Of a stretch of 64,000 nt of DNA, positions 1 through 64,000 are shown one piece after another. The position numbers were made by a program, and so were the translations under genes. The stretch's first letter is position 1; each line of letters starts with the position of its first letter. This stretch comes from Nemertoderma westbladi (Eukaryota > Animalia > Xenacoelomorpha). The stretch is taken from the NCBI GenBank assembly GCA_032718475.1, contig JAUCBJ010008172.1, positions 9,601 through 73,600 of the forward strand, given 5' to 3'. The notes under the pieces were generated by a model. It was not told the origin of the DNA. It saw nothing but the letters and a program-made list of their open reading frames with translations, and searched no databases.

Positions 1-650
1 TCCCACAGCCGTCAGCGGATAATGCGCGGGCCGAATCAGGTAAACCGCAACACCCGGCGACGGAGAGTAATAGGGGGATTGCGAGTATCCCCAGCGGCGT
101 GCGATCGAGCAGAGAGAAGCAGGTTGACGTCGCGAGAGGGCGGACGAAGCGTCGAGCCCGATCAGAAGAGGGAAGAAGAACAGTGGAGTTTAACCGGGAG
201 GTCGACGAGAGATCTCACGAGCGGGAATACTGCACTGAGAGGAGAAGAAGAGAAGACAGCAGAAGGAGTATCGCCACGAACGACAGGAGAGCGAGGACGA
301 ATAGCGAGCCGTTGGTGGTGGAGATGGAAAGGGAGAGTCGGTGGGGTCGAACTTCGGGAGATTGCCGTCGTCCCGGAGAGACATGACCTAACGAGACGCG
401 TTACGCGTCAAGAGAGGGGTACGCGATGTACCGGCACATAGACGAGAGTAGTAGAGAGGGTCGAAGAGAAACTTTCCGACGGGATATACCTACGGATTGA
501 GAGTACGGTAACCGCGGGGAGGATTATTCGAGAAGAATAAACTTCGATCCCGAGCAATACATACAGACTGTAGGACATACTGTAGGCCTTACTGCACATA
601 CCATAGGCCATGCTGACAGGAATAATGTAGGCGATAGGATAGCGCGGACG

Positions 651-2656
651 ATGGAACTAAACCCGGACGTCGCGGAGTACATACCGGCAGGTAGGCCAGA
701 AGCTGATAGGCCTATACTGGCACCAGTGCAGCAGTATGACTACAGCACGAAAGGATATAACATATACCCAGGGGAGGGGGGAATTATTGCGGATAGATGC
801 ATGGGCCCCAATATATTAACATCAACCCCAATACCAAACATACCGGTGGGGGGGGGGGGGGGGGGGCAGGGTGACATTCCCCCATCGCAATATCAACAAT
901 ATGCCCCGATAGGAGCAAGGACAACGATAACATTGGATGAAAATAGGTCGTGTGACACAGAAATATGGAGGGGGTTGCTACCCCCAATGATATACCCAAG
1001 CCAAAGAAAGGCAGAAAATAGAACGAGCGGACCGCACCCAACAGGAGAAACTATACAACATCCATCGAATCCATTGGAAGCGCAGGCGATGGGGATGGCC
1101 ACATTGATCGATGCATTAAAAACAAGGATCGAATTACCACCCGTGGAACCATTCAAATTCGATGGGAGTAGGCCGGAAGAATATCTCCAGTTTCGGCGTA
1201 TGTATAGCAATGAAATACTAACAAAGAACTTAACGCAGGCGGAGTGCCTAAAGTATTTGCAAGTATACATAGGAGGCCCAGCATACGACATTGTGAGGCA
1301 ATATCAGGGCATATAGGGCGGCTTCACGACGGCATGGCGGGCACTGGACAGGGAATACGGGCACCCGGCCAAGATCATCAGGCAGACCCTGAGAGGCATA
1401 ACATCGGGTGGCCTACAGGATAATCCCGTTAGCATTAAGACATTTGCGAACAAGGTCGACAAGGCGCTGATCGTGTTAAAGACGCTAGACGCGCCATACG
1501 AACTCAACGTGTCCAACAACATCACCACGATAGCGCAGGCACTACCGATGTGGTTGCGCAACAAGTGGAGGAAAATCGCTTTCTCCACTCGAGATAGGAA
1601 GGGTGCGGAACCGGGTTTAGAAGAAATGTCGAGCTTCTTAAACTACGAAGCTGAACTAATAACCGACCCAGTCTATAGCGAAGATAGCCTGGGGAAGGGA
1701 TCGAAGCCGGATTACCATAGACCGAAACCAGAGCACAATACAGGCTCAGGCAATCACTGCCATATGCAGCGACGCAGGGGACTGCAAGTCCACAGGTAGC
1801 CGAAAGTAAGACCACACCATGGAACGGACAGGGGAACAATAACAACACGAATAAATATAACCCCAGTACGTCCAGTAGGCCGAACCCAAACAATAAGAAT
1901 AGTAGGGACTTTGGTACAAACGCAGCTGCGATACGCGATGCACTGTATAAGGAGGGCTACAACCCAAAGAGCAAATGCCAGCTACATACAAATGCGCTTC
2001 ATCAAACCATGAACTGCAGGTACTGGCAAGCGCTACCTAGGGAAGATCAGATAGATTACGCGAGGAAGAATGAGATCTGCCCGCGATGTGTGATGAGTGG
2101 ACACAGAGCTAGGCAATGCAAGGAGACGCCGGTCAAGTTCGGTCAAAGGAAAGGCCAAACGATGGCAACGAGCACAGTAGGGGCGAAAAAGAGAGGAACG
2201 GTGCTACTTGGGGTAGTACCCGTGCGAGTGATTGGAGAAGGCAATCGATCAGTAACCACGCTAATGCTGGTTGATAGTGGAGCTGCCTTCACACTAGTCG
2301 AGGATTGGGTGGCCGAAGAAATATGATTGAGAACGAGGCCAAGCAGAATGGCGGTAACAACCATCTCCAGTAAAGATGAGGTCCTGGAGATGAGAACCGG
2401 ACGGTGCACCATCGCAGCAATAGCACCAGGATGCGACTATGGGGCGAGCATCGACCCCATCCAAGTGATAGAGTCAATAAACATCAATGCCAGACGGCCA
2501 ACCAACATCGAGGTCGAACAATATAAATTTCTGGACGATATTGACTTCTCAATCCCAGATGTGGACGTTAGGAAGGTATCCATCATAGTAGGAATGGACT
2601 GCCCAACGGCCCACGAAAGAATGCAAACGGTCTTCGGCGAAGACAATGCAGTATGA
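651..2656 (+). pseudogene. gag: Bel/Pao gag plus aspartic protease, disrupted
   Basis: FKFDGSRPEEYLQF gag motif, knuckle CPRCVMSGHRARQC, protease MLVDSGAAFT; in-frame stops ending at 1316 and 2326 and frameshifts near 1800 and 2650. Confidence 0.85.
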
Positions 2657-5600
2657 CCCGGTGGCGATACTGACACCATTCGGGTGGACGCTAAGTGGCC
2701 CAATCAAGAGCAAGATACCATTTAGGATGTCGGAGACATCAGGATGCATGTTCGCGGGAACTATGCAGGAAATGAGTGATGAGAGAGCAGAGGAGCAACT
2801 TAAAAGACTGCTCAGACAGGATTTTGAAGGATTAAAGGAGACCGGGGTCGGGACCTCGGTGGAAGACAAACAGGCTCAGCAGAGCGTAGAGGAGTCTATG
2901 AAGTGCAACGAGGGGCGGTACACCATAGGAATGGTATGGAAACTACCGAAGTTACCACTGCCCGATAATAGAGGGATGGTACTCAGGAGACTCCGCAAGC
3001 TGAAACAAACACTAAAACGGAGCCCCGAGAAGAATGAGTACATCCACAGAACGATTAAGAAGTACGTCGAGAAAGGATGGGCCGTGGAGTTACCAGTCGA
3101 CGAACCAAACACGGACAGGACATATTACCTGCCACTCCACGTGGCTTTAGACCCAAAGAAAGGTAAACTGCGGATGGTAGTTGACGCATCGGCAAAGACC
3201 AACGGAAAATGCTTAAACGACTATCTGTTAGAAGGTCCAAACATAAACAACTCGGGCATAGAGGTCCTACTTAGATTTAGGAATGGGAAACACGCCTTCA
3301 CGTATGACATAGAAGGCATGTTCAACCAAGTCCGTGTAACGGAGGAAGATAGCGACAGTCAACGCTTCTTATGGTATAACGGCGAGGAAGAACCGTCGAT
3401 AATACCAGCGTACAAGATGGTAGTACAGAACATGGGAGCCAAGTCGTCTTCGTTTACGACCACTATGGCAGTGAGAGATACAGTGAAGGGAAAGGAAGAT
3501 AGATACAGCACTAGGGCCGTCGATATGATTCGACGCGGCTTCTACGTAGATGACGGAATGGAGTCTGGAAATACGGTTAAGGAGATACTGGACACAGGGC
3601 GCGAGGTTCGCGACATCCTAAAAGGATCCGGCTTTAACCTGACCAAATTCCAATCCAGTTCGGAGGAATTTATCAAGGTGATAGAGGACAAGAGACCAGA
3701 ATCGACCATGGATAATCCCACAACAGCCAAAGGGCAGGACATGGCGAACAAGAGAACAGAATCTCAACAGAAGGCATTGGGAATCGTGTGGAACAGAGAG
3801 ACAGATGAACTGAAGTATCAGCTGAGCCAGGAGGGCGCAGACATCCACACGAAGAGGGGCTATGTGTCGTATATAGCAAGGATATACGATCCCCTAGGTC
3901 TAGCATCCCCATTATTAGTCACGGGGAAACAGATACTCAAGAGAGTATACAAATTGAAGGATGAGTGGGACGTAGAGGTACCAGAGGAAATCAAGAAACA
4001 GTGGAGTAAGTGGACAGGAGACTTGGAGAAGATAGGAACATATAACATGCCACGAGTGTATTTCCCGGATGGGAACATGACGAATCTGGACCTACACATG
4101 TTCTCCGATGCGTCGTTGGAGCCGTACGGAGCGGCACTCTATTTAGTACAACGAGAGGGGGCTCACAAGCCCAGACTGGCCTTTAGCAAAGCAAAGTCAA
4201 CGCCGCCAGATTCAGCATCAGTTCCCAAATTAGAATTGACAGCTGCGAGACTAGGAGTTAGAGCCACAGCCTACCTAGTGGATACTATTCCCAACATAGT
4301 GGAGACACACTACTGGACGGACTCCATGGTAGTGCTTGGTTGGCTACATAACGAAAGGACGAGATACCCAATATTCGTCGCGAATAGGGTGGACGAGATA
4401 AGGGAGACCACAGAATTGGAAAGGTGGCACTACTGCCCAACGGACGAGAACCCAGCGGACTTGTTATCAAGGGGCGTGGCACGCCACACTTTCTTAAAAA
4501 AGGAAGCATTGTGGCAACACGGGCCGCAGTTTCTGAGCGACAAGGAGGCCTGGCCGCCGATGAGAAAGGTGGACCCGGACTCAGGAGAGGTAGTGTCAGA
4601 AGGAGAAGAGGGAGATTCAGAGGGAGAAGAGATATACTCCCAGATGGTGAGGGAGATAAGGGACGTGCAACCTAAACCAGAAGAACTGTGCGATAACCCG
4701 ACAGATAAACTCCTCAGCTACAGCTCTAGTTGGTATAAGACCAAGAAATTAGTGGCATACTGGAGAGCCTTCGGGAATTTCCTCGCGGGAGTTGGCAAAG
4801 ACAAGAAGATCAGGACAACCATAGATCTGGAAGGAGCGGCCAAGGCAGTCATCCACTATGTACAACGGAAGAACTATGGCGACGAGGTGGAACGCGTCGG
4901 TAACCAACAGCACCTTCGACGGGACAGCGAGCTGATCACGCTGTCGCCACAACTTAATGACGACGGGATTCTAGTAATGAATTCTAGGGTGGGATACAAC
5001 AACAGCATAGTCGTACCACCGAAACCCATCATCATTCCCACAGGATCGCCAATAGTCCACCAGATTATCTGGGACTCCCATAAGTCGATATTGCACGGGG
5101 GCACCAACCGAACCTTCACGGAGATAAGGAGGACCTTTTGGGTCAAGCAGTTGAGGAAGAAGGTAAAAGCGGTAGTGGGGCAGTGCCAGACCTGCTGACG
5201 AGCGAAGAAGGAGCGAGCCATACAAGAGATGGCACCACTACCAGCGAGTACAGTAAGACAGCACGACCCGCCATTTACACATTGCAGTGTGGACATGTTC
5301 GGGCCAATAAAGATCAAGGTGATGCGGCACACGGAGAAACGCTACGGTATTATCTTCGTATGTAACAACACGCGGGCGGTAGGGATAGAACTCGCCCAAG
5401 ATGCAACCGCATCAGCATTTATTAATGCATTAGAAAGATTCAGAGACCGCAAAGGTGGGACGATCGCAGTAATGTATTCCGACAGCGGAACCAACTTTGT
5501 GGGAGCAGAGAACGAGATGGCAGAGGCCTTGGACATCTTGGAAGGGGAGGAAGTCAGGGCGGCCATGAGACGACGACAAGTAAAGTGGGAGAGAAGGACG

Positions 5601-6188
5601 CCGTATGCACCACATACACTAGGATGCGTCGAGAGACTGGTGGGCAGTTCAAAGCGTCTGATGGCGAAGCTGATGAACACCCACATGGTCACTGAGGACG
5701 TCTTAAGGACAGTGCTTGCGAAGTGCGAGGGTATCATTAATAGCAGACCGCTATATCCGGAGAATGATGACCCTGAATCATTAGATGTGCTGACACCCAG
5801 CCATTTTCTAATGGAAAGGCCAGCGACCATCGATATGCGGGGTGTAGACCCAGATGACATACATTCCCGCCAGAGTTGGAAGGTCGCTAAAGCAATAAGC
5901 GCAGAGTATTGGAGGAGGTGGGTTGAGGAATACCTACCCACGCTTCATAAAAGAAGCAAGTGGAGGAAGTCAAATAGGGAGTTAAGAGAGGGAGATCTCG
6001 TAATCGTTACGGATGATACTATCATCAACAACCAGTGGCGGTTGGCGAGAGTCGTAGGCACTTACTCCGATGAGGACGGAAGAGTCCGATCGGTAGAAGT
6101 GCGGATAGGTGGAAAGATCGGTGCGAAAGACAGGAAAACCTACAGGAGAGCTGTAGGGAAATGCTGTCTATTAGAAGGGGCACCTTAG
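2646..6188 (+). pseudogene. pol: Bel/Pao pol (RT, RNase H, integrase) with one in-frame stop ending at 5198
   Basis: RT YYLPLH, KLRMVVDAS, DIEGMFNQV, FYVDDG; RNase H FSDAS, WTDS, NPADLLSRG; integrase VDMFGP, YSDSGTNFVGA, GCVERL; ORFs 2646-5198 and 5229-6188 are in the same frame. Confidence 0.93.
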
Positions 6189-6295
6189 GGTGGAGTTAGA
6201 GTGTAGTTTAGTCGTCCAAGTTTGGACTGAGGGGGGTGGGATTGAGGGCGAGACGCCCTTCCCACACATAAAAATGAAAAATAAAATAAATAAAA

Positions 6296-7000
6296 ATTAG
6301 AGTTAGTTAGTTAGGAGTTAGTTAGAAGGTACGTAGTACCTAGAGTTAGTCGGTTAGAAGGTACGTAGTACCTAGAGTTAGTTAGTTAGTCAGTTAGAAG
6401 GTACGTAGTTCCTAGAGTTAGTTAGTTAGTTAGTTAGTCAGTTAGAAGGTACGTAGTACCTAGAGTTAGTTAGTTAGAGAGTTAGTAAGAGTTAGAGGGT
6501 ACGTAGTACCGATAGTTAGTGGAGTTAGGAGTAGTAAGAGGGTACGTAGTACCGTTAGTTAGAGAGTTAGTAAGAGTTAGAGGGTACGTAGTACCGATAG
6601 TTAGTGGAGTTAGAGGTTAGTAAGAGGGTACGTAGTACCGATAGTTAGTGGAGTTAGGAGTAGTAAGAGGGTATGTAGTACCGATAGTTAGTGGAGTTAG
6701 AGGTTAGTAAGAGGGTACGTAGTACCGATAGTTAGTGGAGTTAGAGGTTAGTAAGAGGGTATGTAGTACTGATAGTTAGTGGAGTTAGAGGTTAGTAAGA
6801 GGGTACGTAGTACCGATTAGTAAGAGTAGAGTTGGAAGTTAGTAAGAGGGTACGTAGTACCGTTAGTGGAGTTAGAGAGTAGTAAGAGGGTACGTAGTAC
6901 CGTTAGTAGAGTTAGAGTAAGAGTTAGAGGGTACGTAGTACCGTTAGTTAGTTAGTTAGAGAGTAGTAAGAGGGTATGTAGTACCGATTAGTAAGAGATA
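6296..7000 (+). repeat. Tandem array (~30-50 bp units) of GGTACGTAGTACC mini-hairpins in a (GA)GTTAG low-complexity matrix
   Basis: About 16 copies of GGTA(C/T)GTAGT(A/T)C(C/T) counted by eye. Confidence 0.9.
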
Positions 7001-7467
7001 GAGGTGGAAGGGTATACATAGTATAGATATTAGTTAGTAGTTAGTAGCGAGAGGGGGGCATATGAGTACAGTTGGGTAGATCGTGTAGGCCACGCGACAT
7101 ATACTGCTGTACTGCACAGGCCCATAGCGTAGGTCAGAATGTGGATTATGAAATAGAATAATCCATAAGCAGTAAATAGTAGAAATAGATTAGAAATAAA
7201 AATAGAATAAATAGGGCTAAGAAAATTACAAATGATGGTAACAGGAGGAAAATTATTCTGGAACATAATTAAAGCAACGGACAGAAATTGCAAATAGGGT
7301 ACATTTGTTAGCTACAAAATTAAGTAATAGAAATTAGGCTAAAAGGGCGTAGTTAGATAGAAAATAGGCCATTATCGGACCGTACAGACCATCCTAACTG
7401 CATCACTCACTTATATTGCGCCTTGGTAAGGCACCACCTTATAGGTGAGCGATCGGAGGAGTTCGAA

Positions 7468-10032
7468 ATGGCGGGAAAACTGATCAGAAAGAGAAAGGCG
7501 GAGTCAGGAGGAAAGGAGATACTGGTGGATTTCACCGAGAGGCATCCGGAAGAGAAGACGAGAGGATACTACGAGAGGTTGGAAAAGGGTCACGCGGCAC
7601 GAGCGCTGCAGGACCACTTCCGGGAGATGCACGAACAGCGGCTGGTCGGGACCTACGGGACGCCGTCGCTGGACAACGCGATCTTCCAACACTTCCACTA
7701 CGTGGTGAAAGGGGACGAGGCGAAGTTCGGGATTCCGAAGTACCCGAGGGAGTCACCGAGGAAGGATTGGAAGAGATTCATAGAGTCCGTCAACAGGGGA
7801 GGATATATGATCCTAGACGACGAGGGAACCGTGGAAGACGAGGAGGGTTCGAGACGAGGATCAGCGGGGTCGGCCAGGACCATACTCTTACATTTGGCTG
7901 CGCCAAATGGGGACATTTTCTTATTCGATCTAGGAACGTATGGGAAGAAAGAGGGGCCGAAATTAAACTGGTTGCCGAAAGCGGTGCAAGTCTTGGTAAG
8001 AGAGAAGTCGACGACGAAGGTGGGATCGGCGATTCGCGAGGACGCGGAGAGAATCATCGGTCCGGACGCCACCAACCTCCTGGATATGCAGAAGGTCTTC
8101 ATGGCTATGACGGCACCAGATGGGTTGTGGGTAGTCGGGAACACAGGCCAATGCGGGGCGGTGGCAATGGGCCAGCTATTGGGGCTCGTATGCCACAAAC
8201 CGATGGACTGGGGGAAGTTCAGGGAGGAATACGGAGCAGAACTAGCGAACTCGCTAAAGTGGGGAGCGAGACCGGGAAAGCAAGAGGTATATCAATTCCA
8301 CAGAGGAGCGATAAAGGTATATCAGAAGCGATATATCCTGCAGGAAGATTGGATGATGATAAGTTTACTTAACTTATTCATGACCGTGGTTATCGAGAGG
8401 GAACCAGCGGCATTTCTGTTATCGGGATCACCCCTAAGCTACAGGAGAGCCTTTAAGACGGCCTTCGACGGTCTGGTAGACCACCCGGGGCTGAAGGGCG
8501 AGTCGGTGTACTACAATAGCCGACATCTGATAGACGGGGAGACAGATACGCCGTATCAGAGATGGGAGCAGCTAGAGACGGATAGACGAGAGGCAAAGCG
8601 ACTGGAAGAAGTCGCTAGACGGGAGAGGATAGAAGCAGAGGAGAGGGAGGAGGAGGCCAGGACGCAGAGTTACGGCTTCGAGGAACAGGCAGGCTTAGAC
8701 GAACTTCGTTGGACTTCATCAGGGAGTTCGGGGGAGTCTCTAGGGCGAGAACTGGGATGGACGGTGGGATCGCCGAAACAGTCGACGTCGGGGTTGCAAG
8801 CGATGCCCATACCAGCGGGCGCCGAAGGCGACCAACCGCCAAGGAAGTTAAGGGAGCTAGAGGGATGGAGATCTACGGGCGAGAGCCAAGGCGGGAAGGG
8901 ACATAGTGGATCCATCGGGATACCGGGGTTGGAGCCACTGCCAGAGGAGGAGGAAGACGACGACGAGTTCGGAGAGGTGCCGCCCATCGAGAGGATTGGC
9001 CACTCGGACACGGACTGGGTTGGCGGGAGGGTGGTGACGGCCAGTGGGGCGAGGGCCTTCTGGGATAGACCCGGCAAGCGGGCCTGGGTGCACGAGGAGC
9101 CGGCGATGGATTTCGCGGGGAGCACTATCAGGTTGGGCGAGCAACCAGGGACGGCACCACGGGTAGTATTCGGGGAGACGATGCCCGAGAGGGGCGAGGA
9201 GATCGACATAGACAGGGACACTAACGTGCAGAAGTTCGCCTACCAGCGACTCCACAGACTGCGGAGATTGCTTGGGACGAAAGACGATGTGGGGTGGGAG
9301 ACATTGGTACTCGGTTGCGACTACTGTGGGAGACAGACCCACCAGGAAAGGAGCTGTTTGTACCTGTTCCAAAAGGGAACCTTTTGTCTCTACTGCCGCG
9401 AGTCGAGCCACAGGATGGGGGCGTGTCCACGGTTGCATAACCGATGTCCGAAGTGCAACTTTCGGGGACACTACGGATGCCAGTGCGACTGGATGGATGA
9501 CGAAGAGAAGTTCAGAAGATTCGAGGAGTGGGCCGACGTCGGGGCCATGACGCGCCAGCGCATGAAGGCCCAGGAGTTCAAGTGGGGTTTCTTCCTCATC
9601 AATCAGGAGGCTCACATGGAAATCATAAAGCGGAGGCTACCGTTTACCTATCAAGAGGTAGCAACGGCGGCGTCGTATGCCGGGGTGATGAATACACAAA
9701 GGTATTTGGACAGGTGGACGCCACAGAACCGAGGGGAGTTTAGGGATTTCCTGGCAGAGCACGTGCCGCGGGCAATGAAGATGATCATATGGGACGCCAC
9801 CAGGGGGAGACAACAGGGCCACTTGGAGGGGCCACCCGCGAAGCGATATCGGGAGCTGATAACACCAACACCCAGGGAGCCAACGACCGGGATCAGTAAG
9901 GAGGTGGTGGCGAGGGTCCGAAGACAGAAAGCGGATCCCAGAGGAGCGGTAGTGACCAGGAAACGACCCAGGGAGGAGGACGGCAAAAGGAAAGACTTGA
10001 GGTGGTTCCCAAAGTCAGGGGGGATGAACTGA
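7468..10032 (+). CDS. Extra ORF of E1: DEDDy (WRN/EXD/Mut-7-like) 3'-5' exonuclease, coiled coil and three CCHC zinc knuckles
   Basis: Exo I ILDDEG; LLHLA..IFLFDL; LPKAVQVLVREKSTTKVGSAIREDAERI; NLLDMQ; Exo III-like QKRYILQED; knuckles CDYCGRQTHQERSC, CLYCRESSHRMGAC, CPKCNFRGHYGCQC; open 7423-10032, first ATG 7468. Confidence 0.75.
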   Translation: MAGKLIRKRKAESGGKEILVDFTERHPEEKTRGYYERLEKGHAARALQDHFREMHEQRLVGTYGTPSLDNAIFQHFHYVVKGDEAKFGIPKYPRESPRKDWKRFIESVNRGGYMILDDEGTVEDEEGSRRGSAGSARTILLHLAAPNGDIFLFDLGTYGKKEGPKLNWLPKAVQVLVREKSTTKVGSAIREDAERIIGPDATNLLDMQKVFMAMTAPDGLWVVGNTGQCGAVAMGQLLGLVCHKPMDWGKFREEYGAELANSLKWGARPGKQEVYQFHRGAIKVYQKRYILQEDWMMISLLNLFMTVVIEREPAAFLLSGSPLSYRRAFKTAFDGLVDHPGLKGESVYYNSRHLIDGETDTPYQRWEQLETDRREAKRLEEVARRERIEAEEREEEARTQSYGFEEQAGLDELRWTSSGSSGESLGRELGWTVGSPKQSTSGLQAMPIPAGAEGDQPPRKLRELEGWRSTGESQGGKGHSGSIGIPGLEPLPEEEEDDDEFGEVPPIERIGHSDTDWVGGRVVTASGARAFWDRPGKRAWVHEEPAMDFAGSTIRLGEQPGTAPRVVFGETMPERGEEIDIDRDTNVQKFAYQRLHRLRRLLGTKDDVGWETLVLGCDYCGRQTHQERSCLYLFQKGTFCLYCRESSHRMGACPRLHNRCPKCNFRGHYGCQCDWMDDEEKFRRFEEWADVGAMTRQRMKAQEFKWGFFLINQEAHMEIIKRRLPFTYQEVATAASYAGVMNTQRYLDRWTPQNRGEFRDFLAEHVPRAMKMIIWDATRGRQQGHLEGPPAKRYRELITPTPREPTTGISKEVVARVRRQKADPRGAVVTRKRPREEDGKRKDLRWFPKSGGMN

Positions 10033-10695
10033 GACTTCAATGTGGTACGCCTGGAAGGCGCCACGTGGGACTTACAAACTATTAAGTACAAATTCAAACT
10101 GATGCAAATAATTAAATAAGTGCAATTATATGTACGTACGTAGTAATCAGTAGTTTAGCAATGAAATATACGTTCGAAGTAAGTACTATAGTCATTCAAC
10201 CTTTCTCAATTAGCTACTGGGACTGGGGGGCTAACTGACTATGGTACTATGGACGAGACACCAGACGACTTCACATTTCTTGAGTACGACGGCACAAAGG
10301 GGGAGTGAGATTCGTCAGAAGGGATGGGGTAGTCAAAGGGAGGTCGAGTAGAGGTGATAGTGCAGAGTGCAGAGAGAGTGCGAATACAATTCAAGTGTGT
10401 GGGAGGAATAAGAGGCTGAGTAAGGGACAGGGAAGTCCGAGAGTTAAGCGGTAGTGAGGAGAAGTAGAGGAGAGTCAGGGTGGGAGCAGAGTGGAGTTAA
10501 AGTGGCGAAGTGTTGGGGAAACAAAAGTCGTGTGAGGAGCGCACGATCGGCCCGACATGGGACGCCAGGCGAAACGGGTAGCGATATCATACCCATAGGG
10601 AGCGGCCTGGAAAGCCGGCTCCGAAAGAAAATAGTTCCACCCCACACCCGATAATAGATCGGGATCCAGCGGAATTGTAGCGCACTTTAAGGTGG

Positions 10696-10733
10696 ATGCT
10701 ATCTTCTCACCGGGAAGATAGCATGGGGGGGAG
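10696..10733 (+). promoter_or_regulatory. Hairpin plus polypurine tract of E1
   Basis: ATGCTATCTTC-N7-GAAGATAGCAT stem followed by GGGGGGGAG, directly before the LTR TG. Confidence 0.8.
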
Positions 10734-11282
10734 TGTTAGCTTATTCAATTCAGCTAACACAAACCCATAAAGTCAACCGTTAAGCAATATTGGGGGCCAC
10801 GAGATTGGGTAACCAACAACTCGTGTCACCCCAACAAAGTGGGAAGGAGAACCACACAATAAGGGTCAGGGGCCAAACCCCTAACAGAGGGAGAATAGCT
10901 GGAGTGAACGGAAACACTCCAAAGGGCGCCAACAGGGACATTAGCCAATCAGAGGGGGGAAAGGCATCGGTTAGGTACAGTAACAAGGCCAACCCGTGCA
11001 ATATAACCAGTTGGCAGTAATCATCTCATTCAGTTATCTCAGTGTTATTGGTGTTACAGTAGCAATAGTTTAGCTAGGGAAGTACAGGGATTTCAATTAC
11101 CGTTTCCCGCCTTCCGTGTACAACAACGTATTATCAGTTATCTCATTACCAGTTATCTATATCTATATATACCCGAATGTTATACACGACGAATAACGCA
11201 AACTCTTTCACCTTTCACACACGGCGGGGACGCGTGAATTGACAAACCGGATAAACCGGGATCCTTCCTGGATCCCGTCACA
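10734..11282 (+). repeat. 3' LTR of E1 (549 bp)
   Basis: Starts TG after the PPT, ends CA; CCAAT and TATA-like AATATAA (~11000); terminal hairpin CGGGATCC-TTCCT-GGATCCCG. Confidence 0.85.
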
Positions 11283-11877
11283 TTGACATTTGTGTTGTTT
11301 CGAGGGATGAAAATAACCTTGGTGTCGAAGTTGTGGGACAAATATATCCCGTTTTTGTTAACGGTTGATGTGTACCTCATACTAACCTCATCGATATTCT
11401 CGTTAACATTCTTATCTATGTTAAAGTCGAGCAAACAGAATTCATCCACTCTGAGATTCAACCCATCGTAATATAGAACACCCTTCCGCTGTCTACCTAT
11501 ATCATCCGCTTCCCAAACGCCGACAAATCGTTGCCCTTCAAAGTCGTAGATATATTCAATGTACCCACAATCTTCGAACTCCATAAAATTCTCATCATGA
11601 ATTTCCTTCTTTTTTGGTTCAATACGGGAAAGAACGACTTTGCTGTAGATGCTTTGTAAGACAGCTAGAATTTTTCGCGAGATAAAAATTGATGCGCCGT
11701 TTTTCCCAATGCGTAAGTACGCATGATTTATTGGTGTTATAAGCAAATTGCCTCGGGTGTATTCCTTGTAATATTCAACGGCTATTTTATTATAATTGAG
11801 GAAGTCAAACAGGAATCTTATGTTCTGGTAAGTAAGACTTACCGATTCTTGCACGACATTGCGTCCTTTGGTATCAC
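11283..11877 (-). pseudogene. Middle part of PC4-like gene copy 1 (interrupted by E1 and by a LINE)
   Basis: Near-identical in translation to part of ORF 38623-39801 (KGRNVVQESVSLTYQ...KVIFIPRNNTNV). Confidence 0.85.
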
Positions 11878-12324
11878 TACTACTACTACTACTAGGATCG
11901 GCATGCTGCATTGCAGCTGCATTTTTAAGAATGCTGTGCCGGCTTGTCAACAAAATTGCACCGCCACAACTCCCTATCACCCATGACATTTGCTAGATCA
12001 TCCGCATCTTTAAGGCCAGTGTCCTTTAAGATGCGTCTCAAGAAAGTCATGGGCTGTCCACCATGCTTATTCACTCCATGAGGCTGCCAAAGTACAAGAT
12101 TATGCACTGGCTGGTCCTCACGGCGAAAGCAATGTCCTGCAAAGCGGAGGCGATTTTGTTCTAGTGTCAAGCTTGGGGGAACCAATGAGACACCTCCAAT
12201 GTTATATAGTGTCTGGTTGGAGATGTGTGCATTGTACTTGACACAATGAACCCGGCGTAGCATTCTTGTGAATGTGCCATCCAGAGATTTGGTGTCCTCA
12301 GCAGTTAGAGCCCAGCATGGACTC

Positions 12325-13485
12325 TGTTTGCGCTTTTAAGACCTTTGACAGTTTAACCTGCCAAATTAGGATGTCTTTTGGATGATATATATTCTTTAGC
12401 TTATGACGAGTATTTGATACACTACATTAGCCGAAGCCAGTCTATGCGCAATCATTCACCCGCTGGATATACCCGGGAGACTGAATTCGGAGCTTAATGA
12501 TTGATGGTGTAAGCCTACCGTATTATTCGACTGATCGTAATATATAATCTCTGACAAATATTATTCACTTTCGGGAAATATTAACAGTTCCTTTAGGACG
12601 TGGCGCTCTAAATATATAAACAGAGTTATGGCTTAAACTAGACACAACGAAAAGGCTATAGATTTACGTATATGGCGCATTCTTTAGGAGATGCTTTGTT
12701 ATCAGTTACAATCATACACAATGCTGCACAATACTGCACACTAATCTGCCGACCTTCACTAAATTTGGTCACGTATAAAGAGAGCAATATATGTCGGGCA
12801 TATGAAATAGCATTAGATTCACTTCAAACCACTTAACATAGGTCGCAATCGTTTATTTGTAACCGGTCTCTCTAACCTTTAGTATATCAAGAAGGTGGGG
12901 TATCTGACTATTGATCAGTATTCCGATATAATATTTCATCAACCAATATAATGAATAATCGACAGTAAAAGCAGTAATATTAGTAAGATATGGTAAGTAA
13001 GTAAGATATGAATTGCATAGAATTGGTTTGATAAGATTGATAACAGATATACGTTCTATAATTAAGCCTACTAATGTAAAGCTAAAGAATGCTGATATAC
13101 GGAGGTGCCAAAAGCCGATGTTCTTAGGCTCTGGGCAAAAACATAACACTGAACTACTGAGTTCTGTATCCACCTCCAACACAGAGACAAAAAACGCTCT
13201 GATTGGTCAACCGAACAACGAGAGAACAAAGAAACAAAGAAATGTCGACGTGGCAATATCAGCTGTTAGCCGTCGTCATGGTAGCGACACTGTTTTCAAG
13301 AGTATCGAGCTTATTGCGTCCCGAAATTGCGGATTATGTCCTCTAAAGTACAAATACAGAAGAAATGGCTTTTATGTCCTCTAAAACACCAGTACAGTAA
13401 GGACACGGCCTTTTTATGCCCAGTAAACCAACTACAGAGTACTTTACGGGTAAAATAACCAGCTAATTACGCAAAAGCTTTTACA
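12325..13485 (-). repeat. 3' LTR of E2 (1161 bp)
   Basis: Direct repeat of 23715-24888, differing by two small indels and a few substitutions. Confidence 0.95.
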
Positions 13486-13511
13486 CCGCTCCCAGAAAAT
13501 GGGATTTAAGT

Positions 13512-13848
13512 CTATAAAATATAACAAATCACAGTTTCTAAAATATAAAGATACTCTAAACAGTTAGTCTTTCTTACGCAGACGGCGTTTACGCAGTTTT
13601 TTGAGGCTAGCAAGAGTCCTTTTCTCTTTGGGGCGAGCCACTTTACTAGGAGGGCTATAAATCCTGGGTGAAGGGTGCAATATGATTGCATCAGAAGGTG
13701 TAGGATTATGGTCGGGGTATCCGCCGTTTCGATATGCTTCTCCTCGAGCTGATTTTCCTCCGCTCGTAGCTGGATACGTCCATCCAAAACTCTCGCAGAG
13801 AATGGGGTTGTCTAAGTTCGATACCTTCTTAGAGATTCCGGATTTCAC
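13512..13848 (-). CDS. Possible small ORF(s) before the PPT of E2 (two overlapping open frames, one with a basic C-terminus)
   Basis: Both frames are also open in the E3 homologue (~45551-45890); no recognisable domain. Confidence 0.3.
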
Positions 13849-13955
13849 AATCGAACTGAGATAAAGACAATTCGTTTATCGCTTGGACTTGCTGTTACAA
13901 CTTACGTTTATCTGAACAAACGCAGGTTTCCTTTCTGATCTTTGTAGAATAGCGT

Positions 13956-15086
13956 TTAACTCGTTTGGTACAACGTTCTCCGCCACTCTGGTGACAGGTT
14001 ATATCGTGTCAAGCCGGGACGATGGTAAGGGTTAAACGGCGATATTAAATGTCCGCGTCCCAATCCGGCTAGGTAGAATGGGCTAATATCTAGGAAGCCC
14101 ACAACTAGGGTGCCACCGACTAATTGTTCAGGTAACACTAGATCTTTGAGCAGTGAGTACAGCTCGGGAGGATCCGTCATACTAATAGGATCAAGAGTCT
14201 GAAGTCTCACTAGGGAATGAGGAGTTCTGATCGAGTATTCCGAAACTCTGATCATTGGTTTATTTAAGGATCGTCTGAGTCGAACGAGCGTAGGTGATAC
14301 ATCGAACAAGTTTCGCTCGAAACTCCCGTAAGTATAGCGAGTAAAACCGTGTTTAAAGCAACGTCTCCGCGGATGTTTATGTCTTTCCGTTTGTTGGTTG
14401 GGTCTTGGGCATTCATCGCAATAATACCCAAAAACGTACGTCTTGTAGGGGAAACGCGAGTGATCTTTCTCCAGCTTACAATATTCCTCCATCCGTTCGA
14501 AGCTATTCGGTACAACAGGTAGCGGTCGATCGGCGGTAAGATACATCATAGGGGAATAGAGCCGTTTGAGTTCTACCATGCGGTCATGATGTATACCTTG
14601 AGGATATCGAGTTTCTAGATTTTGTTGACTGGCAATATTGAGATATGTTTCTATCAGGAATTCCAGATAATCGTTGAAGTCGCTGCGTTTATCCGGCTCC
14701 TCAACGTCTTCTCTTTCGAGTCTGTTTCGAATAGAATTCTCGTGTTCCATTCTCGGTTTATCGTTCCGCCTCCGCTGGGTAGGATATTTCAATCGTACCA
14801 TTTCCCTTTTGGTGTCGACATTGTCCGTATCGTGTAAATCGATAGGATGACCAGTAGTTAAGAAGTCCACATACGTACCATTACGATGCGTATAGCGAGC
14901 GGTGAATTTCTTATAGTCCAACTCACACGTGAGCTGCTCTTGGGACATTGGCGGTTCGATATAACGACCATCGTCCTCCGCAGCAGTTGGACCAGCGTCG
15001 CCGTGTATCAAGCTATCAACAAACGCTTGTAAAGGTAGAGTATATCGCTCCCTGATACCAAGATCATCTTCTATCAACTCAATCAT
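13956..15086 (-). CDS. Orphan 376-aa ORF in the env position of E2
   Basis: Same sense as gag; degraded homologue in E3; CxxC...C..H cluster; no signal peptide or clear TM segment. Confidence 0.65.
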   Translation of the reverse strand: MIELIEDDLGIRERYTLPLQAFVDSLIHGDAGPTAAEDDGRYIEPPMSQEQLTCELDYKKFTARYTHRNGTYVDFLTTGHPIDLHDTDNVDTKREMVRLKYPTQRRRNDKPRMEHENSIRNRLEREDVEEPDKRSDFNDYLEFLIETYLNIASQQNLETRYPQGIHHDRMVELKRLYSPMMYLTADRPLPVVPNSFERMEEYCKLEKDHSRFPYKTYVFGYYCDECPRPNQQTERHKHPRRRCFKHGFTRYTYGSFERNLFDVSPTLVRLRRSLNKPMIRVSEYSIRTPHSLVRLQTLDPISMTDPPELYSLLKDLVLPEQLVGGTLVVGFLDISPFYLAGLGRGHLISPFNPYHRPGLTRYNLSPEWRRTLYQTS

Positions 15087-16718
15087 ATCTGCTATATAAA
15101 TTTATCCATATTATAATGAGTTTATATTTAGGCGAGCGGGCGTCGCTGCCTACCCCTCTCTGCCCCCGGACAGTGCGAGATCCTCAGCGCTGGTGTACTT
15201 TCGCCGAAGTGCCTATCGCCAATGTCGTAGCTGCACAACGACTACAACAACCAGAACGAGCCACTCCACCGTCCGTCCCAAAGGCTTAGATATACTTCAG
15301 GTTCTTACTGGAGAGTTAGGGTTACTTTCACAATTGCGACTCGCTACTGTAAACACACCTTAGTAGTAACATTCACCTACAAACACACAAATTCAACACA
15401 ACTGCAACAAACTGCACACATTCGGGCCATTTGTCCGTTAGTCAGTACCTTCCAGAATGTCACTGTATTTATTATGTATCCTTGGATACTAGCAGTGCGC
15501 TATTTATTCCCTATGCTATTCAATGGGGCATGCTTTCTATTGTTCTTTTAACTCACTTCTAATTCTAGCGTGGTTGTTGCCATGGTGACATTATGGAAAG
15601 CTAGCGGTAGAATTAGGGTAATTCTCATGCATACAGATCTGGGATGCTATTTAATAGTAATTCTTTAATGGTCAATATCCCCTTTATACATGATTCTATG
15701 AATTTTATCGGCTATTGACTATACATTGGAGATTCTCGCACACAAATACACTTAATAGAGTGAATCTCTGCTCCCATGATCTATTAATTAATGGAATTTT
15801 GGGAATGTTATAAATTGTATAAAATGACAATTTATTAAATTCATTGAAATATCTGAATTTAAATTTATTCCCGTAAATTTTATTATTTAATGTTAAATAA
15901 ACGTAATGTTATTCCAGAACGTGTCTGGGGACTGGGATCCTGGATTCTAGGAATTTTGTCTTTTTAAGAGTATCGGTAAGTGCTACGATATCTTAATCGA
16001 CTAGAATGTTAAAGGATCTAAAATTTGACAGATTTTGTAAATATTAATAATTAATATTTAGGATGGGCACCAGTTTATTCCAGAACTTGTCTGGGGACGT
16101 TAACCACTGATTCTAGAATTTTGTCTTTCAAGTATATCGGTGGGTGCCGCGATATCTTAATCGACTAGAATTACAGATGGTCAAAGGGTTTAACAGATTT
16201 ATTTTGCGTTATACGCTACTGTTAAAGGGACATCACGCTACTATATGTATTATTTAATATACGGTATGAGAGCAATATCGCACGAAGCAATGTCAGTGTG
16301 AAGAGGCAAGTCGTTTCCAAGGTCTACCCAGAGCTTGGTTTAGCCGAGACATGAGGATCTGAACTTTGCATTCCTAATACTCTGCCTACCAATAATACTT
16401 AAATATAGTAGTGGCTTTATTGTACTTTAATAAGTACGGATATTTCATCTTACTGTAGTCACGTATTTATAATATGATACGGACAGTAAGGAAAGAGAAA
16501 AATAATTATTTCTCGCCGTCGCACTAAATATAATATACATAATTAACTAATAAACGCGAATATATTGCACTAATCTACTAAATAATCGCTAAAATAACAT
16601 TCTACTAAATAAAATTAAAGAAAACGATTATAATAAAATTACATAATAATACATACATAATATAAAATAATAAAAATAAATATAAAATAATGTAGTCACA
16701 CACCCACTCCGTATGTTG

Positions 16719-19700
16719 TTACGTTATGGAGTCCCTAGATATTTGTTGGATTAGGGAGGTGGTCGTGGGAAGAGTATCTTGCCTTCCATAGTTTCCGGAC
16801 AGTTTTCGGTCTCTTTCCAGTAAACATAAACGACCAGCTGGGCGATTGAGTGGTTGTGTTACTTTCTCCGCTCCCTTGGCCTGTCTAATCTTCGCCGGGT
16901 TAAGATGGGGAGGCCATTCATCTTCTTTACTTAGGAAGTCGGGTTCACCTAACCAGTCTGGAGTATCTGTAAGTTCTTGAGGAGTTGCTCCTCTGGAGGC
17001 GATGTCGGCTAGATTGATCGTCTCGGGGCAATGTCTCCGTTGATCTACATTGGAGTTGATGTCGTCATTATCTGAGGAGTATGGTGTTCCCTCAGTTGGG
17101 TCGTCAACTTCACTGCTCTCCACTTCCCGTTCACTTAATTGATATACCTGTTCTTTTGGTAATCTTTCCATAAGAGTTCTACGAGAAGGGCCAGTAAAGT
17201 ACCAACCTACTCTAGTTCTTCCCGCATAAACTTGTAGAGGTTGCGGTTGAGCAGGCCGTTTCTCCAATGTCTCGAGCGCTTCATGCGCATTTTGACCGAT
17301 GAGTATTTGGACTCCAGGGTAATCGGTGTTGAATCTAGGTATTTCAAACTGCTGGGTGAAATCGTCCTCATCCCAGTTATAAGGTTCCACTTGGCTGGTA
17401 GCGAAGTTCTTTATCGCTAACATTTTTACTGACCTTATGCTGTGTTCTCCTAGTTCATCCTGGGGGGTGGACAACGCACCTACATAATAATCTGCGATTA
17501 CTGTAGATTTCCAAACCTGCATAATTCCTGACATGTTTAGCTTAGTTCGGAACTTGGGTTGTCCAGCAAAGATGTCTTCGGCTAGTTCTTTGTCGATGAA
17601 TGTTCCTGTACTACCGGAGTCAAGGAGGGCGTTCACTACATAACTCCTTTTAGGTCCGTGGACCCTTACCTGTACTACAGGAAATTCTCGGATTCCTACA
17701 TTGGAAGGTGGTGCTTTCCAAGATGGTTGTCTGTCAGAAGTAGTTAGGGGGGGCTCGCTGTCGGTGTCTTTTTCATACGTAAGTGCTCGATACACTGCGG
17801 TATTTGTTAGGTAACAGGATTCGTTTTCGTCGGAGAATTCGTCCGTATAGAATCCTTCCATCTCAGAATATTGGTCAGTGTCGTTCACATCACTGAATTG
17901 GACATGTAGTTCGGACTCACTTACCTGACTCGGGCTGTTTCGTTCGAATTCCGTGTGCAACAAGATATGATGTTTTGCGCCGCACTTTGCACACCTTACG
18001 TCGGAGTAACAGGTTCGCCGTTGGTGTCCTCGTCTGAGGCAATTATAACACAACCGCTTATCCCACATGACTTCATGTCTGTCCTTTAGTGATTTCCTCA
18101 GGAATTCATCACACGCACTTAAACGGTGGGGCCCGTCGCACAACACACATTTGGGCTTGATGTTACTTACTTTAACATGTGCTGTGTGGTGCACGCTCGT
18201 TCTTTCCTCGGGCTTTCTCACCTGAATTCTCTTGGGAGACGTAGGAGGAGTTTTTCTTACCTGTTCTCTCCTGTCATTGGTTCGAGACTTGAATTTACTT
18301 ACCTGTTCTTTAGGCGTTTTATTGACATAATAAGCTCTATCAGTGTCTTTCCTGCTATCCTCTCCTTGAGAAGTCTGGCTTTCGCTGTCGTCTGTATAAC
18401 ACACTGGTATTACCCTTCTCCTAGAAACGGGTTTCTCACTTACCTTGTTTTCCAGTGTCTTCTCTCTGGACTGCCTTAGGAGCTGTAATTTCACTTCTCT
18501 ATCTAAGAATGACATGAGATCAGCCATGGTAGGGTCTCGTTGTTGTTGTTCCATCATATATAACACTTTCTTGTCCCAGCGTGTACCTACTCCACCCTTG
18601 GGCAAAGTAGATGCTAAGGCTCCTACAACCATAGAATTCTGGTATTCATGAGACTTACCTAACCAATCTAGTTGTCTACAGATCTCCTGAATCTCGTCGG
18701 AAAACTCTATAATCCCGCTGCTAAGAAACTTTCGGGGCGCCATTAATTTCGCATATAAATACCTAGCTATGTTAGTCCTATTACCATACCTGATGTTTAG
18801 TGTATCCCAAACTTGTCTTAATCCATCAGGATGTCCAATAAACTTTGACGCCATTAACTTGTGAGATCCTTCCAAGCACTCGATGAGGAATCTAAGTTTC
18901 TCTCCGTTGGATAGCACAGAGTTCTGTATGTTATCTTTGTAATATTCATTAAAAGGTAACCATTTCATCTCATCTCCATTGAACTTGACTATCTCTCCAA
19001 CCTTTACCGCTTGCCGGGCTTCGGATTTAGCCATTTGACGCGTAAAACTTTCTTGGGCCATCGTGTTATTTAATATCGAATTATCGGTATAGAAATTTCT
19101 CGGATTATGATCCGGTCTATAGGGAATATCATTATCAACAGGTCTATAATTACCCTTAATAGGGTTGACTATAGGAGTTTCTACTTCGCTAGCAGTATAT
19201 ATGCGTGTAGGCTCCACACCTTGTGCATGAGATACTTCAGACCTAACAGGTTGACACATTGTTACAGGGGGTGGTGGTATACCCTTTTGAGTATTTACTA
19301 ATTTATCGCGTTCTAGCGCGATACTTTGCTGCACTTCTTGCAACTCTAATCTACTTTCCCTTACTGTGCCCTTGAATTGCTGAACGGTCTCCTGCATCTG
19401 TCCGAGCAGGAGATCCATCCCCCGTCGTCTCTCATCCACCCATTCAACCGCCGAAGCGGGATTCGCCAACGTTGTAGCGGGCGGACGAGGGACAACGGGC
19501 GACAAATCATGAATATTTCGCTCGGAGTCCAGGGCATGAACTGTCTCATGGGCTGTTCTGCTGGGCACAGGTAGCTTAGTGCTGTGCAAAGGGAATTGAG
19601 AGGTAGGTTCAGGGAGTACAGGTGTCTCTACGACCGAAAGGGTGGCTTCGGGAAAAGGCCTAATTATTTCAGGCTCATCTACTATAGTAGGGAGTCTCTC

Positions 19701-21529
19701 TATTGTAATTATTTGGTCTGTGGGTTCTATACTACCTAAGTTGGTGTTATTTAGTTGCCTTCGTACAGCTGGAGGCAAATCAGGCAATTTCTGACGGTGG
19801 GATGTTCTTTTACGTCTGCTTAGATGAGATCTATTTCCTTTGCCTTCAGTGTCGGTGGTATCGCCTTCCTCAGATGATGTATAACCTTGTCTTTTAGGAG
19901 TAGATCGATTCATCATCTGCATATTACTAGCTGTTAACTGTTTATTAAAGTTGTCTTGTCTCTCTTGAAGATTTTCCAACTCTAGTTGGGTTGTCTCTTC
20001 AGATGCCCTCCGTTCTGCTTCTGCCACTGCTATTTTTCTTTCCGCTTCGGCCACCTTTCTTTCCGCTTCTGCTGCTGCCACTTTTCTTTCCGCTTCGGCC
20101 GCCTTTCTTTCAGCTTCTACTGCTGCAGCTGCCACCTTTCTTTCCGCTTCGGCCGCCTTTCTTTCCGCTTCTGCTGCTGCAGCTGCCACCTTTCTTTCCG
20201 CTTCGGCCGCCTTTCTTTCGGCTTCTACTGCTGCAGCTGCCGCTTTTGCCTCTGCCGCTGCCGCTTTTGCCTCTGCCGCTGCCTCTGCCGCTTTTCTATC
20301 CACTTCTACCGCTTTTCGTTCCGCTTCTGCCGCTGCCACTACCGCTGCTGCTGTCTTTCTATCTTCTATACGTTTTTTCTTTACTTGTTCTTCTTGAACC
20401 TTAGCGATGCGGATGCTTTCATTGAATTTAGCTTGGTTCGCAGCTAACCTATCCACATCGATTGCATCCAACACACGCTGGGCTCCTTCACTATTAGGGC
20501 TAAGCCCCTCTAACCTTCTCCTCAACTCTTCATCACCTAAAAAACGTTGATAGTCTGACAGATAGATGTCAATGGCATCCCTCTATGCGGTTTCTCTGCC
20601 GTCGCTTCACTTTCCACTTGGGAAAAAGTAGCGTCTGTTGATTCTCCATGGGTTGAGCGCTCCTCCAGCTGAGCTTTCCACTGAGCTGTTCCTTGAACCT
20701 GGCGACTCACCCGTTGAAACCAAGTCTTTACGGCAACTTGCAACGACGTGTCTTGTCTTCTTTTAGAAGCCTCCTCAAAGGCCGATAAGATTAGCCTAAT
20801 TCGCAGAATTCTTTCTCTAACTTGATAAAGCAGTTGTCCCTGCTCTTGAGGTCCTTGAGGTTGTTGAAACAGTTGTTCTTTTACTCGCTCCATAGAGCTG
20901 AAGAATCCCTGTGCGTATCCGGCTGCGGACCTCTTCCACACAGCTGGATCGATGGTTTCCTTGGCTACTCCCATCCGGTGTATGTCTTCCCAGGCAGCTT
21001 CTGATAAATCAAACGGGAGTCCGGGTCCGGGGAAGTTCCATTGCGACTCGACCATAGACTTCAGTTCTTCCCTTGTGTATCCCTCATAACTATCTTTAGT
21101 TGATCGCTTACTTCTCGCCCAATCGATCTGGTGTTCTTCCACCGCGATCAATAACCTAGTGAGTACGGCTGCAGGAAGGATGAGAAGGGGATCCGAATAA
21201 ACCGCATCCGTCATCCTTGCTCCGCGCTCGGGTGTCAGCTCTACAGTATCTTCACTACTGGAGCTGTCGGGCCGCTGAGAAATAAGTTCTTGGCTCGCGG
21301 GTTGTTGCTGTTCCGCTGCTTCTTGGTCCCGCTTGACCTGGGCTCGAGTGCCTATGATAGACCTACGATGTTGGACTAGCCTAGGTTCTGTTATTACTAC
21401 TGGAGGGATGACTTTCCTCACAGTGGGAGGTGAACTGAATTTAGGTGTGGACGGTTCTACACCCTTATCTGAGTCGCAGATAGTTACATCTAATAAACTG
21501 TCTGACAGGTTCTGCTTAGTATCAGACAT
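16719..21529 (-). pseudogene. gag: E2 gag-protease fused to RNase H and integrase C-terminal remnants; one frameshift near 20580
   Basis: KFNGDEMKWLPF; knuckles CVLCDGPHRLSAC, CYNCLRRGHQRRTC, CAKCGAKHHILLH; protease ALLDSGSTGTFI; then RHCPETINLADIASRG and LNRPAGRLCLLE. Confidence 0.88.
20010..20355 (-). repeat. Coding minisatellite (AEAERK/AAAA coiled coil) in E2 gag
   Basis: Repeated GCAGAAGCGGAAAGAAAG units on the element strand; far shorter in E3 and E4. Confidence 0.85.
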
Positions 21530-22869
21530 GTTTGTTTGCACAGTTGAATGCCTACTGCTATATTACAGTCTAAGCAAGTCTAGTAATTCAGCCTTAACTG
21601 CTAGCCTAGTAATTAATTACCGATACTGCTACTCAGTGTAGCGTGATATATATAATATTAGAATACCGGTATGCTTATGGTATATATAAGTATTATTATA
21701 CAGACTAGGTTTTTCACAAAATACCTTTATATAATCTTAGCACAAATATATATATATATAATAGGCCTATCGTGGATACCGGTATGCAGTTTACACTTAT
21801 AGTATATATAAGTATAATTATTAACTAGAATTAATTACAGAATACCGGTATGATTTCAGCTTAAGTTTATGAAAATAAAGATAATAAGCCTATTGTAAAT
21901 ACCGGTATATCAATTATTTTAAATAATTGAATTTCTGAATTTTAAGGGTTACTTGGTTACTTTAACTTACTTTATTGCCGTTATTTAAGCAGTAGTCCAA
22001 CTGATATTGAGACCTAATTGTTATATGGCAGGCCTACTATTTATAAATCGTTTGAGTTGATTTATAATATATATATACCCGTTTAATGGGTTTTGTCAAT
22101 GTTTGAAATAAATGTTATTATTTCTGGGGGAGTCACTACACATAAGCTGTGCGCTCTCAGTGGAGTGCTACTTGTTAGACACTAAAACAAATAATTCTAA
22201 TTTACCTAAGTTACTTAATACTACAAATTACGTACAATTCGGGTTGAGATTACAATCTCTAAATAAACACAAAAATTTAATTACAAATACACAAATACAA
22301 ATTTTTAGGGTAATTTTACAAGAAGTCTACTAACCAGCCTAACAAAGGGTTAGAATATCTGGTTATTACAACGGACAGGTTACTACGGTATTTGAAAATA
22401 ATAAGTAGTAGTAAATATACTGCGTTGTCCAGATAGGAAAATACCACCGCCTGACGACCTATAACCGTATCGCTATAGGTACTACGTTATGTATCACGGA
22501 GTGTCCCTACCTAGAAGTTAATTACCGCGGTCTACCAGAACCAACGTGCCTATTAACCACTTTACAACACAAATACACTGCCTACACACTAATTGCTTTC
22601 GGAAAGTACTGTACACTAAACCCTAAATTAGGTACAAGTACTTGTATAACAAATAATTAGTAGTTAAAAATACTTGAACAGATAAAAGAACCACGGTATC
22701 TGCCGGAGTGACCAAAGCACAAAATCTCCAGTCTTTACCTACGCCGAGCAGCCCTGATGTAGTACCGGGGTTAGTTTAACTATAACGGTATGTATAACAA
22801 ACACAATTACTGTAGGAATAAACTTGGGGATATGAATGTTGCGAATAATAGCATAAACTCTGAATAATA

Positions 22870-23445
22870 AATATTACGCTACGCGTACAAACCATTCAAA
22901 CAAAATGCAGACCAAATACTAACAGACTACTATCAAGCCTAAACAAACTACGGTATATGCAGACTCCGAAATGATTAAGTAGTATGCGTTCTAACCCAGT
23001 AGTACGACTTATTCTTTAGATGGGGGTTTACCTTACAGCTATGGCTGCCCCTACTTCCTAACCGTTCTTTATCGGACATACACTCTACACACACCGAAAT
23101 TTCCTCAAACCCAACAACAGCCAGACAACTATCCAGCCTACAAATTATCTAAATAAAATTATACGCTACCCATACAGACTACACAAACAAAGTACAGACC
23201 AAACGATGGCAGACTACTATCAAGCCTAAATAAACCACAGGACATGCAGACTCCGAAATGGTTAAGTAGTATGCGTTCTAACCCAGCAGTACGACTTATT
23301 CTTTAGATGGGGGTTTACCTTACAGCTATGGCTGCCCCTACTTCCTAACCGTTCTTTATCGGACATACACTCTACATGCACTGCAATCCGTTCAGACCTA
23401 ATCAACAGTTAGCCAACAGTCAAGCCTACAAATTATCTGTACAAT
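22870..23445 (-). repeat. Two ~300-bp direct repeats in the E2 5' leader
   Basis: CAGACTACTATCAAGCC...CACTCTACA occurs twice; same duplication in E3 (~53860-54425) and E4 (~57800-58330). Confidence 0.85.
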
Positions 23446-23703
23446 CTGAGCAGGCTTACACGCCTTCTGCTCAATACTGGCCTACAAATAAATAAAACTG
23501 ACAGAAATAGGCCTAAGTAAAATCCCAATAAAAACCAGGCGTCCCCGATTAATTATTAAGACCTACCGGTATATAATAATCAAATCGAATAATACTGCTG
23601 TACCTGCTGTAAGTACCGGTTCGGATGATCAGGCAGTCAGGCCTACAGGTTTCCGGTCGACCGGTACTTTCGACTAGATTGCTTACACCGCAATCCAGAA
23701 GCA

Positions 23704-23714
23704 ATATCTGTTAT
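23704..23714 (-). promoter_or_regulatory. Non-tRNA primer-binding site of E2, complementary to LTR position 24437-24447
   Basis: Sense ATAACAGATAT abuts the 5' LTR; no TGG; the LTR contains sense ATATCTGTTAT. Confidence 0.75.
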
Positions 23715-24888
23715 TGTTTGCGCTTTTAAGACCTTTGACAGTTTAACCTGCCAAATTAGGATGTCTTTTGGATGATATATATTCTTTAGCTTATGACGAG
23801 TATTTGATACACTACATTAGCCGAAGCCAGTCTATGCGCAATCATTCACCCGCTGGATATACCCGGGAGACTGAATTCGGAGCTTAATGATTGATGGTGT
23901 AAGCCTACCGTATTATTCGACTGATCGTAATATATAATCTCTGACAAATATTATTCACTTTCGGGAAATATTAACAGTTCCTTTAGGACGTGGCGCTCTA
24001 AATATATAAACAGAGTTATGGCTTAAACTAGATACAACGAAAAGGCTATAGATTTACGTATATGGCGCATTCTTTAGGAGATGCTTTGTTATCAGTTACA
24101 ATCATACACAATGCTGCACAATACTGCACACTAATCTGCCGACCTTCACTAAATTTGGTCACGTATAAAGAGAGCAATATACAATTTATGTCGGGCATAT
24201 GAAATAGCATTAGATTCACTTCAAACCACTTAACATAGGTCGCAATCGTTTATTTGTAACCGGTCTCTCTAACCTTTAGTATATCAAGAAGGTGGGGTAT
24301 CTGACTATTGATCAGTATTCCGATATAATATTTCATCAACCAATATAATGAATAATCGACAGTAAAAGCAGTAATATTAGTAAGATATGGTAAGTAAGTA
24401 AGATATGAATTGCATAGAATTGGTTTGATAAGATTGATAACAGATATACGTTCTATAATTAAGATTAAGCCTACTAGTGTAAAGCTAAAGAATGCTGATA
24501 TACGGAGGTGCCAAAAGCCGATGTTCTTAGGCTCTGGGCAAAAACATAACACTGAACTACTGAGTTCTGTATCCACCTCCAACACAGAGACAAAAAACGC
24601 TCTGATTGGTCAACCGAACAACGAGAGAACAAAGAAACAAAGAAATGTCGACGTGGCAATATCAGCTGTTAGCCGTCGTCATGGTAGCGACACTGTTTTC
24701 AAGAGTATCGAGCTTATTGCGTCCCGAAATTGCGGATTATGTCCTCTAAAGTACAAATACAGAAGAAATGGCTTTTATGTCCTCTAAAACACCAGTACAG
24801 TAAGGACACGGCCTTTTTATGCCCAGTAAACCAACTACAGAGTACTTTACGGGGAAAATAACCGGCTAATTACGCAAAAGCTTTTACA
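23715..24888 (-). repeat. 5' LTR of E2 (1174 bp)
   Basis: Sense TGTAAAAGCTTTTGCG...GCGCAAACA. Confidence 0.95.
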
Positions 24889-25008
24889 GACTCCCGTAGA
24901 GGAGTACTGGAACTACTGCTGCTCTAAATAATCGGACCTTAAGTTTCCGATTAATTCTCGGTGACTTCCAAATCCTGGAAAGCCTATTCAAGGCTGCCCA
25001 TGCTTTCA

Positions 25009-25586
25009 GTATCACCCCAACGGTTGAATCGAACGTATTTCCCGTTAAATGCTTTTATTTCTATTCCTTCCCCCAAACACTCGAGGCCCCACACACTCTT
25101 ACCTGTAATCACCGATACGTATGGGGCGGGCGCACTATCAGTAGAGCTACCGCTTAATGACATCATTTTTGGTTGTGATGGTTTCACAGATTCCATCAAC
25201 AAATTTTGCGAAATATTAATAATTAAGTATAAAAATACAATAATATCGCGCTATACAATGTGCGAAAAATATGATAATGAATGAATTAACCCGAATGACG
25301 AAATAAAGTATTTTACGACATATTTATAATATAATGATGGGCTTTCGGGAAAACGGGTATATTTTAACCACTCAACCGGATTAATCGCTATTGTCCTGAG
25401 AGAATTTTTTTTTGAAAAACTTCCTATAAATTTCAAGGGAAATATTTATTTACGCTTAAATTGGTTGACGTAAGTGGTAACAGCTTGCGGTGGCGATTAA
25501 TGCGGTCTATATAAATTTTTATAGACACACCCCTGAAATTCCACAGAATATTACTCACGGTTAAATTGATTGACGTCAACTGTATT
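25009..25586 (-). pseudogene. 5' part and upstream region of PC4-like gene copy 1 (inverted repeat of 38302-38870)
   Basis: MESVKPSQPKM...KYVRFNRWGD; upstream DNA is the reverse complement of 38302-38690. Confidence 0.85.
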
Positions 25587-25668
25587 AACTGTGTAGCTTC
25601 TTAGAAGTTTCATAATTTTAAGCATGAGCGAATTTAATTTAATGTTGGCATCGCAAACTTTCTCTCCC

Positions 25669-26929
25669 GATCCACGAAGCTAAGGAAAATCAACTACTTT
25701 CGCTAAGAAAGATTTTCCTTAGCTGAGATGGTCTATTCATAGTGGGCTATTTTACTTGTGTGAGGCAGATTTGGTTTTTTTTGATTCCGGAAAAAACTAG
25801 CCTTTAAAAGTACCCTGAAATTTTGCATGTATGTACTACTCGTCGAGGCGCATCTTTTAGGCCGGGTCTCATATCCAGGAAAAATCTGGTTTCCATGGCA
25901 ACGGACTTAGAAAAAAGTCTATGTATTTCAAGTCAATATTTATAACTCTATTTGTAGGAAAACTATAATAGATATAAACTTGGGGTTTCTCAACTCAACT
26001 ATAAGTTCCATAGCAGAGCCGATTGAGGTTAAATAGAAAATCCAGTTACCTTGGCAACCGGGCTAAACAGATGTTAAAATTTATAAAATGTTAATTTGAA
26101 GCCTAAGGTTAAGGTGTTGTGACTTGGGACCAACCCCTACCCCCACTATATAACTTATTCTGCGTCCAAATTTCATTGTTCTATTTTGTAGTTTCCATGA
26201 CAACCGCTGAAAACAGATGTTTTAATACAAAAATTACTCATTTGGACGTAGACTTCGCGATAAAATTTTACGAAACTGGTTATGTGTTATCTGGACCACT
26301 AGTTCGAACTTTTAGTAAAACTCAAAACATTCCAGAAATATCTAGTTACCATGGTAACTGGAGTTTATTACAGATTATATCATTCAAGTCTATATTCATA
26401 ACTCTATTTATAGAATAACCGCAATAGATATAAACTTGGGGTTTCTCATCTCAATGATAAGAACAATAGTCGAGCTGATTGAGGTTAATTAGAAAATCCA
26501 GTTACCAGGGCAACCATGCTAAACAGATGTCCAAATTTATAAAATTGTTATTTGAAGCATAAATTTAAGGTATTACGACTTGGGACCAATCCCTACCCCC
26601 ACTATATCACTAATTCCGCATCCAATTTAAATTGTCGCATTTTTCAGTTTCCATGACAACCACTACAAACAGACGTTTTAACAATTAAATCCTTTGTTTT
26701 ACACATTAACTACTCAATGAAACTGAATTGAAGTATGTGTCACCTGGAACCACAAACCGGAGCTTAATGTAAACCTCAGCAGTTCTAGAAAACTCCGGTT
26801 GCCATGGTAATATGAGTTTTAAAGGCATATGCCTCTTAACTCTGTAAAGCAATGAAGTGATGAGTCAAAGAGTGTTTAATTTTCCTTAGCTTCGTGGTTG
26901 CATTTCCTTTAGGAAATGCCTTTCTAGTA
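25669..26929 (+). mobile_element. Non-autonomous Helentron/HINE (DINE-1-like) element, copy 1
   Basis: SubTIRs CCACGAAGCTAAGGAAAAT / ATTTTCCTTAGCTTCGTGG, internal IR forming a 5' stem-loop, internal subrepeats, 3' hairpin GCATTTCCT-TT-AGGAAATGC then CTAGT. Confidence 0.72.
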
Positions 26930-28167
26930 GATCCACGAAGCTAAGGAAAATCAACTACTTTCGCTAAGAAAGATTTTCCTTAGCTGAGATGGTCTATTCA
27001 TAGTGGGCTATTTTACTTGTATGGAGCAGATTAGTTTTTTTTTGATAGGTGAAAAAACTAGTCTTTAAAAGTACCCTGAAATTTTGCATGTATATACTAC
27101 TCGTCGAGGCGCATCTTTTGGACTGGGTCTCATATCCAGGAAAAATCTGGTTTCCATGGCAACGGACTTAGAAAAAAGTCTATGTATTTCAAGTCAATAT
27201 TTATAACTCTATTTGTAGGAAAACTATAATAGATATAAACTTGGGGTTTCTCAACACAACTATAAGGTCCATAGCAGAGCCGATTGAGGTTAAATAGAAA
27301 ATCCAGTTACCTTGGCAACCGGGCTAAACAGATGTTAAAATTTATAAAATGTTAATTTGAAGCCTAAGGTTAAGGTGTTATGACTTGGGACCAACCCCTA
27401 CCCCCACTATATAACTTATTCTGCGTCCGAACTTGATTGTTCTATTTTGCAGTTACCATGACAACCGCTGTAAACAGATGTTTTTATACAAAAATTACTC
27501 ATTTGGACATAGACTTCGCTATAAAATTTTACGAAACTGGTTATCTGTTACCTAGACCACTAGTTGGAACTTTTAGTGAAACTAAAAAACATTCCAGAAA
27601 TATCTAGTTACCGTGGTAACTGGAGTTTATTACAGATTATATCATTCAAGTCTATATTCATAACTCTATTTATAGAATAACCGCAATAGATATAAACTTG
27701 GGGTTTCTCAACTCAATGATAATGACAATAGTCGAGCTGATTGAGGTTTATTAGAAAATCCAGTTACCAGCGCAACCATGGTAAACAGATGTTCAAATTT
27801 ATAAAATGGTTATTTGAAGCATAACATTAAGGTATTTCGACTTGGGACCAATCCCTACCCCCACTATATCACTAATTACGCATCCAATTTAAATTGTCGC
27901 ATTTTTCAGTTTCCATGACAACCACTACAAACAGACGTTTTAACAATTAAATCCTTTGTTTTACACATTAACTACTCAATGAAACTGAATTGAAGTATGT
28001 GTCACCTGGAACCACAAACCGGATCTTAATGTAATCCTCAGCAGTTCTAGAAAATTCCGGTTGCCATTGTAATATGAGTTTTTAAGGCATATGCCTCTTA
28101 ACTCTGTAAAGCAATAAAGTGATGAGTCAAAGAGTGTTTAATTTTCCTTAGCTTCGTGGTTGCAACC
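26930..28167 (+). mobile_element. HINE-like element copy 2, head-to-tail, 3' hairpin missing
   Basis: Highly similar ~1.24-kb tandem copy; ends at GTTGC followed by a short inverted AACCACG. Confidence 0.72.
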
Positions 28168-28253
28168 ACGATTTCATTGTCTCATTTTGCTTATGTAATT
28201 CAATCGAGAAATGTGACTTATTATTATCCAAGCCGAATCACGAAAATTTAATT

Positions 28254-28958
28254 ATGTTCACTGATTCATTATCAGGTCACGTCCTATCTAAGACTGCGGT
28301 TTGTTTGCATAAACCTATTTTTTTAGGCCAAGCTGTATTGGACCTGTCGAAGTTAGATTATTACAGTTTCTTCTACGAGAAATTAAAGCCCCTGGAAGCC
28401 GAATTAAATTGTAGTATAAATTTGTTAGGTGGGGACACAGATTCTTTTTTTTTACAGTGTGTTGGTTTATCCCAACACCAATTTTTATCTGCGTTACAAT
28501 CAAAAAAAGTTTTAGACTGTTCAAATTATCCTATTACACATCCGTTGTATACAGTAGAACAGAAAGGGAAATATAGATATTTAAAGGATGAAGGGAAGTC
28601 TATCCCGTTTGACCAGGTTATTTTACTTAGACCAAAATATTATAGCTTTCGTGGGGGGTCAGTTCCAAAACGTGCCGCTAAAGGCGTAGGAAAAATGGTT
28701 ATAAAAAATAAACTCTCCCACGAATCATATTTAAAAGTATATAACGAGGTTAGCGAGCATTACGAATACAGTCAAAGGTTTCAATCTAATTTACATAAAA
28801 TATACACCGTTTCACAAAGAAAAAAATCGCTAACACTGTGGGAAGATAAAAGATACTACACATCGACTAATGAAAGTCTACCTTACGGCCATTATAAAAC
28901 ACATTTGGATCGTAAAGCGCCTGCCCCTAAGCTTTATATACCGCCCATTATAGAATAG
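28254..28958 (+). CDS. polB: Protein-primed family B DNA polymerase, C-terminal part (5' part lost)
   Basis: KPIFLGQAVLDLSK, GGDTDSF, LKDE, LRPKYYS, AKGV, EDKRY, SLPYGHY. Confidence 0.88.
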   Translation: MFTDSLSGHVLSKTAVCLHKPIFLGQAVLDLSKLDYYSFFYEKLKPLEAELNCSINLLGGDTDSFFLQCVGLSQHQFLSALQSKKVLDCSNYPITHPLYTVEQKGKYRYLKDEGKSIPFDQVILLRPKYYSFRGGSVPKRAAKGVGKMVIKNKLSHESYLKVYNEVSEHYEYSQRFQSNLHKIYTVSQRKKSLTLWEDKRYYTSTNESLPYGHYKTHLDRKAPAPKLYIPPIIE

Positions 28959-28967
28959 CGGATTGCG

Positions 28968-29551
28968 ATGTCTTTTAGTGTTGTCAACAGTAATATAAGT
29001 TTGAGGTTGGTTGGATGGATGGTTGGTGGAGGTTGGATGGGTGCATATCATTCGATGTGCTGGCTAAACGAATTCGAAATGGAAAACTCATCTTAAAGCC
29101 TTTTCAATATATCACCAAAATTTGCGGATGGTCGTGTCTCTTTTTCCCGAGCGGTAAGGTCACTGTACTCGGTAAATCGCCTAAAATAAAAAAAATTATT
29201 AAGTATATATATAAGCATACTGATTATAAACTAACTTTTATTTCAATCAATAGCCAAACTTATATTATTAACAATCTAGACATAGACTATAGCAAATTAA
29301 TGAAAACGGTCGGGTTTCATTTTTTAGATAATTATTATAATGTGGAGGTGAAATATGAGCCGGAGATATTTAATAATATTCTTGTGCAGTTTTATCATCG
29401 GGGTAAAACTAGTTCTAATATCATAAAATTTTGCGTTTTTTACACACGAAATGTTGTATGTATGGCAAGACCCAGGATATTTCGAGTATTTTTTCCAAAG
29501 TTTTTGAATTTTATTGGTAATTTAGATAGTCATTTAGGTAGAAATATTTAA
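28968..29551 (+). CDS. TATA-binding-protein-like viral protein, probably frameshifted near the N-terminus
   Basis: SCLFFPSGKVTVLG, YEPEIFNNILVQF, FCVFYTRNVVC resemble the two TBP repeats; MSFSVVNSNISL at 28968 is in another frame. Confidence 0.6.
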
Positions 29552-29976
29552 TATTTAATTTTTTCATTTCTGGTGCCAGTTAGGTTTGTCCGGTGGGATC
29601 TCGTTAGGTTTTTAAATAAACGTGGATATTAACATTATTCACATTATATATAACATGTTTTATCGGTAGTCTTAGGTTGTCAAGGGCGTCAATTTCATTT
29701 CTGATGTCGGTTTATATTTACATAAATCTAGTCTATCTGTCTATTTGTCGGTCTTTCTGTCAGTCAGTATGTCAAAATTAATTCATTGTTCGCGTTATAT
29801 AATGTATTTTATTAATTATTGATGTTAGGTTTTAAAGAGTGCCAGTTTCTATAATTGCTTGGTTTTATCGCGTGAAAAACCCCACCCACGCATATAATCG
29901 ATACTATTTATAACGGTGGTGGTGTTTTATTACTTACAATTATTGTTCTCGTTTATATAAGTTATTAATATATGTA

Positions 29977-30318
29977 ATGAAATCACTCAAAGCTTTAATT
30001 AAACAATTTGACGGGGATTTAAAGTTCTTATCTAACGCCTCCCTTAACCGTAGAAAAACCTTCTTACGCGTCGGCAGAACCGACGAACTTATAAGTTTTC
30101 TAATTAATATTAATCTAAATGTATTAAATGGTAACGTAAAAATTCCTGAGCAAACAATCGTGAGGTTAAAACGCCATAAAAAAACAATACGCGAGATCGC
30201 TAAAAAGCCAAAAGCAGCCAAGTATCCCATTCGAATTTATCGTAAACGATTGGTGCAAAGGGGCAGATTTATAAATCGACTAATCTCTGGTTTAATGAGT
30301 GGGCTTAACGCTTATTAG
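29977..30318 (+). CDS. Small basic Polinton core (pVII/mu-like) protein
   Basis: NVLNGNVKI..RLKRHKKTIREIA..RKRLVQRGRF followed by an amphipathic tail (degenerate QxGGF motif). Confidence 0.65.
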   Translation: MKSLKALIKQFDGDLKFLSNASLNRRKTFLRVGRTDELISFLININLNVLNGNVKIPEQTIVRLKRHKKTIREIAKKPKAAKYPIRIYRKRLVQRGRFINRLISGLMSGLNAY

Positions 30319-30458
30319 AAAATATCACCCATAATAACGGCTGTAAGAGGCAGAAAATTAGCCCAATCCCGCCGGGGGTATAGACCTAGTACCTCTGGTA
30401 CACGCGTCAACCGTCAAGTTTCTAGGTTTCCCATCTACTGAGTGGCTACCTATCAACA

Positions 30459-31169
30459 ATGTCCCGAGAGCCGACGATATCGCAGGAACCAATCACATCA
30501 TACGACGCCTCTTTCAAGATGGGTTCGGCCATGATTATTGCGGGTCCAAGTTCTTCCGGAAAAACAGTGCTGGTATCAAAAATTGTAAAAAATAAAAATT
30601 TAGTTTTTGATATAACCCCGAAGCATGTATTATTCTTTTATGGCGCCACCCCACCAGAATTCCCAGGTATAACACATCTATTCAAAGGTTTACCGCAAAA
30701 AATTAATTCTATTTTCCGCGAAAACGATCTAATTATTATAGACGACTTGTTAAGCGAAAGTAAGAGTGATGAGAGTTTGACAGAAAGCTTCACAAAAACC
30801 TGCCATCATACTTCCTGTTTCATTATCTATATAACACAAAATTTCTTCAGTAAAGGGGCGGAAACACGGACTAGAAGTCTAAATGCCCAATATTGTATTT
30901 TCACAAAAAATCCCCACGACGCAAGTCAAATAAGTTATATAGCGCGGCAAGTGTACCCAAAAAATAGCAATTTTATTGTTCAAGCATATAGTGACGCCAC
31001 ACAAAAACCATTCACACACCTTCTCTTAGACTTTCATCAAAAAACGGATGATAGTATAAGAGTTAGGGGTGATATTTTAAACCCATTAGGGCAAACTGTT
31101 TATCAACCCACGAACACGAACTCTAACACACCTCACCAACGCCCTGAGGCTCAGTCTATACCGCAGTAG
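30459..31169 (+). CDS. A32/FtsK-like packaging ATPase
   Basis: Walker A IIAGPSSSGKT, Walker B LIIIDD, YITQNFF, RTRSLNAQY. Confidence 0.9.
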   Translation: MSREPTISQEPITSYDASFKMGSAMIIAGPSSSGKTVLVSKIVKNKNLVFDITPKHVLFFYGATPPEFPGITHLFKGLPQKINSIFRENDLIIIDDLLSESKSDESLTESFTKTCHHTSCFIIYITQNFFSKGAETRTRSLNAQYCIFTKNPHDASQISYIARQVYPKNSNFIVQAYSDATQKPFTHLLLDFHQKTDDSIRVRGDILNPLGQTVYQPTNTNSNTPHQRPEAQSIPQ

Positions 31170-31290
31170 CGACGCCGCGCGAAAACCATTTTCACACCTT
31201 GTTTAGACTTTCACCAAAATTAGGTTATTATCGGTCCATGAACGTGAACTCTAGTATATAGTATTAATATATTAATAATGATATATAACG

Positions 31291-31752
31291 ATGAAAAATA
31301 ACGAGATTAGCCTCGGAAATTTTAAGAAGTTGTATCTAGTTTCTACTTTATTAACGGATACTTATAATAATAATAATAAGAAAAGCAATAATATAATACA
31401 ACCGCTAGATGGTGTGACAATTTTATCCCAGAAAGCCAAACGATTGTTGAGTTATTTGATGCGATTCTCGCGAGACAGAGTACGGTGGAGTGATAATAAT
31501 AAACTCTATATACAAAATAAACTTATACCCGGAGCGAATATTGATCATTTGATTGAATTGCTGACTACAAAAAAAAAATAAGAAAAACACCAAAATAATT
31601 CCAGGACAAACAACATTTTTGGGGTTATTAAAACGATTAAGGATACCAAAACGATTAATTGGTCGCGGTTGGTTGAAACGGCAAAGGGTCCGTGTGACCC
31701 CCTCCAACGCAAAACGCGTCGACGCGTGGAAACAATACGTAGGACTACAATA
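31291..31752 (+). pseudogene. Conserved Polinton hypothetical protein, frameshifted at a poly-A run (~31570)
   Basis: KAKRLL..VRWSDNNKLYIQNKLIPGANIDHLI, continuing PGQQHFLGLLKRLRIP in a shifted frame. Confidence 0.55.
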
Positions 31753-31871
31753 AATCGACGTGCGGAAACAAAACGCGGGATAACATTAAAATAGTAGTAT
31801 GTTTTTTGAACGTTTCATATTAAGTATTAACTGTCATTGCAAGTGTTTTCTACCGCGACACGACACAACCG

Positions 31872-32680
31872 ATGGGGAGAATCGTAGAAAATCGAACAAA
31901 CAAACGACTGGGAAGAATATATTACGATGTTTCAAATGCTGCCGGTTTCGTTCGCCGGCTAGGCGCCATTACCCGACATCGGTTATTATCGGTCCATGAA
32001 CGTGAACTCTAGTATATAGTATTAATATATTAATAATGATATATAACGATGAAAAATAACGAGATTAGCCTCGGAAATTTTAAGAAGTTGTATCTAGTTT
32101 CTACTTTATTAACGGATACTTATAATAATAATAAGAAATGTACAGAATTTTCACGAGGAGACAGAATAGAGAATGGATGAGTATATTGCCAAAAATATTG
32201 GTTGCATATAATAATTCAATACATAGAACCATTGGTATGGCGCCAAACTCAGTCAATAAAAATAATGAAACTGACTCATTTTTAAAACTATATGGCAGTG
32301 TGGGCCATCCCAATAAAAAGAAACGCCGCGAACAGCGTCGAGTTTATTTCAAAGTTGGCGATAAAGTGTGTCTGAGTTTAACCGCGACGCCATTTTCCAA
32401 AGGATATACACCTAACTATACCAGGGAAATTTTCGAAATTTCTAGAATACGGATGGATCGAGAGCCGTACCCTATGTACGAAGTTATGGATGTGAATAGG
32501 CGTGTTATTAAAGGGACATTTTATCAATATGAAATGAAAAAGTTGAAAGAACCGTTTGAGTTCTTACCAATTGAAAAAGTAATCAAGGAAAAAGTAATAA
32601 ACAAAAAAACAGGGAAAAAACAATACCTGGTAAAATTCGTTGGTTATGCGAAGCACCGGTGGGTTGATAGGATACAATAA
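31872..32680 (+). pseudogene. int: Polinton integrase with chromodomain; catalytic core replaced by a local duplication
   Basis: N-terminal RIYYDVSNAAGF; C-terminal AYNNSIHRTIGMAP, FKVGDKV, FSKGYTPNYTREIF, IEKVIKE..YLVKFVGY..RWV. Confidence 0.8.
31981..32138 (+). repeat. ~160-bp direct duplication of 31223-31383
   Basis: GGTTATTATCGGTCCATG...AATAATAAGAAA present at both sites. Confidence 0.9.
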
Positions 32681-33555
32681 TGGATCGCTTACATTTGACA
32701 TTGACTTCTGACGCCAGTCTAGATAAATATCCTAACAACACCCTGAGCGATTTTACAATTGAATTGTCCAAACCTATTCCCATTACCACGGATTGGGTTG
32801 TGGGCCTAAAAGAAATACAATATGTATCAACTTATAGGAATATTGAGCAAAGATCCGGAATTTAAAATTGGCGAATACATGGAAGATGCGGATATACCAT
32901 TCCATATTGCTCCATATAATCTTATTGAAATCGATCTTAATCATGGGCTGTATGCTTCCGTTGAGTCAATTATAAATTATATTACCGTATATTTGAAAAA
33001 AAATTCCATAGCACATCATGGTTTCTCCGATGTTAAGTTTAATTATCACAAGCACACATCGAAAATACATTTGCATTCTATGAAAGGACGCTATTTCCAA
33101 TTCTACGGGGATTTAATAAATATATTTGGCTTATCGTCTTTAAAAAAAATAACATACTTGGTCTTGACGCGTTTTGGTCAATACTTTACAACCCAGAAGA
33201 CAACTTACTAAGTTTAGGCTCTAGAAATTCAGACAAAAATGGAATTGACTTTCCTGAACCCTGCGATATAACGAGGGATAGACATACAATGTTTATATAT
33301 ACAGATATAATTGAATCTTCCCACGTGGGGCATTCTATGGTTCCTCTGTTGCGGATAATCCCGTTAAAATGGCAATCATACTCATTTATAAGTCAAGAGT
33401 TCGAAGACACTCATTACAAACAGTTAAAAAATCAAAAATTTGTTAATACAATTAGTATAACGCTTCGCGATCATAAAGGAAAGCATATAGTGTTTCACGG
33501 TGGTAAAACAATTTTAGTTCTAGAACTAAAAAAACAGGAACAGATTTCACGCTGA
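32680..33555 (+). pseudogene. Polinton minor capsid (penton) protein, frameshifted
   Basis: LTLTSDASLDKYPNNTLSDFTIEL..WVVGLKEIQY; MFIYTDIIESSHVGHSMVPLLRII; ISITLRDHKG. Confidence 0.8.
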
Positions 33556-36500
33556 ATTCTGAACTGTCTATAACACTTGACAGTGAACATACCCTAGTAT
33601 TATTTGGAGCAGAGGTTGTTACTGCTAATGACTTAATTTCTTTGAAATAACATGTCGATACATTGTGCTCATTGACTGTCTTATTTGGCCATGTGACCTC
33701 GCCCCCTAGACTCAGAAATTTGGGGCCATGTCTCCAAATATTTGAGTTTATTAATTGTTCTGCTGACAGACCTCTCGTTGGAATATCAGCCGGGTTCATT
33801 GAACCTGGACAGTGTCACCATTGGGCATTTAACTCGTTTGTTAATTTACGAATTTCTGCTAGGCGATTTTGAACAAACTGCTTACAGTTTTGGTTAGTTG
33901 ATTTTATCCAACACAAAACGTCGTAAGCGTCTGTCCACAAGTATACAGTACATTTTGTTGTTGAAAATCGTAGTCCTGTAAATGTGAACTTTGTTAATCT
34001 AGTCAAGATTAACGCCCCTAATAATTCTAGTCTGGGTATTGACTGTTTAGCCAGCTGGCATACTTTTGACTTGGTCGACAACAGTGTGACGCTGACTGAT
34101 GTATCAGAGTATTCTGCTCTGATGTATGTAACAGCCGCATATAATTGTTTACTTGCATCGGAGAACCCGCGCAATTGAATGGATACAATTTTTCGTGTTG
34201 TATTGAATAGACATCTGTTAATTTCGAAATGCCTGAAAACTAAAAGTCCATCAACCCATTTCATCCACAATGGAAGAAGGAGTGAAGGAATATTTTCATC
34301 CCATTCAACCTTTTCCTTTGCCAAAGTTTGTAGTGTCGCTTTCATTGGAGCAGTGTGTAAGGTGGGAGAAACCCCAGTGGGTTGTAAATTCTTGCAATTA
34401 ATTGCAGCACGCCCCTTTTTGATGGTGTAATGGTTCATATATATTTGCGAACACTACTTAGATCAAAACCTAATTTGTCATCATTTAGATGCCATAATTG
34501 CCCTAAAACGTGACTAGTGTTATTATTTTGTGGTTCAGGTTGTGCAATAGAAACTTTAGCATGTTTGAATATCTTCAAGTTTGTTATCTGTACTATCTAT
34601 AGGATTTTTTGTGATTACTATTTTTGCTAGTTTCTATTTGTTTCATTTCATTTTCTTCGGTTTGATTGAAAATTTGTCTTAGTTCTTTATCGTTTGTTTT
34701 CCAACGACGAATATTAAAACCGTCTCTAGCTAAGATTGCCTTTGTCGCCAATTGGAGTTGTCGACCTTCTGATATGTCATTGACCCCCGTATTTAAATCG
34801 TCTACATGCATATTATTGTCTTGTAGTTTAGGGATTGCAGTCGCTTCTGGAGTACTTGCGGATTTCGATTCTAATTGTAAGTGATGTTCTAACATGGCAC
34901 TTAATTAGGAACCGAAGGTTACTTTCTGTAAGAATTTGATGTAATAGTAGTAATAGTAATAGTAATATTTTGAAGCGAAATAACATAAAAACGGCTCTAA
35001 CGATTTTGTTAAAATTTTGCATAACGCAATGTTTTGATGACCACTATCGTTTCCCGCTGGTCCCATGTCTGTCCATAGAATGTGGGCTCGAAAAATAGTC
35101 ATAAACGAAAAAACGCCATAGGCGCAATGATAAAACACCAGCTGGAGTGCATGAAAAATGTATAGAGGGCCTAGTGATTCTATTCAATAGAGAAAGGGCC
35201 AACTAACAAGGATGTACTTTCTGTGCCAAGTTTTTATTTAATCACTCACTCTTTCAACCCAGACTATAAGCAAACTTTAACTTGGTTAGTAATCTACTAT
35301 TATCCCATCAGCTGAATAACTCTTCCCCGTGCTTCCTAAGGGAATATCTACAAGGTGGTGGTGGGTTGTGGGTCAGCGGAATGAATTTTAGTTACACACA
35401 TAGTGCTGGTTACCGTTAATGGTACTATACTCAGCTAATAATAAAATAATAATTGATGTATTTAAAAATCCGAGAGGGGGGTGAGTTAGTGACTTGCTTG
35501 GCAAACATTAATTATATTAATCTGTCAAACCAGAGGGAATACAGAGTGGGATCTACAGTACCTGTCTCTGTATAACTTTTTGCCCAGCTGATAGCTCCTT
35601 TAATCCAACACAAACTGTTGCCCTGGATTCAATGAATGCGAATGTCTATTACAGTAGGTTCCTGGGAAAAGCTGGCCACGTGAATGACTTTTTAGTTATA
35701 GAGTAGTGTACACGAGTGAGGCTTAACTCTCTCAGCGAACAATTATAATTATACTATGGCTAGTTATATATTCTGATATTGGCTTCCGACACACACACTG
35801 AAACCTACACCTAAGTTCGCTGGTTATTCGCAGTTCTGACTCGCCATATATGAACCTAACTGTATGGTACTATTGATAAACTATACTAATTGCAATGTTC
35901 AATTAAAATCAGAGTTTGGAGGTCTAATTATGTTTTGGCAACATTAATACTATGAGTGGTGTTTGGTATTATATATAATTTTGATGTAGACAGGATATAT
36001 GTTGCCCTAACTGCTTTAATAATTACTAGGAACAGATTATGAGATATATGAGTTTCTTTTCCCTAAATTGAGAATTTAACATTGAGGCGGGATATTAATT
36101 CGCCAAGGTAGGTTTTGCGTCCACTTCCCCCCCTGTCTCCTTTGTTCACTACCTTGGTGCAATTTTTTATTATAAATGCTGAACATACGTGCAAATTACA
36201 GTATTAGTATAGGTAGTGCTGGCTGATACTGGGTGCTCATATTTGTATTGTGACGACGTCAGACCGAAAGCTGCACCTGTGTATCTATATGCTTGGAGTT
36301 CTTGATTTTCTGAGTTTACATCTTTTATGTTTTTTATCCATAAAACGTAAATAGTTTCTGTCCGCTTGATCAATCTGACAACGCATAAATGCTTGTTCTT
36401 TATCGGCGCTTATTCCTATATTTTGGATGCGGAAATATAGTGAATTGTGGCATTTATAACGTTGTCATATCTTTCAAGGAGATCAGTTTTGATTAAACGC

Positions 36501-37261
36501 CGTAACAGCGATGATAGTTGCTTGGAGCAAAATGTGAAATGATCCAATAAACTTTCGGGATTAATTTTCCTCGGTATTCCTACTGAATATAGACCATCTA
36601 TTTTTGTTATATTTTCTATGATGTTTGTGGTTTTCTCATCAGCATCGTTTATTCCGATGCTTTCAAGTGACCAAAAATAATTCAACAAATTTATCAGATT
36701 ATCATTGTTATTGTTAGTTTGTGATTTGTTCGACTCCATTGTTTGAGTTTCTATTAAGTTGCATGTAACATTGTTTGATTTGGTTAAATTTGTTGAACCA
36801 TGAAAGTTTGTTCCATAAACTTTCCCTGATAGTAACCACCCTACTCCGCTGTCTATAGCTACGAAATTAGAGTCAGATGAGCGGATACAAGTACCACTGG
36901 CAAACTCCCAGTAGTAGTCTGCCCCTACAAGTAGTTGTACTGGAAATGTATCATGTGAGTCTGACATTAATGTAGGATCTGCGAGATCTGTTGCCTTGAG
37001 TGAAAGTTTTGCTCTCCATTCACTAGAAGTTATATTATTTTGTAATGGCTCACATATTTTTGGTACAACAACTGCTTCTATAGCAGCAATTGGCCCATTC
37101 CGCAACAACAAGTTTACTTTGAATATCTGGTGATTTAGCGCAACCTTCTTGCCTCCACCAAATCCTTGAACGGACATTCTTTCTTGTCCAATTGGCCTTA
37201 AATTATGCTCGTTAACAAATTCTTGTGTAATGAATGTCCAACAGTCTTCATAGAGCATCAA
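33553..37261 (-). mobile_element. Old fragmented Bel/Pao relic (PR, RT, RNase H pieces) with an internal ~1.2-kb unrelated insert
   Basis: LLVGADYYW..SGVGWLLSG; AAFGLTSS; MHVDDL; GFSDASKQLYAA, SIPRLELLGA, WTDA; NPADIPTRG. Confidence 0.82.
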
Positions 37262-38686
37262 CTTGTGATATTCTGAGAGACAAAGTATTCTGCTACACGT
37301 TTAGTATAGAAGCTAAACTTCTTAGTGTAAATAGCTTTAGTAACCATCAACCAAACGCAGGTAAAGTATGTGACGCGCAGAAATTTTAAAATATATTTTT
37401 TTTAATGTAAGTCCAAAATCCAGCGAATTGAGCACCTTGAGGTAATAAATGAGTCCACAGCAGCCAAGAGGTAATATTGCTGTTTCCAAAACAGCCTTTA
37501 TTGACATTTCAAACTTAACAATATTGAGGGAATTTGATGTAAAACAAAGTAAAGTACGTGAGGTAGACATATCGTTTTGCAGGCTTCAGTTGCAGGTGGA
37601 TAGAGTTGTCATCCAATAGACGCCGAGCTCCAGGTGGCCTGATGGGCAGGATTCACAGTGTGTGATGCGCTGGCACTGCTTAAGTGGTCAGTTATAGTCC
37701 ATACAACTGTCACCTACTTTTCGAAAAAATATTTTTATGTCACGTACTTTACGAAAAAATATTTTTATGTCACGTACTTTACCATTGTAAATGTGTCAAA
37801 AGCACAGAATTTTCGAGAAATGTTCTACGCAAAACATGTAAATATACTTTAATATTGTAGATTCCACTTTTAGTTACCTTGGAGCTAAATTTGACTTTAT
37901 AAAATAAAATAATACATATTTTTGGTAAAGTACGTGACATTCAAATTGCCTCATGCAAAAATCAAAAGTATTAGTCAGTCAACTCGTTTTAGATCATGAA
38001 CAACGTGGCATTGCATTCCCAAAATGTATATATTCCATCTGAAAAGGCTGAAAATAGCAAAACTGTATTGCATTGTGTCAAATTTTCAAAATACAAAATG
38101 TCTCTAATTTTAAAAAAAAAGTTGAAATTTTAACGCACCAGCTACCAGAGCAATTTACGATACTAGAATTTATATATTTGAGATTTATAGTTTCAGATTC
38201 GTATTCTGCAATAAATTTTGATCTAGTAAAAGTTCACAAAAGCCAACCATACCTAATTTTTAGAAATGAGCCCTTGGTTGACGTTATCGTGGAACGTGCC
38301 AAATACAGTTGACGTCAATCAATTTAACCGTGAGTAATATTCTGTAGAAATTCGGGGGTGTGTCTATAGAAATTTATATCGGTCGCATTAATCGCCACTG
38401 CAAAGCTGTTACCACTTACGTCAACCAATTTAAGCGTAAATAAATATTTCCATTAAAATTTAGGAAGTTTTTCAAAAAAAAATTATCTCAGGACAATAGC
38501 GATTAAACCGGTTGAGTGGTTAAAATATACCCGTTATCCCGATAGCCCATCATTATATTATAAATACGTCGTAAAATACTTTATTTCATCATTCGGGTTA
38601 ATTCATTATTTCATATTTTTTCGTGCATTGTTTTAGCGCAATATTATTGATTATTTTTACACTTAATATTTCACAAAATTTGTCGA

Positions 38687-39801
38687 TGGAATCTGTGAAA
38701 CCGCCACAACCAAAAATGACGCCATTAAGCAGTAGCTCTACTAGCAGTGTACCCACCCCATACGTAACAGTGGCTACGGGTAAGAGTTCGTGGAGTCTCG
38801 AGTGTTTGGAGGAAGGAATAGAAATAAAAGCATTTAATGGGAAATACGTTCGATTCAATCGTTGGGGTGATGCCAACAAAGGCCGCAACGTCGTGCAAGA
38901 ATCGGTAAGTCTTACTTACCAGAACATAAGATTCCTATTTGACTTCCTCAATTATAAGAAAATAGCTATTGAATATTATAAGGAATACACCAGAGGTAAT
39001 TTGTTTATAACACCCATAAATCACGCGTACTTACGCATTGGGAAAAACGGCGCATCAATCTTTATCTCGCGAAGAATTCTAGATGTCTTACAAAACATCT
39101 ACGCCAAAGCCGTTCTTTCCCGTATTGAACCAAAAAAGAAGAAAATTCACGATGAGAATTTTATGGAGTTCGAAGATTGTGGGTACATTGGATATATCTA
39201 CGACTTTGAAGGGCAACGATTTGTCGGCGTTTGGGAAGCGGATGATATAGGTAGACAGCGGAAGGGTGTTCTATATTACGATGGGTTGAATCTCAGAGCG
39301 GATGAATTCTGTTTGCTCGACTTTAACATAGATAAGAATGTTAAGGAGAATATCAACGAGGTTAGTATAAGGTACACTTCGATCGTTAACGAAAGCGGGA
39401 TATATTTGTCCCACAACTTCGACACCAAGGTTATCTTCATCCCTCGAAACAATGCAAATGTCAAGATAATTAAGGAATTACAGAAGTACGTGGGCCACGA
39501 TATTCCGACTGGGTGTGACTTTCTACCGATTAAAAAGTTAGTTGTTGAGGCTGCGATTGATGAATTAGCGGGCGAAGAACTCATGAAAGTGGAAATGCTG
39601 AACAATGCTAGACAGCTGCAGACGTCCGAGGCAGTAAAAGTCACCGCTAAGAAAATAGGTGAGAAAAAAATCTGGTTGCCAACAATTGTGGGAAGTGAAC
39701 TAGGAGGCGGCGCTGAAAAAAAGAATGATTATAAGGATATTGATACTCTCGTTTGGGATGCGAGCGCTCAGATGAAAACACCTCAAGCCATGAAAAATTG
39801 A
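38687..39801 (+). CDS. PC4/Sub1-like ssDNA-binding domain-containing protein (copy 2, most intact)
   Basis: YDFEGQRFVGVWE...DGLNLRADEFCLL and IKAFNGKYVRFNRW...SVSLTYQNIRFL resemble the PC4 beta-strand/ISL-helix pattern; intronless; three copies in the window. Confidence 0.5.
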
Positions 39802-41016
39802 TCTCGTCGTGAATAAAACACCTAGCTATAAGTATGAAGATATCAGCAACTTTGAAGAGGACATCGAGGATGATGAAGACATACCTCAAATAAAGAAGAT
39901 TAAACATTCAGTGTGAATATTTCGAGCGGTAGAAACTTTATTATTATAAATAGGTCGCGTTCGTAGGTGGTGTCGCTGTAACGAGTCAGACATGGTTAAA
40001 TAATTATTATTATTTTGTGGTAGAAAATTATAAATTTGTTAAATTATTTGTTGGTATAATGAATTATCGGTTGAAATATTTGTTGGTATAATGATAATAT
40101 TATAAATACAATAACCTTACGTCCTTACCTTACGTTCCTTCGTCGTAGCTCGCCCCACAACTCATTAATGGCACCCATATGCTAAGGCTTCACTCGCTTC
40201 ATGGCTCGCCCCATTTTTTCAATGTTGGAAGGAATGATGGGGATGTTGGGTGATGGTGGTGGTGGTAATGATGCTGAGGATGAGGAAGAAGATTGGCCGG
40301 ATGGTGATAGCGGGATAAGCGGGTGAGGTGGTGGGAGAAATTTTTTAATAAAGCGGTGACGGATTTAAGTAAATGATCAAATTTAAATAATAATATTATA
40401 AATACAATAACCTTACTTCGATGCTATCACTCACTTCATGGCTCGCCCCATAGATAGAATAATCAAATTAAAATAATATTATAAATACTATAACAATGGT
40501 ATCGGATAAATACAATTATGTTCGAAATTTATTAATAGAAATGTTTTTATTATTTGGAGCTCAATAAGGCAAATATATTTCGATTTATATTAAAATCATT
40601 GTCAATAATAAGCACTATAGGTAGGTTGTAAGTATGTTATGAAATTGTTATAATTACTTGGTATTTCTAGCAAACTGCGATATTCTAACTGTACCGTACA
40701 TTATACAACATCTGTATGTGCTGATATGCACTGACTGAATATTACACAACTCTAATTCTTACAGACACCCTAAAAAGTACAAATAAACGAAATAAACCAA
40801 TAATAACACAATATTTAAATAACCAAAAACCAAAGACATAATGTGGAGCAGACATATACAGTATACATACAGTACAAATACAATTAACTATTCAACTGAC
40901 ACAAGCACAAATACACAAACAATAGCACAAACCACAAAAATATACCCCCCCCCCCCCCCCCCCACATATACACTCAATTACATACCGACATGGTTACGGC
41001 CTGGACCGAGCCCATG

Positions 41017-41385
41017 TCACTTTAACAATGCCGCCACACTTAGGTGGTCTACCTCTACTGATGTACGTTTGTTAATGGCACTATCCCCTAGCGCCCTAAT
41101 GTGAAGACTTTCCAGAATTTTTCGCCTACGTAATTGGTGTTCCCTCCCAACTACCTCCGCTAAATCGAAACGTGGGACATGTTCAGTGTTCACATGATGT
41201 GCTGCCAGGTCCGAGGCTTTAAACCTCCTGTGTCGTATGTCCCCGTCATGTTGTTTTAATCTTATATCTAAAGAATATTGTGTCTCCCCGATATACGTTT
41301 TACCACAATCACAGGGAATCTTATACACCACACCCCTTGGCTCACCACGTGGTTTGTGGCCCCTTAACAAAAAAGAACGTAGGTA
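41017..41385 (-). mobile_element. 5'-truncated Penelope-like element, GIY-YIG endonuclease C-terminus
   Basis: GVVYKIPCDCGKTYIGET..RLKQH..LAAHH..EH..RRKILESLHI. Confidence 0.85.
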
Positions 41386-41397
41386 GATAATAGGTAC

Positions 41398-42290
41398 TAA
41401 TAGGTAGACAACGGAAGGGTGTTCTATATTACGATGGGTTGAATCTCAGAGCGGATGAATTCTGTTTGCTCGACTTTAACATAGATAAGAATGTTAACAA
41501 GAATATCGATGAGGTTAGTATGAGGTACACATCAACCGTTAATGAAAACAGGATATATTTGTCCCACAACTTCGACACCAAGGTTATTTTCATCCCTCAA
41601 AACAACACAAATGTCAAGATAATTAAGGAATTACAGAAGTACGCGGGCCACAATATTCCGTCTGGGTGTGAGTTTCTACCGATTAAAAAGTTAGTTGTTG
41701 AGGGTGCGATTGATGAATTAGTGGACGAGGAACTAATGAAAGTGGAAATGCCGAACAACGCTAGTCAGCTGAAGACGTACGAAGCAGTAAAAGTCACTGC
41801 TAAGAAAATGGATGAGAAAAAAATCTGGTTGCCCGCAATTGCAGAAAATGAACGGGTAGACGGCGCTGAAAAAAAGAATGATTATAAGGATATTGATACC
41901 CTCGTTGGGGGGTATGAGCACTCAGATGAAGATGAAAACACCTCAAGCCATAAAAGAACAATCGCTTAAGCGAAAAATTGATCTCATCGTGAATAAAACA
42001 CCTAGCTATGTGTATGGAGATATCAGCGACTTTGAAGAGGACATCGTCAATGATACGGATGATGGTGAAAACATTTTAAATGAAATCGAGACTAATTGGC
42101 AACCTCAAATGAAGAAGAATAAACATTCAGTGTGAATCTTCGAGTGGTAGAAACTTTATTATATAAATATACCACGTTCGTAGGCAGTGTCGCTGTAACA
42201 AGCCAGACATGGTTAACTAATTATTATTATTTTGTGGTGGAAAATTTTAATTTGTTAAATTATTTGTTGGTATAATGAATTATCGATTGA
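41398..42290 (+). pseudogene. 5'-truncated PC4-like gene copy 3 plus downstream region (direct duplicate of ~39245-40070)
   Basis: GRQRKGVLYYDGLNLRADEF...KKNDYKDIDTLV; shared 3' flank. Confidence 0.8.
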
Positions 42291-42379
42291 AATAAATATT
42301 ATTAAAATGTTATATAAATATATTTATTTATAGTATCATACATTTATTATTATACACATATTTATTTTATTTATTATAC

Positions 42380-42646
42380 ATGGATGAGGAAGGAGAAAAT
42401 GAGATTGTGGTGGATGAGGTTGATAAGGAGGAGGAGGAGGAAAATGAGATTGTAGCGGATGAAATTGATAAGGAGAATGAGATGATACTGGTGGCGATTT
42501 ACGAGAGAGAAAAAGAAGAAGCTCCAAAAAGAAGAAGGAGAGATTGTAGAATAACTGTAGAATTAATTGCAATATTGGTAGCCACCGTTAGTCTGTGTTT
42601 ATTCACCTTTTTTAGTTGTTGCGTCTGTAATAGTCTATCATGTTAA
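42380..42646 (+). CDS. Small acidic protein with C-terminal hydrophobic and Cys-rich tail
   Basis: 88-aa ORF with E/D-rich repeat, KRRRR, then a ~20-aa hydrophobic stretch. Confidence 0.3.
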   Translation: MDEEGENEIVVDEVDKEEEEENEIVADEIDKENEMILVAIYEREKEEAPKRRRRDCRITVELIAILVATVSLCLFTFFSCCVCNSLSC

Positions 42647-43369
42647 AGACACAAACGTCTGCAACCCACTTACTATATTGGGTTTTACCTATTGCGGTTC
42701 AAGGTCAAACGCCAACCAGTAGACACGAATAAATTAAATTACTTCCGTCTGTGGACTGGCCTTATACCACATATGTCACATATACACAGTGGTGACATAT
42801 GTTACATATGCACAATTGTAACCATAGTAAGTGGGCGGGGTGACACAATGGTAATCATAGTAAGTAGGCGGGGCAAGAGCCGTTCCGCAAATTCTTTAAC
42901 ATGGTAGACTATGGCAGACGCTGTTTCATTTAAGTTGTTTACCATACTACTAACAGTATCCCCCTCTTACAGTTAATATAGTGTACGTACATGTGTTAGT
43001 TATATCGTTGCGTTTATTTATATTTATACAGGTTTGGATATGATCTCTATTAGTTTGATTTTTGTTTTGTCAATTAATTAATTGTGCGGTTAATTTGTCA
43101 ATCACAGCCTTAATTGGCTACATTGCTTATTGTATGAATGAATATAATTAATAATAATAATAGGAATTTATTATTCGTTTATGCATTCTAGTTAATTAAT
43201 TGATATACTGTAATTAACGACATAATTATGTAAATAAAAATTGTTAAATGAAACAAATCTTTGTTTCGGTTTATAATTGACAATAGCACACCCTCACAAT
43301 CACTTCAAATTGAGAGTTAAAGTGATTGACATTTTGTTAATGAACTACGCTTTTGTAAGGCATTGGCAA

Positions 43370-43688
43370 ATTCCAACAAATTCCGATGGCGTCAAACATC
43401 TTCAGACAACTTCAAACAGTTTCAGACAATTTCAAACAGCTTCAGACAACTTCAAACAACTTCAGATAGCTTCCAACAACATCCAACAGAAATTTCAAAC
43501 ACTTTCAGAGGGATTTCAGACAGATTCAGATGGGCTCCAACAGACTAAACTTGTTGGAAATATTTTCTCCAACAGAATCAAACAGTACTAAATCTCCATA
43601 GGTTAGCATTGTGCTTGTTTGAAGCTGTCGGAGTGTGTTGGATCCGATCGGATCCGATGGCACTCTGTTGGTGAGCGGGACTGTAGCT
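43370..43688. repeat. ~10-bp TTCA(G/A)ACAAC tandem repeats with a partly inverted right end (MITE-like)
   Basis: TTCAGACAACTTCAAACA repeats; inverted TGTTTGAAGCTGTCGGA at ~43617. Confidence 0.45.
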
Positions 43689-44268
43689 TTCAATAGGCTA
43701 CAAGAGGCATACTGCACAAGAAATATATAAGAAACAATATGGGTACAGTACAACCTGACTGGCGAAATATATATATAGAAACAATGTGATCCAGTCTCCT
43801 ATCAAAAATGAAACCTAACTACAAATAAACACATTAATAACTGCTCGAATAACTATCCTATATATTAGAAAATACAGGACTTTTAGTCCGCCGAAAGGGA
43901 TAAGTCTACATACTAAATTTGATAAAAATAAAGGGTTTCAGGATTTAAACAATGTACCCGGGGAAACACAGCTCCATCATCAGCAGTGTACTGTGAGTCC
44001 CTACCCTATCTAAATACAGCACAGTACCAATTGACCAATATAATACAGGAAATGAAACCAAATACTGAAATAGAGAAATAAACAAATCAGACCGGTAGTA
44101 AATAGATGAAACCCAAAAATTGATACCACTAAAGCCTAAATAAAATACATGAAACCAAAATAAGAATGAACCCAAATGAGAATAGTGACCAAATAGTGAA
44201 CTACTATAACTAACCTGCATAACAAATAAATCTATAATGGCTGTATTGCACAGTCTAATAATAGATAT

Positions 44269-45524
44269 TGTTCGCGCTTTTAAGACCTTTGGCAGTTTAA
44301 CCAGCCAAATCTATATGTCTTCTAGGTTATAAATCTACTCCAGCCTATGACAAGTATTGAACACCTATAATAATTCTAACATTAGCCAAAGCCAGTCTGT
44401 GCGCGACCATTCACCCGCTGGATATACCCGGTAGACTGGATTTGGATGCTTTAATTTGATTGCGGTGCAGGCCTACCGTACTATTCGATTGATAGTTAAT
44501 ATATAATCTCTGACAAATATTATTCACTTTCGGGAAATATTAGCAGTTCCTTTAGGATGTGGCGCTCTATCTATTTAAACAGAGCTATGTCTTACACTAT
44601 ACACAACAGTATGTCTTATAGATCACCAAAGTGCATTCTTTAGGAAATGCTTTGTTACTCGGTCAAGCACACACAGACTATTGCACACAACTGCACACTG
44701 AATTGCCGACATTCACTGATTTTAATCATATATAAAGAGAATAACAACCGACATTTGTAGGGCCTATTAAGTAGCATTGAACTCACTACAAACCACGATA
44801 ATGTATGTCGCAAATTGTTATATGTAACCGGTCTCTCTAACCTTAGTGTATCAAGAAGATTGGGTTTTCGGATCGTTATCAATATTCTTCCCAATAATAA
44901 TATGTAAACGAACGATACAATTAACAACACAGTAAATAGCAGTAAATAATGCGGCGAAAAGCAGTTTACGTCAGGGTGCTTAATCAGATGCCGAGGTGCT
45001 GTACCAAAACCGAGTTAACCGAGACCGAGACCGAGTTGACCAAGATAACAGTTTGATGATCTTATAATTAAAGACGCTCTAATGTCAGAAAACATTCCCC
45101 GGCCGGTGTTCTAGGCGTGGGGGAAACGTCCGTACTGAATCCTGTAATTCTGCTGTACAGCTTTTACACAAAGAGGGAATCTCTGATTGGTCGAATGACA
45201 AAAAGCTCCACATGGATACAGCTGATAGATGTCGTCATTTTGAGCTGAGCAGAACAAAGAACCAAGGCAAGGCTCCGGGCAAGCTACACGTGTAAAGCTC
45301 AGCCATTAGCTGTCGTCATAGTAACGACACTGTTTCAAGAGGATCTAGGGCGTTGCGTCATAGAATTGCTAATCATGTCCTCTAAAGTACACATACAGAA
45401 TAAATAACTTTTATGTCCCCTAAAAACACCGGTACAGCAATGACACGGCCTTTTATGCCTGCTAAACCAACTACAGAGTACTTTACGGGGAAAATAACCG
45501 GTCAATTCCGCAAAAGCTTTTACA
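44269..45524 (-). repeat. 3' LTR of E3 (1256 bp)
   Basis: Near-identical to 54775-56002 apart from a 28-bp indel. Confidence 0.95.
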
Positions 45525-45994
45525 CCGCTCCCAGAAAATGGGATTTTAGTCTATAAAATATAAAAAATCACAGTTTCTAAAATATAAAGATACTCTAAAC
45601 AGTTAGTTTTTCTTGCGCGGACGGCGTTTACGCAGTTTCTTGAGACTAGCAAGAGTCCTTTTCTCTTTGGGGCGAGCCACTTTACTAGGAGGGCTATAAC
45701 TCCTGGGTGAAGGGTGCAATACAATTGCATCAGAAGGTTTAGGGTTACGGTCAGTGTCTCGTCCATTTCGATCTGCTTCTCCTCGAGCTGATTTTCCTCC
45801 GCTTGTCGTTGGACACGCTCGTCCAAAACTCTCGCAGAGAATAGGGTTGTCTAAGCTCGATATCTTCTTAGAGATTCAAGATTTCCCAATCGAACTGAGA
45901 TAAAGCCAATTCGTTTACCGCTTGGACTTGCTGTTATAACTTACGTTTATCTGAACAAACGCAGGTTTCCTTTCTGATCTTTGTAGAATAGCGT

Positions 45995-46850
45995 TTAACT
46001 CGTTTCGTACAACGCTCTCCTTCACCTTGATGAAGGGTTGTATCGCGTTAAACTGGGACGACCATACGGTTGAATGGTGATATTAGGTGTCCGCGTCCCA
46101 ATACGGCTAGGTAAGATGGGCGGCTAGCTAGAGCTCGCTGCCGGAGTGTTACCGATTAATTGTTAGGGTAGCACTAGATCTTTGAACAGTGAATACAGCT
46201 CGTGAGGATCCGGGATACCATCAGAATCGAAAGTCTGAGGTCTAATCAAGGAACGAGGTGGTCTGACCGAGTATTCCGGAACTATGATCGTAGGTTTACT
46301 CAAGGATCGTCTGAGTCGAGCGAGCGTAGGTGATATGTCGAACAAGTTTCGTTTTCCGTGGATGTTTATGTCTTTCCGTTTATTAGTTGGGTCTAGGGCA
46401 TTTATCGTAATAATACCAAAGACGCACGTCTGGTAGGGGAAACGCGGATGATATTTATTTGTTGTCACAATGCTTCTATCAAGAATTCCAAATATACGTT
46501 AGAGTTACCGCGTCCATTTGTCTCTCTAATGTCTTTTCTTTCGAGTCGATTTCGAATAGAATTTTCGCATTCGAATTTCAGTTTATCGTTCCGACTCCGC
46601 TGGGTAGGATATATGTTCGACATAGTCCGTATCGTGTGAATCGATAGAATGGCCAATGGTTAAGAAGTCCATATACGTACTATTACGATGCGTGTAGCGA
46701 GCGGTGAATTTTCCATAGTCCAATTCACGCGTAAGTTGCTTCGAGGAAATCGTCGGTTCTATATAACGACCATCGTCCTCCGTAGTAGTTGGACTAGCGT
46801 CGCCGCGTATCAAACTATCAACAAACGTTGATAGTAGTCTATCAACTCCG
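45995..46850 (-). pseudogene. Degraded homologue of the E2 376-aa orphan ORF
   Basis: Fragments EDDGRYIEP, FTARYTHRN, RNLFDISPTLARLRRSL, with deletions and frameshifts. Confidence 0.8.
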
Positions 46851-48499
46851 TTATATCTGCTATATATGAGTTTATTAATATTATAATGAGCTTATAATTA
46901 GGCTAGCGAGCGTCGCTGCCTACCCCAACACCTACCACATGTACGATCCTCAGCGCAAATGTATCGTCGTCGCTGTGTTTTCCGCCAACGTGTAGCTACA
47001 CCACGACAACGACACTAGCACGAGTCACTCCACTGTCCGTCCCAAAGGCTTAGATACACTTCAGGTTCTTACTGGAGAGTTAGGGTTACTTTCACAATTG
47101 CGACTCGCTACTGTAAACACACCTTAGTAGTAACATTCGCCTATAAACTCACAAATTCCACACACACAACTGTCACAAATTACACATACTCGGGCCATTT
47201 GTCCGTTAGTCAGTGCCTTCCAGAATGCCACGTTATTATTATGTATCCTTGGATACTAGCAGTGCGCTATTTATTTCTTACTCTATGCAATGGGCAAGTT
47301 TTTATTGTTCCTTTTAACTTGCTTCTAATTCTAGCGTGGGTGTTACTATGGTGACATTATGGAAAGCTAGCGGTAGAATTAGGGTAATTCCAATGCATAC
47401 AGATCTGGGATGCTATTTAATAGTAATTCTTTAATGGTCCAATATCTCGTTTATATATGATTTTATAAATTTTATCGGCTATTGACTCATACATGGGAGA
47501 TTCTCACACTCTAACACACTTAATAAGATGAATCTCCGCTCCCGTGATCTATTAATTGATGGGATTTTGGGAATGTTATAAATTGCACAGAATGACAATT
47601 TATTAAATTCATTAAAATATGAATTCAAATTTATTCCCTGAAATTTTATTATTTGATAGTGCAATTGACACAATTTGATTCCAGAGCAGGTCTGGGGACA
47701 TAGGATCCTTAATTCTATGAAAATTGTCTTTTAAGAGTATCGGTAAGTGCTACGATATCTTAATCGACTAAAATTGTTAAAGGATCTGAATTTTACAGAT
47801 TTTGATTTATAGATTTATAAATATTAAATAATTAATATTTGAGATGGGCACCAATTTATTCCAGAACTTGTCTGGGAACGTTAACCACTGATTCTATAAT
47901 TTGTCTTTCAAGTATATCGGTGGGTGCCGCGATATCTTAATCGACTAGAATTACGGATGGTCAAAAGGTTTAACAGATTTATTTGCGTTTCACGCTACTG
48001 TTAGAGGGACATCACGCTACTATATGTATTATTATATATGGTATGAGAGCAATATCGCACGAAGCAATGTCAGTGTGAAGAGGCAAGTCGTTTCCAAGGT
48101 CTACCCAGAGCTTGGTTTAGCCGAGACACGAGGATCTGAACTTTGCATTCCTAATACTCTGCTTACCAATAATACTTGAATATAGTAGGAGCTTTATTGT
48201 ACTTTAATAAGTACGGACATTTCATCTTACTGTAGTCACGTATTTATAATATGATACGGACAGTAAGGAAAGAGAAAAATAATTATTTCTCGCCGTCGCA
48301 CTAAATATATATTATAAGTAATTACGTACGTAATAAACACTAATATATTGCACTAATCTACTAAATAATCACTAAAATAACATTCTACTAAATAAAATTA
48401 AAGAAAACGATTATAATAAAATTACATAATAATACATACATAAATATAAAATAAAAACAAATATAAAATGATATAGTCACACGCCCACTCCATATGTTA

Positions 48500-51400
48500 T
48501 TACGTTATGGAGTCCCTAGATATTTGTCGGATTAGGGAAGTGGTCGTAGGAAGAGTATCTTGCCTTCCATAGTTTCCGGACAGTTTTCGGTCTCTTTCCA
48601 GTAAACATAAACGACCAGCTGGGCGATTGAGTTGTTGTGTTACTTTCTCCGCTCCCTTGGCCTGTCTAATCTCCGCCGTGGTAAGATGAGGAGGCCATTC
48701 TTCTTCTTCTTTACTTAAGAAGCCGGATCCACTTAACCAGCCTGGAGTATCTATCAGTTCTTGAGGAGTTGCTCCTCTGGAAGCAATGTCGGCTGGATTA
48801 ATTGTCCCAAGGCAATGTCTCCATTGATCTATAGTGGAGTTAATATCGTCATTATCTGAGGAGTATGGTGTTCCCTCAGTTGGGTCGTCCACCTCACTGC
48901 TCTCCACTTCCCATTCCTTTACTTGGTATACCTGTTCTTGAGGTAATCTCTCTTTGAGAGTTCTACGGGAAGGGCCAGTGAAGTACCAACCTACTCTAGT
49001 TCTTACCGCATAGGTTCGTAGTGGCTGTGGTTGAGCAGGCCATTTCTCCAATGTCTCTAGCGCCTCATGCGCGTTTTGGCCGATGAGTATTTGCACTCCA
49101 GGATAATCTGTGTGGAATCGAGGTATCTTAAGCTGCTGGATGCTCTCGTCCTCGTCCCAGTTATAAGGTTCTACTTGCGTAGTAGCGAAGTTCTTTATAG
49201 CCACCATTTTTACTGACCTTATACTTTGTTCTCCTAATTTATCCTGGGGGGTGCACAACGCACCTACATAGTAATCTGCCGTTATGGTAGATTTCCAAAC
49301 CTGCATAATTCCTGACATATTCAACTTAGTTCGGAATTTGGGTTGTCCAGCAAAGATGTCTTCGGCTAGTTCTTGATCGATGAATGTTCCTGTGCTGCCG
49401 GAGTCAAGGAGGGCGTTCACTATGTAACTTTTGTTAGGACCGTGAACTCTTACCTGCACTACAGGAAATTCTCTGATTCCTACGTTGGAAGTTGGAGGTT
49501 TCCAAGATGGTTGTCTGTCAAAGGTAGTTGGGGGGAACTCATTGTCGGTGTCCTTTTCATACGTAAGTGCTCGATACACTGCGGTATTTATTAGGTAACA
49601 GGATTCGTTGGCATCGGAGAATTCGTCCGTATAGAATCCTTCCATCTCAGATTCTTGATCAGTGTCATTTACATCACTGAATTGGACATGTAGTTCGGGC
49701 TCACTTACCTGACTCAGGTTGTTTCGTTCGAATTCACTGTGTAACAAGATGTGATGTTTCGCACCGCACTTTGCACACTTTACGTCAGAGTAACAGGTTC
49801 GCCGTTGGTTTCCTTGTCTGAGGCAATTATAGCATAACCGCTTATCCCACATGACTTCACATCTGTCTACCAGGGATTTCTTTAGGAATTCAGCACACAC
49901 ACTCAAACGGTGGGGCCTGTCGCACAGCGCACATTTTGGTTTGATGTTACTCACTCTACCTTGGGTAACGTTATGCACTCTCGTTCTTTCTTCGGGCTTT
50001 CTTCCGTGAATTCTCTTAGGAGACGTAGGAGGAGTTGTTGTTACCTGTTCTCTCCTGTCACTGGTTCGAGACTTATATTTACTTACGTCTTTATAGGTCT
50101 TGTTGTCATAGTAAGATTTTGCTGTGTCTTTCCCGCTGTCCCCTTCTTGAGAAGCTTGGCTTTCGCCGTCGTCAGTATAACACACTGGTGTTACCCTTCT
50201 CCTAGAAACGGGTTTCTCACTTACCTTATTTTCCGATGTTTTCTCTCTGGACTGCTTTATGAGTTGTAATTTTACTTCACTATCTAAGAAGGACATGAGA
50301 TCAGCCATGGTAGGGCCTCGTCGTTGCTGCTCATTCATATACAACACTTTCTTGTCCCAGCGTGTACATACTCCACCCTTTGGTAAAGTAGAGACTACGG
50401 CTCCAATAACCATGGAACTCTGATATTCATGAGACTTACCTAACCAGTCCAATTGTCTACAGATCTCCTGAATCTCATCGGAAAACTCTATAATCCCGCT
50501 ACTAAGGAACTTTCGGGGGGCTACTAATTTTGCATACAAATACTTAGCTATATTATCCTTGTTACCATACCTGATGTTTAATGTATCCCAAACTTGTCTT
50601 AATCCATTCGGATGTCCAATAAACTTTAACGCCATTAACTTGGGAGGTCCTTCCAAGCACTTGATGAGAAATCTAAGTTTCTCTCCGTTAGATAGTACAG
50701 AGTTCTGTATGCTATCTTTGTAATATTCATTGAAAGGTAACCATTTCATCTCATCTCCATTGAATTTTACGATTTCTCCCACTTTGACCGCTTGGCGGGC
50801 TTCTGTTCTAGCCATCTGACGCGTAAAGCTTTCTTGGGCCATCGTATTATTTAATATCGAATTATCGGTATATAAATTTCTCGGATAATTATCAGGTCTA
50901 TAGGGAATATCATTAACAACAGGTTCATAATCACCCTTAATAGGGTTTGCTATAGGAGTTTCTACTTCACCAGCAGTATAGATGCGTGTAGGCTCCACAC
51001 CTTGCGCATGTAATACTTCAGACCTATCAGGTTGACACAATGTTACAGGGGGTATTGGTATACCCTTTTGTATATTGACTAAGTTGTCGCGTTCTAGCGC
51101 GATACTTTGCTGCACTTCTTGCAATTCTACCCTACTTTCCCTTAATGTTCCCTTGAGTTGGTGGACAGTCTCCTGCATCTGTCCGAGCAGGAGATTCATC
51201 CCCCGCCGTCCCTCCTCTACCCACTCGACCGCCGAAGCGGGAGTCGCCAACATTGTAGCGGGCAGACGCGGGATGACGGGAGACAAATCTTTGATTTCTC
51301 TCTCGGCATCCAGGACAGGGATATTCTCATGGACTGTTCTACCGGGTACAGGCAGTGTAGTACTGTGTAAAGGGAATTTAGAGTTAAGCTCTGGAAGTAC

Positions 51401-52524
51401 AGGGGTCTCTAGCACAGGAGTGGCTTTGGGAACGACAGGCCTAATTATTTCAGGCTCATCAACTATTGCTTTTGACCGAGTCTTTTGACCTTAATAATTT
51501 GGTCTGTGGGTTCTGTACTACCTAAGTCTGTGCTAGCTAGTTGTCTTCTAACAGCTGGGGGCAAATCAGGCAATTTGTGACGGTGAGATGTTTTTCTACG
51601 CCTGCTTAGACGAGAACTATTTCCTCCGCCTTCAGGATCGGTGGTTTCGCCTTCCTCCGATGATGTGTATTCTTGGCGTTTGGGAGTAGATCGACTCATC
51701 ATCTGCATTTGACTAGCAGTTAATTGTTTATTTATGTTGTCTTGCGTCTCTTGCAGATTTTCCAACTCCAGTTGGGTAGTCTCCTCAGACGCTCTCCGTT
51801 CTGCTTCTGCCACTGCCCTTGCCTCTGCTACTGCTGCTGCCTTTCGGTCCTCTATCCGTCTTTTCTTTACTTGTTCTTCCTGGACTCTAGCGAGGCGGAG
51901 TTTTTCATCAAATTTAGCTTGGTTTGCAGCTAACATTTCCGCATCGATTGAGTCCAACACAAGCTTGGTTCCTTCACTATTAGGGCGAAGTCCAGACAGT
52001 CGTCTCCTCAACTCTTCGTCTCCTAGGAATCGCTGATAGTCTGACAGATAAATATCAATAGCGTCTCTCTTTCGCGGCTCCCCCGCTGTCACTTCGCTTT
52101 CTTCTTGAGAAGAAGTGGCGTCGGTTGATTCTTCAAAGGTTGGCCGCTCATCATAAACCGTATCCGCCATCTTCGCTCCGCGTTCGGGTGTCCGCTCAAC
52201 AGTATCCGAACTACTGGAGCTATCGGGCCGCTGAGAACTAGGTTCTTGGCTAGGAGGTTGCTGCTGTTTGATAGCTGCTTCTTGATCCCGCTTGACTTGG
52301 GCCCGAGTGCTGATGATAGACCTACGCTGTTCTACTAGCCTAGGGTCTGACACTACTACTGTAGGGATGGCCTTTCTTACAATAGTAGGTGACTTAGACT
52401 TGGATCTAGGATGTTCTATACTTTGATCTTGGTCACAGATCCTTTTAATACGCTGTCTAAGTCTAATACTCATTCTAACACTTTCTAAGAGACTATCTGA
52501 CAGTGATTGGGTTGCGTCTGACAT
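48500..52524 (-). pseudogene. gag: E3 gag-protease-remnant fusion, frameshift near 51470 and ~550-bp internal gag deletion
   Basis: ORFs 51463-52524 and 48500-51415; same knuckles, LLDSGS and C-terminal RH/INT remnants as E2. Confidence 0.88.
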
Positions 52525-54774
52525 GTTTGTTTACACAGTTGAATGCCTACGGCTATAAATACAGTTAAAGTAAGTCTAGTAATTCAGTATCACTGTTAGC
52601 CTAATAATTAATTACCGATACTGCTACTCAGTGTAACGGGGTATATATATAAAATATATTAGAATACCGGTATGCTTATAGTATATATAAGTATTATTTC
52701 AGACTAGACTTATCACAGAATACCGGTATGTAATTTCAGCACAAATATATAAAAATATATAATAGGCCTATCGTGAATACCGGTATACAGCTTACACTTA
52801 TAGTAGATATAAGTATAATTCTGGACTAGAATTAATTACAGAATACCGGTATAATTTCAGCCTAAATTTATAGAATAAATATAATAAGCCTATTGTAAAT
52901 ACCGGTATGTCAATTATTTTAGAATAATTGAATTTCTGAAATTTTAGGGTTACGTACTTAGTTACTTTAATTTACTTGTTCACCGTTATTTAAGCAGTAG
53001 TCCAACTGATTTTAAGACCTAAGTGTTGTATAACAGGCCTACTATTTTATTAATAGATTTAGTGGATTTATATGTACCCGTATGAGGGGTTTTGTTACAA
53101 TATTGAAATAGATGTTATTATTTCTAGGAAGTAATCACTACATAAAAGCTGTGTGCTCTCAGTGAAGTGCTACTTATTGGACACTAAAACAGATAATTCT
53201 ACTTCCTAAGTTACTTATTTACGAATTACTTACGATACGGGTGAGATTAATTCTCTAACTAAACACAACAAAATATTACGTACGAAATTTTAGGGTAATT
53301 TTACAGGGAAACTACAAACCAGTCTAACAAAGGGTTAGAACTTCTGGTTATTACAACGGACAGGATACTACGGTATTTGAAAATAATAAGTAGTAGTAAA
53401 TACACTGTGTTGTCCAGATAGGAAAATACCACCGTCTGACGACCTATAGCCGTATCGCTATAGGTACTACGTTATGTATCACGGAGTGTCCCTACCTAGA
53501 AGTTAATTACCGCGGACTACCAGATCCAACGTGCCTATTAACCACTTTACAACACAATACACTGCCCACACACTAATTACTTTCGGAAAGCACTGTACAC
53601 CAAACCCTAAATTAGGTAGAAGTACTTATTAAACAGATAACTAGCAGTTAAATATACTTGAACAGTTAAAAGAACCACGGCATCTGCTGGAGTGACCAAA
53701 GCACAAAATCTCCGGTCTTTACCTACGCCAAGCAGCCCGTGTAGTACCGGGGTTAATTTAACTATAACGGTATGTATAACAAGCACAATTACTGTAGGAA
53801 TAAACTTGGGGACATGAATGTTGCGAATAATCGCATAAACTCTGAATAATAAATATTACGCTACCCGTACAGAATACTCAAACAAAATCCAAACCAAACG
53901 CTGGCAGACTACTATCAAGCCTAAATAAACTACAGTATGTGCAGATTCCAAAATGGTTAGTTAGTATGCGTTCTAACACGGTAGTACGACTTATTCTTTA
54001 GAAGGGGGTTGACCTTACAACTCAAGATGCCCCAACTTACTAACTGGCACTTTATCGGACAGACTCTACACACGCCACAATCTCTCCAGACCCAACAACA
54101 GCCAGACAACAATCCAGCCTACAAAATATCTGAGTAATAACTATTACGGTACCTGAACAGACCACACAAACAAACACAGGCTAAAACACTGGCAGACTAC
54201 TATCAAGCCTAAATAAACTACAGTATATGCAGATTCCAAAATGGTTAGTTAGTATGCGTTCTAACACGGTAGTACGACATATTCTTTAGGAGGGGGTTGA
54301 CCTTACAACTCAAGATGCCCCAACTTACTAACTGGCACTTTATCGGACAGACTCTACATGCACTGCAATCCGTTCAGACCCAACAACAGTCAGAACCACA
54401 GTTCAGCCTACAAATTATCTGTACAATCTGAGCAGGGTTACACGCCTTCTGCTCAATATTAGCCTACTAGTAAATAAAACTGACAGAAATAGACCTATGT
54501 AAAATCCCAATAAAAACCAGGCGTCCCCGATTTAATATCGAGACCTACCGGTATATAATTATCAAAATCGAATAATACTGCTATACCTGTACTGCTGTAA
54601 GTACCGGTCCGGATGATCAGGCAGTCAGGCCTACAGATTACCGGTCGACCGGTACTTTAGTCTTGATCGCTTACGCCGCAATCAAGATCCTACAAACGGT
54701 TATTGTTCTTACCAGAACAATATTAAACTGTATTTATTGCCTACACTGCAATCAAGAATTTTACAAACTCTTAT

Positions 54775-56002
54775 TGTTCGCGCTTTTAAGACCTTTGGCA
54801 GTTTAACCCGCCAAATCTATATGTCTTCTAGGTTATAAATCTACTCCAGCCTATGACAAGTATTGAACACCTATAATAATTCTAACATTATCCAAAGCCA
54901 GTCTGTGCGCGACCATTCACCCGCTGGATATACCCGGGAGACTGGATTTGGATGCTTTAATTTGATTGCGGTGCAGGCCTACCATACTATTCGATTGATA
55001 GTTAATATATAATCTCTGACAAATATTATTCACTTTCGGGAAATATTAGCAGTTCCTTTAGGACGTGGCGCTCTATCAATTTAAACAGAGCTATGTCTTA
55101 CACTATACACAACAGTATGTCTTATAGATCACCAAAGTGCATTCTTTAGGAAATGCTTTGTTACTCGGTCAAGCACACACAGACTATTGCACACAACTGC
55201 ACACTGAATTGCCGACATTCACTGATTTTAATCATATATAAAGAGAATAACAACCGACATTTGTAGGGCCTATTAAGTAGCATTGAACTCACTACAAACC
55301 ACGATAATGTATGTCGCAAATTGTTATATGTAACCGGTCTCTCTAACCTTAGTGTATCAAGAAGATTGGGTTTTCGGATCGTTATCAATATTCTTCCCAA
55401 TAATAATATGTAAACGAACGATACAATTAACAACACAGTAAATAGCAGTAAATAATGCGGCGAAAAGCAGTTTACATCAGGGTGCTTAATCAGATGCCGA
55501 GGTGCTGTACCAAAACCGAGTTAACCGAGACCGAGACCGAGTTGACCAAGATAACAGTTTGATGATCTTATAATTAAAGACCGGTGTTCTAGGCGTGGGG
55601 GAAACGTCAGTACTGAATCCTGTAATTCTGCTGTACAGCTTTTACACAAAGAGGGAATCTCTGATTGGTCGAATGGCAAAAAGCTCCACGTGGATACAGC
55701 TGATAGATGTCGTCATTTTGAGCTGAGCAGAACAAAGAACCAAGGCAAGGCTCCGGGCAAGCTACACGTGTAAAGCTCAGCCATTAGCTGTCGTCATAGT
55801 AACGACACTGTTTCAAGAGGATCTAGGGCGTTGCGTCATAGAATTGCTAATCATGTCCTCTAAAGTACACATACAGAATAAATAACTTTTATGTCCCCTA
55901 AAAACACCGGTACAGCAATGACACGGCCTTTTATGCCTGCTAAACCAACTACAGAGTACTTTACGGGGAAAATAACCGGGCAATTCCGCAAAAGCTTTTA
56001 CA
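54775..56002 (-). repeat. 5' LTR of E3 (1228 bp)
   Basis: Sense TGTAAAAGCTTTTGCG...GCGCGAACA. Confidence 0.95.
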
Positions 56003-56177
56003 GATATGTTATATAATGGTATGAATACAGCAGTAAATAACAACCCAAAGACCATACAGACACCCCCCCCCCCCCAAACACTGATAGAATAATGATACCA
56101 ATAGAAAATCCCAGAACTAGAGTAACGGAAGCAACTAGCTTTCAATAGGCTACAAGAGGCATACTGCACAAGAAATA

Positions 56178-57355
56178 TGTAAAAGCTTTTGCGGATATAA
56201 TCAGTCCCCTTGCCCGCAAAGTACCGTGTGGGTGTTTTAACGGACATAAAAGTTGTTTTTCTATATGTGTGCTTTGGAGGACATGGCAAGATACAAAATC
56301 CGCAATGCGCCAAATCCTCTAGCACAGTGTAGCCTTGATGATTCAGATTACGACATCTAGCAGCTGGTTGCTGGCATGGAAACGGCCGTTGGACACATGG
56401 TTCTTTGTTCAGCTTAACAGCCAATCAGAGCGATTTTTACTTCAGATGTGGAGATATTCTACAGATCGTACTAGGCGTGTTCAGTCTTAGTGTTATAGTT
56501 TTTGTTGTTTCTATCTAGGCCAAGAACACCGGCTCTAGAGTCAATTCGTTTCAGACTTTAGAAGAAACATTAGTAGGCTTAGATTATAGAGCGTATAACT
56601 GTTATCAGTCTTATCAGCGGTCCAGCGGTACAATCTTACATTGTTATAATCTTAACCTACCGTCTTAATGCTTTTACTGTTGTTATTATTTGTATCAGTT
56701 GGTTGAATATTACTTGGAGAACATCGATAAATAACCCAAATTTCCCAATTTTCTTGATACACTACAGGTTAGAGAGACAGGTTACATATAGCGATTGCGA
56801 CTTATATTATCGTGGTTTGTAGTGAATTTAATGCTATTTGATAGGCACTACATGAGTCAATTGCTGTTCTCTTTATGTATGATAAAATTCATTGACGGTC
56901 GGCAGATTAGTGTGCAGTATTGTGCGGTACCGGTAGTGTGCATGATTGTGGCTGATAACTAAGCATTTCCTAAAGAATGCGCCTCATACGTGAATCATAA
57001 GCCTTACCTTCTTACCGTTGTGTTTAGTATAAGTCATATCTCCGTTTACCTAGATAGAGCGCCACGTCCTAAAGGAACTGTTAATATTTCCCGAAAGTGA
57101 ATAATATTCGTCAGAAATTATTTATTAACGATCAATCGAATAATACAGTAAGCTTACACTGCAATAAAATCTAAGCCCTCCGAATCCAGTCTCCCGGTAT
57201 ATCCAGCGGGTGAATGGACGTGCACTAGGCTGGCTCCGGCTAATGTTGTGTTTATTGGTATTAAATACTTGTCATATGTTAAAGTCTATTTATAAACCAA
57301 AAGACATATAAATTTTGGCAGGTTAAACTGCTAAAGGTCTTCAAAAGCGCGTACA
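56178..57355 (+). repeat. 5' LTR of E4 (1178 bp)
   Basis: TGTAAAAGCTTTTGCG...AAAGCGCGTACA, homologous to the E2 and E3 LTRs. Confidence 0.88.
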
Positions 57356-57367
57356 ATAACAGTTATA
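57356..57367 (+). promoter_or_regulatory. Non-tRNA primer-binding site of E4, complementary to 56594-56605
   Basis: ATAACAGTTATA is the exact reverse complement of TATAACTGTTAT inside the LTR. Confidence 0.78.
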
Positions 57368-57420
57368 TTATTTATTGCAGTAAGCAATAAAGTTGAAAGT
57401 ACCGGTCGACCGGTAAACCT

Positions 57421-57620
57421 GAACCGGTACTGCTGTAGGTCCGTAGGCCCAACTGCCAGAATCGGTACTGCTGTAGGTCCGTAGGCCCAACTGCTTGAAT
57501 CGGTACTGCTGTAGGTCCGTAGGCCCAACTGCTTGAACCGGTACTGCTGTAGGTCCGTAGGCCCAACTGCCAGAATCGGTACTGCTGTAGGTCTGTAGGC
57601 CCAACTGTCCTAACCGGTAC
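57421..57620 (+). repeat. 38-bp tandem repeat, about 5 copies, in the E4 leader
   Basis: GAA(C/T)CGGTACTGCTGTAGGTCCGTAGGCCCAACTGC(CA/TT). Confidence 0.9.
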
Positions 57621-59678
57621 TTCCAGTATAAGTACATTAGTATTATTCGATTTTGATTATTGTATACCGGTAGGTCTTAGTACTTAATCAGGGAACGGCC
57701 GCCCTGGTTTTTTATTGAGATTTTACTTATTTCTGTCGGTTTTATTTACATGTAAGTTAATATTGAGCAGAAGACGTGTAAGTCTGCTCAGATTGTTCAG
57801 ATAATTGTAGGCTGGACTGTTGTCGGACTGTTGTTGGGTCTGGAGAGATTGCGGCGTGTGTAGAGTCTGTCCGATAAAGTGCCAGTTAGTAAGTTGGGGC
57901 ATCTTGAGTTGTAAGGTCAACCCCCTCCTAAAGAATAAGTCGTACTACCGTGTTAGAACGCATACTAACTAACCATTTTGGAATCTGCATATACTGTAGT
58001 TTATTTAGGCTTGATAGTAGTCTACCAGCGTTTTAGCCTGTGTTTGTTTGTGTGGTCTGTTCAGGTACCGTAATAGTTATTACTCAGATATTTTGTAGGC
58101 TGGATTGTTGTCTGGCTGTTGTTGGGTCTGGAGAGATTGCGGCGTGTGTAGAGTCTGTCCGATAAAGTGCCAGTTAGTAAGTTGGGGCATCTTGAGTTGT
58201 AAGGTCAATCCCCTCCTAAAGAATAAGTCGTACTACCGTGTTAGAACGCATACTAACTAACCATTTTGGAATCTGCACATACTGTAGTTTATTTAGGCTT
58301 GATGGTAGTCTGCCAGCGTTTGGTTTGTATTTTGTTTGAGTATTCTGTACGGGTAGCGTAATATTTATTATTCAGAGTTTATGCGATTATTCGCAACATT
58401 CATGTCCCCAAGTTTATTCCTACAGTAATTGTGCTTGTTACACATACCGTTATAGTTAAATTAACCCCGGTACTACACGGGCTGCTTGGCGTAGGTAAAG
58501 ACTGGTGACTTTGTGCTCCGGTCACTCCAGCAGATGCCGTGGTTCTTTTAACTGTTCAAGTATATTTAACTGCTAGTTATCTGTTTTTAATAAGTACTTG
58601 TACCTAATTTAGGGTTTGGTGTACAGTGCTTTCCGAAAGTAATTAGTGTGTAGGCAGTGTATTGTGTTGTAAAGTGGTTAATAGGCACGTTGGATCTGGT
58701 AGTCCGCGGTAATTAACTTCCAGGTAGGAACACTCCGTGATACATAACGTAGTACCTATAGCGATACGGCTATAGGTCGTCAGACGGTGGTATTTTTCCT
58801 ATCTGGACAGCGCAACATATTTACTACTACTTATTATTTTCAAATACCGTAGTACCCTGTCCGTTGTAATAACCAGAATTCTAACCCTTTGTTAGGCTGG
58901 TTTGTAGACTTCCTGTAAAATTACCCTAAAATTTCGTACGTAGTATTTTTGTTGTGTTTAGTTAGAGAATTAATCTCACCAGTATCGTAAGTAATTCGTA
59001 GATAAGTAACTTAGGAAGTAGAATTATCTGTTTTAGTGTCCAATAAGTAGCACTTCACTGAGAGCGCACAGCTTCTGTGTAGTGATTATTTCCCAGAAAT
59101 AGTAACATCTATTTCAATATTGTAACAAAACCCCTCATACGGGTATATACATATATATATATCTATTATAAATCAACTCAAAGGTTTATAAGCGAGTAGG
59201 CCTGTCATACAACAACTAGGTCTCAATATCAGTTGGACTACTGCTTAAATAACGGTAATAAAGTAAGTTAAAGTAACCAAGTATCCCTAAAATTTCAGAA
59301 ATTCAATTATTCTAAAATAATTGACATACCGGTATTTACCATAGGCTTATTATATTTATTTCTATAAATTTGGGCTGAAATCATACCGGTATTCTGTAAT
59401 TAATTCTAGTTCATAATTACACTTATATATACTATAAGTGTAAGCTGCATACCGGTATTCACAATAGGCCTATTATATATTTATATATATTTGTGCTAAA
59501 ATTATATACCGGTATTCTGCGACAAACCTAGTCTACAATACTTATATATACTATAAGTGTATACCGGTATTCTAATATACTGTAATAAATTACCGGTACT
59601 AGGCCAACGGTCATACTGAATTACTAGACTTGCTTTAACTGTAACTATAGCAGTAAGCATTCAACTGTATAGCTAAGC

Positions 59679-62600
59679 ATGTCTGACACTAAGCAAAACC
59701 TGTCAGACAGTCTAATCGATACAACCATCTGTGACACAGATAGGAGGGTGGAGCGATTAAGAAAAGGGTTCAGCTCACCTCCTACTGAAAGAAAGGTCAT
59801 CCCTCCAGTAGTAGTATCAGACCCTAGGCCAATCCAACACCGTAGGTCTATCATCGGCACTCGGGCCCAGGTCAAACGGAACCAAGAAGCAGCTGTCCAA
59901 CAGCAGCAACATCCTAGTCAAGAAACTCGTTCCCAGCGACCCGATAGCTCCAGTAGTTCGGATACTGTAGAGCTGACCCCCGAACGCGGAGTGAAGATGG
60001 CGGATACAGCCTATTCGGATCCCCTTCTCACTCTTCCTGCCGCAGTACTAACAACGATATTGATTGCGGTGGAGGAACACCAAGTCGATTGGGCGAGAAG
60101 TAAGCGAGCGACCCAAGATAGTTATGCGGGATACGCCAGGGAAGAATTGATGTCTATTGTCGAGTCACAATGGAACTTTCCCGGACCCGGATCCCCGTTA
60201 GACTTATCTGAAGCTACCTGGGAAGACATACACAGGATGGGAGTGACTAAAGATACGATGGATCCAGCTGTTTGGAAGAGGTCGGCAGCAGGATATGTGC
60301 AGGGATTCTTCGGCTCCTTAGAGCGATTAGAAGAACAACTGTTTCGACAACCCAAAGGACCTCGAGAGCAGGAAGAGCTGCTTTATCAAGTACGCGAAAG
60401 AACCCTACGCATTAGGCTAATCCTATCAGCCTTTGAGGAAACTTCCAAAAGAAGACAGGACACGTCACTGCAAGTTGCTGTCAAGACTTGGTTCCAGCGG
60501 GTAGGTCTCAAAGTTCAAGAAACGGCCCAGTGGAAATCCCAGCTGGCTGAGCGACCAACCTATGAAGAATCAACCGATGCCACCCTTTCTCAAGTGGAAA
60601 GCGAAGTGACAGCAGAGAGACCGCGAACGAGAGACGCCATCGACATCTATCTGTCAGACTATCAACGTTTCTTAGGTGATGAAGAGTTGAGGAGACGACT
60701 GGCTGGACTTCGCCCCAATAGTGAAGGAGCCAAGCTTGTGTTGGACTCAATCGATGCGGAAATGTTAGCTGCAAACCAAGCTAAATTTGATGAAAAACTC
60801 CGCCTCGCTAGAGTCCAAGAAGAACAAGTAAAGAAAAGATGGATAGAGGACCAAAAGGCAGCGGCCATGGCAGAAGCAGAAGCGGAAAGAAAGGCGGCAA
60901 AGGCAGTGGCAGAAGCAGAACGGAGAGCGTCTGAGGAGACTACCCAACTGGAGTTGGAAAATCTGCAAGAGACGCAAGACAACATAAATAAACAATTAAC
61001 TGCTAGTCAAATGCAGATGATGAGTCGATCTACTCCCAAACGCCAGGGATACACATCATCGGAGGAAGGCGAGACCACCGATCCTGAAGGCGGAGGAAAT
61101 AGATCTCGTCTAAGCAGGCGTAGAAAAACATCTCACCGTCACAAATTGCCTGATTTGCCCCCAGCTGTTAGAAGACAACTAGCTAGCACAGACTTAGGTA
61201 GTACAGAACCCACAGACCAAATTATTAAGGTCAAAAGACTCCCTACGATAGTCGATGAGCCTGAAATAATTAGGCCTGTCGTTCCCAGAGCCACTCCTGT
61301 GCTAGAGACCCCTGTACTTCCAGAGCTTAACTCTAAATTCCCTTTACACAGTACTACACTGCCTGTACCCGGTAGAACAGTCCATGAGAAAATCCCTGTC
61401 CTGGACGCTGAGAGAGAAATCAAAGATTTGTCTCCCATCGTCCCGCGTCGGCCCGCTACAATGTTGGCGACTCCCGCTTCGGCGGTTGAGTGGGTAGAGG
61501 AGGGACGGCGGGGGATGAATCTCCTGCTCGGACAGATGCAGGAGACTGTCCACCAACTTAAGGGAACAGTAAGGGAAAGTAGGGTAGAATTCCAAGAAGT
61601 GCAGCAAAGCATCGCGCTAGAACGCGACAAATTAGTCAATATACAAAAGGGTATACCAATACCCCCAGTAACATTGTGTCAACCTGTTAGGTCTGAAGTA
61701 TTACATGCGCAAGGTGTGGAGCCTACACGCATCTATACTGCTAGTGAAGTAGAAACTCCTATAGCAAACCCTTTTAAGGGTGATTATAAACCTGTTGTTA
61801 ATGATATTCCCTATAGACCTGATAATAATCCGAGAAATTTATATACCGATGATTCGATATTAAATAACACGATGGCCCAAGAAAGCTTTACGCGTCAGAT
61901 GGCTAGAACAGAAGCCCGCCAAGCGGTCAAAGTGGGAGAGATCGTCAAATTCAATGGAGATGAGATGAAATGGTTACCTTTCAATGAATATTACAAAGAT
62001 AGCATACAGAACTCTGTACTATCTAACGGAGAGAAACTTAGATTCCTCATCAAGTGCTTGGAAGGACCTCCCAAGTTAATGGCGTTAAAGTTTATTGGAC
62101 ATCCAGATGGATTAAGACAAGTTTGGGATACATTAAACATCAGGTATGGTAACAAGGATAACATAGCGAAGTATTTGTATGCAAAATTAGTAGCCCCCCG
62201 AAACTTCCTTAGTAGCGGGATTATAGAGTTTTCCGATGAGATTCAGGAGATCTGTAGACAATTGGACTGGTTAGGTAAGTCTCATGAATATCAGAGTTCC
62301 ATGGTTATTGGAGCCGTAGTCTCTACTTTACCAAAGGGTGGAGTATGTACACGCTGGGACAAGAAAGTGTTGTATATGAATGAGCAGCAACGACGAGGCC
62401 CTACCATGGCTGATCTCATGTCCTTCTTATATGGTGAAGTAAAACTACAACTCATAAAGCAGTCCAGAGAGAAAACATCGGAAAATAAGGTAAGTGAGAA
62501 ACCCGTTTCTAGGAGAAGAGTAACACCAGTGTGTTACACTGACGACGGCGAAAGCCAAGCTTCTCAAGAAGAGGACAGCGGAAAAGACACTGACAGATTT

Positions 62601-64000
62601 TACTACGTTAACAAAACCTCAAAAGACGTAAGTAAATACAAGGCTCGAACCAACGATAGGAGAGAACAGGTTGCCAAGACTCCTCCTCAGTCTCCTAACA
62701 GAATGCACGGAAGAAAGCCCGAAGAAAGAACGAGAGTGCATCACGTTACCCAAGGTAAAGTGAGTAACATCAAACCAAACTGTGCGCTGTGCGACGGGCC
62801 CCACCGTTTGAGTGCGTGTGCTGAATTCCTAAAGAAATCCCTTGTAAACAGACGTGAAGTCATGTGGGATAAGCGGTTATGCTATAATTGCCTCAGACCA
62901 GGACACCAACGGCGAACCTGTTACTCCGACGTAAAGTGTGCAAAGTGCGGTGCGAAACATCACATCTTGTTACACAGTGAATTCGAACGAGACAACCCGA
63001 GTCAGGTAAGTGAGCCCGAACTACATGTCCAATTCAGTGATGTAAATGACACTGATCAAGAGTCTGAGATGGAAGGATTCTATACTGACGAATTCTCCGA
63101 CGCCAACGAATCCTGTTACCTAATAAATACCGCAGTGTATCGAGCACTTACTTACGAAAAGGACACCGACAATGAGTTCCCCCCAACTACCTTTGACAGA
63201 CAACCATCTTGGAAAGTTCCAACTTCCAACGTAGGAATCAGAGAATTTCCTGTAGTGCAGGTAAGAGTTCACGGTCCTAACAAAAGTTACATAGTGAACG
63301 CCCTCCTTGACTCCGGCAGCACAGGAACATTCATCGATCAAGAACTAGCCGAAGATATCTTTGCTGGACAACCCAAATTCCAAACTAAGTTGAATATGTC
63401 CGGAATTATGCAGGTTTGGAAATCTACCATAACGGCAAATTACTATGTAGGTGCGTTGTCCACCCCCCAGGATAAATTAGGAGCACAAAGTATAAGGTCA
63501 GTAAAAATGGTGGCTATAAAGAACTTCGCTACTACCCAAGTAGAACCTTATAACTGGGACGAGGACGAGAGCATCCAACAGCTTAAGATACCTCGATTCC
63601 CGACAGATTATCCTGGAGTGCAAATACTCATCGGCCAAAACGCGCATGAGGCGCTCGAGACATTGGAGAAACGGCCTGCTCAACCGCAGCCACTACAAAC
63701 CTATGCGGTAAGAACTAGAGTAGGTTGGTACTTTACTGGCCCTTCCCGCAGAACTCTGAAAGAGAGATTACCACAAGAAAGAATATACCAGGTAAATGAT
63801 TGGGAAGTGGAGAGCAGTGAGGTGGACGAACTAACTGAGGGAACACCATACTCCTCAGATAATGACGACATCTACCCACTCTTCGATGAAGAGAACACAA
63901 TCGACCTACTTACAGAAAACAAAACTTGGAAAAACCAGGTGAACCTATGTCAACTGATTCGCCCATCGGGACCCATTGATTACAATGACGAACTAAATGA
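59679..64000 (+). CDS. gag-pol: gag-pol polyprotein of E4, 3'-partial (apparently open to the window end)
   Basis: ATG at 59679 (MSDTKQNLSDSL); no stop seen in the segments I translated and no terminated + ORF in the track; knuckles and LLDSGS present; new sequence after SSDNDDI. Confidence 0.85.
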   Translation, partial: MSDTKQNLSDSLIDTTICDTDRRVERLRKGFSSPPTERKVIPPVVVSDPRPIQHRRSIIGTRAQVKRNQEAAVQQQQHPSQETRSQRPDSSSSSDTVELTPERGVKMADTAYSDPLLTLPAAVLTTILIAVEEHQVDWARSKRATQDSYAGYAREELMSIVESQWNFPGPGSPLDLSEATWEDIHRMGVTKDTMDPAVWKRSAAGYVQGFFGSLERLEEQLFRQPKGPREQEELLYQVRERTLRIRLILSAFEETSKRRQDTSLQVAVKTWFQRVGLKVQETAQWKSQLAERPTYEESTDATLSQVESEVTAERPRTRDAIDIYLSDYQRFLGDEELRRRLAGLRPNSEGAKLVLDSIDAEMLAANQAKFDEKLRLARVQEEQVKKRWIEDQKAAAMAEAEAERKAAKAVAEAERRASEETTQLELENLQETQDNINKQLTASQMQMMSRSTPKRQGYTSSEEGETTDPEGGGNRSRLSRRRKTSHRHKLPDLPPAVRRQLASTDLGSTEPTDQIIKVKRLPTIVDEPEIIRPVVPRATPVLETPVLPELNSKFPLHSTTLPVPGRTVHEKIPVLDAEREIKDLSPIVPRRPATMLATPASAVEWVEEGRRGMNLLLGQMQETVHQLKGTVRESRVEFQEVQQSIALERDKLVNIQKGIPIPPVTLCQPVRSEVLHAQGVEPTRIYTASEVETPIANPFKGDYKPVVNDIPYRPDNNPRNLYTDDSILNNTMAQESFTRQMARTEARQAVKVGEIVKFNGDEMKWLPFNEYYKDSIQNSVLSNGEKLRFLIKCLEGPPKLMALKFIGHPDGLRQVWDTLNIRYGNKDNIAKYLYAKLVAPRNFLSSGIIEFSDEIQEICRQLDWLGKSHEYQSSMVIGAVVSTLPKGGVCTRWDKKVLYMNEQQRRGPTMADLMSFLYGEVKLQLIKQSREKTSENKVSEKPVSRRRVTPVCYTDDGESQASQEEDSGKDTDRFYYVNKTSKDVSKYKARTNDRREQVAKTPPQSPNRMHGRKPEERTRVHHVTQGKVSNIKPNCALCDGPHRLSACAEFLKKSLVNRREVMWDKRLCYNCLRPGHQRRTCYSDVKCAKCGAKHHILLHSEFERDNPSQVSEPELHVQFSDVNDTDQESEMEGFYTDEFSDANESCYLINTAVYRALTYEKDTDNEFPPTTFDRQPSWKVPTSNVGIREFPVVQVRVHGPNKSYIVNALLDSGSTGTFIDQELAEDIFAGQPKFQTKLNMSGIMQVWKSTITANYYVGALSTPQDKLGAQSIRSVKMVAIKNFATTQVEPYNWDEDESIQQLKIPRFPTDYPGVQILIGQNAHEALETLEKRPAQPQPLQTYAVRTRVGWYFTGPSRRTLKERLPQERIYQVNDWEVESSEVDELTEGTPYSSDNDDIYPLFDEENTIDLLTENKTWKNQVNLCQLIRPSGPIDYNDELN

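Follow-up and report, generated by a model that had tools for sequence, protein, structure and literature searches.

An accessory gene with a DEDDy exonuclease fold and three zinc knuckles in a lineage of Bel/Pao retrotransposons

Our analysis revealed that a Bel/Pao retrotransposon of Nemertoderma westbladi carries, between pol and the polypurine tract, a third open reading frame (ORF3) that encodes a protein with a DEDDy exonuclease fold, three zinc knuckles and a helical domain. ORF3 is inherited vertically with its Bel/Pao lineage and tracks the divergence of the integrase. With confidence and doubt about evenly balanced, we regard it as an accessory gene of that lineage whose product is an RNA-binding factor acting on the element's own RNA, 3'-5' trimming being likely but dispensable. 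The sequence analysed, here called the window, is a stretch of 64,000 nt (GCA_032718475.1 JAUCBJ010008172.1:9601-73600); the element lies on its plus strand, as do all element features given below, and the 5' part is cut off by the window start.

The element was assigned to Bel/Pao, as in the first-pass annotation, because its Pfam domains run in the order gag, protease, reverse transcriptase, RNase H and integrase, with Peptidase_A17, DUF1759 and, after the integrase, DUF5641. The broken gag and protease region (1..2656), whose 5' end lies beyond the window, contains a weak DUF1759 match in two pieces, a knuckle and a weak aspartic protease. Pol (2592..5198) comprises reverse transcriptase, Pao-type RNase H and the integrase zinc finger (Peptidase_A17, E 4.7e-40; RVT_1, weak; Integrase_H2C2) and ends in a premature stop; the integrase core and C-terminal DUF5641 follow (5199..6188; rve, weak, E 4e-4; DUF5641, E 2.5e-25). 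The pol stop at 6188 is followed by a tandem array of ~44-nt units (6316..7003; TRF, 14.5 copies, score 661), an A-rich stretch and ORF3. The array is satellite-like and varies among copies, some of it being left out in the contigs of other copies. Further downstream, a polypurine tract read directly from the sequence (10725..10733) adjoins an inferred 3' LTR, TGT...ACA (10734..11282), which ends at the start of homology to an interrupted repeated ORF and is unpaired, since the 5' LTR lies beyond the window. Because the polypurine tract and TGT...ACA come 3' of ORF3 and the unrelated homology starts exactly after them, ORF3 sits within the element. A strongly folding, multi-hairpin RNA is predicted just 5' of the polypurine tract (10560..10740; z -4.6, 0 of 200 shuffles); it had no Rfam match above threshold, and such folding is not general, as only 4 of the 12 relatives compared have tails that exceed the pol controls. 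Contigs from 4/4 runs (three studies, one organism label) cover all element bins in many variants, and the element is therefore a multi-copy family, although contig depth gives no copy number.

Other features were observed in the window. The repeated ORF belongs to a family of ~400 aa with no Pfam match (11180-11992, minus; 38602-39801, plus; 41394-41969, plus), one member of which is interrupted by the element. Three copies of another Bel/Pao-like family, in which gag and protease are very long, are also present (16719-21562, minus; 48500-52530, minus; 59673-64000, plus); two of them end in no more than short RNase H/integrase-like tails, which suggests that the family is non-autonomous. Polinton/Maverick-like fragments at 28152-33555 (polymerase-like, weak A32-type ATPase, integrase-like) were assigned by eye, with a weak Pfam match for the ATPase only, and a 381-aa ORF at 13956-15101 on the minus strand had no Pfam match.

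ORF3 extends from an ATG at 7468 to a TGA ending at 10032, giving 854 aa with no internal stop, in agreement with the uninterrupted ORF of ~855 aa described earlier between pol and the polypurine tract. Between 12 and 45 stops interrupt each of the other five frames, and the chance of an open frame of this length is ~1e-16. The DEDDy-fold domain (7606..8541, aa ~47-358), located by Atlas, profile, Foldseek and structure alignment, is followed by an acidic, Gly/Ser/Pro-rich linker predicted to be disordered from its composition and a pLDDT below 50 (8677..9303, aa 404-612), the three CX2CX4HX4C zinc knuckles (9316..9486) and a conserved helical domain of no named family, recognised by alignment (FE..AD.G..T..R...WGF; 9499..9813; pLDDT 72-97). 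With the family alignment, AlphaFold gave a pLDDT mostly of 80-95 for two regions, the nuclease core and aa 620-770; from the single sequence, the pLDDT was 32. The protein has no predicted signal peptide or transmembrane anchor, the highest 19-residue hydropathy (1.35) falling within a nuclease helix, and no env match in Pfam was found in 15 ORF3s among 19 ORFs scanned.

The nuclease domain was missed by Pfam and NCBIfam, and PDB searches with the single sequence returned only weak knuckle matches. Atlas placed aa 60-350 among 3'-5' exonuclease clusters (25 of 30 matches in the PF01612 set, score 0.94, 177 of 256 features). A family profile built from 36 full-length members matched EXD2 best among PDB sequences (6k17, E 2.5e-14), over a stretch that takes in the helix before ExoI, and then trypanosome RNase D (9e-8, both domains), Lin28-type knuckles, Egalitarian (1e-5) and WRN (4e-4). 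Nibbler/Mut-7 scored E 0.17, leaving EXD2 as the sequence-closest solved relative, and Rrp6 was absent among the 58 family-profile matches. The profile matches suggest that the nuclease domain may derive from EXD2. ORF3 differs from EXD2 and WRN in lacking host domains such as a helicase or a membrane anchor and in having an insertion before ExoIII. Scanned with Pfam, neither the window ORF3 nor any of 42 relatives showed an HRDC domain, but the nuclease itself also escapes Pfam. Against a profile of 44 bacterial DEDDy domains, the family profile aligned over 176 columns, all three Exo motifs included (probability 96.6, E 5e-10); HMMs of the bacterial domains scored the ORF3 protein weakly (best E 0.007), and a crude position-score test of the single sequence against them was not significant (z 1.2).

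The structural comparison used an AlphaFold model folded from the family's own alignment, in which known nucleases were not included. The top Foldseek matches were all of the RNase D/Egl/Nibbler/EXD1/Rrp6 type, with trypanosome RNase D first, and structure alignment with VIA-align gave Z 13.6 for Nibbler, 13.4 for Trypanosoma brucei RNase D and 13.1 for WRN (rmsd 2.9-3.8). Only DEDDy-fold proteins appeared among the top structural matches (Z ~13, rmsd 2.9-4.7, rows tied), and the matches stop near aa 358. The model thus has the DnaQ-like fold of the DEDDy superfamily, which is the DnaQ/RNase D fold that the first-pass annotation had proposed to seek with AlphaFold and Foldseek. The solved and structural matches include DEDDy nucleases that act on DNA, namely EXD2, WRN and NrnC.

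Residues D117 (7816) and E119 (7822) of ExoI, D192 (8041) of ExoII, and Y289 (8332) and E293 (8344) of ExoIII fall in the catalytic columns when aligned with the 44 bacterial domains. The exonuclease motifs noted earlier are therefore real, but the domain is only nearly intact, since E293 stands where Y-x3-D is expected and the site reads DEDE. Among 33 complete proteins, 13 have a DEDD site, 6 a DEDE site with the same Glu and 14 a degenerate one. Five DEDE proteins, including the Nemertoderma ORF3, form one clade (support 0.895), indicating that Glu at the fourth acid is inherited.

The three knuckles reported before were recovered as exact CX2CX4HX4C matches at aa 617, 640 and 660. By alignment, the knuckles and helical domain are the most conserved part of the predicted protein: the ten Cys/His knuckle ligands and R666-G667 are invariant in 36 aligned proteins, an invariance partly built in because the 81 related proteins were found mostly through the knuckle region and the 80 related loci through the knuckle pattern. 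For the helical domain, Atlas gave leads only, with scores under 0.9.

The 81 distant relatives came from a full HMMER scan (E up to 0.001) and matched mostly through the C-terminal region. Of the 44 proteins, including the query, in which more than 200 aa precede the knuckles, 37 have the same N-terminal domain. As only 1 of 42 family members has a PF01612 match in Pfam, the family is nearly invisible to it and has probably gone unnoticed by annotators. The knuckle module, written as a DNA pattern, occurs once in the window and in none of 100 shuffles; in metagenome contigs the pattern matched at least 120 stretches, and 80 loci (62 groups at 70% identity) were analysed. The majority of these belong to a small number of assemblies whose accession prefixes adjoin one another, and they therefore do not define a host range. 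Word-based searches with ORF3 found no homologs, single-protein scans of metagenome, prokaryote and viral contigs, phages and plasmids found no related loci, and the knuckle pattern had no match in viral contigs.

The nuclease domain lies in the same ORF as the knuckles in 49 of the 80 loci. An integrase like that of the window lies directly upstream on the same strand in 41 of the 80, and in 34 of the 40 whose upstream sequence reaches 3.5 kb or more; it was not found in the other six, one of which (L228) is a chance bacterial match. Peptidase_A17 was present in 19 and DUF5641 in all of the 20 pol ORFs scanned of the 41, and in one locus (L180) a 797-bp repeat pair encloses both pol and ORF3. 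Among the contigs, six form closed circles; four of these measure ~9-10 kb and have roughly 500 nt after ORF3, which leaves no space for env at that place. The window element is far from all loci (integrase at most 36% and nuclease at most 26% identity).

Some relatives differ in layout. Four (L162, L172, L200 and L208) have ORF3s of 1,300-1,600 aa with no Pfam match; in the last three, 500-900 aa precede the nuclease, and in L162 no integrase was found upstream within its contig. Two Bel/Pao elements (L204 and L216) have an ORF3 with the knuckle module and no nuclease match in 900-1,060 aa, a possible domain swap, and in two proteins (P0002 and P0047) the knuckle module is duplicated.

Nuclease and integrase identities co-vary among 30 elements (Mantel rho 0.82, 0 of 999 permutations), and near pairs are 83-90% identical in the nuclease and 83-85% in the integrase. 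In 13 of 13 pairs, which were hand-picked and share members, pN was lower than pS in both domains. The dN/dS of the nuclease domain was 0.09-0.53 in 11 unsaturated pairs and 0.22-0.43 in 4 dead-site pairs. Within the window's own family, 9 of the 10 segregating ORF3 variants listed fall at codon position 3 (p 4e-4); these, like the private changes given below, come from the 40 best-supported of about 1,665 variant rows, clustered in one 120-nt stretch. The gene is thus neither absent from sister elements nor evolving neutrally in them, either of which would have refuted the first-pass reading.

On an integrase tree (quick method, 39 rows, with the window on a long branch), all 11 scored members of a 16-row clade (support 99) are catalytically degenerate, while a 13-row clade (support 98) is DEDD throughout. 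Overall, the site is DEDD in 22 of 42 complete loci and DEED in one of 42. Catalysis alone cannot account for the function, because an entire clade retains the gene despite a dead site; the fold and motifs underlying the nuclease role proposed earlier stand, and catalysis as the sole role does not. Since dead-site pairs are still under selection, the constant core appears to be the fold together with the knuckle-helical module, although the searches themselves selected for knuckles.

ORF3 in the window would need its own mRNA, because its frame differs from that of pol and 1.3 kb separate the two, and a subgenomic, spliced mRNA is the probable source of the protein. A pyrimidine-rich stretch with CTAAC and AG is a candidate splice acceptor (7381..7444): no other 60-mer of the element is as rich in pyrimidines as 7381-7440, and the AG at 7443-7444 scores best among spacer AGs, with 3 of 76 gag-pol AGs as high. 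The CTAAC (7394) and AG that had been pointed out as a possible acceptor are thus both present. Relatives lack a consistent acceptor (15 of 27 are pyrimidine-enriched) and two have TATA-like words, so an internal promoter is also conceivable.

Seven of 41 loci (L164, L186, L188, L191, L226, L233 and L237) have ORF3 in frame after a single pol stop, with 142-224 open codons from that stop to ORF3 (chance 0.0003-0.03 each). Stops in the contexts TGA-CGG and TGA-CAA-YY favour read-through. All seven stops are TGA followed by C, and five are in these contexts, which make up 2% of background stops. ORF3 stays in the pol frame in 9 of 12 loci of the dead clade versus 6 of 20 others, the loci being kin, and most also have a Met at a fixed distance 5' of the nuclease domain. 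Neither a conserved peptide nor codon periodicity was seen in the spacers that would be read through, and indels of non-triplet length are many there. In some relatives, read-through past pol is thus a lead only.

How might an RNA-binding factor of this kind work? The RNase D of T. brucei (PDB 7c42-7c4c) likewise has an N-terminal DEDD exonuclease and C-terminal CCHC knuckles, and the available text of its description reports that the knuckles raise RNA binding and cleavage (PMC7797062). As described there, it is a mitochondrial cellular enzyme with four knuckles beside the nuclease, whereas in ORF3 a linker of 200 aa precedes the knuckles, which number three and are joined by an additional helical domain; the common architecture is probably convergent. 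By analogy, the knuckles and helical domain of ORF3 would grip RNA and hand its 3' end to the nuclease domain, which may trim 3' ends where the site is acidic, cutting by the DEDE site being putative. In the dead-site clades, the same surface could bind RNA without cutting, as does the exonuclease-homology domain of Egalitarian. In the accessible part of the report, this DEDDy fold binds stem-loop RNA, including a retrotransposon signal, and its catalytic residues are dispensable; Egalitarian is a host dynein adaptor with LOTUS-like domains and no knuckles (PMC13186709). The ORF3 protein, made from a subgenomic mRNA in the window element and perhaps also by read-through in some relatives, would then protect, process, localise or package the element RNA.

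A possible but less probable explanation is that ORF3 counteracts host defence: its protein would trim or sequester piRNAs, siRNAs or their precursors, or decoy partners of the EXD/Mut-7 type, and so weaken silencing. The structural neighbours do include the small-RNA factors Nibbler, EXD1 and RICE1, and separate expression in most elements would permit action in trans. Dead-site versions are kept, as are the host piRNA pseudo-nucleases Maelstrom and EXD1, according to the part of PMC5408684 available to us. However, purifying selection on the nuclease domain is steady and close to that on the integrase, with no sign of an arms race at present resolution, and in sequence the closest solved relative is EXD2 rather than Nibbler/Mut-7. 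More speculatively still, the elements may form an old Bel/Pao branch in which an EXD2-like nuclease or pseudo-nuclease and a new knuckle-helical RNA-binding domain serve as a counter-silencing or RNA-chaperone factor, switching between a subgenomic mRNA and a Gag-Pol read-through extension (TGA-CGG/TGA-CAA-YY), the catalytic site being lost mainly where read-through signals occur.

An in-particle DNA editor, which would proofread or trim cDNA 3' ends during reverse transcription or before integration, is unlikely. Among its relatives in sequence, EXD2 and WRN are the best known, and in the seven in-frame loci a protein read past the single TGA-C stop would enter the particle; however, the site is dead in five of these seven, the dead-site clade is old and intact, and a 200-aa disordered linker with retroviral-type knuckles suits RNA handling better. 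Of the three roles offered by the first-pass annotation (silencing suppressor, RNA-end processor and cDNA proofreader), proofreading is the weakest.

That the host has kept the ORF3 of the present copy while gag-pol decayed is very improbable. Gag-pol is indeed damaged as previously described (at least three stops and two frameshifts): stops lie at 1314, 2324 and 5196, with two more upstream in the gag frame at 384 and 498, and the frame changes near 1721-1799 and 2592-2656. The Nemertoderma genomic copy is a decaying copy. Under uniform decay, however, an unbroken ORF3 beside 5-7 gag-pol breaks has a probability of 0.05-0.16, all 7 of the 7 private ORF3 changes listed for the window copy are non-synonymous, and many other copies cover ORF3 in 4/4 runs. 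Given that chance, there is nothing special to claim for this insertion, and the meaning that had been implied by an intact ORF3 next to a broken gag-pol is not supported. We give almost no credence to passive cargo, that is, a recently captured host gene or nested insertion without function. The 1.3-kb spacer with its tandem array does part ORF3 from pol, but no introns or second LTR pair were seen, the purine-rich strand bias is that of pol, and the gene keeps its place in 34 of the 40 informative loci with co-divergence and purifying selection.

The RNA-binding accessory gene that we favour has a published counterpart outside Bel/Pao. Juno and Vesta of bdelloid rotifers are Ty3/gypsy-like. 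The available texts describe in these LTR retrotransposons a DEDDy ORF3 shared with Athena/Terminon elements (PMC5408684; restated in PMC5718144; Terminons in PMC6431247). Like the ORF3 studied here, it is an RNase D-like DEDDy ORF past pol in the env position, with an altered catalytic motif and no transmembrane domain (PMC5408684). Compared by description only, it differs in having a DEED motif and no knuckle module in the text available, whereas the present family is Bel/Pao, has DEDD, DEDE or dead sites and combines a triple knuckle with a helical domain. Dada DNA transposons also bear a DEDDy nuclease, but within the DDE transposase and with a proposed role in DNA-end processing, in the available part of PMC3706591. 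We found no report of a DEDDy ORF in Bel/Pao in the open literature, a scope outside which lie subscription journals, Repbase and GyDB, and neither "DEDD" nor "exonuclease" occurs in the accessible text of PMC13524379, PMC8220671 and PMC7998251. A DEDDy ORF3 is thus known from bdelloid LTR elements, and a Bel/Pao family with such an ORF3 was not found in print.

This study also provides insights into the accessory genes of animal LTR retrotransposons, which, besides env, are almost uncharted. The sole published DEDDy case is confined to rotifers, and its function was not shown there. The 62 groups among the 80 loci offer a natural series of active-looking, DEDE and dead clades on the integrase tree. 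Because this series is tied to the integrase tree, the idea that transposons carry RNA-processing or anti-silencing enzymes of their own is now testable with purified domains.

Follow-up and report, generated by a model that had tools for sequence, protein, structure and literature searches.

The window, meaning the whole 64,000-nt stretch of Nemertoderma westbladi contig JAUCBJ010008172.1 that we analyzed, holds three related LTR elements, E2, E3, and E4. E4 starts at position 56178 on the plus strand and continues past the window edge, so that its 3′ end lies beyond the window.

12325..24888, minus strand: E2, non-autonomous Bel/Pao element; LTRs 23715-24888 and 12325-13485, 98.6% identical; target-site duplication (TSD) GACTC
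44269..56002, minus strand: E3, non-autonomous Bel/Pao element; LTRs 54775-56002 and 44269-45524, 96.9% identical; TSD GATAT
56178..57355, plus strand: E4 5′ LTR, 1178 nt, TG...CA
59673..63999, plus strand: E4 open frame of 1442 aa with DUF1759 gag and protease, still open at the window edge

The LTR boundaries of E2 and E3 are set by the 5-bp target duplications GACTC and GATAT, and a purine-rich tract (PPT) adjoins the 3′ LTR in both, an arrangement of LTRs, TSD, and PPT that is found in Bel/Pao elements. Across these three copies, the LTRs are 74-78% identical to one another. A DUF1759 gag is recognized in E2, E3, and E4 with 47-49 bits against a Pfam cut-off of 25.4, the protease match is weak in all three, and PF05380 is present in 16 of 20 homologues, as is consistent with a Bel/Pao-type Gag and protease. 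Searching E2 and E3 by tblastn with six full Bel/Pao polyproteins did not reveal a reverse transcriptase (RT), an RNase H core, or an integrase, and in both elements the protease joins directly to about 50 aa resembling the region that follows RNase H. E2 and E3 are non-autonomous derivatives. E4 may bear pol, because its long open frame leaves the similarity to E2 and E3 at exactly the E2/E3 deletion junction and runs beyond the window. Following gag-protease, E2 has a 381-aa frame (13956-15101, minus strand) with no Pfam match, and E3 has a broken counterpart of it at about 45998-46834. The leaders of E2-E4 contain 288-nt duplications (window 22859-23439), and the E4 leader has tandem repeats with a 38-nt unit (57420-57621). 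The leaders also share a palindrome that may be a dimer site.

57401..57414, plus strand: 14-nt palindrome in the E4 leader, possible dimer site
54640-54653: the same type of palindrome in E3
23653-23664: the same type of palindrome, 12 nt, in E2

Other Bel/Pao sequence lies nearby.

501-11282, plus strand: E1, a distant Bel/Pao element encoding RT, Pao peptidase A17, and integrase; 3′ LTR 10734-11282; PBS outside the window
about 33600-37300, minus strand: broken Bel/Pao pol fragment, encoding Pao peptidase A17 but lacking recognizable LTRs

Tandem repeats follow the E1 integrase (window 6298-7055), and E1 has an extra 891-aa frame (7357-10032) with no Pfam match, which we take, by eye, to resemble a 3′-5′ exonuclease followed by zinc knuckles. 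The E1 LTR contains CAGTTATC three times, and this is like the core of the E2-E4 site described below. Around the elements, at window 25000-44000 and 11283-11990, lies other DNA in which one frame is DNA-polymerase-B-like (28152-28958) and another looks like an ATPase (30426-31169, weak AAA_14); by resemblance, this DNA may be a Polinton/Maverick-type element.

The ICTV Belpaoviridae profile describes these elements as primed by tRNA, with an 18-nt PBS for tRNA-Arg or tRNA-Gly, and their replication as poorly understood (PMC8742986). E2-E4 resemble the profile in having LTRs of about 1.2 kb, a PPT, a DUF1759 gag, and a protease, and the Pao peptidase A17 domain is present in the neighboring E1 and in the fragment at 33-37 kb, but E2-E4 are unlike it in lacking an 18-nt tRNA PBS (PMC8742986). 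A preliminary description of this DNA had proposed that no TGG-starting tRNA PBS is present and that the bases directly after the LTR instead complement a site inside the LTR. The absence of a TGG-starting PBS is borne out: TGG does not occur in the 8 nt that follow the LTR in E2, E3, or E4, and no PBS-like TGG motif is common to the aligned leaders. The window contains no tRNA gene. The six sequences are also as that description gave them.

56594..56605, plus strand: E4 candidate self-primer end, 12 nt, 12/12 complementary to the PBS
57356..57367, plus strand: E4 PBS, directly after the LTR, not TGG-type
24437..24447, minus strand: E2 candidate self-primer end, 11/11
23704..23714, minus strand: E2 PBS
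55551..55561, minus strand: E3 candidate self-primer end, 10/11
54764..54774, minus strand: E3 PBS
54693..54703, minus strand: second PBS-like copy in a duplication of the E3 leader, 10/11 to the E3 site with the mismatch elsewhere

The site, which had been placed at a homologous position about 420-440 nt inside the LTR, is found at LTR positions 442-452 in E2 and E3 and 417-428 in E4, and it is separated from the LTR end by 722 nt (E2), 776 nt (E3), and 750 nt (E4). In all three elements the pairing begins at the first base after the terminal CA of the LTR (offset 0), as would be needed for a primer 3′ end to pair with the first post-LTR base. At the second PBS-like copy of E3, a contig in one DNA run skips 73 nt.

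How often such matches arise by chance was examined by resampling the LTRs with a first-order Markov chain, 2000 times each. A perfect match arose in 1/2000 resamplings for E2 and 0/2000 for E4; with one mismatch allowed, the counts were 17/2000 (E3), 79/2000 (E2), and 23/2000 (E4). A looser test that accepts offsets of 0-5 gave 4/200 for E2, 0/200 for E4, and, with no mismatch allowed, 172/200 for E3, in which a G.G mismatch at pair 5 leaves a perfect match of just 4 nt. The leaders contain matches of 10-11 nt at other places as well (offset 119 in E2, 89 in E3, 15 in E4), and match length alone is therefore modest evidence. What carries the case, in our judgment, is that the pairing starts at offset 0, that the site is homologous in place, and that site and PBS covary. 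Extending the duplex beyond 11-12 nt gave chance-level results in E2 (296/2000), E3 (1243/2000), and E4 (537/2000), and the extended duplex of the second E3 PBS was the sole one to fall well below this, at 37/2000. A primer built by splicing was likewise at chance level in E2, E3, and E4 (36, 50, and 140 of 200).

Next, we compared the site and the PBS among the three copies. The site differs at three positions, and at 3/3 of these the PBS carries the complementary change, as had been suggested from the sequences changing together. Each PBS also fits its own site best over 11 nt: 11 pairs versus 8 and 10 with the other sites for E2, 10 versus 7 and 8 for E3, and 11 versus 10 and 9 for E4. A tRNA anticodon-arm fragment as primer was set aside, since the variable PBS positions follow the LTR. 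The invariant core of the site overlaps a GATA-type motif, which may explain part of the core conservation.

The match could instead be a functionless relic of an old inverted repeat, for instance of the two ends of an element that was captured. The AT-rich 10-11 nt matches at other leader offsets are what such a reading would lead one to expect, and the TGTTA/TAACA core does resemble LTR end repeats, but it is hard to reconcile with compensation of 3/3 site changes at 22-26% LTR divergence, with one arm lying outside the LTR as set by the target duplications, and with flanking helices that covary as well. We consider a relic highly improbable, and we regard the pairing at the primer position as a real and selected RNA pairing.

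The family to which these copies belong is large and varied: in one run, 15,012 DNA contigs aligned to one 3.4 kb stretch. Among E4-like contigs (443, 337, 178, and 7 contigs), no alternative letter is listed at 1% or more for PBS positions 1-12 at the E4 junction, and a one-letter loss is listed at position 12. The loose ends of E4-like contigs leave the E4 PBS at positions 9-12, and none of the 20 loose ends listed at this junction for such contigs starts with TGG. Since contigs that differ from E4 would not align here, this constancy supports the model weakly. Family contigs also skip or replace about 40-100 nt from the 3′ edge of the site (56606-56649, 55452-55550); the sequence just past the predicted cut is prone to change.

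In Tf1, according to the consulted portions of 10.1101/2022.12.06.519325, self-priming requires a three-duplex "pretzel" in which the primer-PBS duplex is joined by two further duplexes between PBS-adjacent sequence and the LTR downstream of the primer. When the PBS is held open in folds of E2, E3, and E4, two helices, B and C, form in all three.

57218..57223, plus strand: E4 helix B, 5′ strand (U5), predicted to pair with 57347-57352 with a probability of 0.70-0.97 when the PBS is held open
57347..57352, plus strand: E4 helix B, 3′ strand (LTR end, immediately before the PBS)
57152..57168, plus strand: E4 helix C, 5′ strand (U5), predicted to pair with leader 57371-57385
57371..57385, plus strand: E4 helix C, 3′ strand (leader, right after the PBS); a local hairpin is also possible

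Helix B joins LTR positions -9 to -4 to U5 about 125-135 nt upstream, and helix C joins leader positions +13 to +36 to U5 at about -168 to -204. In the three-row alignment, 96.4% of the 55 cells of helices B and C are paired and 4/20 pairs are changed on both sides; 11/500 shuffles score as high, and registers slid along the alignment are 16-42% paired. Shuffled LTRs beat the leader helix (C) in just 1, 1, and 4 of 60 trials. Unconstrained RNAalifold returned both the site/PBS helix, in which 3/10 pairs have changed on both sides, and helix B, in which 2/6 have done so, and it preferred the local leader hairpin over helix C. With the E4 LTR end taken alone, helix B is not the best partner. Programs that fold single sequences cannot draw a pseudoknot; for RNA starting at the site they give the site/PBS helix a probability of 0.67-0.98 in E2, 0.15-0.43 in E4, and 0 in E3, and for RNA from the upstream initiator described below, 0 in all three. 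The site/PBS duplex is weak (-7.6 to -11.4 kcal/mol) and spans 720-780 nt.

Copying of a primer would account for covariation between the site and the PBS, but the covariation of the flanking helices cannot arise in this way and therefore points to selection on the RNA fold. Thus, in addition to what was previously described, we find two further predicted helices, LTR end-U5 and leader-U5, that flank the PBS and covary, and E2-E4 fit the Tf1 pretzel topology as a prediction from three sequences, the structure having been drawn from the same three. Separately, the most conserved LTR block (57022-57110 and its E2 and E3 homologues) has about 55 nt that are nearly invariant, with no Rfam match and no compensatory changes. 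Up to an E value of 5, no Rfam family matches 53500-58500. We also considered an LTR ribozyme, for which there is no support.

Could the pairing be structural while another RNA serves as the primer? The site would then lie in U3, and its 3′ LTR copy would circularize the RNA or shield the PBS, with a tRNA fragment or another host RNA priming. Helices between U5 and the leader occur in tRNA-primed retroviruses too, and the TATA-like ATTATA is followed by TCA at +29 to +31 in E2-E4. However, the three PBS versions differ and each matches the LTR of its own element, which a single RNA acting in trans cannot track. The pairing also ends on precisely the base from which DNA synthesis has to start, and the leaders share no other PBS-like TGG motif. 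We think this reading unlikely.

The position of the transcript ends bears on how a primer would be made, and motif scans of the LTRs suggest three candidate readings for them.

56480..56485, plus strand: initiator-like TTCAGT in E4, 59 nt downstream of a CCAAT box; a candidate transcription start that would lie upstream of the site
56583..56588, plus strand: conserved ATTATA in E4, putatively TATA-like or a minor poly(A) hexamer

TTCAGT lies 53 nt (E2) and 51 nt (E3) after CCAAT in the other elements and 55-115 nt upstream of the site across the three LTRs. ATTATA begins 22 (E2), 23 (E3), and 22 (E4) nt before the 3′ end of the site, and a TCA is found 29-31 nt after it in all three. If ATTATA is a TATA box, the RNA would start about 10 nt after the site, and the simple self-priming model would fail. 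If instead it is a poly(A) hexamer, the host would cut at the 3′ end of the site.

This last reading would still be self-priming, with the primer 3′ end coming from host 3′-end cleavage at the end of the site and not from RNase H. The primer would derive either from a short transcript of the 5′ LTR or from the genome RNA at its 3′ end. ATTATA is among the minor poly(A) hexamers, and 22-23 nt is the usual distance from a poly(A) signal to the cut. A CA directly follows the site in E2 and E4, neither AATAAA nor ATTAAA is common to all three LTRs, and RNA that starts at the upstream initiator-like motif would have an R of about 65-125 nt. Set against this, the 30 nt past the site show no U-richness (T 0.23-0.33), the three LTRs share another hexamer, AATAAT, 482-521 nt farther downstream, and the primer would need some way to escape or lose a poly(A) tail. 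Cleavage by the poly(A) machinery is thus a possibility that we rate as low.

The reading that we prefer is self-priming with RNase H. In this model, transcription would begin at or upstream of the site, and the 11-12 nt of the 5′ LTR that pair with the LTR-abutting PBS would be the 3′ end of the self-primer. RNase H would cut just 3′ of the site to release it, and the predicted helices B and C would hold the PBS open and present it, as in the Tf1 pretzel. The primer may bear a 5′ extension of 55-115 nt, unlike the first 11 nt of the RNA used by Tf1. Plus-strand synthesis would copy the primer and thereby rewrite the PBS, and this would be why PBS changes track the site exactly. For Tf1, copying of the PBS into single-stranded DNA at the cDNA end is described in the consulted text of PMC11042837. 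Because E2 and E3 are without RT, RNase H, and integrase, these enzymes must come in trans, and a pol-bearing relative presumably packages and copies E2/E3 RNA. The proposal of Tf1-like self-priming accordingly stands in part: the flanking helices add to it, but an RNase H-dependent step carried out by the element itself does not hold for E2 and E3, which encode no RNase H. Overall, we consider self-priming in some form quite likely, and release of the primer by RNase H supplied in trans somewhat favored.

To determine whether a self-complementary PBS is confined to E2-E4, we scanned metagenome contigs with an alignment of E1 pol and took the best 80 of 501 loci. A repeat pair was present in 34 of these 80, and 16 with a readable-looking LTR end were kept; one (L049) was dropped as unclear, leaving 15 loci, for some of which the LTR length was set by hand. 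A self-complementary PBS was found in 10 of these 15 loci. In 8 (L011, L027, L030, L032, L040, L051, L058, and L074), the PBS complements the exon-exon junction across an LTR intron of the form GTAAG...AG over 11-14 nt, with 0/200 resamplings each. In 2 others (L034 and L062), the complement is contiguous, 12 nt in one (0/200) and 10 nt in the other (1/200). A TGG within 8 nt was present in 2/15 loci, and 3/15 had neither TGG nor complement. In the self-complementary loci, pairing starts 2-4 nt after the LTR and the loop is 87-203 nt. These 10 distant loci are like E2-E4 in being Bel/Pao, having no TGG, and having a PBS that pairs with LTR-derived RNA over 10-14 nt, and unlike them in that 8/10 need an intron removed, whereas the E2-E4 site is contiguous, with an offset of 0 and a loop of 720-780 nt. 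The conserved LTR motif of E2-E4 has 0 matches in the metagenome contigs.

On a tree of 77 rows built by a quick method, the 8 splice-junction loci spread over several branches, and many of their contigs may share hosts; E1 sits on a long branch, and E2-E4, having no RT in the window, were not placed. It had been suggested that the E2-E4 lineage acquired self-priming, and this is now doubtful, since 10/15 readable distant Bel/Pao loci, on several branches, also have a self-complementary PBS. In the splice-junction loci the pre-intron part is only 4-7 nt and no TATA is shared upstream, so that their primers are probably 5′-extended; for E2-E4, self-priming would therefore stay compatible with transcripts that start upstream of the site. 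We tentatively propose that tRNA-free priming is a main, possibly ancestral, Bel/Pao mode, a view for which the odds are somewhat below even. Primers would come from a pretzel-held contiguous site (about 750 nt away), from a junction made by splicing, or from cleavage at a poly(A) signal, and the process would work in trans for the RT-less E2 and E3.

Among known systems, the closest are the Tf1/sushi Ty3/gypsy chromoviruses (among them Tf1/Tf2, Tj1, and Tosmo), which, in the consulted portions of 10.1101/2022.12.06.519325 and PMC4600332, have a PBS of about 11 nt complementary to their own LTR and no tRNA site, as do E2-E4. In Tf1, sequence next to the PBS forms two additional duplexes with U5 (same sources, same portions), and such duplexes are predicted in E2-E4. 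The elements differ from Tf1 in having a Bel/Pao gag and 720-780 nt from the primer end to the PBS, and in that the primer is the RNA 5′ end in Tf1 and is only a candidate for that end in E2-E4; E2 and E3 also have no RNase H of their own. A chromovirus pol with a chromodomain integrase was not found in E2 and E3, and their gag is of Bel/Pao type, so they fall outside the Tf1/sushi group. Outside that group, self-primers have been predicted in plant Tcn1 chromoviruses and in TAR (Houba, Osr-1) Ty1/copia elements (PMC6317226, in the part consulted). By the rule given there, an LTR complement of at least 10 bp located 0-5 bp after the LTR, E2 and E4 match perfectly and E3 with one mismatch. Tcn1 and TAR belong to other superfamilies, and the part consulted of PMC6317226 is a plant survey, plants being without Bel/Pao.

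No report of Bel/Pao self-priming is present in the titles and abstract openings searched, and the ICTV profile gives tRNA priming; in this respect the preliminary description is supported. The consulted parts of PMC6317226, PMC3601003, PMC4600332, PMC3286476, and PMC8220671 contain no Bel/Pao self-priming, and PBS and tRNA terms do not occur in the consulted parts of the Bel/Pao survey PMC3118150 or the Sinbad paper PMC554778.

The self-priming model predicts exact RNA ends. If it is correct, the Tf1 solution, together with its three-helix scaffold, would exist in a third LTR superfamily, and the failure of tRNA-based PBS annotation on such elements would be accounted for. Elements that prime themselves in this way would also escape control by tRNA fragments.
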